The notes under the pieces are model-generated. The model worked only from the letters and a program-made list of their open reading frames with translations. It was not told the origin of the DNA and made no database searches. This document shows, piece by piece, positions 1 to 64,000 of a DNA stretch of 64,000 bases. Made by a program: the position numbers and the translations under genes. This DNA comes from a virus (taxonomy: Duplodnaviria > Caudoviricetes): IMG/VR virus record IMGVR_UViG_3300021963_000022. One strand, 5' to 3'. Position 1 is the first letter of the stretch; each line of letters starts with the position of its first letter.

Positions 1-3000
1 ATGTATAATCAGTACGCAATACTGTAGCTCCATTATAGTTAACACTAGTTTGATTTATGCCAATTGGAGTAGTGCTTAAAGTAAATATTGTTTGTACACC
101 ATTACCAGTAAAGTTATCTACTGTTACATTTGCACCACCAGGTGGTGCTACCCAACTTAAGTTACCTGCACCATCTGTGTTAAGCACATAATTTGCTGTA
201 CCACCAGATATATGTAAATTAGCGATAGCCCCCAATGTAACGTTAGCGGTAGTTGTAAAATCAACTACACCAGATGCATTACTTACTGTTAAACCAGTTA
301 ATGATCCTATACTAGTTATATTTGGCTGTGCATTAGTGTATACTGTACCTGAAACTAATGCGTTACTTACTTGACCAGAGATATTCGCTCCGGCTATTGC
401 ATTGGCAGTTGTAGCAAATGTTGCTAAACCAACAGCACCAGTTACATTTGCACCTTGTATGTTACTTAAATTATTACCACTACCAATAAAGAAATTAGCG
501 GTAGTTGTATTACCTAAATTAGCATTACCACCAGTTATATTACCAGACGCAATAAAGGTATTAGCTGAAATAACATTGACATTAGATACATTACCACCTG
601 CAGTAATAATATTACCGGCAGTTAAATTACCTGTTACATCTAATGTACCTGAAATATTTGCACCAGTACCAGTAACTACCATTACAGTATTACCCACTGC
701 TGTTAAATTGATATTACCATTTGAAGTAGCAATTCTTACATTACTATTACCATTGGCTAATGGGCCACCTAAGTTAGCAGCAGTTAAGTTACCACTAATA
801 TTAGCAGTACCTGTAATGTTTGCACCAGTGCCAGTTACAACTACAATATTTGCATTACTAGAAGCACTTAATGTTACATTACCGTTAACTGCATATAAAC
901 CTACCCCTGTTGCACTAGCAGAGCCAGAAAGATATACCATATTTGCTAATGCAGGTACTAGGGTTGCACTCGGGTTTGCCGCTCCAAACGACCCCATATA
1001 TACATTGCTGGAGTTAAAGGCATCTACTGACGAATAACCTGTTGCAAATCTATTTTGAATTGAGATTGGTGGTGCATCTATATTACTCACAGCATACAAC
1101 GGTGAGTTAGCGCTAACGTTTGCCGGTCTAGTTATAGAACCTAAACCAGTACTTAATCCCACACCAGTAAATGATACAATATTTGCATTACCTGCTACTG
1201 TTACTAAAATATTACCGTTAGCACTTGGGATATTTACATTACTATTGCCATTTGATAATCCTGCAGTAGTGATACCAGTTAAATATATCCCATTACCAGT
1301 AAAGAAATTAGCTGTAACCAAATTACCTAAATTAGCATTACCGGATGTGATATTACCGGTAACACCTAAACTTGTTAATGTACCAACTGACGTAATGTTT
1401 GGTTGAGCATTTGTATATACTGTGCCGGCTACTAATGCGTTAGCTACCTGTCCAGAAACATTACCACCTGCTACTGCATTTGCAGTTGTTGCATATGTAG
1501 CTAAGTTAGCTGTTCCATAGAGATTACCAATGAAGTAATTAGCTGTTGCGGCATTGCCTAAGTTAGCATTACTTACAGTAATATTACCAGTAGCAATAAA
1601 AGTATTTGCCGAGATAACATTAGCATTACCAATATTACCACCTGAGCCAGTAGTATTAATATTGCCGGCGGTGATATTACCAGTAGCAATGAATGTGTTT
1701 GCACTAATAACATTGACGTTACTAATGTTACCACCTGAACCGGCTGTGATTAAATTACCAACTGTTGCATTTCCTGTAACGTTTAATGTGCCTGCAACAT
1801 TAACACCTGTACCAGTTACAATCACAATATTTGCATTACCGGCTACACTAGTTGTTACATTGCCGTTTGCGGCTACTAATACATTGCTATTTCCACTTAC
1901 AATTGTATTGCCTGCGCTTACTGTAATACCAGTTAATAGACTACCATTACCAGTAAAGAAATTAGCTGTAACTAAGTTACCTAAGTTAGCATTGCCAGAA
2001 GTGATATTTCCAGTAACATCTAAACTAGTTAGTGTCCCAACTGAAGTGATATTTGGCTGTGCGTTAGTATAGACCGTACCTGCTACTAATGCGTTAGCTA
2101 CTTGACCAGAAACATTTGCGCCCGCAACTGCATATGCATTTAATGCATTGCCTACATTACCGGATACATTAGCACCAGCTACTGCATTTGCAGTTGTTGC
2201 ATAAGCTACTGCTCCGGTTACGTTACTACCAGTAACACTAAACGCATTACCTGCATAGTTAGCATAATTAGCATTACTTGATGTAGCTGCTGTTATACCT
2301 GTTAGTTGACTACCATTACCTATGAAATAACTGGCACGTACATTGCCCAAGCTGTTAAAAGTTACTACTTCACTTGATACTGAAACATTACTACCAAACG
2401 CAAATTCTGCATTTGAATTATCCCACCCAATAAATGCGTCTACTGGTGCTGATGTGTAGTAATGTAATAATGTGCCCCTATCTTTCCCGTCATTGCTTGA
2501 TAGAGGTGCAGCGTTTACTCCACCACCTAATTCAATGATAGGATCTTCAACTGTTAGTGTTTCTACATTGATATAGCTAGTGTTTCCACTTACAACTAAA
2601 TTACCAGCAACTACTGCATTTCCGGATATACTTAAATCAGTTAATGTACCGACTGATGTAATATTAGGTTGTGCATTAGTGTAGACTGTACCTGCTACTA
2701 ATGCGTTAGCTACTTGTCCAGATACATTCGCTCCTGCAACTGAATTTGCAGTTGTTGCAGTTGTTGCTAAATTAGCTGTACCATATAAGTTACCAATAAA
2801 GAAATTAGCTGTTACTGCATTACCTAAATTAGCATTACCAGAAGTGATATTACCAGTAGCAATAAATGTATTAGCTGAGATAACATTAACATTGCTAACG
2901 TTACCACCTGAACCGGCTGTGATTAAATTACCAACTGTTGCATTTCCTGTAACGTTTAATGTGCCTGCGACATTAACACCTGTACCAGTTATAACTAATA

Positions 3001-4036
3001 TGTTTGCATTACCTGATACGCTAGTTGTTACATTGCCGTTTGCAGAAACAAGTACATTGCTATTTCCACTTACAATAGTATTACCAGCACTAACTGTAAT
3101 ACCAGTTAATAAACTACCATTACCAGTAAAGAAATTAGCTGTAACTAAGTTACCTAAGTTAGCATTTCCAGAAGTGATATTGCCGGTTGCTGATAGGCTA
3201 CTTAATGTACCTACACTTGTAATATTTGGCTGTGATGCTGTAGTTACGGTACTAGCTGTGGTAGCACTTGATACAGTACCTGTAACATTTGCACCTTGAA
3301 TATTACTTAAATTATTACCTGATCCAATAAAGAAATTAGCTGTTACTGCATTACCTAAATTAGCATTACCAGAAGTGATATTACCAGTAGCAATAAATGT
3401 ATTAGCTGAGATAACATTAACATTGCTAACGTTACCACCTGAACCACTAGTAGTTAAATTACCAACAGTTGTATTACCGGTAACATTTAACGTGCCTGTG
3501 ATGTTTGCACCGGTACCAGTTATAACTAATATGTTTGCATTACCTACAGCACTAATATTAACATTTCCATTACTTGATGGAATGTTAACATTACTATTAC
3601 CATTACTGATATTACTTGTTGACCCGCTAGCTACAGTAGACCAAGACAGTATACCAGAACCATCTGTTTGTAAATATTGTCCATTAGAGCCACCGGTGAT
3701 CCGAACATTACCCACTGGACCTAGTGCCACGTTACTTGCACCGGTTAAGTTAATAGTACCTGTACTTGTTAATCCAGTTAGTGTACCAACACTTGTTATA
3801 TTTGGTTGTGAGGCAGTATATACAGTACCTGATATAAGTGCATTACCAACTTGTCCGGATATATTACCAGCTGGTAAATTTGTTAAGTTAGCACCACTAC
3901 CGCTGAAATAGTTTGCTTGTGCAAGATTACCGAGATTAGCATTGAGCGAGGATAGGTTACCCGTAGCCGTCACGTTGTTGAACGTAAAGTTAGCACTTGC
4001 ATTTACAAGATTTGGCTCGATTTTAGTAATTGACAT
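1..4036 (-). CDS. Long Asn/Thr/Gly-rich tail/virion fibre protein, 3'-truncated by the window edge (>1345 aa); absent from the ORF track
   Basis: ATG at 4036 gives MSITKIEPNLVNASANFTFNNV. The same frame reads open where checked (start, ~1000-1080, and GGANVTVDNFTGNGVQTIFTL..LRTDYT at the edge). It shares QPNITSVGTLT, GGSNGQYLQTDGSG and DGKDRGTLLHYY modules with neighbouring fibre genes. Confidence 0.85.
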   Translation of the reverse strand, partial: MSITKIEPNLVNASANFTFNNVTATGNLSSLNANLGNLAQANYFSGSGANLTNLPAGNISGQVGNALISGTVYTASQPNITSVGTLTGLTSTGTINLTGASNVALGPVGNVRITGGSNGQYLQTDGSGILSWSTVASGSTSNISNGNSNVNIPSSNGNVNISAVGNANILVITGTGANITGTLNVTGNTTVGNLTTSGSGGNVSNVNVISANTFIATGNITSGNANLGNAVTANFFIGSGNNLSNIQGANVTGTVSSATTASTVTTASQPNITSVGTLSSLSATGNITSGNANLGNLVTANFFTGNGSLLTGITVSAGNTIVSGNSNVLVSANGNVTTSVSGNANILVITGTGVNVAGTLNVTGNATVGNLITAGSGGNVSNVNVISANTFIATGNITSGNANLGNAVTANFFIGNLYGTANLATTATTANSVAGANVSGQVANALVAGTVYTNAQPNITSVGTLTDLSISGNAVVAGNLVVSGNTSYINVETLTVEDPIIELGGGVNAAPLSSNDGKDRGTLLHYYTSAPVDAFIGWDNSNAEFAFGSNVSVSSEVVTFNSLGNVRASYFIGNGSQLTGITAATSSNANYANYAGNAFSVTGSNVTGAVAYATTANAVAGANVSGNVGNALNAYAVAGANVSGQVANALVAGTVYTNAQPNITSVGTLTSLDVTGNITSGNANLGNLVTANFFTGNGSLLTGITVSAGNTIVSGNSNVLVAANGNVTTSVAGNANIVIVTGTGVNVAGTLNVTGNATVGNLITAGSGGNISNVNVISANTFIATGNITAGNINTTGSGGNIGNANVISANTFIATGNITVSNANLGNAATANYFIGNLYGTANLATYATTANAVAGGNVSGQVANALVAGTVYTNAQPNITSVGTLTSLGVTGNITSGNANLGNLVTANFFTGNGIYLTGITTAGLSNGNSNVNIPSANGNILVTVAGNANIVSFTGVGLSTGLGSITRPANVSANSPLYAVSNIDAPPISIQNRFATGYSSVDAFNSSNVYMGSFGAANPSATLVPALANMVYLSGSASATGVGLYAVNGNVTLSASSNANIVVVTGTGANITGTANISGNLTAANLGGPLANGNSNVRIATSNGNINLTAVGNTVMVVTGTGANISGTLDVTGNLTAGNIITAGGNVSNVNVISANTFIASGNITGGNANLGNTTTANFFIGSGNNLSNIQGANVTGAVGLATFATTANAIAGANISGQVSNALVSGTVYTNAQPNITSIGSLTGLTVSNASGVVDFTTTANVTLGAIANLHISGGTANYVLNTDGAGNLSWVAPPGGANVTVDNFTGNGVQTIFTLSTTPIGINQTSVNYNGATVLRTDYT

Positions 4037-4182
4037 GGTATCTTTTAATTATAAACACACATAGCGCACTATTTGTGACATATTTAATCTCCTATTATGT
4101 ATTTAGTCAACGGATTTACACATTGATACAGTAAGTATGGGTTAGTTATTGTTATAATTTGTTTCCTTTATAATAAATGTGT

Positions 4183-5421
4183 TTACGATAATGAATACCC
4201 CGCGGCCGCTAGATAACGTCTAGCAGTACCTACACCAGTAACATTATTACCAACTACACCTGTGTTTGATACTAGATTAGTTACTGATAAATCACCACTG
4301 ACGCCAGCTCCATATCCAAATATAGCTTTATCAGTACCATAACCTGCGGCTGCTAATCCCTGCCTAGCAGTACCAACACCTGTGACGTCTGTGGCCACAA
4401 CGCCTGTATTTGATACTAGGTTGGTAATTGAAAGATTAGTTCCATTACTACCATAACCAAAAATAGCTTTATCTGTACCATAACCTGCGGCCGCAAGTGA
4501 GAATCTACCAGTACCAACACCTGCGGTATCAGTTGCTACTACACCAGTATTTGATACTAGGTTGGTTATTGTGGTATTTGATACACCAGAGCCTCCATAT
4601 CCAAATATCGCTTTATCACCTCCATAACCTGCGGCTGCCAATTCACTTCTAGTAGTACCTACACCTGCCGTATCACTAGCAACTACACCCGTATTTGATA
4701 CTAGATTGGTCATTGATCTTTTGGTAGTTGGTGAGAAAGTAGTTCCATAACCAAAGATAGCTTTATCACCACCATAGCCTGCTGCCGCTAGAAAACATCT
4801 AGCAGTACCTACACCTGCAGTGTCAGTAGCAACTACACCTGTGTTTGATACTAGATTGACCATATTTACCTGTCCTACGTCGGTGTCGCCATATCCAAAT
4901 ATAGCTTTATCACCACCATAACCTGCGGCTGCTAGACCTCGTCTAGCAGTACCTACACCTGCGGTATTTGTAGCGACTACACCCGTATTATTTACTAGAT
5001 TGGTTATTGAATATCGTGTGCCAGACTGACTGCTGCCATAACCAAATATAGCTTTTGTAGTTCCAGTAATTGGTGAATCTGTTGTGATACTATTACTTGA
5101 TGCACTTGGACTACTTGTTCCAATACTATTTGTAGCAGTTACGGTAAATGTATAACTTGTACTTGCCGCTAATCCAGTTACTGTAATAGTACCACTACCT
5201 GCTTGACTTAGTGTACCAGTGATACCAGTGGGACTACTTGTTGCTGTATAAGTTGTAATAGTCGCACCGCCATTACTTGCCGGTGCAGTAAATGCTACAG
5301 TAGCAGTTGTGGTGCCAGTTGCCGTAGCAGAACCAACAGTTGGTGCACCCGGTACTGTTGGTGGTTCAACTATATCTAATCCCCCACTAAATGATATTCC
5401 GCCTGTTATCGTTATTGACAT
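4183..5421 (-). CDS. Adhesin/fibre-tip protein: FN3-like domain plus six kelch-like repeats (putative beta-propeller), 412 aa
   Basis: PGAPTVGSATAT...YTFTVTATNSIG is an FN3-like pattern. It is followed by six repeats of KAIFGYG-x(n)-TNLVSNTGVVAxDTAGVGTAR-xx-LAAAGYG. Confidence 0.75.
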   Translation of the reverse strand: MSITITGGISFSGGLDIVEPPTVPGAPTVGSATATGTTTATVAFTAPASNGGATITTYTATSSPTGITGTLSQAGSGTITVTGLAASTSYTFTVTATNSIGTSSPSASSNSITTDSPITGTTKAIFGYGSSQSGTRYSITNLVNNTGVVATNTAGVGTARRGLAAAGYGGDKAIFGYGDTDVGQVNMVNLVSNTGVVATDTAGVGTARCFLAAAGYGGDKAIFGYGTTFSPTTKRSMTNLVSNTGVVASDTAGVGTTRSELAAAGYGGDKAIFGYGGSGVSNTTITNLVSNTGVVATDTAGVGTGRFSLAAAGYGTDKAIFGYGSNGTNLSITNLVSNTGVVATDVTGVGTARQGLAAAGYGTDKAIFGYGAGVSGDLSVTNLVSNTGVVGNNVTGVGTARRYLAAAGYSLS

Positions 5422-5461
5422 TTACAATCCTTTTTTATTTTAGTGTGTTGTTAATTGTTGT

Positions 5462-7579
5462 TTAACCGTAACTTGCGGCCGCCAAAGATGTTCTAATTGT
5501 ACCAACACCTGCGGTATCACTAGCAACCACACCTGTATTTGATACTAGGTTGGTTATTGATAGAAAATTAATTCCTGATGTGCCAAATCCAAATATAGCT
5601 TTATCATCACCATAACCTGCGGCCGCTAAATTATATCTAACAGTACCAACACCTGCGGTATCACTAGCTACCACACCTGTGTTTGATACTTTGTTGGTTA
5701 TTGATACATCTGTACCACCTCCTCCGGTTTGTCCATATCCAAATATAGCCTTGTCACCACCATACCCAGCGGCCGCTAAATTAGTTCTAGCTGTACCAAC
5801 ACCAGCGGTATTACTAGCTACCACACCTGTGTTTGATACTAGGTTAGTCAGTGCCCAGTAAAAATCTGTATAATTTGGAGCTCCTGAGTTTGAGTAACCA
5901 TAACCAAATATAGCTTTATCACCTCCATAACCTGCGGCTGCTAATCCGTACCTTGCAGTACCAACACCTGCAGTATTAGTAGCAACTACACCTGTATTAC
6001 TTACTAGGTTGGTTGTTGATGTAGAATTATATGTATATGGAGGACCAACATCTTGTCCATATCCAAATATGGCCTTGTCTGTGCCATAAGTTGCGGCCGC
6101 TGGTTTATCTTTTTGAGTACCTACACCTGCGGTATCACTAGCAACCACACCTGTATTTGATACTAGGTTGGTTATTGAGCCTTGTCCAAATCCAAAGATA
6201 GCTTTATCACCGCCATAACCTGCGGCTGCTAAATTAGCCCTAGCAGTGCCTACACCGGTAACATCATTACCAACCACACCTGTGTTACTTACTAGGCTGG
6301 TCATTGACAAAGTACCAATACTAGGATTATATCCATATCCAAATATAGCTCTCTGAGTAATTGGTGACTCTGTTGTAATACTATTACTTGATGCACTTGG
6401 ATTACTTGTACCGGCACTATTAGTTGCAGTAACAGTAAATGTATAACTTGTACTTGCTGTTAATCCAGTTACAGTAATAGTACCACTACCTGCTTGACTT
6501 AATGTACCAGTAATGCCACCGGGACTACTTGTTGCTGTATATGTTGTAATAGTAGCACCACCATTACTTGCTGGTGCAGTAAATGCAACTGTTGCTGTTG
6601 TTTCACCTGTTGCCGTAGCTGTACCAACTGTTGGAGCTCCTGGGGCAATTGCAACTACATTACTAGTGGCATTAGAATTAGCAGATGCATTACCGTAACT
6701 ATTAGTACCAGTAACTACACATCTAATTGGATTGCCAATGTCGGCTTGAACTAATGTATAAGTGCTTGCCGTTGCAGAACCTATATTAGTGCCATTTCGT
6801 TGCCATTGATATGTAAATGTTATTGTAGGTGTGCCAGTCCATGTACCATTAGTAGTTGATAGAGTTGATCCAAAACTTGCTGTACCACTAACTACCGGTG
6901 CCACTGTATTAGCTGGTATAGTAAATGTTGTTATGCTATTGCTTGATGCACTTGCATTACCTGTACCTGCACTGTTTGTTGCCGTAACAGTAAATGTATA
7001 ACTTGTACCAGATGTTAATCCAGTCATATTAATAGTACCACTACCTGCTTGACTTAGTGTACCGGTTATTCCGCCTGGACTACTTGTTGCTGTATATGTC
7101 GTAATAGTAGCACCGCCGTCTTCTGCAGGTGCGGTATATGCTACTGTGGCAGTTGTTAATCCGGTTGCTGTGGCAGTACCAATAGTTGGTGCGCCGGGTA
7201 CAGATACTGCATATAATATATTGATACTTGCACTGGTGCCATCTAGATTAGTTAAAACAACACTATATGTTCCTACACTTTTAGGTGGACTATTAAAAGT
7301 CGCACTGGTAGAACTTACTCTAGTAACTGCTATTGATGTACCATCTACAGTTAAAGTAACACCAGTTTCAAAAAAAGAACCTGTTAACGTAATTGTTTGT
7401 CCACCTGCAGGTATTGCACTATTAAGACCACCTGAATACGTAATCTCATTAATATTAATTGATACGATAGAATTACTTGTAATAACTGTATTACCTACTA
7501 CAATGGAGTCACTTAAATATATAGTAGGTAGTTGATTACTAGAACCACCTGTTTGAAAGTCTTGATAATTAGTTGCCAT
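5462..7579 (-). CDS. Adhesin/fibre-tip protein: IPT/TIG-like, FN3, Ig-like and FN3 domains plus six kelch-like repeats, 705 aa
   Basis: Contains an ITLTGSFF...VVLTNLDG IPT-like segment, two FN3-like copies, a FTYQWQRNG...IRCVVTGTN Ig-like segment, and the same C-terminal repeat as 4183..5421. Confidence 0.75.
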   Translation of the reverse strand: MATNYQDFQTGGSSNQLPTIYLSDSIVVGNTVITSNSIVSININEITYSGGLNSAIPAGGQTITLTGSFFETGVTLTVDGTSIAVTRVSSTSATFNSPPKSVGTYSVVLTNLDGTSASINILYAVSVPGAPTIGTATATGLTTATVAYTAPAEDGGATITTYTATSSPGGITGTLSQAGSGTINMTGLTSGTSYTFTVTATNSAGTGNASASSNSITTFTIPANTVAPVVSGTASFGSTLSTTNGTWTGTPTITFTYQWQRNGTNIGSATASTYTLVQADIGNPIRCVVTGTNSYGNASANSNATSNVVAIAPGAPTVGTATATGETTATVAFTAPASNGGATITTYTATSSPGGITGTLSQAGSGTITVTGLTASTSYTFTVTATNSAGTSNPSASSNSITTESPITQRAIFGYGYNPSIGTLSMTSLVSNTGVVGNDVTGVGTARANLAAAGYGGDKAIFGFGQGSITNLVSNTGVVASDTAGVGTQKDKPAAATYGTDKAIFGYGQDVGPPYTYNSTSTTNLVSNTGVVATNTAGVGTARYGLAAAGYGGDKAIFGYGYSNSGAPNYTDFYWALTNLVSNTGVVASNTAGVGTARTNLAAAGYGGDKAIFGYGQTGGGGTDVSITNKVSNTGVVASDTAGVGTVRYNLAAAGYGDDKAIFGFGTSGINFLSITNLVSNTGVVASDTAGVGTIRTSLAAASYG

Positions 7580-7588
7580 ATATCTCCA

Positions 7589-8779
7589 TTAAATTTGAGT
7601 TAGTAACCAGCCCTGTGAGTTGTTATAATAAACCATTGTTAAACCAGCACGTGGTGTAGTAATTACCATATCATTTGCACTACCCATAATATTTCCACCA
7701 TTTCTACTAACAGTGATAGCATGTGTGTTCGCATTACCTGTACCATCAATAATACCAACAGTGTCACCTAAGTTACCACTTGCCGGTAAAGTCATTGTTA
7801 AGTTTGCACTACTTGTATTAACAATGTAAACGTTACCAGCTACCATAGTAGTATTAGCACTTACGCCTACATATGCTGAACCGCCTATTGTATTAATTGT
7901 AATTGGCGTGGCACTACCACCACTAGCGATTGTTTGCACTTCAATTACTGTTCCACTTGGTGGAGCTGAACTAAATGTTATCGTGGTGCCGGTTACAGTA
8001 TATGATGATTGATATTGACTAACACCGCCAATTGTAACACTTGTATATGCTTTGCTAGTTGGTGTTACACTTAATGTAAATGCTGTAGTAGTTCCGTCAC
8101 CATTAAAAGAATCTACTGTTACAGTAGTAGTTGGCAATGGATTCCAACTTAATGATCCGCTGCCGTCTGTTCTAAGATAACTATTTGCATTGCCGCCGGT
8201 AATTGTAATATTACCAACTGCACCCAAATTAGTTGTACCGCTTACTGATAGACTTGTTAATGTGCCGAGGCTAGTAATGTTTGGTTGTGCAGAAGCAGTT
8301 ACTGTATTTGCTGTGCCTGCAATTACTCCAGTTAGTAAACTACCATTACCTGTAAAATAATTTGCTGTTGCTAAATTACCTAAATTAGCGTTAGCGACGG
8401 TTATGTTTCCAGTTACATTTAACGTGCCAACAATATTGGCACCTACATTGGTAATGGTCATTACATTAGCGTTACCAACTGCGCTAAATGTAATATTGCC
8501 GTTTGCGGTAGCAATACTTACATTACTATTGCCATTACTGATAGAGGAGCTGCCGCCTGATTGAGTAGTCCAACTTAAATTGCCCGTACCATCTGTTTGT
8601 AATATATACCCATTGGCACCGCCGGTAATTTTTACATTACTAGCGTTACCTAAATTTGCTGATGCTGTGACATTTATATTACCTGAAAACGTACTTGCCG
8701 AAACCGTACTATTACCTGCGTGTAATAAAATATTACCGGTAACAATACCGTTCTTTACGTTAAAGTATTTAAATGCCAC
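7589..8779 (-). CDS. Tail fibre-like protein, 396 aa
   Basis: N-terminal FNVKNG motif and a VDSFNGDGTTTAFTL domain. The C-terminal TLPASGNLGDTVGIIDGTG...RNGGNIMG...MVYYNNSQGW resembles the repeat of T4 gp34-type proximal fibres. Confidence 0.7.
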   Translation of the reverse strand: MAFKYFNVKNGIVTGNILLHAGNSTVSASTFSGNINVTASANLGNASNVKITGGANGYILQTDGTGNLSWTTQSGGSSSISNGNSNVSIATANGNITFSAVGNANVMTITNVGANIVGTLNVTGNITVANANLGNLATANYFTGNGSLLTGVIAGTANTVTASAQPNITSLGTLTSLSVSGTTNLGAVGNITITGGNANSYLRTDGSGSLSWNPLPTTTVTVDSFNGDGTTTAFTLSVTPTSKAYTSVTIGGVSQYQSSYTVTGTTITFSSAPPSGTVIEVQTIASGGSATPITINTIGGSAYVGVSANTTMVAGNVYIVNTSSANLTMTLPASGNLGDTVGIIDGTGNANTHAITVSRNGGNIMGSANDMVITTPRAGLTMVYYNNSQGWLLTQI

Positions 8780-8818
8780 AGTTCCATATTCCCTGTATAT
8801 TAATTTTTATTTAGCTAA

Positions 8819-8849
8819 CAAAAAAACAACGTGTTTAAAACACGTTGTT
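8819..8849 (-). terminator. Rho-independent terminator after the 8857..12153 gene
   Basis: Perfect 11-bp inverted repeat AACAACGTGTT-taa-AACACGTTGTT (8825-8849), followed on the minus strand by a T-run (A at 8819-8824). Confidence 0.75.
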
Positions 8850-8856
8850 CTTATAT

Positions 8857-11800
8857 TTATACGTTGATATAGCTTGCGACTATATTAACTTTTGCATTTG
8901 CACTATTTGATGTTGCATACAAGGTTACATTACTTGATAGCCCATTGATGTTAGCTGAGATATCGATAATGTCAGCAGATACATTGCTACATACGCTACC
9001 GTAAATTGTAATGTATGCAGTTGTACCATCATGTACCATTAACGCTTCTACTGATTGATATCCGTCATCGCCGCTAGCACTTACTACGTACTTAGCAGTT
9101 CTGAATGTGCCGGGCGCAAACTGATCAATAACTGTATTTGATGTTACAGAAACGTTACTACGATTAGTTGTTAACCCATTGTTTAAGCCAACGTAGTTGG
9201 CTGTCACGTTACCCGAAACAGTCAAGCCAGTTAGTGTTCCAACTGAAGTAATAGCTGGTTGTGCCGCTGTATATACTGTACCTGCAACTAATGCATTAGC
9301 TACTTGACCGGTAATATTACCTGCTGTAATATTGCTTAATTGACCACCATCACCACTAAAGAAGTTAGCAGTAGCTAAGTTACCTAAATTAGCGTTAGCG
9401 ACAGTTAAGTTGCTAGTAGCAGATAGTGTACCTGTTATATTTGCACCAGTAGCAGTGAATATTGCAATATTTGCAACTCCACCCACTCCAACTGTTACAT
9501 TGCCATTTGCAGTAGAAATATCAACATTAGATGTACCATTTGCTAGTGTATCGGTATCAACAGTAGCGAAAGATAATCCACCTGCACCATCTGTTCTTAA
9601 GTATTGACCAGTAGTGCCACCTGTAATATGTACATTACCAACTGCACCCAATGCAACATTACTTGTACCAGTTAAGTCAATTACACCTGTACTTGTTAAT
9701 CCAGTTAATGTACCAACACTTGTAATATTACCTTGTATGGCTTGAGTTACATGTCCGGCTAAGTTAGCATTAGCAACATTACCTGTTACGTTTGCACCAG
9801 TTAAGCTAGTTAAGCTAGCACCGTTGCCTGCAATATTTGTAGCAGTTAATGTATTTGATGATTTATCAAATGTGAATGCTGCAGTAGCGCCAAATGATCC
9901 ACCATCATTAAATTGAACTTGTGTATTAGTACCAGCAGTACCTGTACTACCTGCATTAACCCAAGATAAGTTTCCTGATCCATTAGTTCCCAAGATATAA
10001 CCATTTGAACCACCAGTAATAATAACGTTACCGACAGGACCAAGATTACTTACACCGTTAACTGTTAAACCAGACAATGTACCTAAGCTAGTAATATTAG
10101 CTTGTGTAGCGGTTGTTAAGTTACCTGCAATAGTAGATGCAGATATGCCACCCGTCGTACTTAAATTACCTACACTAACATTACCACTGAATGTACCAGT
10201 TACTGCACCAACATCGTTTGTTGCAGAAAGATTATTTGCACTAATATTAGCTGTTGCAGATAAACTTGTACCAGTAGCTGCACCAATATTTGGTGTTACG
10301 AATGCCGCAGAGTCTGCAACTTTCAATGTATCTGCACTAATTTGAATTGTAGTTGTATCAACGTTAACGCTGAACGTAGTACCAGTTAATGTTAAGCCGT
10401 CTCCCGCAACATATTGTCCTGCACCAGAGAACTGACTGAATATAATATTAGTTGTACCAACTGTTACTGGACTGTTAGTTGTACATACCCAACCAGTATC
10501 GGCATATGATGTACCTTCTTCAACGAACGTGAATCCAGCTGGAATTTCACCGCTTGGGCTGCCTTGATCAAAGTCAGTTGCACGGGTTAGAACGAATGCT
10601 GTAGATCCATTACCTAATGTAGTTACAACGTAAATACCGTTTTGTGTTTGATTAGCTTGATTCTTAATTAATACGCGGTCGCCTTGAGCTAGAGTTGCGC
10701 CATCAATTGTTGGTAGTGCTCCGGACGCATCAGCAGTAAGAGTTGCACCTACACCAGAAGTACCGTTATTGTAAGTTACTGCAGGAAGAGCAGCTGTAGT
10801 AGCAGCCTTTACAGAAGCCTTTACATCAAGACCTTGTGCTACGCTATCTACATAACCTTTATTTGCCGCATCAGTGTCACCACTTGGAGTTGCAACTTGT
10901 GTAATACGCTTGTTACTTACATCTACTGTACCAGTACCAGTTGGAGTCAATACAACATTTGCATTACCTGTACCTGAATTTATAGTTAGATCAGCAGTGC
11001 CAACTGCAGTTAATGTGTTAGATATTAAGCTACCTGCTTGAAGCGCAGAAGTGATATTTGCATTACCAGCGGCAATATTAGCTGTTGTAGTAATATTACC
11101 AGGGGCAGTTAATACGCCATCTTGACCAAATGTCCATGTATTAGAAGTAGTGCCACTTGCACCTGTTTGTACAGTAACATTGCCACCACGTAATTGTTTT
11201 AAATCTGTTTGAGTTGTACCTAAAACTAATTGTGAACCATCACTTGTTCCACTAAATATTTGTCCAGTACCATCTGGATCTAATCTTACTTGACCACTTG
11301 GTAAGAACTCTGTAGTGTAACCGTTAGCGGTTAAACCTACGATACCAGTTGTTGCACTTAAATCAACTTTAACGGTGTAAGTACCAGCTTGAACTATACT
11401 AGGAGCATATACATTACCAGTAGTAATAAAATTACCACTAGTTGTATTACCAGTAACAAATAAATTTGTTAAGTTACCAACACTTGTAATACTAGGTTGA
11501 GCACTATCGGATACAGTAAGGGCTACGTTAGCTGTTCCGTGTAAGTTACCAATGAAATAATTTGCAGTAGCGGCATTACCTAAATTAGCATTACCTGATG
11601 TAAGATTACCAGAAATACCTAGTGTTCCTGTAACATTTGCACCAGAACTAGAAATTACTAATACGTTAGCTGATCCTGCGCTACTAAAGGATATATTACC
11701 ATTATTGAGTACTTCAATGTTACTAGTACCATTAGACAATGATGCTGTACTAATCGTTACAAATGATAGTCCACCAGTACCGTTTGTAACTAGTACTTGC

Positions 11801-12153
11801 CCGTTGGTTCCACCTGTAATATGAACATTACCCACTGCGCCCAATGCAACATTACTTGCACCAGTTAAGTCAACTGCACCTGTACTTGTTAATCCAGTTA
11901 GTGTTCCAACTGAAGTAATAGCTGGTTGTGCCGCTGTATATACTGTACCTGCAACTAATGCATTAGCTACTTGACCAGTAACGTTACCACCAGTAATATT
12001 ACTTAATGATGATCCATTACCAGTAAAGAAATTAGCATTTACGGTGTTTACAATACTAAGATTGCCTACACCAGTAAGATTGCTTGATGCCGCATCAAGA
12101 ACTATATTACCTGTTGTAATACCTTGTTTTACATTAAAATATCTAGTAGTCAT
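8857..12153 (-). CDS. Tail/virion fibre protein, 1098 aa
   Basis: QPxITSVGTLT repeats, a DAANKGYVD neck-like motif followed by a GDRVLIKNQ...NGIYVV...LTRATDFD domain, and a C-terminal FRTAKYVV...YQSVEALMVHDG...YGS domain shared with paralogues. Confidence 0.75.
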   Translation of the reverse strand: MTTRYFNVKQGITTGNIVLDAASSNLTGVGNLSIVNTVNANFFTGNGSSLSNITGGNVTGQVANALVAGTVYTAAQPAITSVGTLTGLTSTGAVDLTGASNVALGAVGNVHITGGTNGQVLVTNGTGGLSFVTISTASLSNGTSNIEVLNNGNISFSSAGSANVLVISSSGANVTGTLGISGNLTSGNANLGNAATANYFIGNLHGTANVALTVSDSAQPSITSVGNLTNLFVTGNTTSGNFITTGNVYAPSIVQAGTYTVKVDLSATTGIVGLTANGYTTEFLPSGQVRLDPDGTGQIFSGTSDGSQLVLGTTQTDLKQLRGGNVTVQTGASGTTSNTWTFGQDGVLTAPGNITTTANIAAGNANITSALQAGSLISNTLTAVGTADLTINSGTGNANVVLTPTGTGTVDVSNKRITQVATPSGDTDAANKGYVDSVAQGLDVKASVKAATTAALPAVTYNNGTSGVGATLTADASGALPTIDGATLAQGDRVLIKNQANQTQNGIYVVTTLGNGSTAFVLTRATDFDQGSPSGEIPAGFTFVEEGTSYADTGWVCTTNSPVTVGTTNIIFSQFSGAGQYVAGDGLTLTGTTFSVNVDTTTIQISADTLKVADSAAFVTPNIGAATGTSLSATANISANNLSATNDVGAVTGTFSGNVSVGNLSTTGGISASTIAGNLTTATQANITSLGTLSGLTVNGVSNLGPVGNVIITGGSNGYILGTNGSGNLSWVNAGSTGTAGTNTQVQFNDGGSFGATAAFTFDKSSNTLTATNIAGNGASLTSLTGANVTGNVANANLAGHVTQAIQGNITSVGTLTGLTSTGVIDLTGTSNVALGAVGNVHITGGTTGQYLRTDGAGGLSFATVDTDTLANGTSNVDISTANGNVTVGVGGVANIAIFTATGANITGTLSATSNLTVANANLGNLATANFFSGDGGQLSNITAGNITGQVANALVAGTVYTAAQPAITSVGTLTGLTVSGNVTANYVGLNNGLTTNRSNVSVTSNTVIDQFAPGTFRTAKYVVSASGDDGYQSVEALMVHDGTTAYITIYGSVCSNVSADIIDISANINGLSSNVTLYATSNSANAKVNIVASYINV

Positions 12154-12163
12154 TTTTTATCCT

Positions 12164-15100
12164 TTAGTCTGCTACGTATGTGCCCAATAAATTAACAGTA
12201 GTATTAGCTATAGTCGAAGTTGCTAGTAATTGAACATTTCCAGAATTTATAGCTGTACCCAGTGATATAATATCTGTCCCGATTGTAGACAGACTACCAT
12301 ATATGGTTACATAACTATTTACTCCGTTATGAATTAATAGAACTTCAACAGCTTGATAACCATCATCACTGTTTACCCTCATAGTGTATTTAGCTGACCT
12401 GTATTTATTTACGGGAAAGCTATCCACTATTGTGTCATTTGTAATAGAAATTGGGGTTCTATTACTAGATAAATCACTAACTTTTAAGTTTGTTATAGTA
12501 GCAAGACTAGCTACAACTAAATTACCGTTTGTACTGATGTTATTTGCTACTAAATTACCCCTAACAGTTGTATTTCCAGTCGTACTACCAACAGTTACAT
12601 TAGCTGATAGACCTAAATTTACATTGGTTAAAGTTGTTGAAAATATATTAGCACTGGTTCCGTTAACACTAAGTTCACCTGTACTTAATATCAAGTTTCC
12701 TGCAGTAGAAGTTAGATTTCCTAATGCAGTTATAACATTTGCAGACAATGTTTCTGTAAGATAGTCATATGTAAAGTTTGCACTACCAGCAAACGTACCG
12801 TTATTGTTATATTGAACCTGCGTATTTGTGCCACCAACACCCTGTGATCCAGCATCTACCCAAGCTAGATTGCCTGTACCATCAGTTCCTAGAACGTAAT
12901 TAGCAGTACCACCTGTAATACGAACATTACCCACGTCACCTAAGTTACTTATACCAGATATAGCGAGAGATGTACCACTTAAGTGGTTTGCGTAAATGTT
13001 ACCATTAGCATCACGTAGAACTATAGTATTTCCGGATACTTCTACATTTGCACTAATAAATCCGCTTGAAATATCTATCCAAGCATATGTTGCCCCGTCG
13101 TACACATATTTGTAAATTCTGTCATTTAACTCGTCATACCACTCGTCACCTGCAATTGGATTGATAGGTATTGCACTGGCGCTAGTGTATGTTGGAACAT
13201 CTTTTCCGTCACGTGTAATAGAATCAGCAACTTCTAATGTTCCTGTAATAGTAGCAGTATTTGTAGTACTATTAAACTGGAATGAGTTACTAGCATTAAT
13301 CATACCAGAATCATTGAAGATAATACTAGTATTGTAGCCCGGGCTCGTTAAATTACCATCAAAATTACCAAAGAAATTGTCTGCAGTAACGTTTGCTAGT
13401 GTGATAGTAACGTTACCAACAGTGATATTTGTAGCAGTAACGTCTCCTAAATCTGATAGACCAGTAACATCTAGACTAGTTAGTACACCTAAACTATTGA
13501 TATTTGGCTGAGAAGCATCAACAACTATATTTGCATATGTTGATGTAGTAGAGATATTTGCAATGTTTGCATATTCTGCAGAGTTTGCTGAAGCAACTAT
13601 ACCTGATACATTTGAACCAGTCAAATTACTTAAGTAACCGCCGTCTCCTAAGAAATATACGGCTGCTACGTTACCACCAAACTCACCTATGTTAGCAGTA
13701 ATATTTCCAGTTATATCTAGTGATACTAATGTGCCAACTGAAGTAATATTAGGTTGACTAGATGCAGTAACGTTTACTGCGACAGTAGCTGTATTTGCAG
13801 TTATTGCATTAAGTGCTGTTTGTGCTGTTACCGCGTTGCCTGCATAATTAGAATAGTTAGCAGATGCTACCCAACCAGTAATTACTGATCCTTGAATATT
13901 TGATATAAATGATCCATCACCTACCAAATAGTTAGCAACAACTACATTACCGGCATCAATATTACCAGCAACTATGTTTCCAGAAACTAACAATTCAGTT
14001 AAAACGCCAACACTAGTAATATTAGATTGTTCAGCATTGGTAACAGTAGTTGCTACTAATGCTGTTTCTGCTATTACTGCATTACCTGCATAGTTAGCGT
14101 AGTTGGCAAATTCACCAGTAGGGACATTAGATAGTAGGCCGCCATCACCAATGAAGAAATTAGCTCTTGCAACGTTACCAAAGTCACCATTACCTGAAGT
14201 AATATTACCAATAACAACTAAGCTTGTCAAGTTACCTACACTAGTAATGTTAGGTTGTGCGCTATCGTTGACTGTATTGGCAGCATTAGTAATTCCTGCA
14301 TAGGTAGCATAATTTGCATTAGCAACAGTACCTATAATATTAGTAGATTGAACATTACTAATATTTCCACCATCACCATTAAAGAAGTTTGCACTAGCAC
14401 TGTTACCCAATACAGCATCAAATGATGTTAGCATCCCAGCTACTGACAATGATGTTAGTAAACCAACACTTGTAATATTTGGTTGTGCGCTAGCTATTAC
14501 TGTATTGGCAACATTGGCTGTCTCTGCTGTAAAGGTTACACCTGCAAATGATGCATAATTTGCATTTGCTACTTCAGTAATATTACTACCATTAAGATCG
14601 GTCAATAAACTACCGTCGCCTGCAAAGTAATTTGCAACAACTAAGTTACCTAAGTTGGCATTACCTCCTGAAATATTTCCGGTTACTGTCAAATTAGACA
14701 ATGAACCAATAGTTGTAATGTTTGGTTGACTTGATGAGGTCAAAGTACCTTGCAAGAATGATGCTATTACAAGATTACCTAAACTTGCATTGGCTGCAGT
14801 AATATTACCCGTAACATCTAGTGCAGATAGTGTACCTACAGCAGTGATGTTAGGTTGTAAACCTTCTGTTACTGTACCTGCTGTTGTAGCAGATCCGGTT
14901 AAATTACCAGTAATGTTAGATGCAATGATATTATTAGCTAAGACAAAATTAGCATTGATATTTCCACTTACGGTAAGTTCGCTATTAGCCGATTGAAATG
15001 TGAAACCAGGTGACGTACCAATGTTACCGTCATTGTTGTATAAGATTTCAGTATTATCACCCGGAATAACAATGTTACCAGTGATGTTACCGTTAAAGTT

Positions 15101-18100
15101 ACCAATAAAATTCTGTGCTCTAATGTTACCTAGTTGTTGGACAGCCACTACGTCATCAGAAATCAACACGTTACTAGCAATTAAAAACTCTGCATTGCTA
15201 TTGTCCCATCCCATAAACCCACTTACCGGTGCAATATCATAATAATGTAATAGTGTTCCACGATCTTTACCGTCATTGGTTGTTAGTGGAGAACCATTTG
15301 CTCCGCCACCTAATTGAATGATTGGGTCTTGAACTTGCAATGAGTTAACATTGATATAAGTTACATTACCACTTACTGATAAGTTACCAATAACGTTTAC
15401 GTCTTGTGCTTGTAGTGTGTTATCTACTGTTAAATTATTTGAGCTAGCATTACCCGATACTATTAATGATGTTAGATTACCAAGACTTGTAATGTTAGGT
15501 TGTGCGCTATTGTTGACTGTATTGGCTACTGAAGCTGTGCTTACTGTACCAACAATACTATTTGCTTGTACGTTAGAAATGTTTCCGGCTTCACCATACA
15601 GATGAGAAGCATTAATGTAATCTGCACTAACATTACCGGTAACATTTAAACTAATCAATGTGCCAACACGTGTAATATTAAGTTGTTCATTATCAATAAC
15701 AGTATTAGCAGTAGATGCTGTTGTTGCATTACCTGCGTAGCTAGCGTAATTAGCATTGGCTACTTCACTTACATTAGACCCATTAATATCTGATAAGTTT
15801 GATCCATCACCAAAGAAATAGTTTGCATGTACTGTGTCTGCCTCTACGTCTGTATCAACAGTTAAGTTTGCTAAAATACCTACATTTGTAATATTTGGTT
15901 GTGAGCTAGCAGTAACTGTAGTTGCAGTGGTAGCTGTTTCAGCGTTGCCGGCATATGCCGCGTAATTTGCATTAGAAACTATACCAACAATATTTGCTGA
16001 TGGAACGTTTGATACGTTCCCCACATCACCAAATACATAAGTTGCATTAATTATGTTAGCAGTTATATTACCAGTTACTGTTAAGTCTGTTAGTGTACCA
16101 ACTGATGTAATATTTGGTTGACTTGCTGTTGTTACAATACCGGCAGTAGTTGCAAATCCTGCAGTTGTAGAGTAGTTTGCATTAGCTACTTCACCTATAA
16201 TAGATGAACCTAGCACGTTACTTATATTACTACCGTCACCTACAAAGTAATTAGCATTAACAATGTTTGCAAAAGTGTTTCCGGCAATAGACAACTCAAC
16301 AAGAGTACCGACTGTTGTAATATTTGGCTGTGCATTATCAAGTACTGTATTTGCAGTAAGTGCAATTTCAGTAGTACCGGCGTATGTTGCATAGTTTGCA
16401 TTAGCTACTTCACTAATATTACTACCGTTAAGGTTAGCTAATAGACTACCATCACCTGAAAAGTATGAGGCACTAGCTATATTACCTAAATTAGCATTAC
16501 CGGACGAAATGTTACCATTAACCGTGAATACATTTGTATCTTTATCAAATGTAAAATTAGTACTATAACCAATTACACCGTCATTATTAAACAATACTCT
16601 AGTGTTACCTGAACCTAAATTAATATTACCTGCAAAGTTACCATAGTAAGTGTTAGCATAAACTTCATTTACGTTGATAGTATTGGCATTAGCAATATTA
16701 GTTATTAGTGTACCGGATACATTGGCATTAGTTAGATTACCAACACTTGTAATGTTAGGTTGAGAGCTTGCAGTAACTGTTTCTGCTACTAGCGCATTAC
16801 CTGAATATTCAGAATAATTTGCATAATTTACTGTACCGTTAATATTTGATGCAGGGATATTAGACAATCCATAAGCATCACCGATGAATACACCAGCATG
16901 TACATTGCCATAAGTATGAACTGTTACAGTATTATCAACTAAACTACCGTTACTAACAAAAGCAAATTCACCTGCTAAGTTTTTCCAGCCCATAAACGCA
17001 TCAACTGGAGCATCTACCGCATCGCTATAGTAATGTAATACTTGTCCTCTATCAAAACCATCGTTAGACGGTAGAGGAACACCGTTAGCTAATCCACCTT
17101 GTTCAATGATTGGGTCTTGTATAATTAATGATGTTACATCCGCGTATATAGCACTACCGTAAACAATTAAGTTACCAACAATAGTTGCATCACCTGCCAC
17201 ATATAGAGTAGAGTTTGATACAACACTATTAGATTGTAAAATATTTGCTGTTACATTTGCTAAATTTGATGTACCTAAAACAACTAAACCACCTAAATCA
17301 CCAACCGAAGTAATGTTTGGTTGACTTGAACCTGTTACAGTAATTGCATTATTGGCTAAGTTCGCTAAGTTAGCATCAAGAGTATATAGTGAGTATGTTG
17401 CATAGTTTGCATTTGATACTTCACTTACGTTTGCTCCATTGATGTTTGCTAAGTTTGATCCGTCACCGGTAAAAAATGTTGCAACCACATTAGTTGCATT
17501 TACAGTAGTAACGTTAGCTATGTTACCTATTAACACATTAGTAGTAACTTGAGTGGTTACATTTACATTAGTAGAATTTACAGTGGTAAAATTTCCTATA
17601 TTAGCAATTATAAGATTGGTATTAATCTGATTATTTGCAATTATTGTATTTGTTGTAATATTATTGCTAACTGCTAAATCAGTTAACGTACCAATAGTTG
17701 TAATAGTTGGTTGATATGAGTCTGTTACTGTTGCGGCAGTATTAGATGTGTCTGCATAACCAGCATAATTAGCATTAATTGCATTAATTGCATCACCTGC
17801 ATAATTTGCATAGTTTGCATAGTTTGATGTATTAGCGTTTTGTGCAAAATCAACTTCACCCGCATATGTACTATAATTTGAAAAATTTGCATATAATGCG
17901 TTACTAACGATACCTGTAATATTAATAGCAGTTAAGTTGGTTAAATTACTACCATCACCTGCAAAGTAGTTAGAATTTAATGTTTCAGAATCAGGTTCAA
18001 ACGTGAAATTTGCATTAGTAGAAAACTGTCCATTTAGATTGAACTGTACTTCATAATTTGCACCTGCCGCACCTGCATCATTAGTTGCCCAAATTAAGTT

Positions 18101-18793
18101 ACCATTACCATCAGTTGTTAATACATATCCGTCACTACCACCTGTAATAACAACGTTACTTACACTTCCCAAATTAGCAGAAGTTACGGTAATAACATCA
18201 GTAGTAATAGTATTACCTGTTAGAGTAGTATTACCAACGTTAACTGTACCGTTAATATTAACACCAGTATCGGTTACTGTAAGTATATTGGCATTGCCGT
18301 TAACACTCATTGTAACGTTTCCACTAACCCCTACAATGTCAACATTACTTGTGCCATTTGCAATACTAGAAACAGCTATGTCACCTGCAATTAATGTACC
18401 AGAAACCGTTAAATTATTTACTGTAGTATTACCAGTGACATCAAGATAACCCTGTACATTGGCCCCCGTACTAGTTACAGTCATGATATTAGCATTACCT
18501 GCTACTGACATTGTAATATTGCTATTTGATGTTGCAATGTTTACATTACTATTACCGTTATTAATAGCAGATGTATCTATAGTTTCCCATGACAGGTTAC
18601 CTGAACCATCTGTTTTTAAGTATTGACCATTACTGCCACCAGTAATTATTACATTACTTATAGGTCCTAAATTACTTAATCCAGTTGTGGTTAAAGTATG
18701 AGCGGTAACATTACCTTCCGCATCAATAACATCAATAGATGCATCTTCACCTACTGAAAGTCCTGCAACTGTATTAAACTTTTTTATTGCCAT
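12164..18793 (-). CDS. Very long repetitive fibre protein, 2209 aa
   Basis: About 15 QPNITSVGxL repeats, many FxGDGSxLxN and ANANYAxYAG repeats, two DGxDRGxxLHYY modules, a PIAGDEWYD motif and the shared YRSAKY...YGS C-terminal domain. Confidence 0.8.
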   Translation of the reverse strand: MAIKKFNTVAGLSVGEDASIDVIDAEGNVTAHTLTTTGLSNLGPISNVIITGGSNGQYLKTDGSGNLSWETIDTSAINNGNSNVNIATSNSNITMSVAGNANIMTVTSTGANVQGYLDVTGNTTVNNLTVSGTLIAGDIAVSSIANGTSNVDIVGVSGNVTMSVNGNANILTVTDTGVNINGTVNVGNTTLTGNTITTDVITVTSANLGSVSNVVITGGSDGYVLTTDGNGNLIWATNDAGAAGANYEVQFNLNGQFSTNANFTFEPDSETLNSNYFAGDGSNLTNLTAINITGIVSNALYANFSNYSTYAGEVDFAQNANTSNYANYANYAGDAINAINANYAGYADTSNTAATVTDSYQPTITTIGTLTDLAVSNNITTNTIIANNQINTNLIIANIGNFTTVNSTNVNVTTQVTTNVLIGNIANVTTVNATNVVATFFTGDGSNLANINGANVSEVSNANYATYSLYTLDANLANLANNAITVTGSSQPNITSVGDLGGLVVLGTSNLANVTANILQSNSVVSNSTLYVAGDATIVGNLIVYGSAIYADVTSLIIQDPIIEQGGLANGVPLPSNDGFDRGQVLHYYSDAVDAPVDAFMGWKNLAGEFAFVSNGSLVDNTVTVHTYGNVHAGVFIGDAYGLSNIPASNINGTVNYANYSEYSGNALVAETVTASSQPNITSVGNLTNANVSGTLITNIANANTINVNEVYANTYYGNFAGNINLGSGNTRVLFNNDGVIGYSTNFTFDKDTNVFTVNGNISSGNANLGNIASASYFSGDGSLLANLNGSNISEVANANYATYAGTTEIALTANTVLDNAQPNITTVGTLVELSIAGNTFANIVNANYFVGDGSNISNVLGSSIIGEVANANYSTTAGFATTAGIVTTASQPNITSVGTLTDLTVTGNITANIINATYVFGDVGNVSNVPSANIVGIVSNANYAAYAGNAETATTATTVTASSQPNITNVGILANLTVDTDVEADTVHANYFFGDGSNLSDINGSNVSEVANANYASYAGNATTASTANTVIDNEQLNITRVGTLISLNVTGNVSADYINASHLYGEAGNISNVQANSIVGTVSTASVANTVNNSAQPNITSLGNLTSLIVSGNASSNNLTVDNTLQAQDVNVIGNLSVSGNVTYINVNSLQVQDPIIQLGGGANGSPLTTNDGKDRGTLLHYYDIAPVSGFMGWDNSNAEFLIASNVLISDDVVAVQQLGNIRAQNFIGNFNGNITGNIVIPGDNTEILYNNDGNIGTSPGFTFQSANSELTVSGNINANFVLANNIIASNITGNLTGSATTAGTVTEGLQPNITAVGTLSALDVTGNITAANASLGNLVIASFLQGTLTSSSQPNITTIGSLSNLTVTGNISGGNANLGNLVVANYFAGDGSLLTDLNGSNITEVANANYASFAGVTFTAETANVANTVIASAQPNITSVGLLTSLSVAGMLTSFDAVLGNSASANFFNGDGGNISNVQSTNIIGTVANANYATYAGITNAANTVNDSAQPNITSVGNLTSLVVIGNITSGNGDFGNVARANFFIGDGGLLSNVPTGEFANYANYAGNAVIAETALVATTVTNAEQSNITSVGVLTELLVSGNIVAGNIDAGNVVVANYLVGDGSFISNIQGSVITGWVASANYSNYAGNAVTAQTALNAITANTATVAVNVTASSQPNITSVGTLVSLDITGNITANIGEFGGNVAAVYFLGDGGYLSNLTGSNVSGIVASANSAEYANIANISTTSTYANIVVDASQPNINSLGVLTSLDVTGLSDLGDVTATNITVGNVTITLANVTADNFFGNFDGNLTSPGYNTSIIFNDSGMINASNSFQFNSTTNTATITGTLEVADSITRDGKDVPTYTSASAIPINPIAGDEWYDELNDRIYKYVYDGATYAWIDISSGFISANVEVSGNTIVLRDANGNIYANHLSGTSLAISGISNLGDVGNVRITGGTANYVLGTDGTGNLAWVDAGSQGVGGTNTQVQYNNNGTFAGSANFTYDYLTETLSANVITALGNLTSTAGNLILSTGELSVNGTSANIFSTTLTNVNLGLSANVTVGSTTGNTTVRGNLVANNISTNGNLVVASLATITNLKVSDLSSNRTPISITNDTIVDSFPVNKYRSAKYTMRVNSDDGYQAVEVLLIHNGVNSYVTIYGSLSTIGTDIISLGTAINSGNVQLLATSTIANTTVNLLGTYVAD

Positions 18794-18816
18794 ATAATCT
18801 TCTTGTTATGTGGCTC

Positions 18817-21090
18817 TTATATTGTTCTGTACTGTGTTGTCCATACAGTTGAATTACTGCTTGTAGGTGTAACCACTAGTTCAATATTACCACTATTCCA
18901 AATCACTTTTATTGCTCCTGGTGAGCTACCTTTATAAACAGTACCATAACTAGAGAAATCAACATCACTATCATCATGTACTGCTTGTAAGGTAGCTACA
19001 CAGTATTTAGCCCCTGCTACTTCTACCCCTTTTACAAAAAATTCAACTCCCCTGCATGTTAGTGGATTTAGTCTAACAATTGCCTGATCAGCTGTAGTTG
19101 ATGTGGTAGTAAGTGTTTTCCACTGTATGTCAGTTGATCCTAAAGTTACACCATTGTTAGATGTTAGAGTATTTGCAGTTAAATTTGCTGTGACAGTAAG
19201 TGACCCAAGAAGGTTAGCACCAGTAGTTGATATTACTAATACATTTGCATTACCATTAATAGTAGTAGCAACATTGCCATTTTCAAATACAAAAACGTTA
19301 CTACTACCATTGTTAATCTTATGAACTTCTACAGTAGTTAAAGAAAGCACTCCATTACCGTTAGTAGATATATATTGACCATTAGTACCATCTATTGTCG
19401 GGTATGATAGGTTACTTGCTACTAACGTTTTGATGTTAGCGGTTGTATAGATATTAGTGTTACCTGCAACATCTAAGTTTAGCAGATTACCAAGAGATGT
19501 AATATTATTTTGTGCTGACGTTAATACTGTACCTTCTAGATTACCAATAAAAGTATTACCTTGAACATTACCATATGTTCCTATTGTCACTACTCCTGAT
19601 GATACTGTTGCTTCGCTTGCAAATGAAAATTGTTTTATACCTGATTGCCAACCTATAAACTGATTGACCGGGCCTGATGGAGATAAGTCATAGTTATGTA
19701 AAAATAAACCTCTATCTAAACCATCATATGCACTGGAGTTGCCGCCGTTAGCAGCACCTCCTAAATTAATAATAGGATCAGTTACATTTAATTCTGATAC
19801 ATTAATATAAGTTGTATTACCGCTTACAGATAGATTACCTACAATAGTAAGGTCTTGTTCCATAAGTACATTACCATTAAATAAACCCACGTTAGCGGTT
19901 AATTGTGCAGTAGCTTCAATATTAGCAGTAGTGAAGGTGTCATCGTTTGTAGAACTAATAGTAGTATTACCTAAAATAATACTATTACCGGACAAATATA
20001 AATCTTTCCATCGATGGGTAGCATTACCTAAATCATAAGTAACATCAATTGATGGTATTAGATTTGTATACACAAATCCATTGACACCCAAATTATTAAA
20101 TAAAGAGTTACCCGTTACTTCTAACGCACCTACATTAGCTAAATTAGTTATGCTAAGATTGTTACCATATATATTACCATTAGCATTTATATCACCGGGA
20201 GTAGAAATATTTCCACCACTAAGATTACCTGTTGCACTAATAGCACCAAGTGATATTAAATTGCCTACGTTAGCATCACCACTAATATTTAATGTGTTTC
20301 CTGACAATCCGTTTCCAGATATATTACCTGTAGCACTAATGGCATCTACATCTAGATTACCAAAGGTAGATTCACCATTAACAATAAAGTTGCCACCTAA
20401 TATAATATCGGTCTGAACATCAAGTGAGTTTGGTACTACTACATAGCCTGTACCGTTTGGTTCTAAAATTAAATTACCGTTAAGATCAATAGTAGAAATT
20501 GTGTTGTTATTGATATTAATGTTACCTAGATTAACATTACTAGGGCTAAAATTGTTAATACCTTTTGGGCCGATGTATCTATAACCTACAATGTATAAAA
20601 CTTTACTTGCTGTAAGTGCCGAAGGGATAGTTTCACCAATAAAGTTTAATACACCTGATGTATAGTTAAAGTAAAATTGACCATTACCACCTGAACCTGC
20701 TGCAAAAATTTGTGTACCAGTAGCTACTGGATTAGCCGCATTAGCATTGTCTACATAAACACTTACGTTATATGTTGCACCAAACTCTGCTGGAATCCAA
20801 TCGGTTAAATTTGTTTTCCAAGTAGGGTATACTCCACCTACTGGCACTGTTGTTGTATCCGCTGTAGTTTGTATTGCACTTGATCCGGTATATGCTTGAA
20901 CTAGCCCTGCTGTATCTGCAGCCGTGCCTGGAATAGAACTAGAATTCAACCAAATTGTATCTCCTCGCATTAATAGCGGGCTAGGAATTGATTCGTTACT
21001 AGGACTCTTATTAGTTGACGTGTCGGTTTTTGTTACTCCAAACGCCTGTTTATATAGTAAGTCAACGATTTGTGCTTGTGATACGGCCAT
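18817..21090 (-). CDS. Virion structural/fibre protein, 757 aa
   Basis: Long ORF with an N/G/T-rich shaft, a DGLDRGLFLHNY module and a C-terminal domain paralogous to neighbours (CRGVEFFV...AVHDDSDVDFSSYG). Confidence 0.7.
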   Translation of the reverse strand: MAVSQAQIVDLLYKQAFGVTKTDTSTNKSPSNESIPSPLLMRGDTIWLNSSSIPGTAADTAGLVQAYTGSSAIQTTADTTTVPVGGVYPTWKTNLTDWIPAEFGATYNVSVYVDNANAANPVATGTQIFAAGSGGNGQFYFNYTSGVLNFIGETIPSALTASKVLYIVGYRYIGPKGINNFSPSNVNLGNININNNTISTIDLNGNLILEPNGTGYVVVPNSLDVQTDIILGGNFIVNGESTFGNLDVDAISATGNISGNGLSGNTLNISGDANVGNLISLGAISATGNLSGGNISTPGDINANGNIYGNNLSITNLANVGALEVTGNSLFNNLGVNGFVYTNLIPSIDVTYDLGNATHRWKDLYLSGNSIILGNTTISSTNDDTFTTANIEATAQLTANVGLFNGNVLMEQDLTIVGNLSVSGNTTYINVSELNVTDPIINLGGAANGGNSSAYDGLDRGLFLHNYDLSPSGPVNQFIGWQSGIKQFSFASEATVSSGVVTIGTYGNVQGNTFIGNLEGTVLTSAQNNITSLGNLLNLDVAGNTNIYTTANIKTLVASNLSYPTIDGTNGQYISTNGNGVLSLTTVEVHKINNGSSNVFVFENGNVATTINGNANVLVISTTGANLLGSLTVTANLTANTLTSNNGVTLGSTDIQWKTLTTTSTTADQAIVRLNPLTCRGVEFFVKGVEVAGAKYCVATLQAVHDDSDVDFSSYGTVYKGSSPGAIKVIWNSGNIELVVTPTSSNSTVWTTQYRTI

Positions 21091-21092
21091 AA

Positions 21093-23402
21093 TTAGTTAC
21101 TCGCAGTCTGTAATGAAAGGGCTGATACTGTTTGCCCGGTTGTTAATTTTATTCTAACATAAATCTCATTGGTTGCAGTACCTGAACTAGATACAGTACC
21201 AAACGTTGCTGTTATTGCTTTATTTGTTTGTGCTGAATTTAATGGTGCAACACCACCTAGAGCTGCCCCATTACTTCCGTTACCCCCTGAACCTGCTCCT
21301 GGTTGACCAGCACCTGCATATGCAGTACTTAAATCTAACCAGCCATTAAGTGTAGATGAGGTATCGATACCACTACCAGGCAATGCTACCCAGAGTCCTG
21401 CTATAGTGCCAGTCCATTTAATATCAAACTTAGAAACTGATGTTCTAATAAACTTGAATGTAAAATATTGTGCCGTACTACGACCTGTACTTAGATTAGG
21501 TCCAGCAGGTAAATAACCACTAGCATAATTTGTTTGGTCATGTTTAAGTGAGGCAGCTACTATAGTAGCATCATAAGTTTGTAGTGTACTTGATTGACTA
21601 TTAAATGCCGTTGCATTAGCAGAGTATACTGGTGTATCTGTACTACCTGGATTTATAATTCTAAAAGCTAATCCAGAACCTGATCCAATAGTAGAACCAA
21701 TTACTACGTTTGCTTCTTCCATCGTACTAGCAGTACCTGTCTTATAAAGAACAACTGATCCCGGATTAAATGTTTGAGTTCCTGTATTATAACTGTTTAA
21801 TACACTTACAGAAGGACCACTTGAGCTTGAACTAAATCCTGATATAATAGTAGATGTTGTACTAACAGAAGCATTACCACTAGCCACATATAAATCTTTA
21901 GCTAGAGGTGTTGATATACCTGCATCTGAATATGTTTTACTTGTTGGTGCTCCAAATGCTCCGGATGCTGAACCTGTTACAAACGTATCGCTTGTTGGAT
22001 ACATGTCACCGCTTAGTTTATTAACATCAAATGTAATAGCAAACTGATTTGTACTGTTATAGTGAGGTACAGTACTAGAATATGTGTAGCTTGGTGATAC
22101 AGGCGCTGTTATTGCAACATTACTGAACGTTGGTGTGCCTGGTACACTTGCATCATAATACCATGATGGTGTATTTGTATTACCGGCTGCGCTGTCAGTA
22201 ATAGAAACTTCATTCCAACCCTGTGTAACAGTACCTGATGCGTTAGCAGAGAAAACACTCCAAAAACCAGCTGCAATATTTGCATTTGCATTACGATAAT
22301 CATAATTATTAAATATAGTCAAGTTACCAATTGTACCATTGCCGTTTAAATTAGCAGTAAGTGTTCGAACACCCGCATTAGCACCGTTCAATTTAACAAT
22401 AATATTACCTGAATCTCCTGGACCAGCATTAGTTATATTGTTGGTTGAGTAAGTAGATACTCTACGTACAGTTGTTACAGTTGTTCCACCTGATACACTT
22501 TTGTTTGCGCCAGGTGTATTATCTGTTTGTACAAAGTTAGCCATACGATAAGTTGATAAACTAGCAACTGATAGTGTTTGACTTGCAGGGAATGCAGGGG
22601 GTGAAGGTGGAACAAGCTTACCTAAAATTTCATTTAATTGTGCTATACCATTTGTTACTGTAGTTGCTGTTGTCATTGATAATGCGTTACTTGTTAAATT
22701 ACCTAGTGTAGCATTACCTAATTGAATGCCAGTTGCGCCACCTGATGTGTCTGCAATTACTACTATACCATCACCATTTGGATCTAATGTTAAGTTAGCG
22801 TTACTTCCCGTAGTGATGTTTGCAATTGAAAGATTACCAAAAAGTTCTGTACCGGTTTCCAAAAATTTTGCAACGTTAGTTGTGCCATTAACCGATACAG
22901 TAACATTAGATGCATCTACTACAACGTTACTACTACCTTGAAAGATAGTGTTAGATACCAAACCAGTTAAAGAACTACCATTACCTATAAAATAATTTGC
23001 AGTAACATTCCCATTAGCAGTAAGAATATCAACATTAGCTGTACCAGTAAGATTTAAATTTGCGGCACCTATTGAATTTGAAACAGTTAATGCGTCAGTT
23101 TTAATGTCACCATTAGAAGCAAAACCAACTGTTAGTGTACCTGAAGTATATGAAAAAGCAGAACTAGCACCAAAATCATTATTACTATTGTATTGAATTT
23201 CGCCATTACCACCGGCTGCCTGTTGAAAGTCAACTGGATTGCCGTTAGCATAAAGGTAATTGTCAGTTAAAATACCATATGTAGATATATTACCTGTTAG
23301 ATTAGCGGTAGTTGTTGTAACGTTACCGTTTGCATCTATGATGAGTGTTGGGTTTTCTCCTACTGAGAAACCACCAACTGAGTTAAAGGGTCTAATTGCC
23401 AT
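21093..23402 (-). CDS. Virion structural/fibre protein, 769 aa
   Basis: N-terminal MAIRPFNSVGGFSVGE motif shared with 12164..18793 and 23414..24112. The C-terminal half is S/T/G-rich and beta-like. Confidence 0.7.
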   Translation of the reverse strand: MAIRPFNSVGGFSVGENPTLIIDANGNVTTTTANLTGNISTYGILTDNYLYANGNPVDFQQAAGGNGEIQYNSNNDFGASSAFSYTSGTLTVGFASNGDIKTDALTVSNSIGAANLNLTGTANVDILTANGNVTANYFIGNGSSLTGLVSNTIFQGSSNVVVDASNVTVSVNGTTNVAKFLETGTELFGNLSIANITTGSNANLTLDPNGDGIVVIADTSGGATGIQLGNATLGNLTSNALSMTTATTVTNGIAQLNEILGKLVPPSPPAFPASQTLSVASLSTYRMANFVQTDNTPGANKSVSGGTTVTTVRRVSTYSTNNITNAGPGDSGNIIVKLNGANAGVRTLTANLNGNGTIGNLTIFNNYDYRNANANIAAGFWSVFSANASGTVTQGWNEVSITDSAAGNTNTPSWYYDASVPGTPTFSNVAITAPVSPSYTYSSTVPHYNSTNQFAITFDVNKLSGDMYPTSDTFVTGSASGAFGAPTSKTYSDAGISTPLAKDLYVASGNASVSTTSTIISGFSSSSSGPSVSVLNSYNTGTQTFNPGSVVLYKTGTASTMEEANVVIGSTIGSGSGLAFRIINPGSTDTPVYSANATAFNSQSSTLQTYDATIVAASLKHDQTNYASGYLPAGPNLSTGRSTAQYFTFKFIRTSVSKFDIKWTGTIAGLWVALPGSGIDTSSTLNGWLDLSTAYAGAGQPGAGSGGNGSNGAALGGVAPLNSAQTNKAITATFGTVSSSGTATNEIYVRIKLTTGQTVSALSLQTASN

Positions 23403-23413
23403 TTCTTGTTTCC

Positions 23414-24112
23414 TTATTCTTTATAACTTGTAGTCATTATTCTGTAATTGACAAGAGTACTTGGTACAGGTGTCACGGTTAATGTAACATCATTATTTGC
23501 AGAATCATACTGCACTCTGAAGTCACCTACTCCCGGGCCTAATTGAGGTACATCAATTGTACCATATTCAAAGTATCCAACTTCTGTACCCAAAACGCTT
23601 GCAAATAGCTTACTAGTTTGTCTATTGTTACCTATTGCGTCAGTAGCAATAATAGTATAGTCAATACTTGATATGGTATCAGCTTGAGTTCTATGTAAAA
23701 CTTGATTAGCTCCATTACTTGAACTTGTAGCAAATATAACACGTGATGTACAGAACTCTAACGGACCATATCCCATTGTTATACTATTGGCAATTAAATC
23801 ACCATCTATTGCTAAAAGCTTTGTTGCACTGTTAAATGTGAATGCCGCATCTGCTCCTGCACTACCTTGATTATTATATAATACTTCAGTGTTGCTGCCA
23901 GGCACTACAATGTTAGCGGTTATATTACCTGCTATTGAATTAGCAAAAATACTATTAACTATTAACGTACCACCGATATTTGCATTGGTACTAATGTTTA
24001 ATGTATTACCTACAATATTATTGCCCGTGATGTTACCGTTACTGTCAATGACAGGTACGGGCGGTATTCCTATTGTGTATCCGCCAACTGAGTTAAATGG
24101 GTCTGCTGCCAT
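23414..24112 (-). CDS. Short member of the fibre paralogue family, 232 aa
   Basis: MAADPFNSVGG N-terminal motif, PGSNTEVLYNNQG linker and paralogous C-terminal domain (SIDYTIIATD...EYGTI). A GATAAATA motif lies upstream. Confidence 0.7.
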   Translation of the reverse strand: MAADPFNSVGGYTIGIPPVPVIDSNGNITGNNIVGNTLNISTNANIGGTLIVNSIFANSIAGNITANIVVPGSNTEVLYNNQGSAGADAAFTFNSATKLLAIDGDLIANSITMGYGPLEFCTSRVIFATSSSNGANQVLHRTQADTISSIDYTIIATDAIGNNRQTSKLFASVLGTEVGYFEYGTIDVPQLGPGVGDFRVQYDSANNDVTLTVTPVPSTLVNYRIMTTSYKE

Positions 24113-24172
24113 GGATGTTCCAAATATTTCTTATTGAGTATTTATCATTTTTAACGAAATGCGATTTTTGGC

Positions 24173-24239
24173 ATCCAAAAAAAAAGCACTCATAAAAGTT
24201 CTTTAATGTCTTCCTATCACGTTAAGATATTGCATTCAT
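24173..24239 (-). repeat. Degenerate 67-nt direct repeat, copy A (stop codon, 3'UTR and decayed terminator of the desaturase gene)
   Basis: Aligns without gaps to 25002-25068 at 56/67 identities by manual count. Confidence 0.85.
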
Positions 24240-24937
24240 CTTATTTTTGCTAGTTTTACTGATTTAAATATTGTTACCCACATATAACCAATATCAAACT
24301 CAAACCATCTACGACTGAGTTTAGGACTTGCTGGATCTAAGTGATGATTGTTATGTAATTCTTCTCCACCTATGATAATTCCCCACGGACTAATGTTACG
24401 ACTGTGATCTTTAGTTTCACCGTTACGATAACCTACCCAATGTCCAACTCCATTGATTACACCGGCAGCCCAGAATGGAATCCATATCATTTGTATAACC
24501 CAGATTAGTAATCCCCAATAAGAAAAACAAAGTAAGTTTATTAATAATAACAAAACAATTCCTAGACGACTATGTTTACTGTATACATTTTGTTCCATCC
24601 AATCATCAGGTGTACCAACACCATACTGTTTAATCATTTCAGTATCTTTACTTGCAGAGTGATAGAGTGATGCACCTTTGAATAATACGTTATAGATCCC
24701 ATACACATGCGGAGTATGAGGATCACCTTCAATGTCACTATATCTGTGATGTTTGCGATGTATAGCCACCCATTGTTTTGTAACCATTCCGGTTGTTAAC
24801 CACAGCCATAGTCTCATAAAGTGACTTAATATAGTATTAAATTCGATGGATTTATGTGCTTGACCTCTATGTAAGAATAGGGTAACACATACAATAGTGA
24901 TGTGTGTAACTATTAAAGTGTATAATATTTCGTTCAT
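24236..24937 (-). CDS. desA: Membrane fatty-acid (delta-9/DesA-type) desaturase, auxiliary metabolic gene; start revised to MNEIL
   Basis: Three histidine boxes HRGQAH, HRKHH and HNNHH, hydrophobic transmembrane stretches and an FDIGY-type tail. A TTAAATA late motif lies 4 nt before ATG 24937. Confidence 0.9.
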   Translation of the reverse strand: MNEILYTLIVTHITIVCVTLFLHRGQAHKSIEFNTILSHFMRLWLWLTTGMVTKQWVAIHRKHHRYSDIEGDPHTPHVYGIYNVLFKGASLYHSASKDTEMIKQYGVGTPDDWMEQNVYSKHSRLGIVLLLLINLLCFSYWGLLIWVIQMIWIPFWAAGVINGVGHWVGYRNGETKDHSRNISPWGIIIGGEELHNNHHLDPASPKLSRRWFEFDIGYMWVTIFKSVKLAKIR

Positions 24938-25001
24938 TAGATATTTAACCCAAAAAAACATAGTCTACTAGCTAGATATTACTATATGTGTAAGAGATTT
25001 T

Positions 25002-25068
25002 ATCCAACAAAAAAGCACTCCTAAGAGTGCTTCAATGTCTTCCCATCCCATTGAGATATTGTATTTAT
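25002..25068 (-). repeat. Degenerate 67-nt direct repeat, copy B (stop codon, 3'UTR and intact terminator of the HNH gene)
   Basis: Matches 24173-24239 and contains AAGCACTC-TTAG-GAGTGCTT-TTTT on the minus strand. Confidence 0.85.
25009..25032 (-). terminator. Rho-independent terminator after the HNH gene
   Basis: 8-bp stem AAGCACTC/GAGTGCTT with a TTAG loop and a T-tract. Confidence 0.85.
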
Positions 25069-25820
25069 TCTATCTTACGCTTTTTGCCACCTAGTTGCCA
25101 ACCATCATTGAGATATTGTTGTAGTACATCTTTCTTTACTTTCTTCTCAACATTGTCTTTGTTGATACTTATATTACCAAGAACGGCATTGGCTACGTTT
25201 GCTCCATGTGTCTTTACTTTTGCTACACCTTTTTGTGTTATGGAACGCTTTAGTTTTTCTTCTTCACTCATAGGACCTTTTAGTTTACCTTTAAGTGCTA
25301 ACGATATATTCTGTTTGGCTTGTTCGCTTCTTTTAGTACCAGTAACTGTAGCTACTCGGTCCGCAATCCATTTAGTTTTTGTTTCAGGTGACATTTGTTT
25401 TCTATTTTTTGTTCTTTCACGTTGTTTTTCTAATTCTTCACCCTTTAATTTTCTACCTTTATTCCAAGCAGGCCTGCCCTTCATTCTTTTACTGTGATTC
25501 TCTGCGTGTTCTATTCTATAATTTTCATATACTCTTGCTGTGATTTTTGTATGGTATCTTTGTTGATATCTATTCTCTGCTTTCATTCCATTGAGTGCAT
25601 ATAGCATTTTACTTCTATCTTCACCTTCTGTCATTTTAATCAGTAACCAATGACATATGAAATGTTCTCTTGCTGTAAGTTCTACTAGATTTTCTTTGTC
25701 ATTGCTACCTCCCATTGATTGGGGGATAACATGATGTAGTTCAGTATATCCTTCAGTAATGCGTTGCTTGGCATTAGAAGTTATCTTATGATAGAGTTTG
25801 GAATATTTGTTTATTAGCAT
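25065..25820 (-). CDS. Free-standing HNH homing endonuclease with NUMOD3-like basic DNA-binding repeats; start revised to MLINK
   Basis: YTELHHVIPQSMGGSNDKENLVELTAREHFICHWLL is an HNH motif. It is followed by HSKRMKGRPAWNKG, SEQAKQNISLALKG and SEEEKLKRS repeats. CATAAATA lies 5 nt before ATG 25820. Confidence 0.9.
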   Translation of the reverse strand: MLINKYSKLYHKITSNAKQRITEGYTELHHVIPQSMGGSNDKENLVELTAREHFICHWLLIKMTEGEDRSKMLYALNGMKAENRYQQRYHTKITARVYENYRIEHAENHSKRMKGRPAWNKGRKLKGEELEKQRERTKNRKQMSPETKTKWIADRVATVTGTKRSEQAKQNISLALKGKLKGPMSEEEKLKRSITQKGVAKVKTHGANVANAVLGNISINKDNVEKKVKKDVLQQYLNDGWQLGGKKRKIE

Positions 25821-25864
25821 AATAGTATTTATGTAAAATCTCACGTTCCACTAATTTTGTACAC

Positions 25865-25891
25865 AAAAAAGGGCACTTTCGTGCCCCTTTT
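25865..25891 (-). terminator. Rho-independent terminator of the head operon (after the major capsid gene)
   Basis: GGGCAC-GAAA-GTGCCC followed by TTTTTT on the minus strand. Confidence 0.9.
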
Positions 25892-25931
25892 GTTGAAAAC
25901 TACATAAAGTAGCTCTCGTAAGTGATTGATT

Positions 25932-27128
25932 TCACTGAAAAGTTAAATTGCTGACCGCAATTTCCCCTAGATAATCAGCCGCATTACCAAATGATGATGC
26001 TGTGTTTGTTAACTCAACATAACCATAACGAGTCATGAAACTAACTACTGGTTCGAATGTACTAGGATCTAGAACAACACCAGAACTCATCAATGGGATG
26101 TATGGGCAATAGAATGCCGCTGCATCTGTCTCAGATGAACCTTTGTAACCAACTAATACTGGTTGTGTGTCTTGTGCATAGCTGTTAACAAAAACACGCA
26201 TAGCACCGTTCAATGTACCAACGAACTTAGTGTTAGTTGGAGCTTCGAATGTACCTTCTGTAGTACGAGCAAATGCAGAAGTAGTTGCAGATTGCAATAC
26301 TGTTAATGCAGCTGGAGATACAACAGCCCAGTTACCTGCGCCACGACGTGTACGTTGGGCGATCAAGTTAGCAACACGATTGATAAGAACGGCTAGGGCA
26401 GCGTGTTCGTCACCAACAAATGTAGCTGTACCAGATACAGTAGCTTGGTTAAATGTAAATTCAGTTGTAGCCAATGAAGATAGGCTTAAAAGAATTTCTT
26501 GGTCAATCTCAGCAGTAATCTCTTGTGCAAGAGCTGCCATGATTTCTGCTTCAACGTCAATACCATGTTGAGACTGAGCATCTTGTGCTGCCTCAAATGT
26601 CCAACGTGCTTGCAACTTACGTGATTTAGCTTCAACAGCTTGACGCAAGATTTGTACGCTGATTTGCTTACCGCCGTTACCTTCTAAGGCAGCAGTATCA
26701 TTAGCTGTATAAGAGCTAGTTGATGATGTACCGTAAGGTGTGCGTGAATAAGCTTCAGCAATCTTGAATGGGCTTAATGCCTCTTCACCTGCTGAAACAC
26801 TTGTACCTGCTGCACTGTTGTCTGTTAAAGACTGAGCATAGCGAACACGTAGAGTGTGAATTTGACCTACTGGACCCGTCATTGGCTGAACGCCTACCAA
26901 CTCGTTAGCGATAACTGTTGGCATTACACGACGGATAACTGGTAGAATCACACGGTTTAATGTAGCGATATTACCTGCTGTAGTCGTACCAGCTGATGAC
27001 TCAGATAGTAGTGACTTCTTAGTGTTTTCTAAAATAACACTCATTGTTGAGCGGCGAGTACCTTTAAGACCTTCGAGTAGGGCTTCTTTGGTCTCGTCCC
27101 AACGGCTTTCTAATAGAACTTGTGACAT
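25932..27128 (-). CDS. gp23: Major capsid protein (T4 gp23-like)
   Basis: ANELVGVQPMTGPVGQIHTLR, VEAKSRKLQARWTFEAAQD, AFYCPYIPL and FEPVVSFMTRYG are gp23 signatures. GGAGA RBS; follows the protease and scaffold genes. Confidence 0.97.
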   Translation of the reverse strand: MSQVLLESRWDETKEALLEGLKGTRRSTMSVILENTKKSLLSESSAGTTTAGNIATLNRVILPVIRRVMPTVIANELVGVQPMTGPVGQIHTLRVRYAQSLTDNSAAGTSVSAGEEALSPFKIAEAYSRTPYGTSSTSSYTANDTAALEGNGGKQISVQILRQAVEAKSRKLQARWTFEAAQDAQSQHGIDVEAEIMAALAQEITAEIDQEILLSLSSLATTEFTFNQATVSGTATFVGDEHAALAVLINRVANLIAQRTRRGAGNWAVVSPAALTVLQSATTSAFARTTEGTFEAPTNTKFVGTLNGAMRVFVNSYAQDTQPVLVGYKGSSETDAAAFYCPYIPLMSSGVVLDPSTFEPVVSFMTRYGYVELTNTASSFGNAADYLGEIAVSNLTFQ

Positions 27129-27158
27129 TTATATTTCTCCTAAATTATGTCTTTAAAA

Positions 27159-28262
27159 TTAAAGCCCTGCCAAACGTTTAATGTCTATAACGTTGTCACG
27201 TACTTCGACTTCAACATATTGTTTTACGGCAGCTTTATCCCCAGTCATAGCTTTTACACTCTCTGACAGAACAGGCTTTTTCACCTCTTTCTTCTCAGTA
27301 ATGTTTTGAAGCACTGCTGGTAGATACTTATCGAAAGCGGCCTGTAGACGAGGCGTTTGGACGCTTTCTAGTAAGTCTTTCATTACCTTTGCTTTTTCCT
27401 CATTTAGAGTTCCTAGCAATTCATCCATAGCTTTTTGACGGCTATTAGATTCTTTGATAATTTTGACTTCACGTTCTTTTGATTCAATCAACTTTTTAGC
27501 TTGACTGATTGTTTTGATGGATTCGGCAATTTGCTGATCCTTTTGCGTTAATGCAGACATTAACTTACGTGTTTCTGCTTTCTCATTTAAATGAGTAACA
27601 GAGAACTCGCTTGCAAAAGATTCAAAAATCTTACGACCAAAATCGTTTTCACGTGCGGTCTTAATATCTTCTTTCAATTGTCCTAATTCACTCTTGAGAT
27701 GTTTAGCTACAGATTCGTTCATTCTCTTAGCACTTTCAGCAACAAAACGTGCTTTCAATGTTTCGAGTTGTTTACGACCTTCAGCAACTAACTTAACCTT
27801 TGCTTCAACTACAGCTTGTTTGTCTTGTGAGAATTCTTTGATTTCACGTGCTAAAGCATGAACAATAAATTGCTCTAACTTTTGCTGACTCTCTAGTTGA
27901 AGTTTGCGTTCTGCACGTAGTTCTTTAATTTCTTCGGATAGTTTAGTAACCATAAAATTATTGAACTTGGCTGCGTTTTCACTTAGCTTTTGTTTTGCTT
28001 TTACGCGGTCTTCATTCATTGCTTGTCTTTCAGCTTGAAATTCTTCAATTTCAGTTGATAGACCATCTGTAACCATCTTATCAAGGGCTTCCACCATTAC
28101 GGACTTATCGTGTTCATAACGCTGTGCAAATTCCTCGCGGAGCTCTGCACGTACTTGTTCGCGGGCTTCATTTAACTTAGACTCCCAAGCTTCGTTTAAA
28201 GCTTGACCAGTTTCATCATTAATTAGACCACTTTCAAGTAATGGTTTGATAGCATCAAACAT
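27159..28262 (-). CDS. gp22: Prohead core scaffold protein (T4 gp22-like)
   Basis: E/K-rich coiled coil containing ENDFGRKIFESFASEF, located between the protease and capsid genes. Confidence 0.85.
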   Translation of the reverse strand: MFDAIKPLLESGLINDETGQALNEAWESKLNEAREQVRAELREEFAQRYEHDKSVMVEALDKMVTDGLSTEIEEFQAERQAMNEDRVKAKQKLSENAAKFNNFMVTKLSEEIKELRAERKLQLESQQKLEQFIVHALAREIKEFSQDKQAVVEAKVKLVAEGRKQLETLKARFVAESAKRMNESVAKHLKSELGQLKEDIKTARENDFGRKIFESFASEFSVTHLNEKAETRKLMSALTQKDQQIAESIKTISQAKKLIESKEREVKIIKESNSRQKAMDELLGTLNEEKAKVMKDLLESVQTPRLQAAFDKYLPAVLQNITEKKEVKKPVLSESVKAMTGDKAAVKQYVEVEVRDNVIDIKRLAGL

Positions 28263-28274
28263 GCTTATTCCCCT

Positions 28275-36736: not shown

Positions 36737-38809
36737 TTATTCTATATCAACGCTATTAGAGTAAGTTGTAAAACCGTTCTCTTTGATTACTTTTAACACA
36801 CTAGGTACACGTCCGGCTAATTCTTCTCTATGAGAAACTAACCAAATACTCTTTTGACGCCTACGACTCATATCTTTGAGAATAGCTAAACTGTTCTCAA
36901 CACCCATCGTATCAAGCCCTGAATCAATCAATTCATCAATAAACAATGTATTGATCGGGGCATATAAGTTTTCCCAAACATCACGGAATGCAAAACTCAA
37001 ACCAAGAATCAATCGATTGCGTTCACCTCGACTTAGATTGTCAAAGTCTAACTCACGACCTAATTCTGTAATCTCAACTTGTAAATCGTTCTTAAACACT
37101 ACTAAATGCGGTAATCCGATCTTATCTAAGTAATGTGTTAATCTACCATTCAAATAACTCAAGTTCTGATCAATAATCTTCTTACGAACAAAACTGTCTT
37201 TGCTAGTCAATATATCTAACAAGAACTTCTGATGTTCCATAGTCTTTGTTAGTGTATTAATTCTATCAAAGTTAATCTCTTGTAATGCTTGCGTTTCCAT
37301 TTCAACTAGTTGTTCTGCGTATGGATCAGTTTCTTGCGTCTTGTTGTCAATCGTTGATAAAATATTGGCAATTTGACTAGAATGTTTTACTGCTTCAGCT
37401 TCTGTATCATAATGAGTAGATGGCTGAGGACCTAATGTTATAGGACTTAACTCACTTAATTGGTCAGCAAAAGGATTAGCTTCTGCTCTTTTGTTTTCCC
37501 AGATAGTCTTCAAATTAGATACATCACTGCTATGACGGATTGCCTCAGCTTCTGTCTTATAGTATGTAGTTGGTTTACTACCAATATTTCTTACGGCTAA
37601 CTGATTTGCCTCTAAGTGATCCTCAAGCATAGCTAAATCAGCCTTTGTGCTTTCAAGTAACGTAATCTTTTCTTGCGTTACGTGCTCATGCTTGTCGTCA
37701 TGGAAGTCTTGACCACAGGCATAACACTTGTGATCCTCTAACTCTTTAACTTCCCGAACCAATTTCTCAATTAATTTTTTTTCTTTTGCTATACTTTTGG
37801 TTTGGGTATCAATTGCTGTAGAAATAGTCTTTTGCTCAGCCTCATCCTTTAGCCACTCTTTTAGAGTAGCCCAAGCCAATAGTTCAGCATCAATATCATA
37901 CGCATTTTTAAGTAAGTATGCCTTATGTGCTATTGAAATATCTGTGTCATGTTTTTGTAGCCATGCAGTAGAACGTGCAACTAACGCATTGTATGTATCC
38001 TGTGCTTCTTTTTGCTTAGTCCATACATTCAAATCTTTATGTGCTTGTAGTTCAGCTCCAATATCAATCTTAGAAAGGTCATCATATTGTAGTGCTAGTT
38101 GAGCTAAGTCATCATCATGTTTCTTAGTCCAGATAGTTTGTCTGCGTCTTAGTGCATCAATCTGTTCCTTAACTCGTTTGTTAGCTTCTTCAATGCCTTT
38201 AACTTTGTATTCTTCTTCTTGTATATTATCTTTGCTTTGACGAATCAAGTCTTTAATGACTTCAGCCTTCTCACTAAGCAATGTGATACCCAACAACTGC
38301 TCAATGATATCTTTTTGTTCGTTATTCTTTAATGCTAAGAAAGGTAAGCTGTATGTGTTTAACACAACAATGTGTCTAAACATCTCAGGACTCATATTCA
38401 ACACACGTTCAATTGCCGCTTGTGTTTCTTTGTTCTCACCCTGTTGATCTTCTGATGCTTTTTCTTGTACGTTGTTTACATAGAATTTAAGAATGTTTGG
38501 CTTACGCCCACGCTCAATCTTATAGTCTGTACCATTAACGTTGAACTCTAGTGTAACTAGCATAGCCTTACCGTTTGTACGATTGACTAAGTTATCTTTA
38601 CGAATGTCATTAATGGGTACACCAAACAATGCGTAGCTAAGACCCTGAATAAGAGTTGTCTTCCCCGTACCATTACGAGCACCATCACCACCTAGGTCTA
38701 AATTCTCACCCAGAATAAGTGTTAAGTCTTTTCTGTCAAAGTCTACTGCTTGTGTTACTTGTCCGATAGATAGAAAGTTGCGTAAAGTTATGTTCTTAAT
38801 TGTAATCAT
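36737..38809 (-). CDS. gp46: Recombination exonuclease ATPase subunit (T4 gp46 / SbcC / Rad50-like)
   Basis: Walker A GARNGTGKTT, CYAC zinc hook, LSRGE signature, Walker B LFIDE and VSH motif. Confidence 0.95.
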   Translation of the reverse strand: MITIKNITLRNFLSIGQVTQAVDFDRKDLTLILGENLDLGGDGARNGTGKTTLIQGLSYALFGVPINDIRKDNLVNRTNGKAMLVTLEFNVNGTDYKIERGRKPNILKFYVNNVQEKASEDQQGENKETQAAIERVLNMSPEMFRHIVVLNTYSLPFLALKNNEQKDIIEQLLGITLLSEKAEVIKDLIRQSKDNIQEEEYKVKGIEEANKRVKEQIDALRRRQTIWTKKHDDDLAQLALQYDDLSKIDIGAELQAHKDLNVWTKQKEAQDTYNALVARSTAWLQKHDTDISIAHKAYLLKNAYDIDAELLAWATLKEWLKDEAEQKTISTAIDTQTKSIAKEKKLIEKLVREVKELEDHKCYACGQDFHDDKHEHVTQEKITLLESTKADLAMLEDHLEANQLAVRNIGSKPTTYYKTEAEAIRHSSDVSNLKTIWENKRAEANPFADQLSELSPITLGPQPSTHYDTEAEAVKHSSQIANILSTIDNKTQETDPYAEQLVEMETQALQEINFDRINTLTKTMEHQKFLLDILTSKDSFVRKKIIDQNLSYLNGRLTHYLDKIGLPHLVVFKNDLQVEITELGRELDFDNLSRGERNRLILGLSFAFRDVWENLYAPINTLFIDELIDSGLDTMGVENSLAILKDMSRRRQKSIWLVSHREELAGRVPSVLKVIKENGFTTYSNSVDIE

Positions 38810-39825
38810 TACAGGTTGTTATAAATGTCTAGTAAAATTTTCTTGTCGAATGTATTAGATTCAATGCTATTGATTTGGTCAATGACGATTTGGTCAACAC
38901 TTTCAAACTTAAGTCCGTCACCATTCTGACCTTGTTCAATTGCATCACCCTTCATTGGTATAAGTGCTAGTTCTCTCAATTTATGTTCCGGAATTAGTGC
39001 TTCTCTGATAAAATTAGCTTCTTCATAGCTAATATCAATGTCAAGATGTACTCTAACATGACTGTCAATCAATAGCAACCCCTCAGGGTTTTCTAGTACA
39101 TCACTAAGTTTATATACACGGAAGATCGGTTGACGCGGCCAACTATGAAATACTGGCTCCTCACCCCATTCTAGTATCATCATACCACGTGCATCATCAC
39201 CTGCGTCAGCATAGTTATGTGGGAAGGCATTACCGATGTACCAAATGTTTTTACGTGCTTGTCGTTTATGAAAATGTCCACTGAATACTTTCTCAAAGCC
39301 CTTCATATGGTCTTCATTAATCTCACCGTGATCGGGCATCTCTACCATAGCGTTCATAAAGAATCGTGGTAACTCTAAATGACCAAACATATATTTGCCA
39401 CCCATCTTTTGTAATTTCTTGTAATCATCTTGTACAAGCCAGGGAGCAATAACTACATCTCCTTGCTGGAAGAAATCGTTGACGATTTTAACTTTTGGTA
39501 AATGCTTACCCCACTCAACACTATGAATGTCCCTGCGGTCACGATAATAAAGATCGTGATTGCCTGGTATAAAATATACAGTATCAAAGTTATCATTTAG
39601 TTTCTCCAAGGCCCGTAAGCCAAATTGTAATGTATGTATGTTGATGCTGGCACGATGATGATTATAATCACCTAAGAAGAAACAAGTTTCACATCCCTCT
39701 GCTTTTGCTTTGGTGATGAACCAATCTACAAAGTTTTCACAATCTTGGTTGTGTTGTAAACTGTTACTCTTAAGACCGAAGTGGATATCGGTAAATACTG
39801 CCGCTTTTTTGAAAAGGTTACTCAT
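38809..39825 (-). CDS. gp47: Recombination nuclease subunit (T4 gp47 / SbcD / Mre11-like)
   Basis: Phosphoesterase motifs TDIHFG, LGDYNH, PGNHD, GHLE and SGHFH. Confidence 0.95.
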   Translation of the reverse strand: MSNLFKKAAVFTDIHFGLKSNSLQHNQDCENFVDWFITKAKAEGCETCFFLGDYNHHRASINIHTLQFGLRALEKLNDNFDTVYFIPGNHDLYYRDRRDIHSVEWGKHLPKVKIVNDFFQQGDVVIAPWLVQDDYKKLQKMGGKYMFGHLELPRFFMNAMVEMPDHGEINEDHMKGFEKVFSGHFHKRQARKNIWYIGNAFPHNYADAGDDARGMMILEWGEEPVFHSWPRQPIFRVYKLSDVLENPEGLLLIDSHVRVHLDIDISYEEANFIREALIPEHKLRELALIPMKGDAIEQGQNGDGLKFESVDQIVIDQINSIESNTFDKKILLDIYNNL

Positions 39826-39831
39826 CTGTGT

Positions 39832-39867
39832 ATTATAATATTAATGACGTTGGTTTGCAACGTCATT
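39832..39867 (-). promoter_or_regulatory. Sigma70-type promoter for gp47/gp46 with an overlapping 10-bp inverted repeat
   Basis: TTGCAA (39855-60), 17-nt spacer, TATAAT (39832-37), then 6 nt to the ATG. AATGACGTTG-GTTTG-CAACGTCATT spans 39843-39867. Confidence 0.75.
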
Positions 39868-39882
39868 GGTTAAATTTACTAA

Positions 39883-40785
39883 TTATTCTTCGTAGCTAGT
39901 GCTAGAACTAGCTTGGCGTGACCAACTTGGGTTAAGACCATTAATTTCTAAAATGTCATCACGTATGTTCTGATTACGTTTTTCCGTATTCAATACCCTG
40001 CAAAAACTATTAGTTATAGCAGCCGTATAGTAAGCAAAAGGGTTTGCTGATTTTGCTTCATTGAAACGTAACCCAACATATGTTAGTTGTAGTATTGCCG
40101 AATTACGCATTTCGTCATTGTATGTATACCCACGCCAATTGAACTTCATTGCATATTTTTCGCACATCATAATATACATACGGGCAAGTTTGTTAGTGAT
40201 AGTACCGTGATCCTTATTGAATTCACCGGTAGTCAAATCTCCTCGCCAATGACTTTTCCCGATACAGTTAAATGTATTGTTACTATCTAATCTAAAATGT
40301 TGAAATGGTGGAAAGTTAACTTTGACATGAACCATATCATCTACTTCTGCTTTAGTTGTAGTATCTTCTAAGTCAGCAAAAATCTCATCCAAATCCGGTT
40401 CTTCAAACTCAAAAATATCTTTTGCTGTTTTCTTTTTAATTGTTTTGCGAGGTTGTTTTGGTGCAACAGGAACGTGATCCCACGTCATTACACGAAATAC
40501 TAAATCAGTCGTTGGGATAGATTCCGGATTAACTGAATCTTTTGCCCCCGCTTCTAAGCTAAGACGGGTAGCCCTAGTTTCTTTTGCTAGTTGAATTGAT
40601 TCTGGTTTGAATGCAAATTCTAAGCTTTCTTCAATCGTACTTTGTGGTATATCTACTATAAAGTCGTATTTGTGATCGTTTTCTGGATCTAAGAATGTGC
40701 AATATGAATTTTTGCTTGAGTGGATTTCTTTAAGAATATCTTTGTTATTAAGATAATTTACTGGTTTTTTGCTAGGTAAGCTCAT
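39883..40785 (-). CDS. gp55: Late-transcription sigma factor (T4 gp55-like)
   Basis: VNYLNNKDILKEI, NWRGYTYNDEM and FNEAKSANPFAYYTAAITNSF. Adjacent to gp47/gp46 as in T4. Confidence 0.9.
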   Translation of the reverse strand: MSLPSKKPVNYLNNKDILKEIHSSKNSYCTFLDPENDHKYDFIVDIPQSTIEESLEFAFKPESIQLAKETRATRLSLEAGAKDSVNPESIPTTDLVFRVMTWDHVPVAPKQPRKTIKKKTAKDIFEFEEPDLDEIFADLEDTTTKAEVDDMVHVKVNFPPFQHFRLDSNNTFNCIGKSHWRGDLTTGEFNKDHGTITNKLARMYIMMCEKYAMKFNWRGYTYNDEMRNSAILQLTYVGLRFNEAKSANPFAYYTAAITNSFCRVLNTEKRNQNIRDDILEINGLNPSWSRQASSSTSYEE

Positions 40786-40809
40786 ATGACTCCGTTGTTA
40801 TGATAAGCA

Positions 40810-40839
40810 ATTGTAACACAAATAGTTACTGGATTGCAA
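40810..40839 (-). promoter_or_regulatory. Sigma70-type promoter of the gp55 gene
   Basis: TTGCAA, 18-nt spacer, and TG-T-TACAAT (extended -10), with a GGAG RBS before the ATG. Confidence 0.55.
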
Positions 40840-40872
40840 CCGAGATTGGTAAAAAAGGGGAATTTTTGCTAC

Positions 40873-40901
40873 GATAAATATATTTAGTAAAGGTATAAAT
40901 A
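40873..40901 (+). promoter_or_regulatory. Late promoter motif(s) for the baseplate operon
   Basis: GATAAATA at 40873-40880 and TATAAATA at 40894-40901. Confidence 0.65.
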
Positions 40902-41743
40902 TGGCAGAATACAACGTTCCAGGGGCTACTGCGAATGCCCAAACACAGGGTGTCAAGCAAAGCCAACAAGGTTATAACCAGCAACCGGATTGGCGAGTAC
41001 GTTTAAGTCTAGCCCCTGGTGCAAACTATCTGTACAATGTTGCATCAGATGGTGATATATTAGCTCCGTTGTCTGCTACAAATGGGGTAATCTTTCCATA
41101 CACACCGCAAATCAGTGTAGCATACAGAGCTAATTATGATCCTACAGATTTGACTCATAGTAACTATAGATTATTCTTTTATAAAAATAGTGCAGTTGAT
41201 GATATACAGATTACCGCAGATTTCACTGCACAAGATACAGGCGAAGCGTCATATGTCTTAGCCGTTATACACTTTTTCAAATCAGTTACTAAGATGTTTT
41301 ATGGGTTAGATGATAATCCAAATGCAGGAACTCCTCCGCCATTATGTTATATAACTGGTTTAGGTCAGTATCAATTTAATAACCATCCATTGTTAGTTAC
41401 TAGTTTTAATTATAGTTTACCAAATGATGTAGATTACATCAGAGCAGGTAGCACTGTTCAATATGCTGGACAAAATGTACAGTCGTATCAAAATAAAATC
41501 AAAAAATCTGGCTTCCTAGATTCGGTGTTAAGTAGATTACGCGGGTCAGGTTTAAATAAAGGTGGTGTATCTACAGCACCTAAGTTTACTGCATTATCTA
41601 ATAGTGAAGCTACATATATACCTACTAAAATTCAATTGAGTATTACATGTGTTCCTGTAGTATCACGGAATGATATTGCTAAAAACTTCAGTGTAGAAGA
41701 ATATGCAAAAGGAACTTTACTTGCTAAGAAAGGTATTTGGTAA
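40901..41743 (+). CDS. Baseplate tail-tube initiator-like protein (gp48/gp54-type)
   Basis: GVIFPYTPQI, IQITADFTAQD, GTPPPLC and VTSFNYSLPNDVDYI are contractile-tail tube-initiator-like motifs. First gene of the baseplate cluster. Confidence 0.65.
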   Translation: MAEYNVPGATANAQTQGVKQSQQGYNQQPDWRVRLSLAPGANYLYNVASDGDILAPLSATNGVIFPYTPQISVAYRANYDPTDLTHSNYRLFFYKNSAVDDIQITADFTAQDTGEASYVLAVIHFFKSVTKMFYGLDDNPNAGTPPPLCYITGLGQYQFNNHPLLVTSFNYSLPNDVDYIRAGSTVQYAGQNVQSYQNKIKKSGFLDSVLSRLRGSGLNKGGVSTAPKFTALSNSEATYIPTKIQLSITCVPVVSRNDIAKNFSVEEYAKGTLLAKKGIW

Positions 41744-42045
41744 TGGCATCATATCCGCAAACTAGTCCATACTACTTAACTAGAACAGTTAATAACGAGT
41801 ACCTAGACATAATGGTAGATACTCCTGTACCTAAATTAGCAACAGACACTTATTGGACTATTACACAAACATACAATCTACGCCCGGACTTATTAGCATT
41901 TGACTTATACAATGATAGTAGATTGTGGTGGGTATTCTCACAGAGAAATCCAAACAAATTAAAAGATCCTCTATTTGACTTTACTGTTGGAACTAGCATT
42001 TACTTGCCCCAAATTGGCACATTAAAATCAACATTAGGAATATAA
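41743..42045 (+). CDS. gp53: Baseplate wedge LysM-like protein (T4 gp53-like); start revised (TAATG overlap)
   Basis: YNLRPDLLAFDLYNDSRLWWVF...RNP...DP. Confidence 0.8.
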   Translation: MASYPQTSPYYLTRTVNNEYLDIMVDTPVPKLATDTYWTITQTYNLRPDLLAFDLYNDSRLWWVFSQRNPNKLKDPLFDFTVGTSIYLPQIGTLKSTLGI

Positions 42046-42046
42046 G

Positions 42047-44452
42047 ATGGCAGATGATACAGAAGGATCAGCAGGTAGTACAATAAGCGGTAAAGCTGGT
42101 TCAGGAGAGAACACAGGATCGGCAGCAGTCGGCGCTAGTGATGGTAGAATGGATAACCCACTTAGCAAATTTTCTAATTATACATATAGAATCACTATGT
42201 ATATCATGGATGCTAAAAGCTATTCAAGTTATGTAATGGGTGATGAAAGTGCTAGTAGTAAGTTTAAAATTATAGCACAAAGCGGTGGCGTAAACGAAAA
42301 TATACAAAACCGTGTAACCGGGATCCCGCTCGATTTGTACATTGACAATTTAACAATACAAACATTAACTGCAACACAATCTACATCCATCCCCAGCAAC
42401 AGTTATAAGTTTAATTTTCAAATATTTGAACCATATGGATTTAGCTTCCCTACGCAATTAGTAAAAGCTGCATTAGAGTTTCAAGCAAATAATCCTAACA
42501 GCAAAGATGTTATTACAGCGTTACGACAGCATTATATGTTAGAGATTAAGTTCTATGGGTATGACGGTGACGGTAAGCTAATAACTGATGTTGAAGGTGT
42601 ATATAAACGTACATTCCCGGTCATGCTTACTAAGTTTAATTTCAAGTTAGATAATAAAGTAGTGACATATAATATTGAAGCTACACTAACTAATGAACAG
42701 ATTGGTAAGAGTATGATACATAGTACAATACCGCAAACTCTTACAATTAAAGCAGACACTGTTATCAATGCTATTCAAGGTGCAGAAAATGATAGTGGGC
42801 AACCGGGCAAAATTCAAGGGTTGATGCAACAATTGAATAAAATACAACAGGATCTGAAAGACAGCGATAAGATAGAGTTGATGGATGTATATGAAGTTGA
42901 ATTTGCACAGGAAGAAATTGGTGAAAGTGAGTTAGTAGGTGAATGGTATTTAAAAGAGAATTCACCCATGACACCAGTAAAAGATTCTACTGGTAGTAAC
43001 GTTAGCGCGGCAGCCACGCAAAATTCTAAAAAGATAGATAAAAATATCAGAACTATAACTTTTAACTCCGGTACATCTATTATAGCGGCAATAGATCAGA
43101 TTATATCACAAAGTAAGTATATTGAAGATGCTGTAACTGAACATCCACGTGAAGAGGTTATAGCACCAAATGGTGGCAATGTAAAGGTAGATAAAAAAGA
43201 ACCTAAGAAATTGAAATGGTATAATATTACTCCTCATATAAAACCGGGTGAGTGGGATAATAAACGAAATGATTATCAATATACTATAAAATATGTCATA
43301 CAAGAATATGAAATACCGTATGTAAGGTCTTTGTATATTAAAGAACTATCACCTTATCCCGGACCACATAAGCGTTACAAGTATTGGTTAACTGGTCAAA
43401 ACACAGAAATTATTAGTTATGATCAGGATTATAATATGTTGTATTTTACCGCAGCCGCTCTATCATCTGATGTAGCTACACCCAATAACAGTGTAAATAA
43501 TACTGCACCAATTGTTAATCAACCTGGACAAAACGCAAACCCAACATCTAAGTTACCGGGATGGTTTGAGATTATCAATAGTGTCAAAACATTCTTGTAT
43601 AGCCCGGGTGACCAATTGAAAGCTAGAATAAAGATATTAGGTGATCCTGATTATCTTATGACTGCAACTGGTGGAGCAGTAGATATAATAACTAAAAAGC
43701 GTTACGGGAATGATTATAGTATCAACCCTAATAGTGGACAAGTATTCATTGAAGTAGATTTCAAAGAAGGTGTTGATTACAACACATCAGATGGTCTATT
43801 AGAAATAAATGATGACATAAAATTTTGGGACTATCCTGATAGTATGAGTGAAGTTGAAGGTATGGCTTACCAAGTTATTCAAGTTACTAGTAATTTTAAT
43901 AAAGGTTTGTTCACACAAGAGTTAAAAACCATAGTACCTCCCTTTAAAGGACCACAAACAGGTGGTGGGGGAGAAAGAGAAGGTGCAGAAAGTCAATCGG
44001 CATCAGTAGAAAATACTGAAGGTCCAAACATTCCTGAATCAAGAGTACCAACAGAAAACGTAGGCAAACTTGCAGATGAGACAGATAGTGAAAAATTTAC
44101 ACCCAAAGTTGCGGATGCAGGAAACCTAGATACCTCGTCTAGCAAATCGTCAGGAACAGCACCTCCAGCTAAAAAATCATTAACTAATCCTGTGTCTGCT
44201 AGTGTACAAGCACCTACACCACAAGGACGACAAGTACAAGATGATGATGGTAGTTATGATAGAAATGAAGAACAAAGATTAAAGGCTAGAGCCAATGCAA
44301 CACAGTCGGTTGAAGAATCTGAAAGAAGAACTGCTGTTGCCGCAACCTATCAAAAGGTTCCTAAAGGTTCAAAAATAAAACAGGAAAGTAATGAAGGATT
44401 TATACCAACAAGTTTTAGAATTTTTGATCCATCAACGTACAAAAAGAAATAA
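42047..44452 (+). CDS. Baseplate hub-like protein (gp27-type) with low-complexity C-terminal tail
   Basis: Located between gp53-like and gp5-like genes; contains NPLSKFSNYTY, IFEPYGFSF and KILGDPDYL motifs. Confidence 0.55.
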   Translation: MADDTEGSAGSTISGKAGSGENTGSAAVGASDGRMDNPLSKFSNYTYRITMYIMDAKSYSSYVMGDESASSKFKIIAQSGGVNENIQNRVTGIPLDLYIDNLTIQTLTATQSTSIPSNSYKFNFQIFEPYGFSFPTQLVKAALEFQANNPNSKDVITALRQHYMLEIKFYGYDGDGKLITDVEGVYKRTFPVMLTKFNFKLDNKVVTYNIEATLTNEQIGKSMIHSTIPQTLTIKADTVINAIQGAENDSGQPGKIQGLMQQLNKIQQDLKDSDKIELMDVYEVEFAQEEIGESELVGEWYLKENSPMTPVKDSTGSNVSAAATQNSKKIDKNIRTITFNSGTSIIAAIDQIISQSKYIEDAVTEHPREEVIAPNGGNVKVDKKEPKKLKWYNITPHIKPGEWDNKRNDYQYTIKYVIQEYEIPYVRSLYIKELSPYPGPHKRYKYWLTGQNTEIISYDQDYNMLYFTAAALSSDVATPNNSVNNTAPIVNQPGQNANPTSKLPGWFEIINSVKTFLYSPGDQLKARIKILGDPDYLMTATGGAVDIITKKRYGNDYSINPNSGQVFIEVDFKEGVDYNTSDGLLEINDDIKFWDYPDSMSEVEGMAYQVIQVTSNFNKGLFTQELKTIVPPFKGPQTGGGGEREGAESQSASVENTEGPNIPESRVPTENVGKLADETDSEKFTPKVADAGNLDTSSSKSSGTAPPAKKSLTNPVSASVQAPTPQGRQVQDDDGSYDRNEEQRLKARANATQSVEESERRTAVAATYQKVPKGSKIKQESNEGFIPTSFRIFDPSTYKKK

Positions 44453-44501
44453 GGTAAACTATGTCAGATAATTTAATTAAACATAGAGGCGGTAGATAAA
44501 C

Positions 44502-47420
44502 ATGACTGATAATATATTTAAACTTCGAGGGACTACACAAAGCTACACAGACGAACGCGGTGGTGCCGTATTATTATCAAGACCGGTTATAGGTATTGTT
44601 AAAAATAATATTGATCCAACACATACCGGTAAAATTGAAGTATACATTGCTAGGTTAAACGGGTATAACCAAGAGAATCCAGTTGGATGGGTTCCCGTAA
44701 GATACTTGAGTCCCTTTGGTGGTAGTACACAAAACACATCCAGCCCTGATGATGAAGGTAAATATAAAACAAATTCACATTCTTATGGGTTTTGGGCCAC
44801 ACCGCCCGACATCAACACGCAAGTACTATGTATATTTGCAAATGGTGATATCAACTTTGGCTATTACATAGGTGCTATACCAGGATCAGGCCTAACACAT
44901 ATGTTACCGGCAATTGGTTCAAGCGAAAAGATTGTAGCAAATAGCAAAGAATCAGAATCATATGGTGGTGCAACACGTTTGCCTGTTACTGAAATTAATG
45001 ATGTAAATTCTAAAAAAGATAACAATGAAATGTTTGTAGACCAGTCTAGGACTATTCATAGTTATCAAGCAGCCATGCTAAACATACAAGGATTGATTAG
45101 AGATCCAGAACGAGGAACTATTAATAGCACTGCGGCAAGAGAAACACCTAGTGGCGTAATTGGACTATCATCACCCGGAAGACCTTATTATAAAGGTGGC
45201 TATACTGATGAGAATATTGAAGATGCTGTTAAGAATGAGGGTACACCTGCAGAGAATTTTAAAATTGTAGGACGGAAAGGTGGTCATAGTCTCGTACTAG
45301 ATGACGGAGACTTAACCGGTAAAGAACAACTAATTAGATTACGCTCTGGTACCGGACATCAAATACTAATGCACGACAAAGCTGAGACTATCTTTTTAAT
45401 TCATGCTAATGGTAAGAGTTGGATTGAGATGGGCAAAGAAGGTACTATTGATATCTACAATACAAATAGCACTAATATAAGAACACACGGTGATATTAAT
45501 CTTCACGCTGAACGAGATATTAATATGTTTGCTAAAAGAAATTTCAACTTAAAAGCAGAACAGATTAACTTAGAAAGTACAAAAAATACATTACTAAGAG
45601 CGGGTAAAGACTATAATCAATATGTTGTAGGTAAGTATACAGTAAAAGTTGACGGTGCAATGAGTTTGAAAAGCAAAGGTGAAGCTAGTGTTGCAAGTGA
45701 TGCTATCGCATATGTCAATGGTAAAAAAATTAATTTGAATACAGGATCAGCGGCACTAGTTCCTGACAAAGTTGAAGCAATCGCTGTTAAAAAACATGAC
45801 GACACGTTGTACGATAAGAAAAAAGGATTTACCCCTGCACCAAATAAATTAGAAAGTATCAACTCACGTGTACCCGCACATAGTCCATGGACTGGCGCAA
45901 ACAAGGGTGTAGATGTGAAAGTAGATTTTAGTTCTGATAAAAACTTACCAGAAGACCCAAGCCCGTCAACAGCAGCCGCAAATAATGCAGCTCCTGATAG
46001 TCCACAGAGTCCTACTAACCCAGCTCTTGCAAGCACAGTACCTGCAGGTTCTGTTGGCGGAGAAGATCCAAATACTACTAGTGCATTGGTCAGTCAAACA
46101 GCAGTAAATGCCGCTAATACACCTGATCCGGGTGCCAATGCTATGGGAAGTTTTAATCAGACACCTGATAATTTAGAAAAAGCAGGTATACTTAAACCAG
46201 GTGCAAGTGTAGTAGCAAACAAATTAATAGATCAAGGCAAGTCTTTTTCAGAAGCTATGCCAGCAACATTATGGACAGGAAACGGGGCAACCGACTTCTC
46301 GTCTTATTTAAACAACACTTCATTGCAGTCAAGTATTCAATCATCGTTGTTAGGTGACGCATCAGCATCATTGATTGGTGCAGGAATAATTAGTGGTGCA
46401 GAAAGTTTAACACAAACCGCTGGCTTGATTATGGCTGCTGCCGCATTAGGTGTGACAGCAGTATCAGGATTTGTTAACACTAGTTCGGGTAAAGGGACAG
46501 CAACTCCTGCTGATACTAATAGTACTATTGGACCAATTAACGATTTAGTTGCCAGTGGTAATTACGCTGCCAGAATGGCAGATCAAACTACTAGTGGTAT
46601 TAATCCCACGTTATCAACTAATGGTTCAGCAAAAGGTGCAGTAGCTGGTACATTTGGTACAGTCACTGATGCATATAAACCTTTTAAAGCAGGTGTTCCT
46701 ATTAATTTAGGTAAACAAAACACATTACCGAAATCACCTACTGCCGATCAAGTAACGTTAGCAGGTATACCGGGTGGACTCTCTGCTACTAGTAACTTAG
46801 TAGACATTTCTGTATTACTAGCAAGTATAACTAAATCTAAAGAATTGCAAGCTTTGGCCGACAACGCGGCAGGATTACCCACTACAATAAATACTGATCT
46901 CATTCGTATACGATTAGCAGCCGGACAGACTAATTTAGAAAAATTAGCATTGAATGGATTAACGCATGAACAAATCGTTAGATTGTATAGCGCAGTAAGT
47001 GCATTAACAAATGGATCTTCTATTACCATTCAATTACCAACAGTTGGAGTTAATACAACTAGTGCTAGTGATTTGGCTCTTAAGATACAGACTGAACAGT
47101 TGATTGATCCTGACGCAAAACCTTCTGCTCAACAATTAGTAGATTCTAATAACACAAATAATATAGTAACTATTAACACAACAAATGAACCAGCATTGTC
47201 AAGAGCTATCATTGAAGCTACGATATTGACTCTTTCAACTGAAGAAACTAAGTATCAAACAAGAAAAACTAGACTTAAAGACGAGTATGATTACGCTAAA
47301 ACTACGTACGGCCCTGATGCAACAGAAACAGTAACTGCATACGATAATTACAAAACAATTATCAAACAGATAACTGCGGTTCAGACTCAGGTCTTGGATT
47401 TGATGAAAAAACTAAACTAA
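44502..47420 (+). CDS. gp5: Baseplate spike protein (T4 gp5/VgrG-like) with long C-terminal extension
   Basis: OB-fold-like IGIVKNNIDP...GKIEVYI...SYGFWATPPD, and the beta-helix segment GHSLVLDDGD...IRLRSGTGHQILMHD...SWIEM ending RVPAHSPW. Confidence 0.8.
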   Translation: MTDNIFKLRGTTQSYTDERGGAVLLSRPVIGIVKNNIDPTHTGKIEVYIARLNGYNQENPVGWVPVRYLSPFGGSTQNTSSPDDEGKYKTNSHSYGFWATPPDINTQVLCIFANGDINFGYYIGAIPGSGLTHMLPAIGSSEKIVANSKESESYGGATRLPVTEINDVNSKKDNNEMFVDQSRTIHSYQAAMLNIQGLIRDPERGTINSTAARETPSGVIGLSSPGRPYYKGGYTDENIEDAVKNEGTPAENFKIVGRKGGHSLVLDDGDLTGKEQLIRLRSGTGHQILMHDKAETIFLIHANGKSWIEMGKEGTIDIYNTNSTNIRTHGDINLHAERDINMFAKRNFNLKAEQINLESTKNTLLRAGKDYNQYVVGKYTVKVDGAMSLKSKGEASVASDAIAYVNGKKINLNTGSAALVPDKVEAIAVKKHDDTLYDKKKGFTPAPNKLESINSRVPAHSPWTGANKGVDVKVDFSSDKNLPEDPSPSTAAANNAAPDSPQSPTNPALASTVPAGSVGGEDPNTTSALVSQTAVNAANTPDPGANAMGSFNQTPDNLEKAGILKPGASVVANKLIDQGKSFSEAMPATLWTGNGATDFSSYLNNTSLQSSIQSSLLGDASASLIGAGIISGAESLTQTAGLIMAAAALGVTAVSGFVNTSSGKGTATPADTNSTIGPINDLVASGNYAARMADQTTSGINPTLSTNGSAKGAVAGTFGTVTDAYKPFKAGVPINLGKQNTLPKSPTADQVTLAGIPGGLSATSNLVDISVLLASITKSKELQALADNAAGLPTTINTDLIRIRLAAGQTNLEKLALNGLTHEQIVRLYSAVSALTNGSSITIQLPTVGVNTTSASDLALKIQTEQLIDPDAKPSAQQLVDSNNTNNIVTINTTNEPALSRAIIEATILTLSTEETKYQTRKTRLKDEYDYAKTTYGPDATETVTAYDNYKTIIKQITAVQTQVLDLMKKLN

Positions 47421-47439
47421 ATACTATATAGGATAAAAT

Positions 47440-47889
47440 ATGGCAGTATATATAGGATTCAGCACACAACGTTTCAATTTACCTAGAAACGAGAGTATTA
47501 CTGTTGGTGTCGATGGTGGTTCGGGCAGTTTGACACAACCTATTCAAATTGGTAAGAAGTTTAGATTAATAGATGAGCAACTTATCCTACAAGATTTTAT
47601 AAATGCTTTAAATATCCCACAAGGTACAAAGCCGGGTAAGCCTAGTTACGGTACAACTATCTGGACATTTGTATTTGAACCCAACACTCCTGACATGCAG
47701 TTCCAGTTAGAAAATGAGATACGTAGGGTAGCAACACAAGACCCTAGATTGATTCTTAATTCAGTAATATCGTACCCGCAAGAAAACGGCATATTGATTG
47801 AAGTTGAAGTAGCCGTAAGCCCCTTTAATAACGCCGGACAGCTACAGATTTTCTTTGACCAGCAATCTAACTCGGCGTCATTAGTCTAA
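47440..47889 (+). CDS. gp25: Baseplate wedge protein (T4 gp25-like)
   Basis: DFINALNIPQGTKPGKPSYGTTIWTFVFEP...IRRVATQDPRL. CTAAATA at 47417-47423. Confidence 0.85.
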   Translation: MAVYIGFSTQRFNLPRNESITVGVDGGSGSLTQPIQIGKKFRLIDEQLILQDFINALNIPQGTKPGKPSYGTTIWTFVFEPNTPDMQFQLENEIRRVATQDPRLILNSVISYPQENGILIEVEVAVSPFNNAGQLQIFFDQQSNSASLV

Positions 47890-47936
47890 AAATACGGTTT
47901 TTTCTTTGTGATAAATACATAAAAGAGAAACAGTAT

Positions 47937-50900
47937 ATGGCAACAAGCTCAAGACAATCTTCGATATTTGGTACCAATGATTGGAAAACCATTTATAAAA
48001 CATTCCGTCAGGCTGATTTTCAAAGCTATGACTACGAAACCATACGTAAAAGTTTTGTAGACTATCTACGATTATACTACCCTGAAACGTTCAACGATTA
48101 CGTAGAATCAAGCGAATATATTGCATTGATGGACGTAATGGCTTTTATGGGCCAAGCACTTGCTTTCCGTAATGACTTAAATACCCGTGAAAATTTTATT
48201 GATACCGCAGAACGTAGGGATTCAGTTGTCAAACTAGCAAATTTAATTGGCTACAATCCAAAACGTAATCTAAATGGTCAAGGTTATTTAAAAGTAACTA
48301 GTATTTCTACTACAGAAAATATTAATGACATTAATGGGCTAAGCCTAAATAACATTAATGTTCTATGGAATGATCCTAGTAATGTAAACTGGCAAGAACA
48401 ATATAACACTATCATTAATGCTAGTTTAGTAAACAGTCAACGTATTGGACGTCCGGGTAATACTCAGACGTTGTTGGGTGTTAAGACTGACGAATACTCA
48501 ATAAGTATCCCACCTGGCAAATCTCCGGTCGTACCATTTAGCGCAACAGTCGATGGGTCAACTATGGACTTTGAGGGAGTGAGTGTATCTAGTATAGACC
48601 AAGATTATCTATATGAAATTCCACCTGGCCCTACTGGCATCTTCAATATCTTATATCGTAATGATAAATTGGGTTACGGTAGTCCAAATACAGGGTTTTT
48701 CATGTACTTCAAACAAGGTACATTACAACCTTTTGATTTTACATTGGATCAACAGATTTCTAATCAAACAGTTGACATTGATATACAAGGTATTAACAAT
48801 ACTGATACATGGTTATATCAATATGATTCTGCTTCTAACACCTATTCACAATGGGATGAAGTAGAAAGTGTATATGCAAATGCCAATCTTCAAACTAATA
48901 CCAGTTTGCGTAAGATTTTTTCTGTAGTTTCTAGATTTAATGACCAAGTATCTTATGCATTTGGTGACGGAGTATTTAGTGAAATCCCAGTTGGAAACTT
49001 TAGAGCATACATTCGTGCAGGTAATGCAAGTCAATATACAATTGACCCTGCTGAAATGCAAGGCATAATAGTAAACATTAATTATGTAAGTAGAGTTGGT
49101 CGTGTGGAGACATTGACGCTTAACTTAGAGTTACCTTTACCAGTTACAAATGCTCAAGTACGTGAATCATTAACTGAAATCAAAGAACGTGCACCTACAA
49201 GATACTATACACAGAATCGTATGGTCAATGGTGAAGATTATAACAACTTCCCATATACTTTGTTTAGCTCAATCATTAAGAGTAAGGCTCTAAATAGAGG
49301 TAGCGTAGGTGTAAGTCGTAGTTTTGATTTATTAGATCCTACAGGTAAATATTCTAGTTTAAATAGTTTTGCTGATGACGGCGGTCTATATGAAAACACT
49401 TCACAAGATGCAGTAGCATTCACCTTTAATAATGACAATGATATCTACACATTTTTAACAGAAAATATTAGAGCAGATATTGCAGGTCACCGATCACAAC
49501 AATACTACTGTCAGCATTACACAAGATATCCTGTCAATACAACTAGTGGTGATGGTACTATTAAGTGGAAGCAAGTTGGATATAACAACACCAATGTTAC
49601 TGGATATTTTTATAATACATTAGCAGTACCGGTAGGACAATATAGTAGTGGTAACTTACGTTATGTTACTCCTGGTGCACTTTTAAAATTTCAAGCACCA
49701 GCTGGATACTACTTTGACGCTAACAATCGTTTAGTATATGGTATACCTAGTATATCTGATTCAACTACGTTTTGGACTAGTGTTTCAGCAGTAGTAGGTG
49801 ACGGTTATAACGGAGGGGAAGGTTTATTAATTAACGGAGCCGGACCTGTAACATTAACTGGCAATGTACCAACAACCGCATTGATAGTAGAAATCATACC
49901 AGTATTTGATAATGTACTTTCTAGAACAGTTATAAATGAATGTATTAACAGAATGAATTTAAATCAAAGTTTTGGTTTAAAATACAATAACTCGTTGACT
50001 TCAATACAAGAACGTTGGAGTGTTATTACGTATGATGATCCAAGATGGTTCATTAAGTTTACTAGTGATGGTAGTAACAGATATATTGTTTCTACTAGAT
50101 CATTATCATATTTCTTTGGTAGTGTTCGAGATACTCGTTTTGTATTTGACTCTAATAAAGTAGTATACGATCCATATAGTGGTAAATTGTTCCGTGATAA
50201 TATTGTTATATTACGCACAAACAACCAACCTGATAGCACAAGTGCATTAGCAAGAGAACTAACATTAGATGTAGTTGGGCAAAATGTAGAAGCAGACGGT
50301 TATGTAGATGACTTTGCTATTGAAGTATCAAGTGCAGACAGTAATAATAGTAGCATCATTCGTGATCCTGACTTCTTTAAAACTATTACAGGCTATACAA
50401 CTGGTACAACTAACACACGCTACTATACATTCTTTGAGCAGACCTTAGATACATTATTATTATCTAGGTCACAAATGATTTCTAGTGTAGATGTAGTTTA
50501 CAGCTATCCAACAGTAGCAGCCATTGAGATTGTAAAATATGAATATCCTGTAGGACAATTATTCTATGCATATTCAGAAGGTACTTTCTATAAAAATACA
50601 GAAGATCCAATTGTAGAAAACATATTGTATTTGGTACAACAATTAGCGTATAGTGTTTCTACTGGTAGACAAGGATTATTTTTCCAATATAAGCATATTT
50701 CTAACAACACAACACGTGTTGATCCTGCTACAAGTAACATCATTGACTTATATGTTGTTACGCAAAGTTATTATACACAATATCAAAATTGGTTACGTGA
50801 TACAACCAACACAGTACCAATGCCAGATATTCCCACGATGAGTGAGTTGCAACAACTATACGGTAAGCTTGATGGATACAAAATGATAAGCGATAGTATG

Positions 50901-51293
50901 GTGTTAAATAGTGTAAGATTTAAGCCATTGTTTGGACACAAAGCAGAAGAACAATTGCAAGCTACTATAAAAGTTATTAGATCCTCAACCACAACAGCAA
51001 GTGATAGTGAAATTAGATCCAGAGTATTAGAAGCAATGAACACCTATTTTAGTATAGACAATTGGGACTTTGGTGATACTTTTTATTTTAGTGAGTTAAG
51101 TGCATACCTACATAGTCAAGTCGGGGACTTAGTTAATTCTATTGTACTTGTACCCAATGATCCTGAAATGCAATTTGGTGATTTGTATGAGATACGCTCC
51201 GCACCATATGAAATATTTGTTAATGCGGCACAAGCAACCGATATTGTAGTGATTTCAGCACTAACGCCTAAAGAGTTACAAATTACAAGATAA
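47937..51293 (+). CDS. gp6: Baseplate wedge subunit (T4 gp6-like)
   Basis: YPETFNDYVESSEYIALMDVMAF, ENFIDTAERRDSVVKLANLIGYNPKR and IKERAP...YTQNRMVNGEDY. GATAAATA at 47910-47917. Confidence 0.85.
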   Translation: MATSSRQSSIFGTNDWKTIYKTFRQADFQSYDYETIRKSFVDYLRLYYPETFNDYVESSEYIALMDVMAFMGQALAFRNDLNTRENFIDTAERRDSVVKLANLIGYNPKRNLNGQGYLKVTSISTTENINDINGLSLNNINVLWNDPSNVNWQEQYNTIINASLVNSQRIGRPGNTQTLLGVKTDEYSISIPPGKSPVVPFSATVDGSTMDFEGVSVSSIDQDYLYEIPPGPTGIFNILYRNDKLGYGSPNTGFFMYFKQGTLQPFDFTLDQQISNQTVDIDIQGINNTDTWLYQYDSASNTYSQWDEVESVYANANLQTNTSLRKIFSVVSRFNDQVSYAFGDGVFSEIPVGNFRAYIRAGNASQYTIDPAEMQGIIVNINYVSRVGRVETLTLNLELPLPVTNAQVRESLTEIKERAPTRYYTQNRMVNGEDYNNFPYTLFSSIIKSKALNRGSVGVSRSFDLLDPTGKYSSLNSFADDGGLYENTSQDAVAFTFNNDNDIYTFLTENIRADIAGHRSQQYYCQHYTRYPVNTTSGDGTIKWKQVGYNNTNVTGYFYNTLAVPVGQYSSGNLRYVTPGALLKFQAPAGYYFDANNRLVYGIPSISDSTTFWTSVSAVVGDGYNGGEGLLINGAGPVTLTGNVPTTALIVEIIPVFDNVLSRTVINECINRMNLNQSFGLKYNNSLTSIQERWSVITYDDPRWFIKFTSDGSNRYIVSTRSLSYFFGSVRDTRFVFDSNKVVYDPYSGKLFRDNIVILRTNNQPDSTSALARELTLDVVGQNVEADGYVDDFAIEVSSADSNNSSIIRDPDFFKTITGYTTGTTNTRYYTFFEQTLDTLLLSRSQMISSVDVVYSYPTVAAIEIVKYEYPVGQLFYAYSEGTFYKNTEDPIVENILYLVQQLAYSVSTGRQGLFFQYKHISNNTTRVDPATSNIIDLYVVTQSYYTQYQNWLRDTTNTVPMPDIPTMSELQQLYGKLDGYKMISDSMVLNSVRFKPLFGHKAEEQLQATIKVIRSSTTTASDSEIRSRVLEAMNTYFSIDNWDFGDTFYFSELSAYLHSQVGDLVNSIVLVPNDPEMQFGDLYEIRSAPYEIFVNAAQATDIVVISALTPKELQITR

Positions 51294-51308
51294 AAGAAAG
51301 TATAACAG

Positions 51309-54300
51309 ATGGTTTCAAGAGTTAGAACAATAAATTTCTTACCAGACATATTCAAAACTAAAGCCAACGAACAGTTTCTGTCAGCGACTCTGGATCAACT
51401 TGTTAGTCAACCTAACACGATGAAGGTCCAAGGGTACATTGGTAGTAAGTTTGGTTATGGAATTAATGCAAAAGATGGGTATGTTGTAGAACCTACTAAA
51501 GTAAGAACTGACTACCAACTTGAACCTAGTGTAGTTTTCTTAAAAAAGAATACTGCAACAGCAGTTGATTTACTTACTTATCCTGGATTAATTGATGCAT
51601 TAAAACTAGAAGGTGGCATCACCGACCAGCATGACAATCTATTCTCTAATCAATTCTATTCATGGGATAGTTTTACTGATTTAGATAAGTTAATCAATTA
51701 CAATCAGTACTACTGGTTACCATTGGGTCCAGAATTAGTTACCGTTTCTACCAATGACGTTTATAGCCAAACAGAATTCACTGTAGTACCTAATGGAAAT
51801 TATATTAACTTTAGTGCAGATAACTTAATTGTACCTGGCAATAACCCAACAATCAGTTTACTACGCGGTGGCACATATCAATTTGTTGTTAATCAATCAT
51901 CGCAATTTTGGATTCAAGGTACACCTGGTCTTAAAGGTACTGACCCAGTTCATACCAACATAGGTACACGAAATATATATGGTCTAACTAACAATGGTAC
52001 AAGCTCAGGGGTAATGACATTCCAAGTTCCATTTCAATCAGATCAAAGCTATGCGTTTTATCCAAGCACACAATCTGTTGATTTATTAACCACAAAATCT
52101 TGGGATGAAATTAATGGCATGCGTGTCAGAGATTTAGGCAATATTGATGGTGTTGTATCGCTTGACGGAAGAACTATTGTGTTCTACGGTAATAGTCCTA
52201 CTGCACAAGGTTACATTGGGGAATTCTATGATGAATTTTCATTTGATGAAGATAATCCGGTAGTTAAACCATATGAAGATGGATACTATACAGATTTAAA
52301 CAAAAACATATATAGAATTAGTTATGTTGGGGACCCAGATGATCCTGTAATTCGTGTCACCGAACATGCTACTATCGTTCAACTAGATAGAATCAAAGTA
52401 TTGTATGGTGACGAGTTTGCATTCAATGAAGTATATACTGATGCTTTAGCTAATATGTACATAGTACCGTACTTAAGTGCTTTAGCAGATACATTGTATT
52501 ACCAAGATGGTTCAAATGTTGACCGTGTTGGTGTTATTAAAATTATTGATGCTATTTCTAACAATCAACTTAATGTTAACACACAAATCTTAGGTAAGAA
52601 AACATTTACTAGTCCTAATGGTGTACAATTTACTAATGGATTAAAAGTAACTTTTGCGGGCAACATATATCCAGAATCATATTTTGGTAATGAATACTAT
52701 GTTGAGGGTGTAGGTACTGCTATTACACTATTGCCTGTGACAAACTTTATCGTCCCTGAACCAGCCGGACAAGCATATTACAACCCTTATAGCGTAAGCC
52801 CATACGATACAGAAGCATATGATAGTGCATCCAACGTACCTTTAGCTAAAGACTACATTACTATTAGCAGAAACAGTTATGATAGGAATGCATGGAGTAG
52901 AAGTAATCGTTGGTTCCACGTTGATGTATTACGTGCAACAGCACAATATAGAGGTAATGAAGCACCGGTTGTACTTGAAGCGTTGAATAATTCAAACTTC
53001 CGTGCTAAACGTCCTATTATAGAATTTTATCCTAACTTAAAGTTATATAATCAAGGGTCAGTTAGTAAAGGATCAGTTGATTTTGTTGATTCAGTAGTTA
53101 CAGATCCTTTTGGTTATGATGGTTCAACACCTATTTGTTCTGGTGCAACAACCTTTTATCCAAATAGCGGAACCAGTGCAATACCGGGTGGTGTAAAGAT
53201 TGTCTTTACTGCGGCAGAAGATATAAATGTTAGAAACAAAGTATACCTTGTAACTTACTCTAACATTACAGGTTCGCCAACAGCTACACCTGTAATTACA
53301 TTAACTGTTGCAGCCGACGGTGATGTAAGTGCAAACGATCAAGTAGTAGTAACTGCAGGTGATTATATTGGTCAAACATATCACTTTAATGGAACAGACT
53401 GGATCAGTGGTCAATTTAAAGAAAGAGTTAATCAAGCTCCGTTGTTTGATGTATTTTCTTCTAGCGGTATAAGTTTTAGTGACCAAGAATACTATTTAGG
53501 AAGTAGCTTCAGAGGATGTACGCTATTTGAATATGCATTAGGTACTGGCTCTGATGATCCGCAATTAGGTTTTCCATTAAAATATAGCTCACTTACAAAC
53601 ATAGGTGACATTACGTTCAATGTAACATTGAACAATCAAACATTTACATATGTTGAGGGTTCTACACCGCAATCTTTATCAGTTGATACAGGATATGTTT
53701 ACAAATATATACCTACTACTGCTACATATGCTAGACAACTTGGATGGCAAACAACTGTTGGTGAAAGTTTCCAGTATCAAGTTTTTGAATTAATTTATAA
53801 TTCTGGTATACCAAAATTTGTATGTGATGTTCCGTATAAAGATCCTGAGTCAACACCATGGCCAGTAACTCAAGTCTATGTTAATAACGAAAGACTAGCT
53901 CCAACTGCATATACTCGAACAGTCGATAGTCAAAATAGTACAATCATTACATTGAATACTGCACCTTTGCCAGGCGCACCAGTACAAGTATTAATTTATA
54001 GTGATATACCAAGTTCAGTTGGTTACTATGAAATTCCTACTAACTTACAAAACAACCCGTTCAATACACCTGTGTCAAATGCTAACTTGGGTGATATTAG
54101 AGGTCATTATAAGAGTATTTGTAACAACATTACTACTTTAGTAGGTGCACCTTTTGGAGCTAACAACTACCGTGACTTAGGTAATCTAGTACCTTATGGC
54201 ACTAGAATCACTCAGAGTAGTGCTAGTTTAGTTCCTGCTGCCGCATTCTTACGCAATCAAGATTTTAGTATTTTTAATGCATTGACATTTAACAATAATG

Positions 54301-57300
54301 AATATATTAAGTTTAAAGCGTTACTAACAGATACAATCAACAGAACTGAATACAACAGAACATACTCCGATGCATATATTTTAGATGATGCATTGGCACA
54401 AATTGCAGGTACAAAAGATAATTCTAGTGCATTCTTCTGGTCTGATATGGTTCCTAATGGAAACAAATCAGCTAGCAATTCATACACGTTTGTAAACTTT
54501 ATTAAGCAATCAGAGTTCCCATTAACTAGAATATATGATTTTGCAACTGCCAACTACTACAGCGTTTTGCTATATGTTACTAGAACTACAAATGGTGAAG
54601 TGCATACCACTCAATTATTGAGAGGGGTTGACTATGATATTAGTACAGACGCACCTAAAGTTATTGTATACTTTGACTTATTACCAAATGACGTAATAAC
54701 TATTGATGAGTATTCGCAAACTTACGGAAGTTTTGTACCAAACACTCCATCCAAGATGGGATTGTATCCAGTAAGCACTCCACAAGTTATATATGATACA
54801 ACTTATGTTACACCTACATACTTTATTAAAGGTCATGATGGTAGTTTAACTAAATTGTACGGTGAATACACTGATGGGTATCTATCTGACTACAGAGATA
54901 GAGCATACTTAGAATTTGAAAAGAGAATTTTCAACAACATTAAAACTAGTAATGTTATACCGTTAACTTTACCTGATATTATGCCAGGTGAATTTAGAAC
55001 CACTGACTACACATATGAGGAGTTTCAGCAAATATATAGTTATGGTTTCTTGAACTGGGTAGGTAAAAACAGAATTGATTATAAAACTCAATACTTTGAT
55101 ATCACAAATCAATATACTTACAACTACAGTCAATCTATAAACAAATCAGATTACACACCTTTAAAACAAGGCAACTGGAGAGGTATATACTTATGGTTCT
55201 ATGATACTGCTACTCCGCAATCTACTCCATGGGAGATGTTAGGGTTTTCTGAGAAGCCGACCTGGTGGGAAACACGTTACGGTGTCGCACCATACACCAG
55301 TGATAACTTGGTATTATGGAACGACCTAGCCGATGGTTACGTTTGGAATAACGGAGCATCTTACACAATTGAGAACAGAAAACGTCCAGGACTATTAGAT
55401 GTGTTGCCAGTAGATAGTAGTGGTAACTTAGTAAGTCCAGCTATCAGCGTAGTGAATGCGTATGATACTAACTCAATTAACAAGAATTGGAAAGTAGGGG
55501 ACGTTGGTCCTGCAGAGTATGGTTACTTAAAGAGTAGCTCATGGCCCTTTGACTTAATGCGAATGTTTGCTTTAATGAAGCCAGCAAAATTCTTTGCGCT
55601 ATGCATTGATGTTGACAGCTATGAATATAATGCAGAATTCAATCAGTATTTAGAAAATGCTAGATTACGTAGCCCGCTAAATGATCTACCTGTATACGGT
55701 AATGGTACAGCAGTAAACAGTTATGTTAACTGGATTGTTGACTACATCCAACAATTGGGTATGAGTGGACATGATAAAGTATCTGACCTAGTTAATAACC
55801 TAGATGTACGTTTAGCATATAGAGTTGCGGGCTTCAGCGACAAAGATATGTTAAAGTTCTATGTTGAAAAAGGTAGCCCAAATAGTAAGAACAACAGCTT
55901 GTTGATCCCTGACGAGAGTTACGGAGTATTGTTATATAACAATCAACCGTTCACTAAAGTAGTTTACAGTTCAGTTATTATACAAAAGACTATTAATGGT
56001 TATAAAGTATACGGTAACAGTCAGAATACTGCGTTCTTTAAAACGTTAGTACCTAAGATGAATGGCAACTATGACAAATATGTTGTAGCGGATGTAACAA
56101 TTTATGTTAGCAAAGAATACACCGACAAAACACTAATAGTACCATACGGCACTGAGTTTTATAGTGTACAAGCGTTGTCTGAGTTCTTAATTAACTACGG
56201 TCGTTATTTAGAGAACGATGGTATGATATTTAACAATATCGAAAACGGTATTGTTGAGAACTGGGAACAAATGGTTGCTGAAGCAATCTACTGGACACAA
56301 AGTGGTTGGGAAGCTGGTAGTACAGTTAATGTAAATCCGGCAGCTACTAATCTAAAAATTAATAAAGAAAGTGGAATTGTTCAACCTTTAACATTCCATC
56401 AACAAAACTATGTGTTGAATCAAAACTTAATACCAATCCAAGTCAAAGATATGAGCTTGATTAGAAACGGTACTGAGTTTGAATTAAATGTGTTACAAAA
56501 TACAGATACTTTTAGTTACATGACTGCTAACATTAGCAACTATGAGCACTGCATTGTATTTGATAACGTTACACTATTCAATGATGTGATTTACAATTTA
56601 GTTACAGGCTTACGTCAAGAACGTGTTTTAGTTAAAGGTGTTAAGTCTGCTGAATGGAACGGACAAGTTGATGCACAAGGATTTATCTTAAATCAAGATA
56701 ATATACAAGAATGGCAAGAGAATATAAAATACACTAAAGGTGTGATTGTATTGTACAAAAACAGTTACTATACTAGCACAAAGATTGTTCAACCTAGTAG
56801 CACGTTCAATGAAACTGAATGGGTAAAAACCGATTACGATTCAATACAGAAAGGGTTATTACCTAACCCAAGCACACGTTCATATGAAAGTTTGTTGTAC
56901 TATGACATTCATAATACAAACTTAGAGAATGATGCTGATTTATTAAGTTTTAGTTTGATTGGTTATAGACCACGTGATTATTTAGCCGTTGCTAATTTAG
57001 ATGATGTGACTCAAGTTAATGTATTCATTAATATGATTGAATCTATGGGTACATTAGGTGGTGCAAATCAATTGAAGAACATTACTGTACCTCAAGGTCA
57101 ATTAGGCTATGACATATATGAAAACTGGGCTATCAAAACAGGCGAGTTTGGTGGCGTACTTAATCAGAATTTTATCGAGTTCAAGTTAGCTGAAAACGAA
57201 TTGACAGGTAATCCAGGTATTATTGGTGTGACTAATGGTATAGAAGTAGTAGAAGGTGTTGAACAATCAGTACCGTTATACTCACTAACAAATTACGGCA

Positions 57301-60300
57301 GAGTGTTAAACAATATCGCTGTACTACCTACTGTAGATGACATCAGTGTTAAGAGTTTACCTGATGCGGGCTATGTAAACTTTGATGACGTAAAAATTCA
57401 CAGTTATAATTTCAATGGTTTATATCGTGCTAATCAACCTATTGAAAAATTATACAATGGTGACTATATTTGGTTAGCTGATTATAAAGGTAACTGGAAT
57501 GTATACACACCTGTACCATTAAGCACGTTAACCAAACAAGGTATAGTATTAATATCAGTTGAAAACAATCTTACAGGTACAGCAACATTAACATTTAATA
57601 AGGCGCACGGTCTATCTAAGAATGATTTGATTGGTGTAATTAATTTCAATGAAGACATTGATGGTTATTATAATGTAGATAAAATTATTAGCGAAACCAG
57701 TATATCAATTACAGTTACTTTGCAAGGTGCTACATTAAAACTTAGAGGTAGCGGAGTAGTATTTAAGTTAGTAACACATCGTGTAGACACACCTAGTGAC
57801 ACAACTTCTTTACCTATCTTAGGACAAGAATTTGAAAAGTTTAAAGTTTGGGCAGATCAAAACTCAGATGGTAACTGGGCTGTATATGAAAGAGATGACA
57901 GATATAAATACGAGGATTTTAATAAACCATTCTTTACTACTAATTTTGGTAGTTCTGCTGTATATGTACCTGAATTAGGTTACTTAATTGGCGATACCGG
58001 TGAAGGTAAAGTTTATCTTTATACATATAATCCTATTGCAAAACAATATTTAAACACTTTAGAGATTGATGAAGGTAGTAATTTTGGTAGTTCAATGGAA
58101 ACTGCTGGTAACACTGTAGTAGTTGCTAAGACTACAAGTGCATCCAGTGATATTTATGTATATTCTGTAGTTACTGAATATGGTATCAACCAAATTATAG
58201 GACAGCAAGTAATATCGTTAGGTGGATATTGTGGCTACAGTATGGCTTTATCCGGTGATACAGATTGGTTATACATATCTGACAATACAAATAATAAAGT
58301 TTATATCTATCAATTAGATGCAGACTATACTCGCACTAACACAACTTACCCGCTAGATGGTAATGTTACTGCAGGATCTAATACATTTGTAGTTAATGGT
58401 AATAGAACTTCTACGTTTGTATCAGGTACTAAAGTTTCTTTCTCTAGTGCTGACTATTCACCTGTATATACTATTATTTCGTCTAAATGGGATATCGTAC
58501 TCAACAAGACTACAATAACATTGGGTAAAGAAATTCAAACTAACATTATTACTGCAACTGCTACATATATTGCTACTACTAATTACACTAGTTGCGGTTA
58601 TATAGATTTACCTGACTCATCTGCTGATGACAATTTTGGTAGTCAAGTAACAACAAACCATGATGGCTCTATGGTATTCATTAATTCTCCTAACAGAGAA
58701 TATGATGGTGAATATGAAACATGGGCACCTAGTACAACTTATACTGCAGGAACTGTTTTGTTAAACAGTGGTACGTACTATAAAGTACTTGCAGACGCAC
58801 CGGGTGCATTGACATTCTCTCTTATAGCTAGTTATGTAAGCGAACTAAAAGACATTGGTTACGTGTATGCATTTGAGAGATTAACTCAAACTTACGAACA
58901 ACAGTATAATGCATTACCGTTAGTACCCACATTGTTCACAACAATATGGTCTTCATCTACATTACACCCTACGCCATTCTTATACCTTAACGGTGTAAAA
59001 CTAATTGATGGTGCAGACTATGCAATTGTAACAGATACAGTCACAGTTGATACACAAGTTAATGCAGGTGATATCATAACTGTGTCAAGCTCTGAGTTCG
59101 TACTTAAACAAGTACTATCATACTATGATACTATTTCAGACTCACAAAACAATACTGAATTTGGATATGGATTAGATACAAACAAATACGGTAATGAAGT
59201 ATTAGGTGGATCACCGTACATTATTAATAGCGACGGTCAAGAAGGCGCAGTCTTTAGATTTACTGATGGTGGTAAAAAATACGGGATGATTATAGGAACA
59301 ACGAATGCATCATTATCATCACCTACACCAATACTAATCAATGGCTTTGAAGTAACAGTTTCTGGAACGGCAGCAGAAATTGCAACAACAATTAACAACA
59401 CGCATATTAATAATGTAGTTGCATATAATTCAAATGGTATATTAGTAATAGGTTTGCGTGATGTAAGTTTGAATCCGATTGGTAACAAACTGTCAATTAC
59501 TGTAACTGATAAGACTATATTGGAAGAGTTAGGTATAGCACCATATACAAAAACTCAACGTATTGAAGAAATTTATAGTGGTACTAGAACACAATTTGGT
59601 GCTGCAATTAGATGTAATGAGTTGAGTAGTTTTGTAGTAAGTGCTCCTGTAACAACACGCCGTGCTATTACTAGATTTGATTACATTGATGACAATCAAA
59701 ACAACGATACTATATTTGACAATGACTTCACTACCTTTATTGATGGGTTTGCAAACGCAGGTGCAGTCTACATGTATGACTATCTACCTAAGTATAATGA
59801 AAATATCAATAATCCAGGACAGTATGTATTTGCTCAATCATGTAATGATGTTACTGAAGACTACGGTTATGAACCTAATTATGGTCAAGCGTTGTTCTTT
59901 GGTGGTTATCGTGTATTAATCGGTACACCTAACTTTGATAGTACAGCATACAACGGACGTTTAGTAATTTACAAAAATGCAGAAAACAAAGCTGACTGGA
60001 GTGTTCATAGATCAAGTAGTCTTGTAGTTGATATTGATAAATTGCAAGGTGTTCAGTTATACAATAACTTAGATAACACAACATTGACTTCACTAGATTA
60101 TATTGATCCGTTACAGGGTAAACTATTAGGTGCAGTACGTGAAAATATTGATGTGGTTTCTAGTAGTGATCCTGCAGGCTATAACATTAATAACGTATCT
60201 ACTAATGTAGTATGGGGTGCTGGACATGTTGGAACTATCTGGCTAGATGTATCAGGTATGCGTTTTGTTAACTATCATCAAAATGATGTAGTGTACAATA

Positions 60301-63300
60301 GTGAGTATTGGGGTAAAGTGTTTACCGGCAGTGATGTAGCTGTATACTCGTGGATCGAAAGCACAGAGACTCCTGCATTCTATACTGGTACAGGAACACC
60401 GTACGATTTAGAAAAATACGCATCAACAGTAATCCTAGATAGCGCAGGTAATTTGATAGCCAAATACTATTACTGGGTAAGAGACACTGGTATAGTGTTT
60501 ACTAAGAAGGGTAAAACTTTAGCCGATGTTATATTAGAGACATATATTGAAGATCCGCAAGGATCTGGTATAAGTTATTTTGCACCGTACACACCTAACG
60601 TATTTGGTCTGTATAACGCAAGAGAGTATTTAAATACTACTAATACAAGTATTCACATTGGCTTCAGTACTGGTACCAACGATGACGTAGCACACAATGA
60701 ATATCAATTGATTCGTGAAGGTTATGCAGGTGATTTCTTAAATGGTATCCCGTCAGCAGCCAATTCGTACAGCGAACCTACAAGCTTGTACAATCGATTA
60801 CTAGACAGCATGGCTGGTTTAGATGAAGCAGGTTTATTAGTACCTAATCCATACTTACCAAAGTTATTGCAACGTGGTATTTCAAGCAGACCATCACAAA
60901 GTTTCTTTGTTGATAGATTCACTGCACTTAAGAATTATCTAACTTACGCAAATGAAGTTATGGCATCATTCCCGATCGTAGAATCTAAAAGCCCTACATT
61001 CTTAACTAAAGTTGGTGCTGTTAATCCTAGTAACGATCTACCTTTCTATGATACTAGTAATGTTTGGGAGTATGTTGATTGGTGGGCAGTTGGTTATGAC
61101 AATAACACTAAGACAGCATTTGACGTACCTAAATACTATAACTTAGCTGAGTTAAACCCGGTTGAAGGTTTATTAGTAGGAGTTGAAACTAACAGTGACG
61201 GTAAACGTGAAGTATATATATATCAAAATAGTACATGGAACCGTATTGGATTACAAGACGGTACTATTCAGTTTAAGAGTATACTATGGGACTATGGATC
61301 AAATAGACTTGGCTTTGGTAACTTCTTTGATACTACACCGTTCGATAGTTTCCCATCACAGGAAACTAGAAATGTAATTCGTGCATTGAATGAAGAAATC
61401 TATACAGATGATTTGTTGATAAACAGAAATGTTAGTTTAATTTTATTATTGAAATACATTGAAAGTGAAAACATTGAATCACAAAATTATTTACCATGGT
61501 TAAACAAAACATCGTTTATTGATGTTGCACATACAATACGTGAATTGCGTGAGTATGAAAAGTTTCAGCGTGATAACGTTGATTTCCTGTCAGGTTATAT
61601 CAACGAAGTTAAACCATACCATGTAGTAATTAAAGATTTTTACTTGAAGTATTCTGGTGTAAATGTATATCAAGGTGATATTACTGACTTTGATCTACCA
61701 TCGATGTATAACAAAGATAACGAACAATTTATAACACCAACATTAAAATTTGATTCAACGACAGGTGATGCCGAGTTCTTGCCCACAGCAAGTATATGGG
61801 ATACTCCTGAATATGCAAGTTGGTATCAAAATTATGGTTTAGTTATCACTGGACAACTCAATACCTATGTTGGTAAGATTAAGAGACAATTAACGACAGT
61901 TAGTAACACGATTTTGATTGGCAACACATTTGGATTCCCTGTACAAGGTTTAATTAGAATTGACGATGAATTGATTACATATACCGGTGTTAATAGAGAA
62001 TTAGGAATATTAACAGGCGCCTCTAGAGGTTATAATGGTACTACAGTATCTTCACATGATTACAACTCATCTGTATATATGGATATACCGGGAGTAGTTG
62101 TGTATGATACTGCGAGAGGTTATGTAGATCCTCCTATTATTAATGCAGTAATAGATACAAGTATATATCCTGCACCAAGAGTACCTGCAAGATTCCGTGC
62201 AGTTATGCAAGTGGATAAAGTTATTGGTGTAGATGTATTAAATCCAGGTGAAGGTTATGTTGTCACACCTAGACTAGAATTTCAATCTAGTATGTCAATT
62301 GATTTTACTAACTTTGATATTAACTATATAGATAGTACTATCACAATTCAATCTACTGCCTTTGTTACAGGTGATTGCTTAGAGTATAGTACAAGTAATT
62401 TTAATGTAACTGGATTGACAGAACACTCTCATTACTATATTAGAATACTTACATCTAATGTTATTGAGAGTATCATTGCGTTGTACTATACTAAGAATGA
62501 TGCAATGGTTAATTCTAATAGAGTGATTCTATTTGATTCAGGTAACACTGTTAATGCTAAATTAAGCATGACACCACGTGCTGAAGTAATTATGGGCAGA
62601 AGTGGTGTCAGAAGTATTAAACCTATATTAAAGTTTGATAGAACATCATATAGACCATTAGTAGAAGAATGGGTACCAGGTAACTTTTATGGTTCTGGAT
62701 TAAACATATTAAACTCAAGTAGTAGTGAAATGTTAGCCATAGCACAACCATATGAAGATATGCCTAAAGTTAATCGTGGAGTAACAAATGCCGCATTGTT
62801 TGTAGTTCAAAACGTATTGATGGGTAGTTATTTTGATGTTACTGAAATTACTGAACCTGGATTAGGATACAGTGTTGGTGATACTATAGTGGTACCTGGT
62901 ACTGATATGGATTCAACATGGGCTAGTCCAGGCAATGACTGTACTATTACAGTAGCAACCGTTGATATTGCAGGAGCTATTACTAGTGTTACGGTAGCCG
63001 GTTCTCCTGGTCTTGTAACTAGAAGTAGTTTACAGGGTGCATTATTTCCAATATTGGGAGTAACATCAGTGGGCGGCCAAGCTAATGTTACTTTAGATTT
63101 TAGTATATCTGGTTTAGATTCTAGTAAGTTAAAAAACTTAAACTTGTATTTCTACAATACACTACCTCCTTACACATATGATGATTCTGCCGCCGGTGGC
63201 GCAGTAATTAAAGTTTATAGACCTAAATTTACACCTAGTAAAGTGTTAAACGAATATGTTATAACTATTATTAATAATGGTGCTATATACAATGCTGGTC

Positions 63301-64000
63301 AAAAGATTACTATTTTAGGTTCAGTATTGGGCGGTGTAAATGTAGTTAATGATGCTACTATTACTATCACTAGTGTAACCAGCTTAAATGCAATTCAAAC
63401 TGCATTTGTGTCTGGTGTAGCTGTTGGTGGATTTAGGTCTTATTATGTAACACCTATTAGTAGTACAACTATAAAGATATTTAATGATATCAATATGACT
63501 ATTCCTACTCCAGTAGCAAGTTTCCCTTACACCGTAGGAGATCAAGGATTTGTTAACGATCCTGCACTAGCAACAAGTAGCTCAAGTTATAACTACACAA
63601 ACTATGTTGTTTATAAAGACAAGATATTTAAATGTGTTCAAGACACCAACAGTCGTACTTTCTTATACGATCAGTGGGAAGAAGTAGATTCTAATCTTGA
63701 GTTGTTCAATGCTTTGGATCGTATTGTTGGTTATTATCAACCAACAAGCGACATGCCTGGCAAAAACTTGCAAGGGCTTGTTAAAGGTATAACATATACT
63801 AATAATACATATTATGGTAATCAGTTCGCACCAGAAGATCAATATCCATTAGATATCAATCTAAAAGGTCAATACTTCTATCCAGCATATGTTGATATTA
63901 GAAGTATTACGTATGACGGGACACAATATGTTGCTGTGGGTGAAAATGATAGTAACTCAGTTGTATTAAAGAGTACTAATGGCACAACTTGGAGTATTGC
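51309..64000 (+). CDS. Giant baseplate/tail structural protein (gp7 position), >4230 aa, truncated by the window edge; absent from the ORF track
   Basis: ATG at 51309 gives MVSRVRTINFLPDIFKT. The same frame gives sensible protein at 55020 (EFQQIYSYGFLNWVGKNRID), 60000 (SVHRSSSLVVDIDK) and the end (VVLKSTNGTTWSI). It was spot-checked, not read codon by codon. Confidence 0.85.
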   Translation, partial: MVSRVRTINFLPDIFKTKANEQFLSATLDQLVSQPNTMKVQGYIGSKFGYGINAKDGYVVEPTKVRTDYQLEPSVVFLKKNTATAVDLLTYPGLIDALKLEGGITDQHDNLFSNQFYSWDSFTDLDKLINYNQYYWLPLGPELVTVSTNDVYSQTEFTVVPNGNYINFSADNLIVPGNNPTISLLRGGTYQFVVNQSSQFWIQGTPGLKGTDPVHTNIGTRNIYGLTNNGTSSGVMTFQVPFQSDQSYAFYPSTQSVDLLTTKSWDEINGMRVRDLGNIDGVVSLDGRTIVFYGNSPTAQGYIGEFYDEFSFDEDNPVVKPYEDGYYTDLNKNIYRISYVGDPDDPVIRVTEHATIVQLDRIKVLYGDEFAFNEVYTDALANMYIVPYLSALADTLYYQDGSNVDRVGVIKIIDAISNNQLNVNTQILGKKTFTSPNGVQFTNGLKVTFAGNIYPESYFGNEYYVEGVGTAITLLPVTNFIVPEPAGQAYYNPYSVSPYDTEAYDSASNVPLAKDYITISRNSYDRNAWSRSNRWFHVDVLRATAQYRGNEAPVVLEALNNSNFRAKRPIIEFYPNLKLYNQGSVSKGSVDFVDSVVTDPFGYDGSTPICSGATTFYPNSGTSAIPGGVKIVFTAAEDINVRNKVYLVTYSNITGSPTATPVITLTVAADGDVSANDQVVVTAGDYIGQTYHFNGTDWISGQFKERVNQAPLFDVFSSSGISFSDQEYYLGSSFRGCTLFEYALGTGSDDPQLGFPLKYSSLTNIGDITFNVTLNNQTFTYVEGSTPQSLSVDTGYVYKYIPTTATYARQLGWQTTVGESFQYQVFELIYNSGIPKFVCDVPYKDPESTPWPVTQVYVNNERLAPTAYTRTVDSQNSTIITLNTAPLPGAPVQVLIYSDIPSSVGYYEIPTNLQNNPFNTPVSNANLGDIRGHYKSICNNITTLVGAPFGANNYRDLGNLVPYGTRITQSSASLVPAAAFLRNQDFSIFNALTFNNNEYIKFKALLTDTINRTEYNRTYSDAYILDDALAQIAGTKDNSSAFFWSDMVPNGNKSASNSYTFVNFIKQSEFPLTRIYDFATANYYSVLLYVTRTTNGEVHTTQLLRGVDYDISTDAPKVIVYFDLLPNDVITIDEYSQTYGSFVPNTPSKMGLYPVSTPQVIYDTTYVTPTYFIKGHDGSLTKLYGEYTDGYLSDYRDRAYLEFEKRIFNNIKTSNVIPLTLPDIMPGEFRTTDYTYEEFQQIYSYGFLNWVGKNRIDYKTQYFDITNQYTYNYSQSINKSDYTPLKQGNWRGIYLWFYDTATPQSTPWEMLGFSEKPTWWETRYGVAPYTSDNLVLWNDLADGYVWNNGASYTIENRKRPGLLDVLPVDSSGNLVSPAISVVNAYDTNSINKNWKVGDVGPAEYGYLKSSSWPFDLMRMFALMKPAKFFALCIDVDSYEYNAEFNQYLENARLRSPLNDLPVYGNGTAVNSYVNWIVDYIQQLGMSGHDKVSDLVNNLDVRLAYRVAGFSDKDMLKFYVEKGSPNSKNNSLLIPDESYGVLLYNNQPFTKVVYSSVIIQKTINGYKVYGNSQNTAFFKTLVPKMNGNYDKYVVADVTIYVSKEYTDKTLIVPYGTEFYSVQALSEFLINYGRYLENDGMIFNNIENGIVENWEQMVAEAIYWTQSGWEAGSTVNVNPAATNLKINKESGIVQPLTFHQQNYVLNQNLIPIQVKDMSLIRNGTEFELNVLQNTDTFSYMTANISNYEHCIVFDNVTLFNDVIYNLVTGLRQERVLVKGVKSAEWNGQVDAQGFILNQDNIQEWQENIKYTKGVIVLYKNSYYTSTKIVQPSSTFNETEWVKTDYDSIQKGLLPNPSTRSYESLLYYDIHNTNLENDADLLSFSLIGYRPRDYLAVANLDDVTQVNVFINMIESMGTLGGANQLKNITVPQGQLGYDIYENWAIKTGEFGGVLNQNFIEFKLAENELTGNPGIIGVTNGIEVVEGVEQSVPLYSLTNYGRVLNNIAVLPTVDDISVKSLPDAGYVNFDDVKIHSYNFNGLYRANQPIEKLYNGDYIWLADYKGNWNVYTPVPLSTLTKQGIVLISVENNLTGTATLTFNKAHGLSKNDLIGVINFNEDIDGYYNVDKIISETSISITVTLQGATLKLRGSGVVFKLVTHRVDTPSDTTSLPILGQEFEKFKVWADQNSDGNWAVYERDDRYKYEDFNKPFFTTNFGSSAVYVPELGYLIGDTGEGKVYLYTYNPIAKQYLNTLEIDEGSNFGSSMETAGNTVVVAKTTSASSDIYVYSVVTEYGINQIIGQQVISLGGYCGYSMALSGDTDWLYISDNTNNKVYIYQLDADYTRTNTTYPLDGNVTAGSNTFVVNGNRTSTFVSGTKVSFSSADYSPVYTIISSKWDIVLNKTTITLGKEIQTNIITATATYIATTNYTSCGYIDLPDSSADDNFGSQVTTNHDGSMVFINSPNREYDGEYETWAPSTTYTAGTVLLNSGTYYKVLADAPGALTFSLIASYVSELKDIGYVYAFERLTQTYEQQYNALPLVPTLFTTIWSSSTLHPTPFLYLNGVKLIDGADYAIVTDTVTVDTQVNAGDIITVSSSEFVLKQVLSYYDTISDSQNNTEFGYGLDTNKYGNEVLGGSPYIINSDGQEGAVFRFTDGGKKYGMIIGTTNASLSSPTPILINGFEVTVSGTAAEIATTINNTHINNVVAYNSNGILVIGLRDVSLNPIGNKLSITVTDKTILEELGIAPYTKTQRIEEIYSGTRTQFGAAIRCNELSSFVVSAPVTTRRAITRFDYIDDNQNNDTIFDNDFTTFIDGFANAGAVYMYDYLPKYNENINNPGQYVFAQSCNDVTEDYGYEPNYGQALFFGGYRVLIGTPNFDSTAYNGRLVIYKNAENKADWSVHRSSSLVVDIDKLQGVQLYNNLDNTTLTSLDYIDPLQGKLLGAVRENIDVVSSSDPAGYNINNVSTNVVWGAGHVGTIWLDVSGMRFVNYHQNDVVYNSEYWGKVFTGSDVAVYSWIESTETPAFYTGTGTPYDLEKYASTVILDSAGNLIAKYYYWVRDTGIVFTKKGKTLADVILETYIEDPQGSGISYFAPYTPNVFGLYNAREYLNTTNTSIHIGFSTGTNDDVAHNEYQLIREGYAGDFLNGIPSAANSYSEPTSLYNRLLDSMAGLDEAGLLVPNPYLPKLLQRGISSRPSQSFFVDRFTALKNYLTYANEVMASFPIVESKSPTFLTKVGAVNPSNDLPFYDTSNVWEYVDWWAVGYDNNTKTAFDVPKYYNLAELNPVEGLLVGVETNSDGKREVYIYQNSTWNRIGLQDGTIQFKSILWDYGSNRLGFGNFFDTTPFDSFPSQETRNVIRALNEEIYTDDLLINRNVSLILLLKYIESENIESQNYLPWLNKTSFIDVAHTIRELREYEKFQRDNVDFLSGYINEVKPYHVVIKDFYLKYSGVNVYQGDITDFDLPSMYNKDNEQFITPTLKFDSTTGDAEFLPTASIWDTPEYASWYQNYGLVITGQLNTYVGKIKRQLTTVSNTILIGNTFGFPVQGLIRIDDELITYTGVNRELGILTGASRGYNGTTVSSHDYNSSVYMDIPGVVVYDTARGYVDPPIINAVIDTSIYPAPRVPARFRAVMQVDKVIGVDVLNPGEGYVVTPRLEFQSSMSIDFTNFDINYIDSTITIQSTAFVTGDCLEYSTSNFNVTGLTEHSHYYIRILTSNVIESIIALYYTKNDAMVNSNRVILFDSGNTVNAKLSMTPRAEVIMGRSGVRSIKPILKFDRTSYRPLVEEWVPGNFYGSGLNILNSSSSEMLAIAQPYEDMPKVNRGVTNAALFVVQNVLMGSYFDVTEITEPGLGYSVGDTIVVPGTDMDSTWASPGNDCTITVATVDIAGAITSVTVAGSPGLVTRSSLQGALFPILGVTSVGGQANVTLDFSISGLDSSKLKNLNLYFYNTLPPYTYDDSAAGGAVIKVYRPKFTPSKVLNEYVITIINNGAIYNAGQKITILGSVLGGVNVVNDATITITSVTSLNAIQTAFVSGVAVGGFRSYYVTPISSTTIKIFNDINMTIPTPVASFPYTVGDQGFVNDPALATSSSSYNYTNYVVYKDKIFKCVQDTNSRTFLYDQWEEVDSNLELFNALDRIVGYYQPTSDMPGKNLQGLVKGITYTNNTYYGNQFAPEDQYPLDINLKGQYFYPAYVDIRSITYDGTQYVAVGENDSNSVVLKSTNGTTWSI

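Follow-up and report, generated by a model that had tools for sequence, protein, structure and literature searches.

Genes A and B, which lie side by side in the 64,000-nucleotide stretch of DNA that was analysed here (the window), each encode a protein that ends in a predicted six-bladed propeller of the kelch type. We think that both are probably virion surface proteins in which this propeller acts as a host-binding head that is altered by ordinary mutation and by module exchange. The striking repeat pattern at this locus would reflect strong structural constraint on an old and diverged propeller, and not an active diversification device. The source of both genes is an uncultured freshwater giant phage of the T4-like jumbo type, and the window also encodes the major head protein, the portal, the prohead protease, a gp5-like hub and SbcCD. 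Genes A and B are part of a cluster of fibre-like genes that run in one direction, and their neighbours at 7589..8779 and 8857..12153 have matches in tail-fibre and tail-spike families. Scans for sigma-70 promoters, terminators and T4 late promoters around both genes gave nothing beyond chance, and the 64-kb window contains no further copy of the propeller, neither as DNA nor as protein. The original prediction, made from the letters alone, had placed both open reading frames, which are on the minus strand, at the correct coordinates, but it let the region end at 6357, which is the start of the B propeller, while gene B reaches to 7579. The features are as follows.

4183..5421, minus strand: gene A, 412 residues, with a short putative N-terminal anchor peptide, one FN3 domain and a six-bladed propeller (from the open reading frame, Pfam and the repeats)
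5353..5421, minus strand: N-terminal peptide of A (MSITITGGISFSGGLDIVEPP...), from a comparison of the N-termini of homologues
5080..5352, minus strand: FN3 domain of A, residues 24-114
4186..5055, minus strand: propeller of A, residues 123-412, six blades of 47-50 residues
5462..7579, minus strand: gene B, 705 residues, with an N-terminal region, TIG, FN3, Ig-like and FN3 domains and a six-bladed propeller
6368..7417, minus strand: stalk of B, with TIG (7232-7417), FN3 (6926-7204), Ig-like (6644-6925) and FN3 (6368-6643)
5465..6352, minus strand: propeller of B, residues 410-705, six blades of 43-55 residues
5545..5600, minus strand: candidate short gene-conversion tract in blade 6 of B, 56 nt identical to blade 2

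Parsing with a regular expression recovers exactly six repeats in each protein, as had been read from the sequence. The repeats comprise 43-55 residues each, with a frame of 37 residues that can be written as KAIFG[YF]G ... TNLVSNTGVVAxDTxGVGTAR-XX-LAAAGYG. This frame had been described as nearly invariant, which holds for the protein (82% amino-acid identity over the 12 blades) but not for the DNA, which is not homogenised (79% nucleotide identity, mean 78.5%, range 72-87%); the periods given by Tandem Repeats Finder are 141-150 nt, with a match of 73-82%. Column entropy peaks at two sites only, the loop after FGYG and the dipeptide XX directly C-terminal to the conserved arginine. All 12 loops differ from each other, as was claimed, and their length varies from 4 to 16 residues, the longest ones (14 and 16 residues) being those of blades 3 and 4 of B. 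The eleven XX dipeptides of the original prediction were all found again, together with DK in the deviant blade B2. In the loops S, G, T, N and Y are abundant, tyrosine makes up 18.8% of the XX residues, and conservation extends to the length classes of the loops and to the [VL]S[IM] at their ends.

Structure prediction with AlphaFold2 gave the expected six-bladed kelch-type propeller for both A (pLDDT 95.8, pTM 0.92) and B (pLDDT 92.2), and DSSP assigns four strands to each repeat in the model of A. In these models the six four-stranded blades are closed in a ring, which is a kelch-type fold. The closest structures found by Foldseek are the kelch domains of KLHL12, KLHL17 and KEAP1 (TM 0.8-0.85), and an exhaustive VIA search yielded a Z of 33 for kelch domains (33.6, 282/295 residues) versus 17-18 for other six-bladed propellers. 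The first strand of the A propeller is strand B (KAIFGYG) and the last one is strand A (LAAAGYS), so that the N-terminal strands B-D and the C-terminal strand A together form the first blade; protein B likewise ends right after strand A, and the C-termini of the two proteins are LAAAGYS or LAAASYG. The phage propellers share with the BTB-Kelch adaptors KEAP1, KLHL12 and KLHL17 this closure by a C-terminal strand, the number of blades (six, each with four strands and about 47-50 residues) and the motif order R..hhhhG-GGxk-hhhGG-loop-strand. They differ in a sequence identity of only 12-17%, in a valine at the position of the kelch tryptophan, in blades that are far more alike among themselves, and in a phage fibre-type stalk instead of the BTB-BACK module. 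None of the Pfam Kelch families (Kelch_1 to Kelch_6) matches A or B even at E <= 1, nor do these models match seven homologues, and the KAIFGYG propeller domain has no Pfam model of its own. The Photorhabdus PLL/PHL lectins also have a repeat every 48 residues or so and a weakly similar G-V-x-x-S ... R-L-x-x-F-A-R-G-T-D-x-A-L-W pattern. An identity with these lectins was rejected, as the E of 0.001 obtained with a single sequence weakens to 0.02-0.05 with the family profile, the lectins have seven blades versus six, and they are absent among the top structural matches.

The FN3/Ig stalks that had been proposed are present in both proteins, as a single FN3 domain in A (Pfam fn3 at residues 26-110, E 7e-9) and as TIG, FN3, Ig-like and FN3 domains in B. 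In the latter, Pfam recognizes TIG at residues 55-116 and fn3 twice, phrog_26223/12736 match residues 219-312, and the AlphaFold2 model of residues 300-705 has a beta-sandwich upstream of the propeller. A tblastn search of B against GenBank phages matched solely the Ig-like stalk domain, in Stenotrophomonas phages, and the cultured-phage records gave no propeller match at E <= 1e-5 with the low-complexity filter on. A motif of ~20 residues from the N-terminus of A stands directly upstream of the propeller in the short homologues P0093, P0068, P0104, P0060 and P0100, and the N-terminal peptide of A is therefore likely a virion-attachment peptide. The attachment part would be a short peptide in A and the longer N-terminal region in B, and the stalk would carry the propeller at its distal end.

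The prediction that the variability resides on one face agrees with the strand topology and the kelch analogy, which give two variable sites per blade, both distal to the stalk. The KEAP1 pocket is built from D-A and B-C loops, and its blade I is closed by the C-terminal strand (PMC12314335). By strand topology and by this analogy, the variable sites would be the B-C loop and, with XX, the end of the D-A loop. Both would belong to the face used for ligand binding in KEAP1, while the constant frame would form the four strands of each blade. Both chain termini are on the opposite face, so this variable face should point away from the stalk, and the abundance of Tyr, Ser, Gly and Asn in the loops and in XX fits a binding surface. 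Its ligand is most likely a structure of the host surface, glycan or protein, and A and B would then provide two different specificities.

Phage fibres often bear depolymerases, and YjhT/NanM (Z 23.6) as well as sialidases (Z about 17-18) are among the structural matches, so the propeller might be an enzyme that acts on a host surface polysaccharide, such as a kelch-type sugar mutarotase, an oxidase or a sialidase-like depolymerase. We think that this is very improbable, since no conserved residue lies outside the repeated structural frame, variability is greatest on the face that holds the active site in such enzymes, none of the blades has position-specific conserved polar residues there, and protein-binding kelch domains are the best matches by a wide margin.

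As to how the binding surface changes, it had been proposed that recombination among homogenised frame repeats, within or between A and B, actively rewrites the loops and thereby yields host-range variants without a reverse transcriptase. For the phage studied here we consider such a system unlikely. The DNA of the frames is no more alike between blades of the window than it is to blades of other, unrelated phages (mean nucleotide identity of 74-80% to the blades of genes on contigs L003, L004 and L005), and the excess of codons shared between blades is explained by a family-wide, position-specific codon pattern. In an orthologue of 91% identity every loop keeps its blade position, and orthologous blades are 91-100% identical in DNA (mean 95.8%) versus 79% for non-orthologous ones. 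A and B are old paralogues with a dS of 0.5-0.8; the FN3 domain of A and the last FN3 domain of B share 93% of their amino acids, yet have a dS of 0.5. In the assembly of a second sample both genes are 100% identical although the neighbouring fibre gene differs, and pieces of gene A on contigs from four public runs of four studies show no differences, at a contig level that is blind to rare variants; the phage as such occurs in roughly 20 runs. The loop swaps and blade-number variants that would be expected were seen neither in the second assembly nor in the 91% orthologue nor in the pieces of the four runs, which are short contigs in which rare variants could be missed. Many contig joints that skip whole numbers of blades (e.g. 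4357 to 4504 and 4357 to 4798) were rejected as blade-number variants, as they come from short contigs placed at an 88% likeness threshold with sides of 21-56 nt; one of these contigs is attributed to another family member, given its 21 mismatches and a depth above that of the pieces of the phage itself. A dedicated machinery is not evident. The large open reading frames scanned against Pfam or PHROGs, a subset of those in the window, either match structural proteins or SbcCD or have no match, and a reverse transcriptase was not seen among them. The search for a reverse transcriptase covered these reading frames, and that for a further copy of the propeller covered the 64-kb window of a genome that has more than 300 kb beyond it. 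Nucleotide differences between the orthologue and the window have no adenine specificity.

In favour of exchange between blades, the tract of 56 nt in blade 6 of B recurs exactly in blade 2, at about 6163-6218 (coordinates from propeller-DNA offsets 808 and 190). It is the longest exact match, its run length was reached in 0/5000 permutations, and the orthologue L004 differs at 6 of 12 nt at this spot, which points to a conversion event. Occasional blade-to-blade exchange can therefore be retained from the original prediction, with this one short tract here and clear cases in some relatives, but not an active system in this phage.

Such relatives are the phage contigs L039 and L078, which carry three or four tandem genes with frames that are 91-98% identical in DNA, and in which loops reappear in other genes and at other blade positions. 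Repeats that are more alike in DNA than those of orthologues are found in these two contigs and not in the window. Their hypervariable columns have a pN of 0.5-0.63 versus a pS of 0.13 for the frame, so that the rate of change at hypervariable sites exceeds that at synonymous sites of the frame by a factor of 4-5, a pace that is not a product of neutral drift. In L014 and L034 whole blades have been duplicated. In fungi, the WD40 propellers of HET-d, HET-e and HNWD consist of highly similar repeats with a few hypervariable positions on one face, and these repeats are reshuffled and evolve in concert (Paoletti et al. 2007, PMC1805685; Chevanne et al. 2010, PMC2873952). This pattern resembles the mechanism that was originally proposed and the situation in L039 and L078; the differences are that the fungal domains are of the WD40 and not the kelch type, that they belong to cytoplasmic, NLR-type receptors of eukaryotes, and that the blades in the window are unhomogenised. 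It is conceivable, if doubtful, that the whole KAIFGYG family is a phage counterpart of HET-d/e, that is, an antibody-like adhesin repertoire independent of reverse transcriptase, with conversion between tandem genes and blades and diversifying selection on 4-6 sites per blade, in which A and B would be "frozen" old members that still convert occasionally. New binding faces would then arise quickly.

Within the lineage of the window, the loops change faster than the frame, with 13 of 76 loop and XX positions differing from the orthologue versus 10 of 220 frame positions (p = 0.002). The dN/dS of the loops is 1.6, from 12.5 versus 2.5 changes, which is not significantly above 1 and leaves room for relaxed constraint. 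The propellers might accordingly be decoration or spacer domains with no specific ligand, the loops of which vary for lack of constraint; FN3/Ig-bearing phage proteins are often dispensable, non-essential decorations, and the uniformity of the pieces of the gene A propeller in the four runs would be compatible with this view. We nevertheless think that it is an unlikely explanation, given the maintained loop length classes and loop ends, the strong residue bias in loops and XX, the pace of the hypervariable sites in the relatives, and the repeated recruitment of the head to dissimilar anchors together with its multiplication in tandem.

This recruitment is apparent throughout the family. Freshwater phage metagenomes contain at least 2,286 proteins with the propeller domain, which form 692 clusters at 50% identity. 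In the homologues the propeller is nearly always six-bladed and C-terminal, whereas its N-terminal partners are Laminin_G_3, FN3 or other domains, or merely 20-60 residues; the same head thus recurs on very different anchors and is multiplied in tandem genes. On contig L004, which derives from another phage, a gene is 94.6% identical in DNA to the B propeller, has an unrelated N-terminus, and is homologous to the window only from 6356 to 5450, which is exactly the propeller. To judge from this alignment, the B propeller appears to behave as a discrete, horizontally exchanged module. From the variable face and from this modular exchange of the head we infer a putative role of A and B in adsorption or host range. 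For a host-binding head of this kind, specificity would shift through faster substitution and small insertions and deletions in the loops, through occasional short conversion tracts between blades, through duplication of an FN3-propeller cassette, and through horizontal transfer of complete heads among phages, with breakpoints at the domain boundary.

The propeller domain ranks with the more common modules that lack annotation in freshwater phage metagenomes, and it seems to be an interchangeable binding head across many kinds of phage appendages. Naming the domain and placing its variable face would aid the annotation of tail fibres in uncultured jumbo phages, and the propeller heads are candidates for studies of host recognition. 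A regular six-fold scaffold with loops that tolerate 4-16 residues may also be a possible starting point for engineered binders. Predicted six-bladed kelch propellers are likewise found in other large myophages, namely in the kelch proteins of BcepSaruman, Pectobacterium phage CBB and PhiPA3/Noxifer-type BFVD entries, which differ from A and B in an identity of 10-23%, in a TM of 0.57-0.81 and in the absence of the KAIFGYG/TNLVSNTGVV frame. Some kelch-repeat proteins from other jumbo phages carry the annotation of virion structural proteins.

The two adhesin-like genes lie 40 nt apart and have the following layouts:

4183..5421, minus strand: ORF A (412 aa), with an N-terminal peptide of about 23 residues, one FN3 domain and a propeller
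5462..7579, minus strand: ORF B (705 aa), with an N-terminal region, TIG, FN3, an Ig-like domain (phrog_26223/12736), FN3 and a propeller

Repeat parsing places exactly six repeats at the C-terminal end of each protein, in the order KAIFG[YF]G, a loop of 4-16 residues, TNLVSNTGVVAxDTxGVGTAR, a variable dipeptide (XX) and LAAAGYG(G/T)D. Over 37 frame positions the 12 repeats, or blades, have 82% amino-acid identity, and all their loops are mutually different, as the original prediction had accurately described (six repeats each, a constant frame, all loops different). Its end point of 6357 is the start of the propeller of B and not the end of the gene, which runs on to 7579. These are the only two propeller copies in the 64-kb window. 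The C-terminal FN3-propeller cassette of B matches that of A, and because the synonymous divergence between them is high (dS 0.5 in FN3, 0.78 in the propeller), A and B are old paralogues and not recent exchange partners.

No model in Pfam or PHROG covers the repeats of A and B. AlphaFold2, provided with an alignment of 51 sequences, predicted all-beta domains with four strands per repeat for both proteins (pLDDT 95.8 and pTM 0.92 for the propeller of A; pLDDT 92.2 for FN3 plus propeller of B). Foldseek against PDB and AlphaFold DB retrieved the kelch domains of KLHL12, KLHL17 and KEAP1 at TM 0.8-0.85, and in an exhaustive alignment with 48,161 PDB representatives these three kelch domains reached Z 33.6, 33.2 and 32.7, compared to 17-18 for non-kelch propellers, among them sialidases and fucose lectins. 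The repeat corresponds motif for motif to the kelch repeat and maps as R, strand A (LAAAGY), GGDK, strand B (AIFGYG), the long loop, strand C (TNLVS), the turn NTG and strand D (VVA). Like KEAP1 (PMC12314335), the propeller opens with strand B and finishes with strand A, which implies closure by the C-terminal strand, and both chains stop directly after strand A. Prediction and comparative data support two parts of the interpretation, the propeller and the binding scaffold. As a sequence family the propellers are new and unnamed, but their fold is known, and so is their role class, as modular distal domains of phage appendages.

Across 51 homologues, only two sites in every blade show high per-column entropy, namely XX and the loop that follows FGYG. 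A four-strand meander has two faces, one with the B-C and D-A connections and the other with the A-B and C-D turns. By this topology the variable loop would be the B-C loop, and XX would close the D-A loop; in KEAP1 the ligand pocket is built from the same two sets of loops (PMC12314335). Because the chain comes in at the beginning of strand B and exits where strand A ends, the FN3 stalk would join the opposite, invariant face, and from this strand topology the variable face should point away from the stalk. The variable positions are enriched in Ser, Gly, Thr, Asn and Tyr, with Tyr making up 18.8% of XX, a composition that is typical of binding surfaces.

The family is large, with at least 2,286 homologues in a word-indexed search and 692 clusters at 50% identity in an exhaustive HMMER search, 278 of which have E < 1e-30. 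All named homologues are annotated as "hypothetical", and the closest UniProt entries are from uncultured Caudovirales. The propeller nearly always comprises six blades, with a minimal blade of 47 residues, and is C-terminal, behind very diverse N-terminal partners: Laminin_G_3, FN3, several unnamed modules, or only 20-60 residues. One short-partner variant is the peptide ITGG(I/V)(S/T)F(S/T)GG, common to A and homologues. Tandem arrays of two to five propeller genes are frequent in viral contigs, and a few chains hold two or three propellers each. Relatives with two propellers (12 frame motifs) or, with 17 motifs counted, probably three in a single polypeptide are the ORF of about 918-920 aa at 5973 in the contigs L043-L046, L049 and L052, that of L077 (833 aa), and the homologous proteins P0003 and P0004; another homologue, P0223, is a 4359-aa protein with its propeller near the C-terminus. 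Because the family consensus is identical to the frame in the window, the constant frame is a property of the family and not locally homogenised.

The original prediction also held that the loops could be rewritten by recombination between homogenised frame repeats. An active diversification system of this kind is not supported at the A/B locus by blade DNA identity, orthologue loops, a second assembly or public runs. The frames of the 12 blades are 72-87% identical in nucleotides, and since their mean of 79% compares with 74-80% to blades in genes of other phages, there is no within-gene excess. Identical residues share their codon in 65% of blade pairs vs 43% expected from codon usage; as the position-specific choices (for example ACC at Thr8 and GCC at Ala33) recur family-wide in other phages, this excess reflects shared ancestry or constraint rather than local conversion. 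The propeller of L004_1520, a gene on another phage contig, is orthologous to that of B (91% amino-acid, 94.6% nucleotide identity) and retains the loop-by-blade order in six of six blades, with few substitutions and one 3-residue deletion; orthologous blades are 91-100% identical in nucleotides, non-orthologous ones 79%. Amino-acid differences between the two affect 13 of 76 loop and XX positions vs 10 of 220 frame positions (p = 0.002), and dN/dS is 1.6 in loops and XX (not significantly >1) vs 0.46 in the frame. The assembly of a second sample (L002) is 100% identical over both A and B, the propeller pieces of A show no differences in contigs from four runs of four studies, and one run contains an L004-like allele in blades 4-5 of B. 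On the refuting condition named with the original prediction, the sampled populations show no loop differences, but related phages do, and blade-level exchange does not appear as an ongoing process in the window.

The differences of L002 from the window cluster in the neighbouring fibre gene (7589..8779, minus strand), at 8135-8399. This segment holds 31 of the 32 differing alignment columns of 7.2 kb, with 22 substitutions and a 9-nt insertion at 8302, and resembles a patch brought into a tail-fibre-like gene by recombination.

Changes of other kinds can be recognized at B. Blades 2 and 6 have an exact 56-nt stretch in common, a run length unmatched in 5000 permutations, although part of this signal is the deviant 3' half of blade 2. 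Because blade 2 of the window equals blade 6 at this tract, where blade 2 of L004_1520 differs at 6 of 12 nt, the sequences indicate a short conversion event between the two blades. A second conversion tract is possible in blade 4 of L004_1520, which has a Lys and an Asp otherwise typical of blade 5. The similarity of L004 to B sets in precisely with the first blade, at window 6356, and stops 12 nt beyond the stop codon, so that a B-like head (L004:1520-2522; 94.6% nucleotide identity) stands behind an unrelated 36-residue N-terminus (MAETNITGPLWGYEQRS...), and the flanks are unrelated too. Whole-head transfer is one mode of change for this propeller.

Framework homogenisation with loop reshuffling does fit two relatives, the IMG/VR contigs L039 and L078, which have three or four tandem propeller genes with 18-24 blades and frames of 91-98% nucleotide identity. 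Their loops, for example WNGSYLSM or SNSSGRVSI, reappear at other blade positions and in other genes, and variation is confined to about four loop positions and XX, with a pS of 0.13 in the frame and a pN of 0.5-0.63 at loop columns 1 and 6 and XX. The same signature of concerted evolution and diversifying selection has been described for fungal HET-d/e WD40 repeats (PMC1805685, PMC2873952). Together with a duplication of three blades in L014 and repeated blades in L034, these homogenised frames show that exchange between blades is a genuine way in which the family evolves; it amounts to ordinary homologous recombination at repeats, without evident dedicated machinery.

In the propellers at 4186-5055 and 5465-6352 the Ala-Ala-Ala of strand A is encoded mostly by GCG GCC GCA, a codon series that includes the NotI octamer GCGGCCGC, although this phage seldom uses GCG (6%) or GCC (10%). 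GCC encodes the middle Ala in 11 of the 12 blades of A and B; family-wide it does so in 38% of blades vs 6-12% in the remaining Ala columns.

The window belongs to a T4-like jumbo myophage and is its structural region, with these landmarks:

25932..27128: major head protein
28275..28913: prohead protease
30143..31933: portal
44502..47420: gp5-like hub
within the window: SbcCD-like nuclease

The closest capsid proteins, about 66% identical, belong to Vibrio phage 2.275.O and to jumbo phages of the Pseudomonas PA5oct type. ENA assemblies reaching 114 kb contain the same DNA as the window, and so do 20 public runs of 15 studies, mostly from freshwater or lake sources. A and B lie inside a co-directional series of very large fibre-like genes, two of which have matches among tail-fibre or tail-spike families and to the N-terminal domain of the T7 tail fibre. 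The very large fibre-like ORFs at 2-4036 and 8857-18793 (minus strand; >1345, 1098 and 2209 aa) consist of reiterated NANLGN..ANFF.GNG..L.NI units, and their internal DNA repeats are 83-92% identical; these ORFs create long antisense reading frames on the plus strand (402..3911) that are spurious. On the plus strand, an ORF of >4230 aa at 51309-63998 runs past the end of the window.
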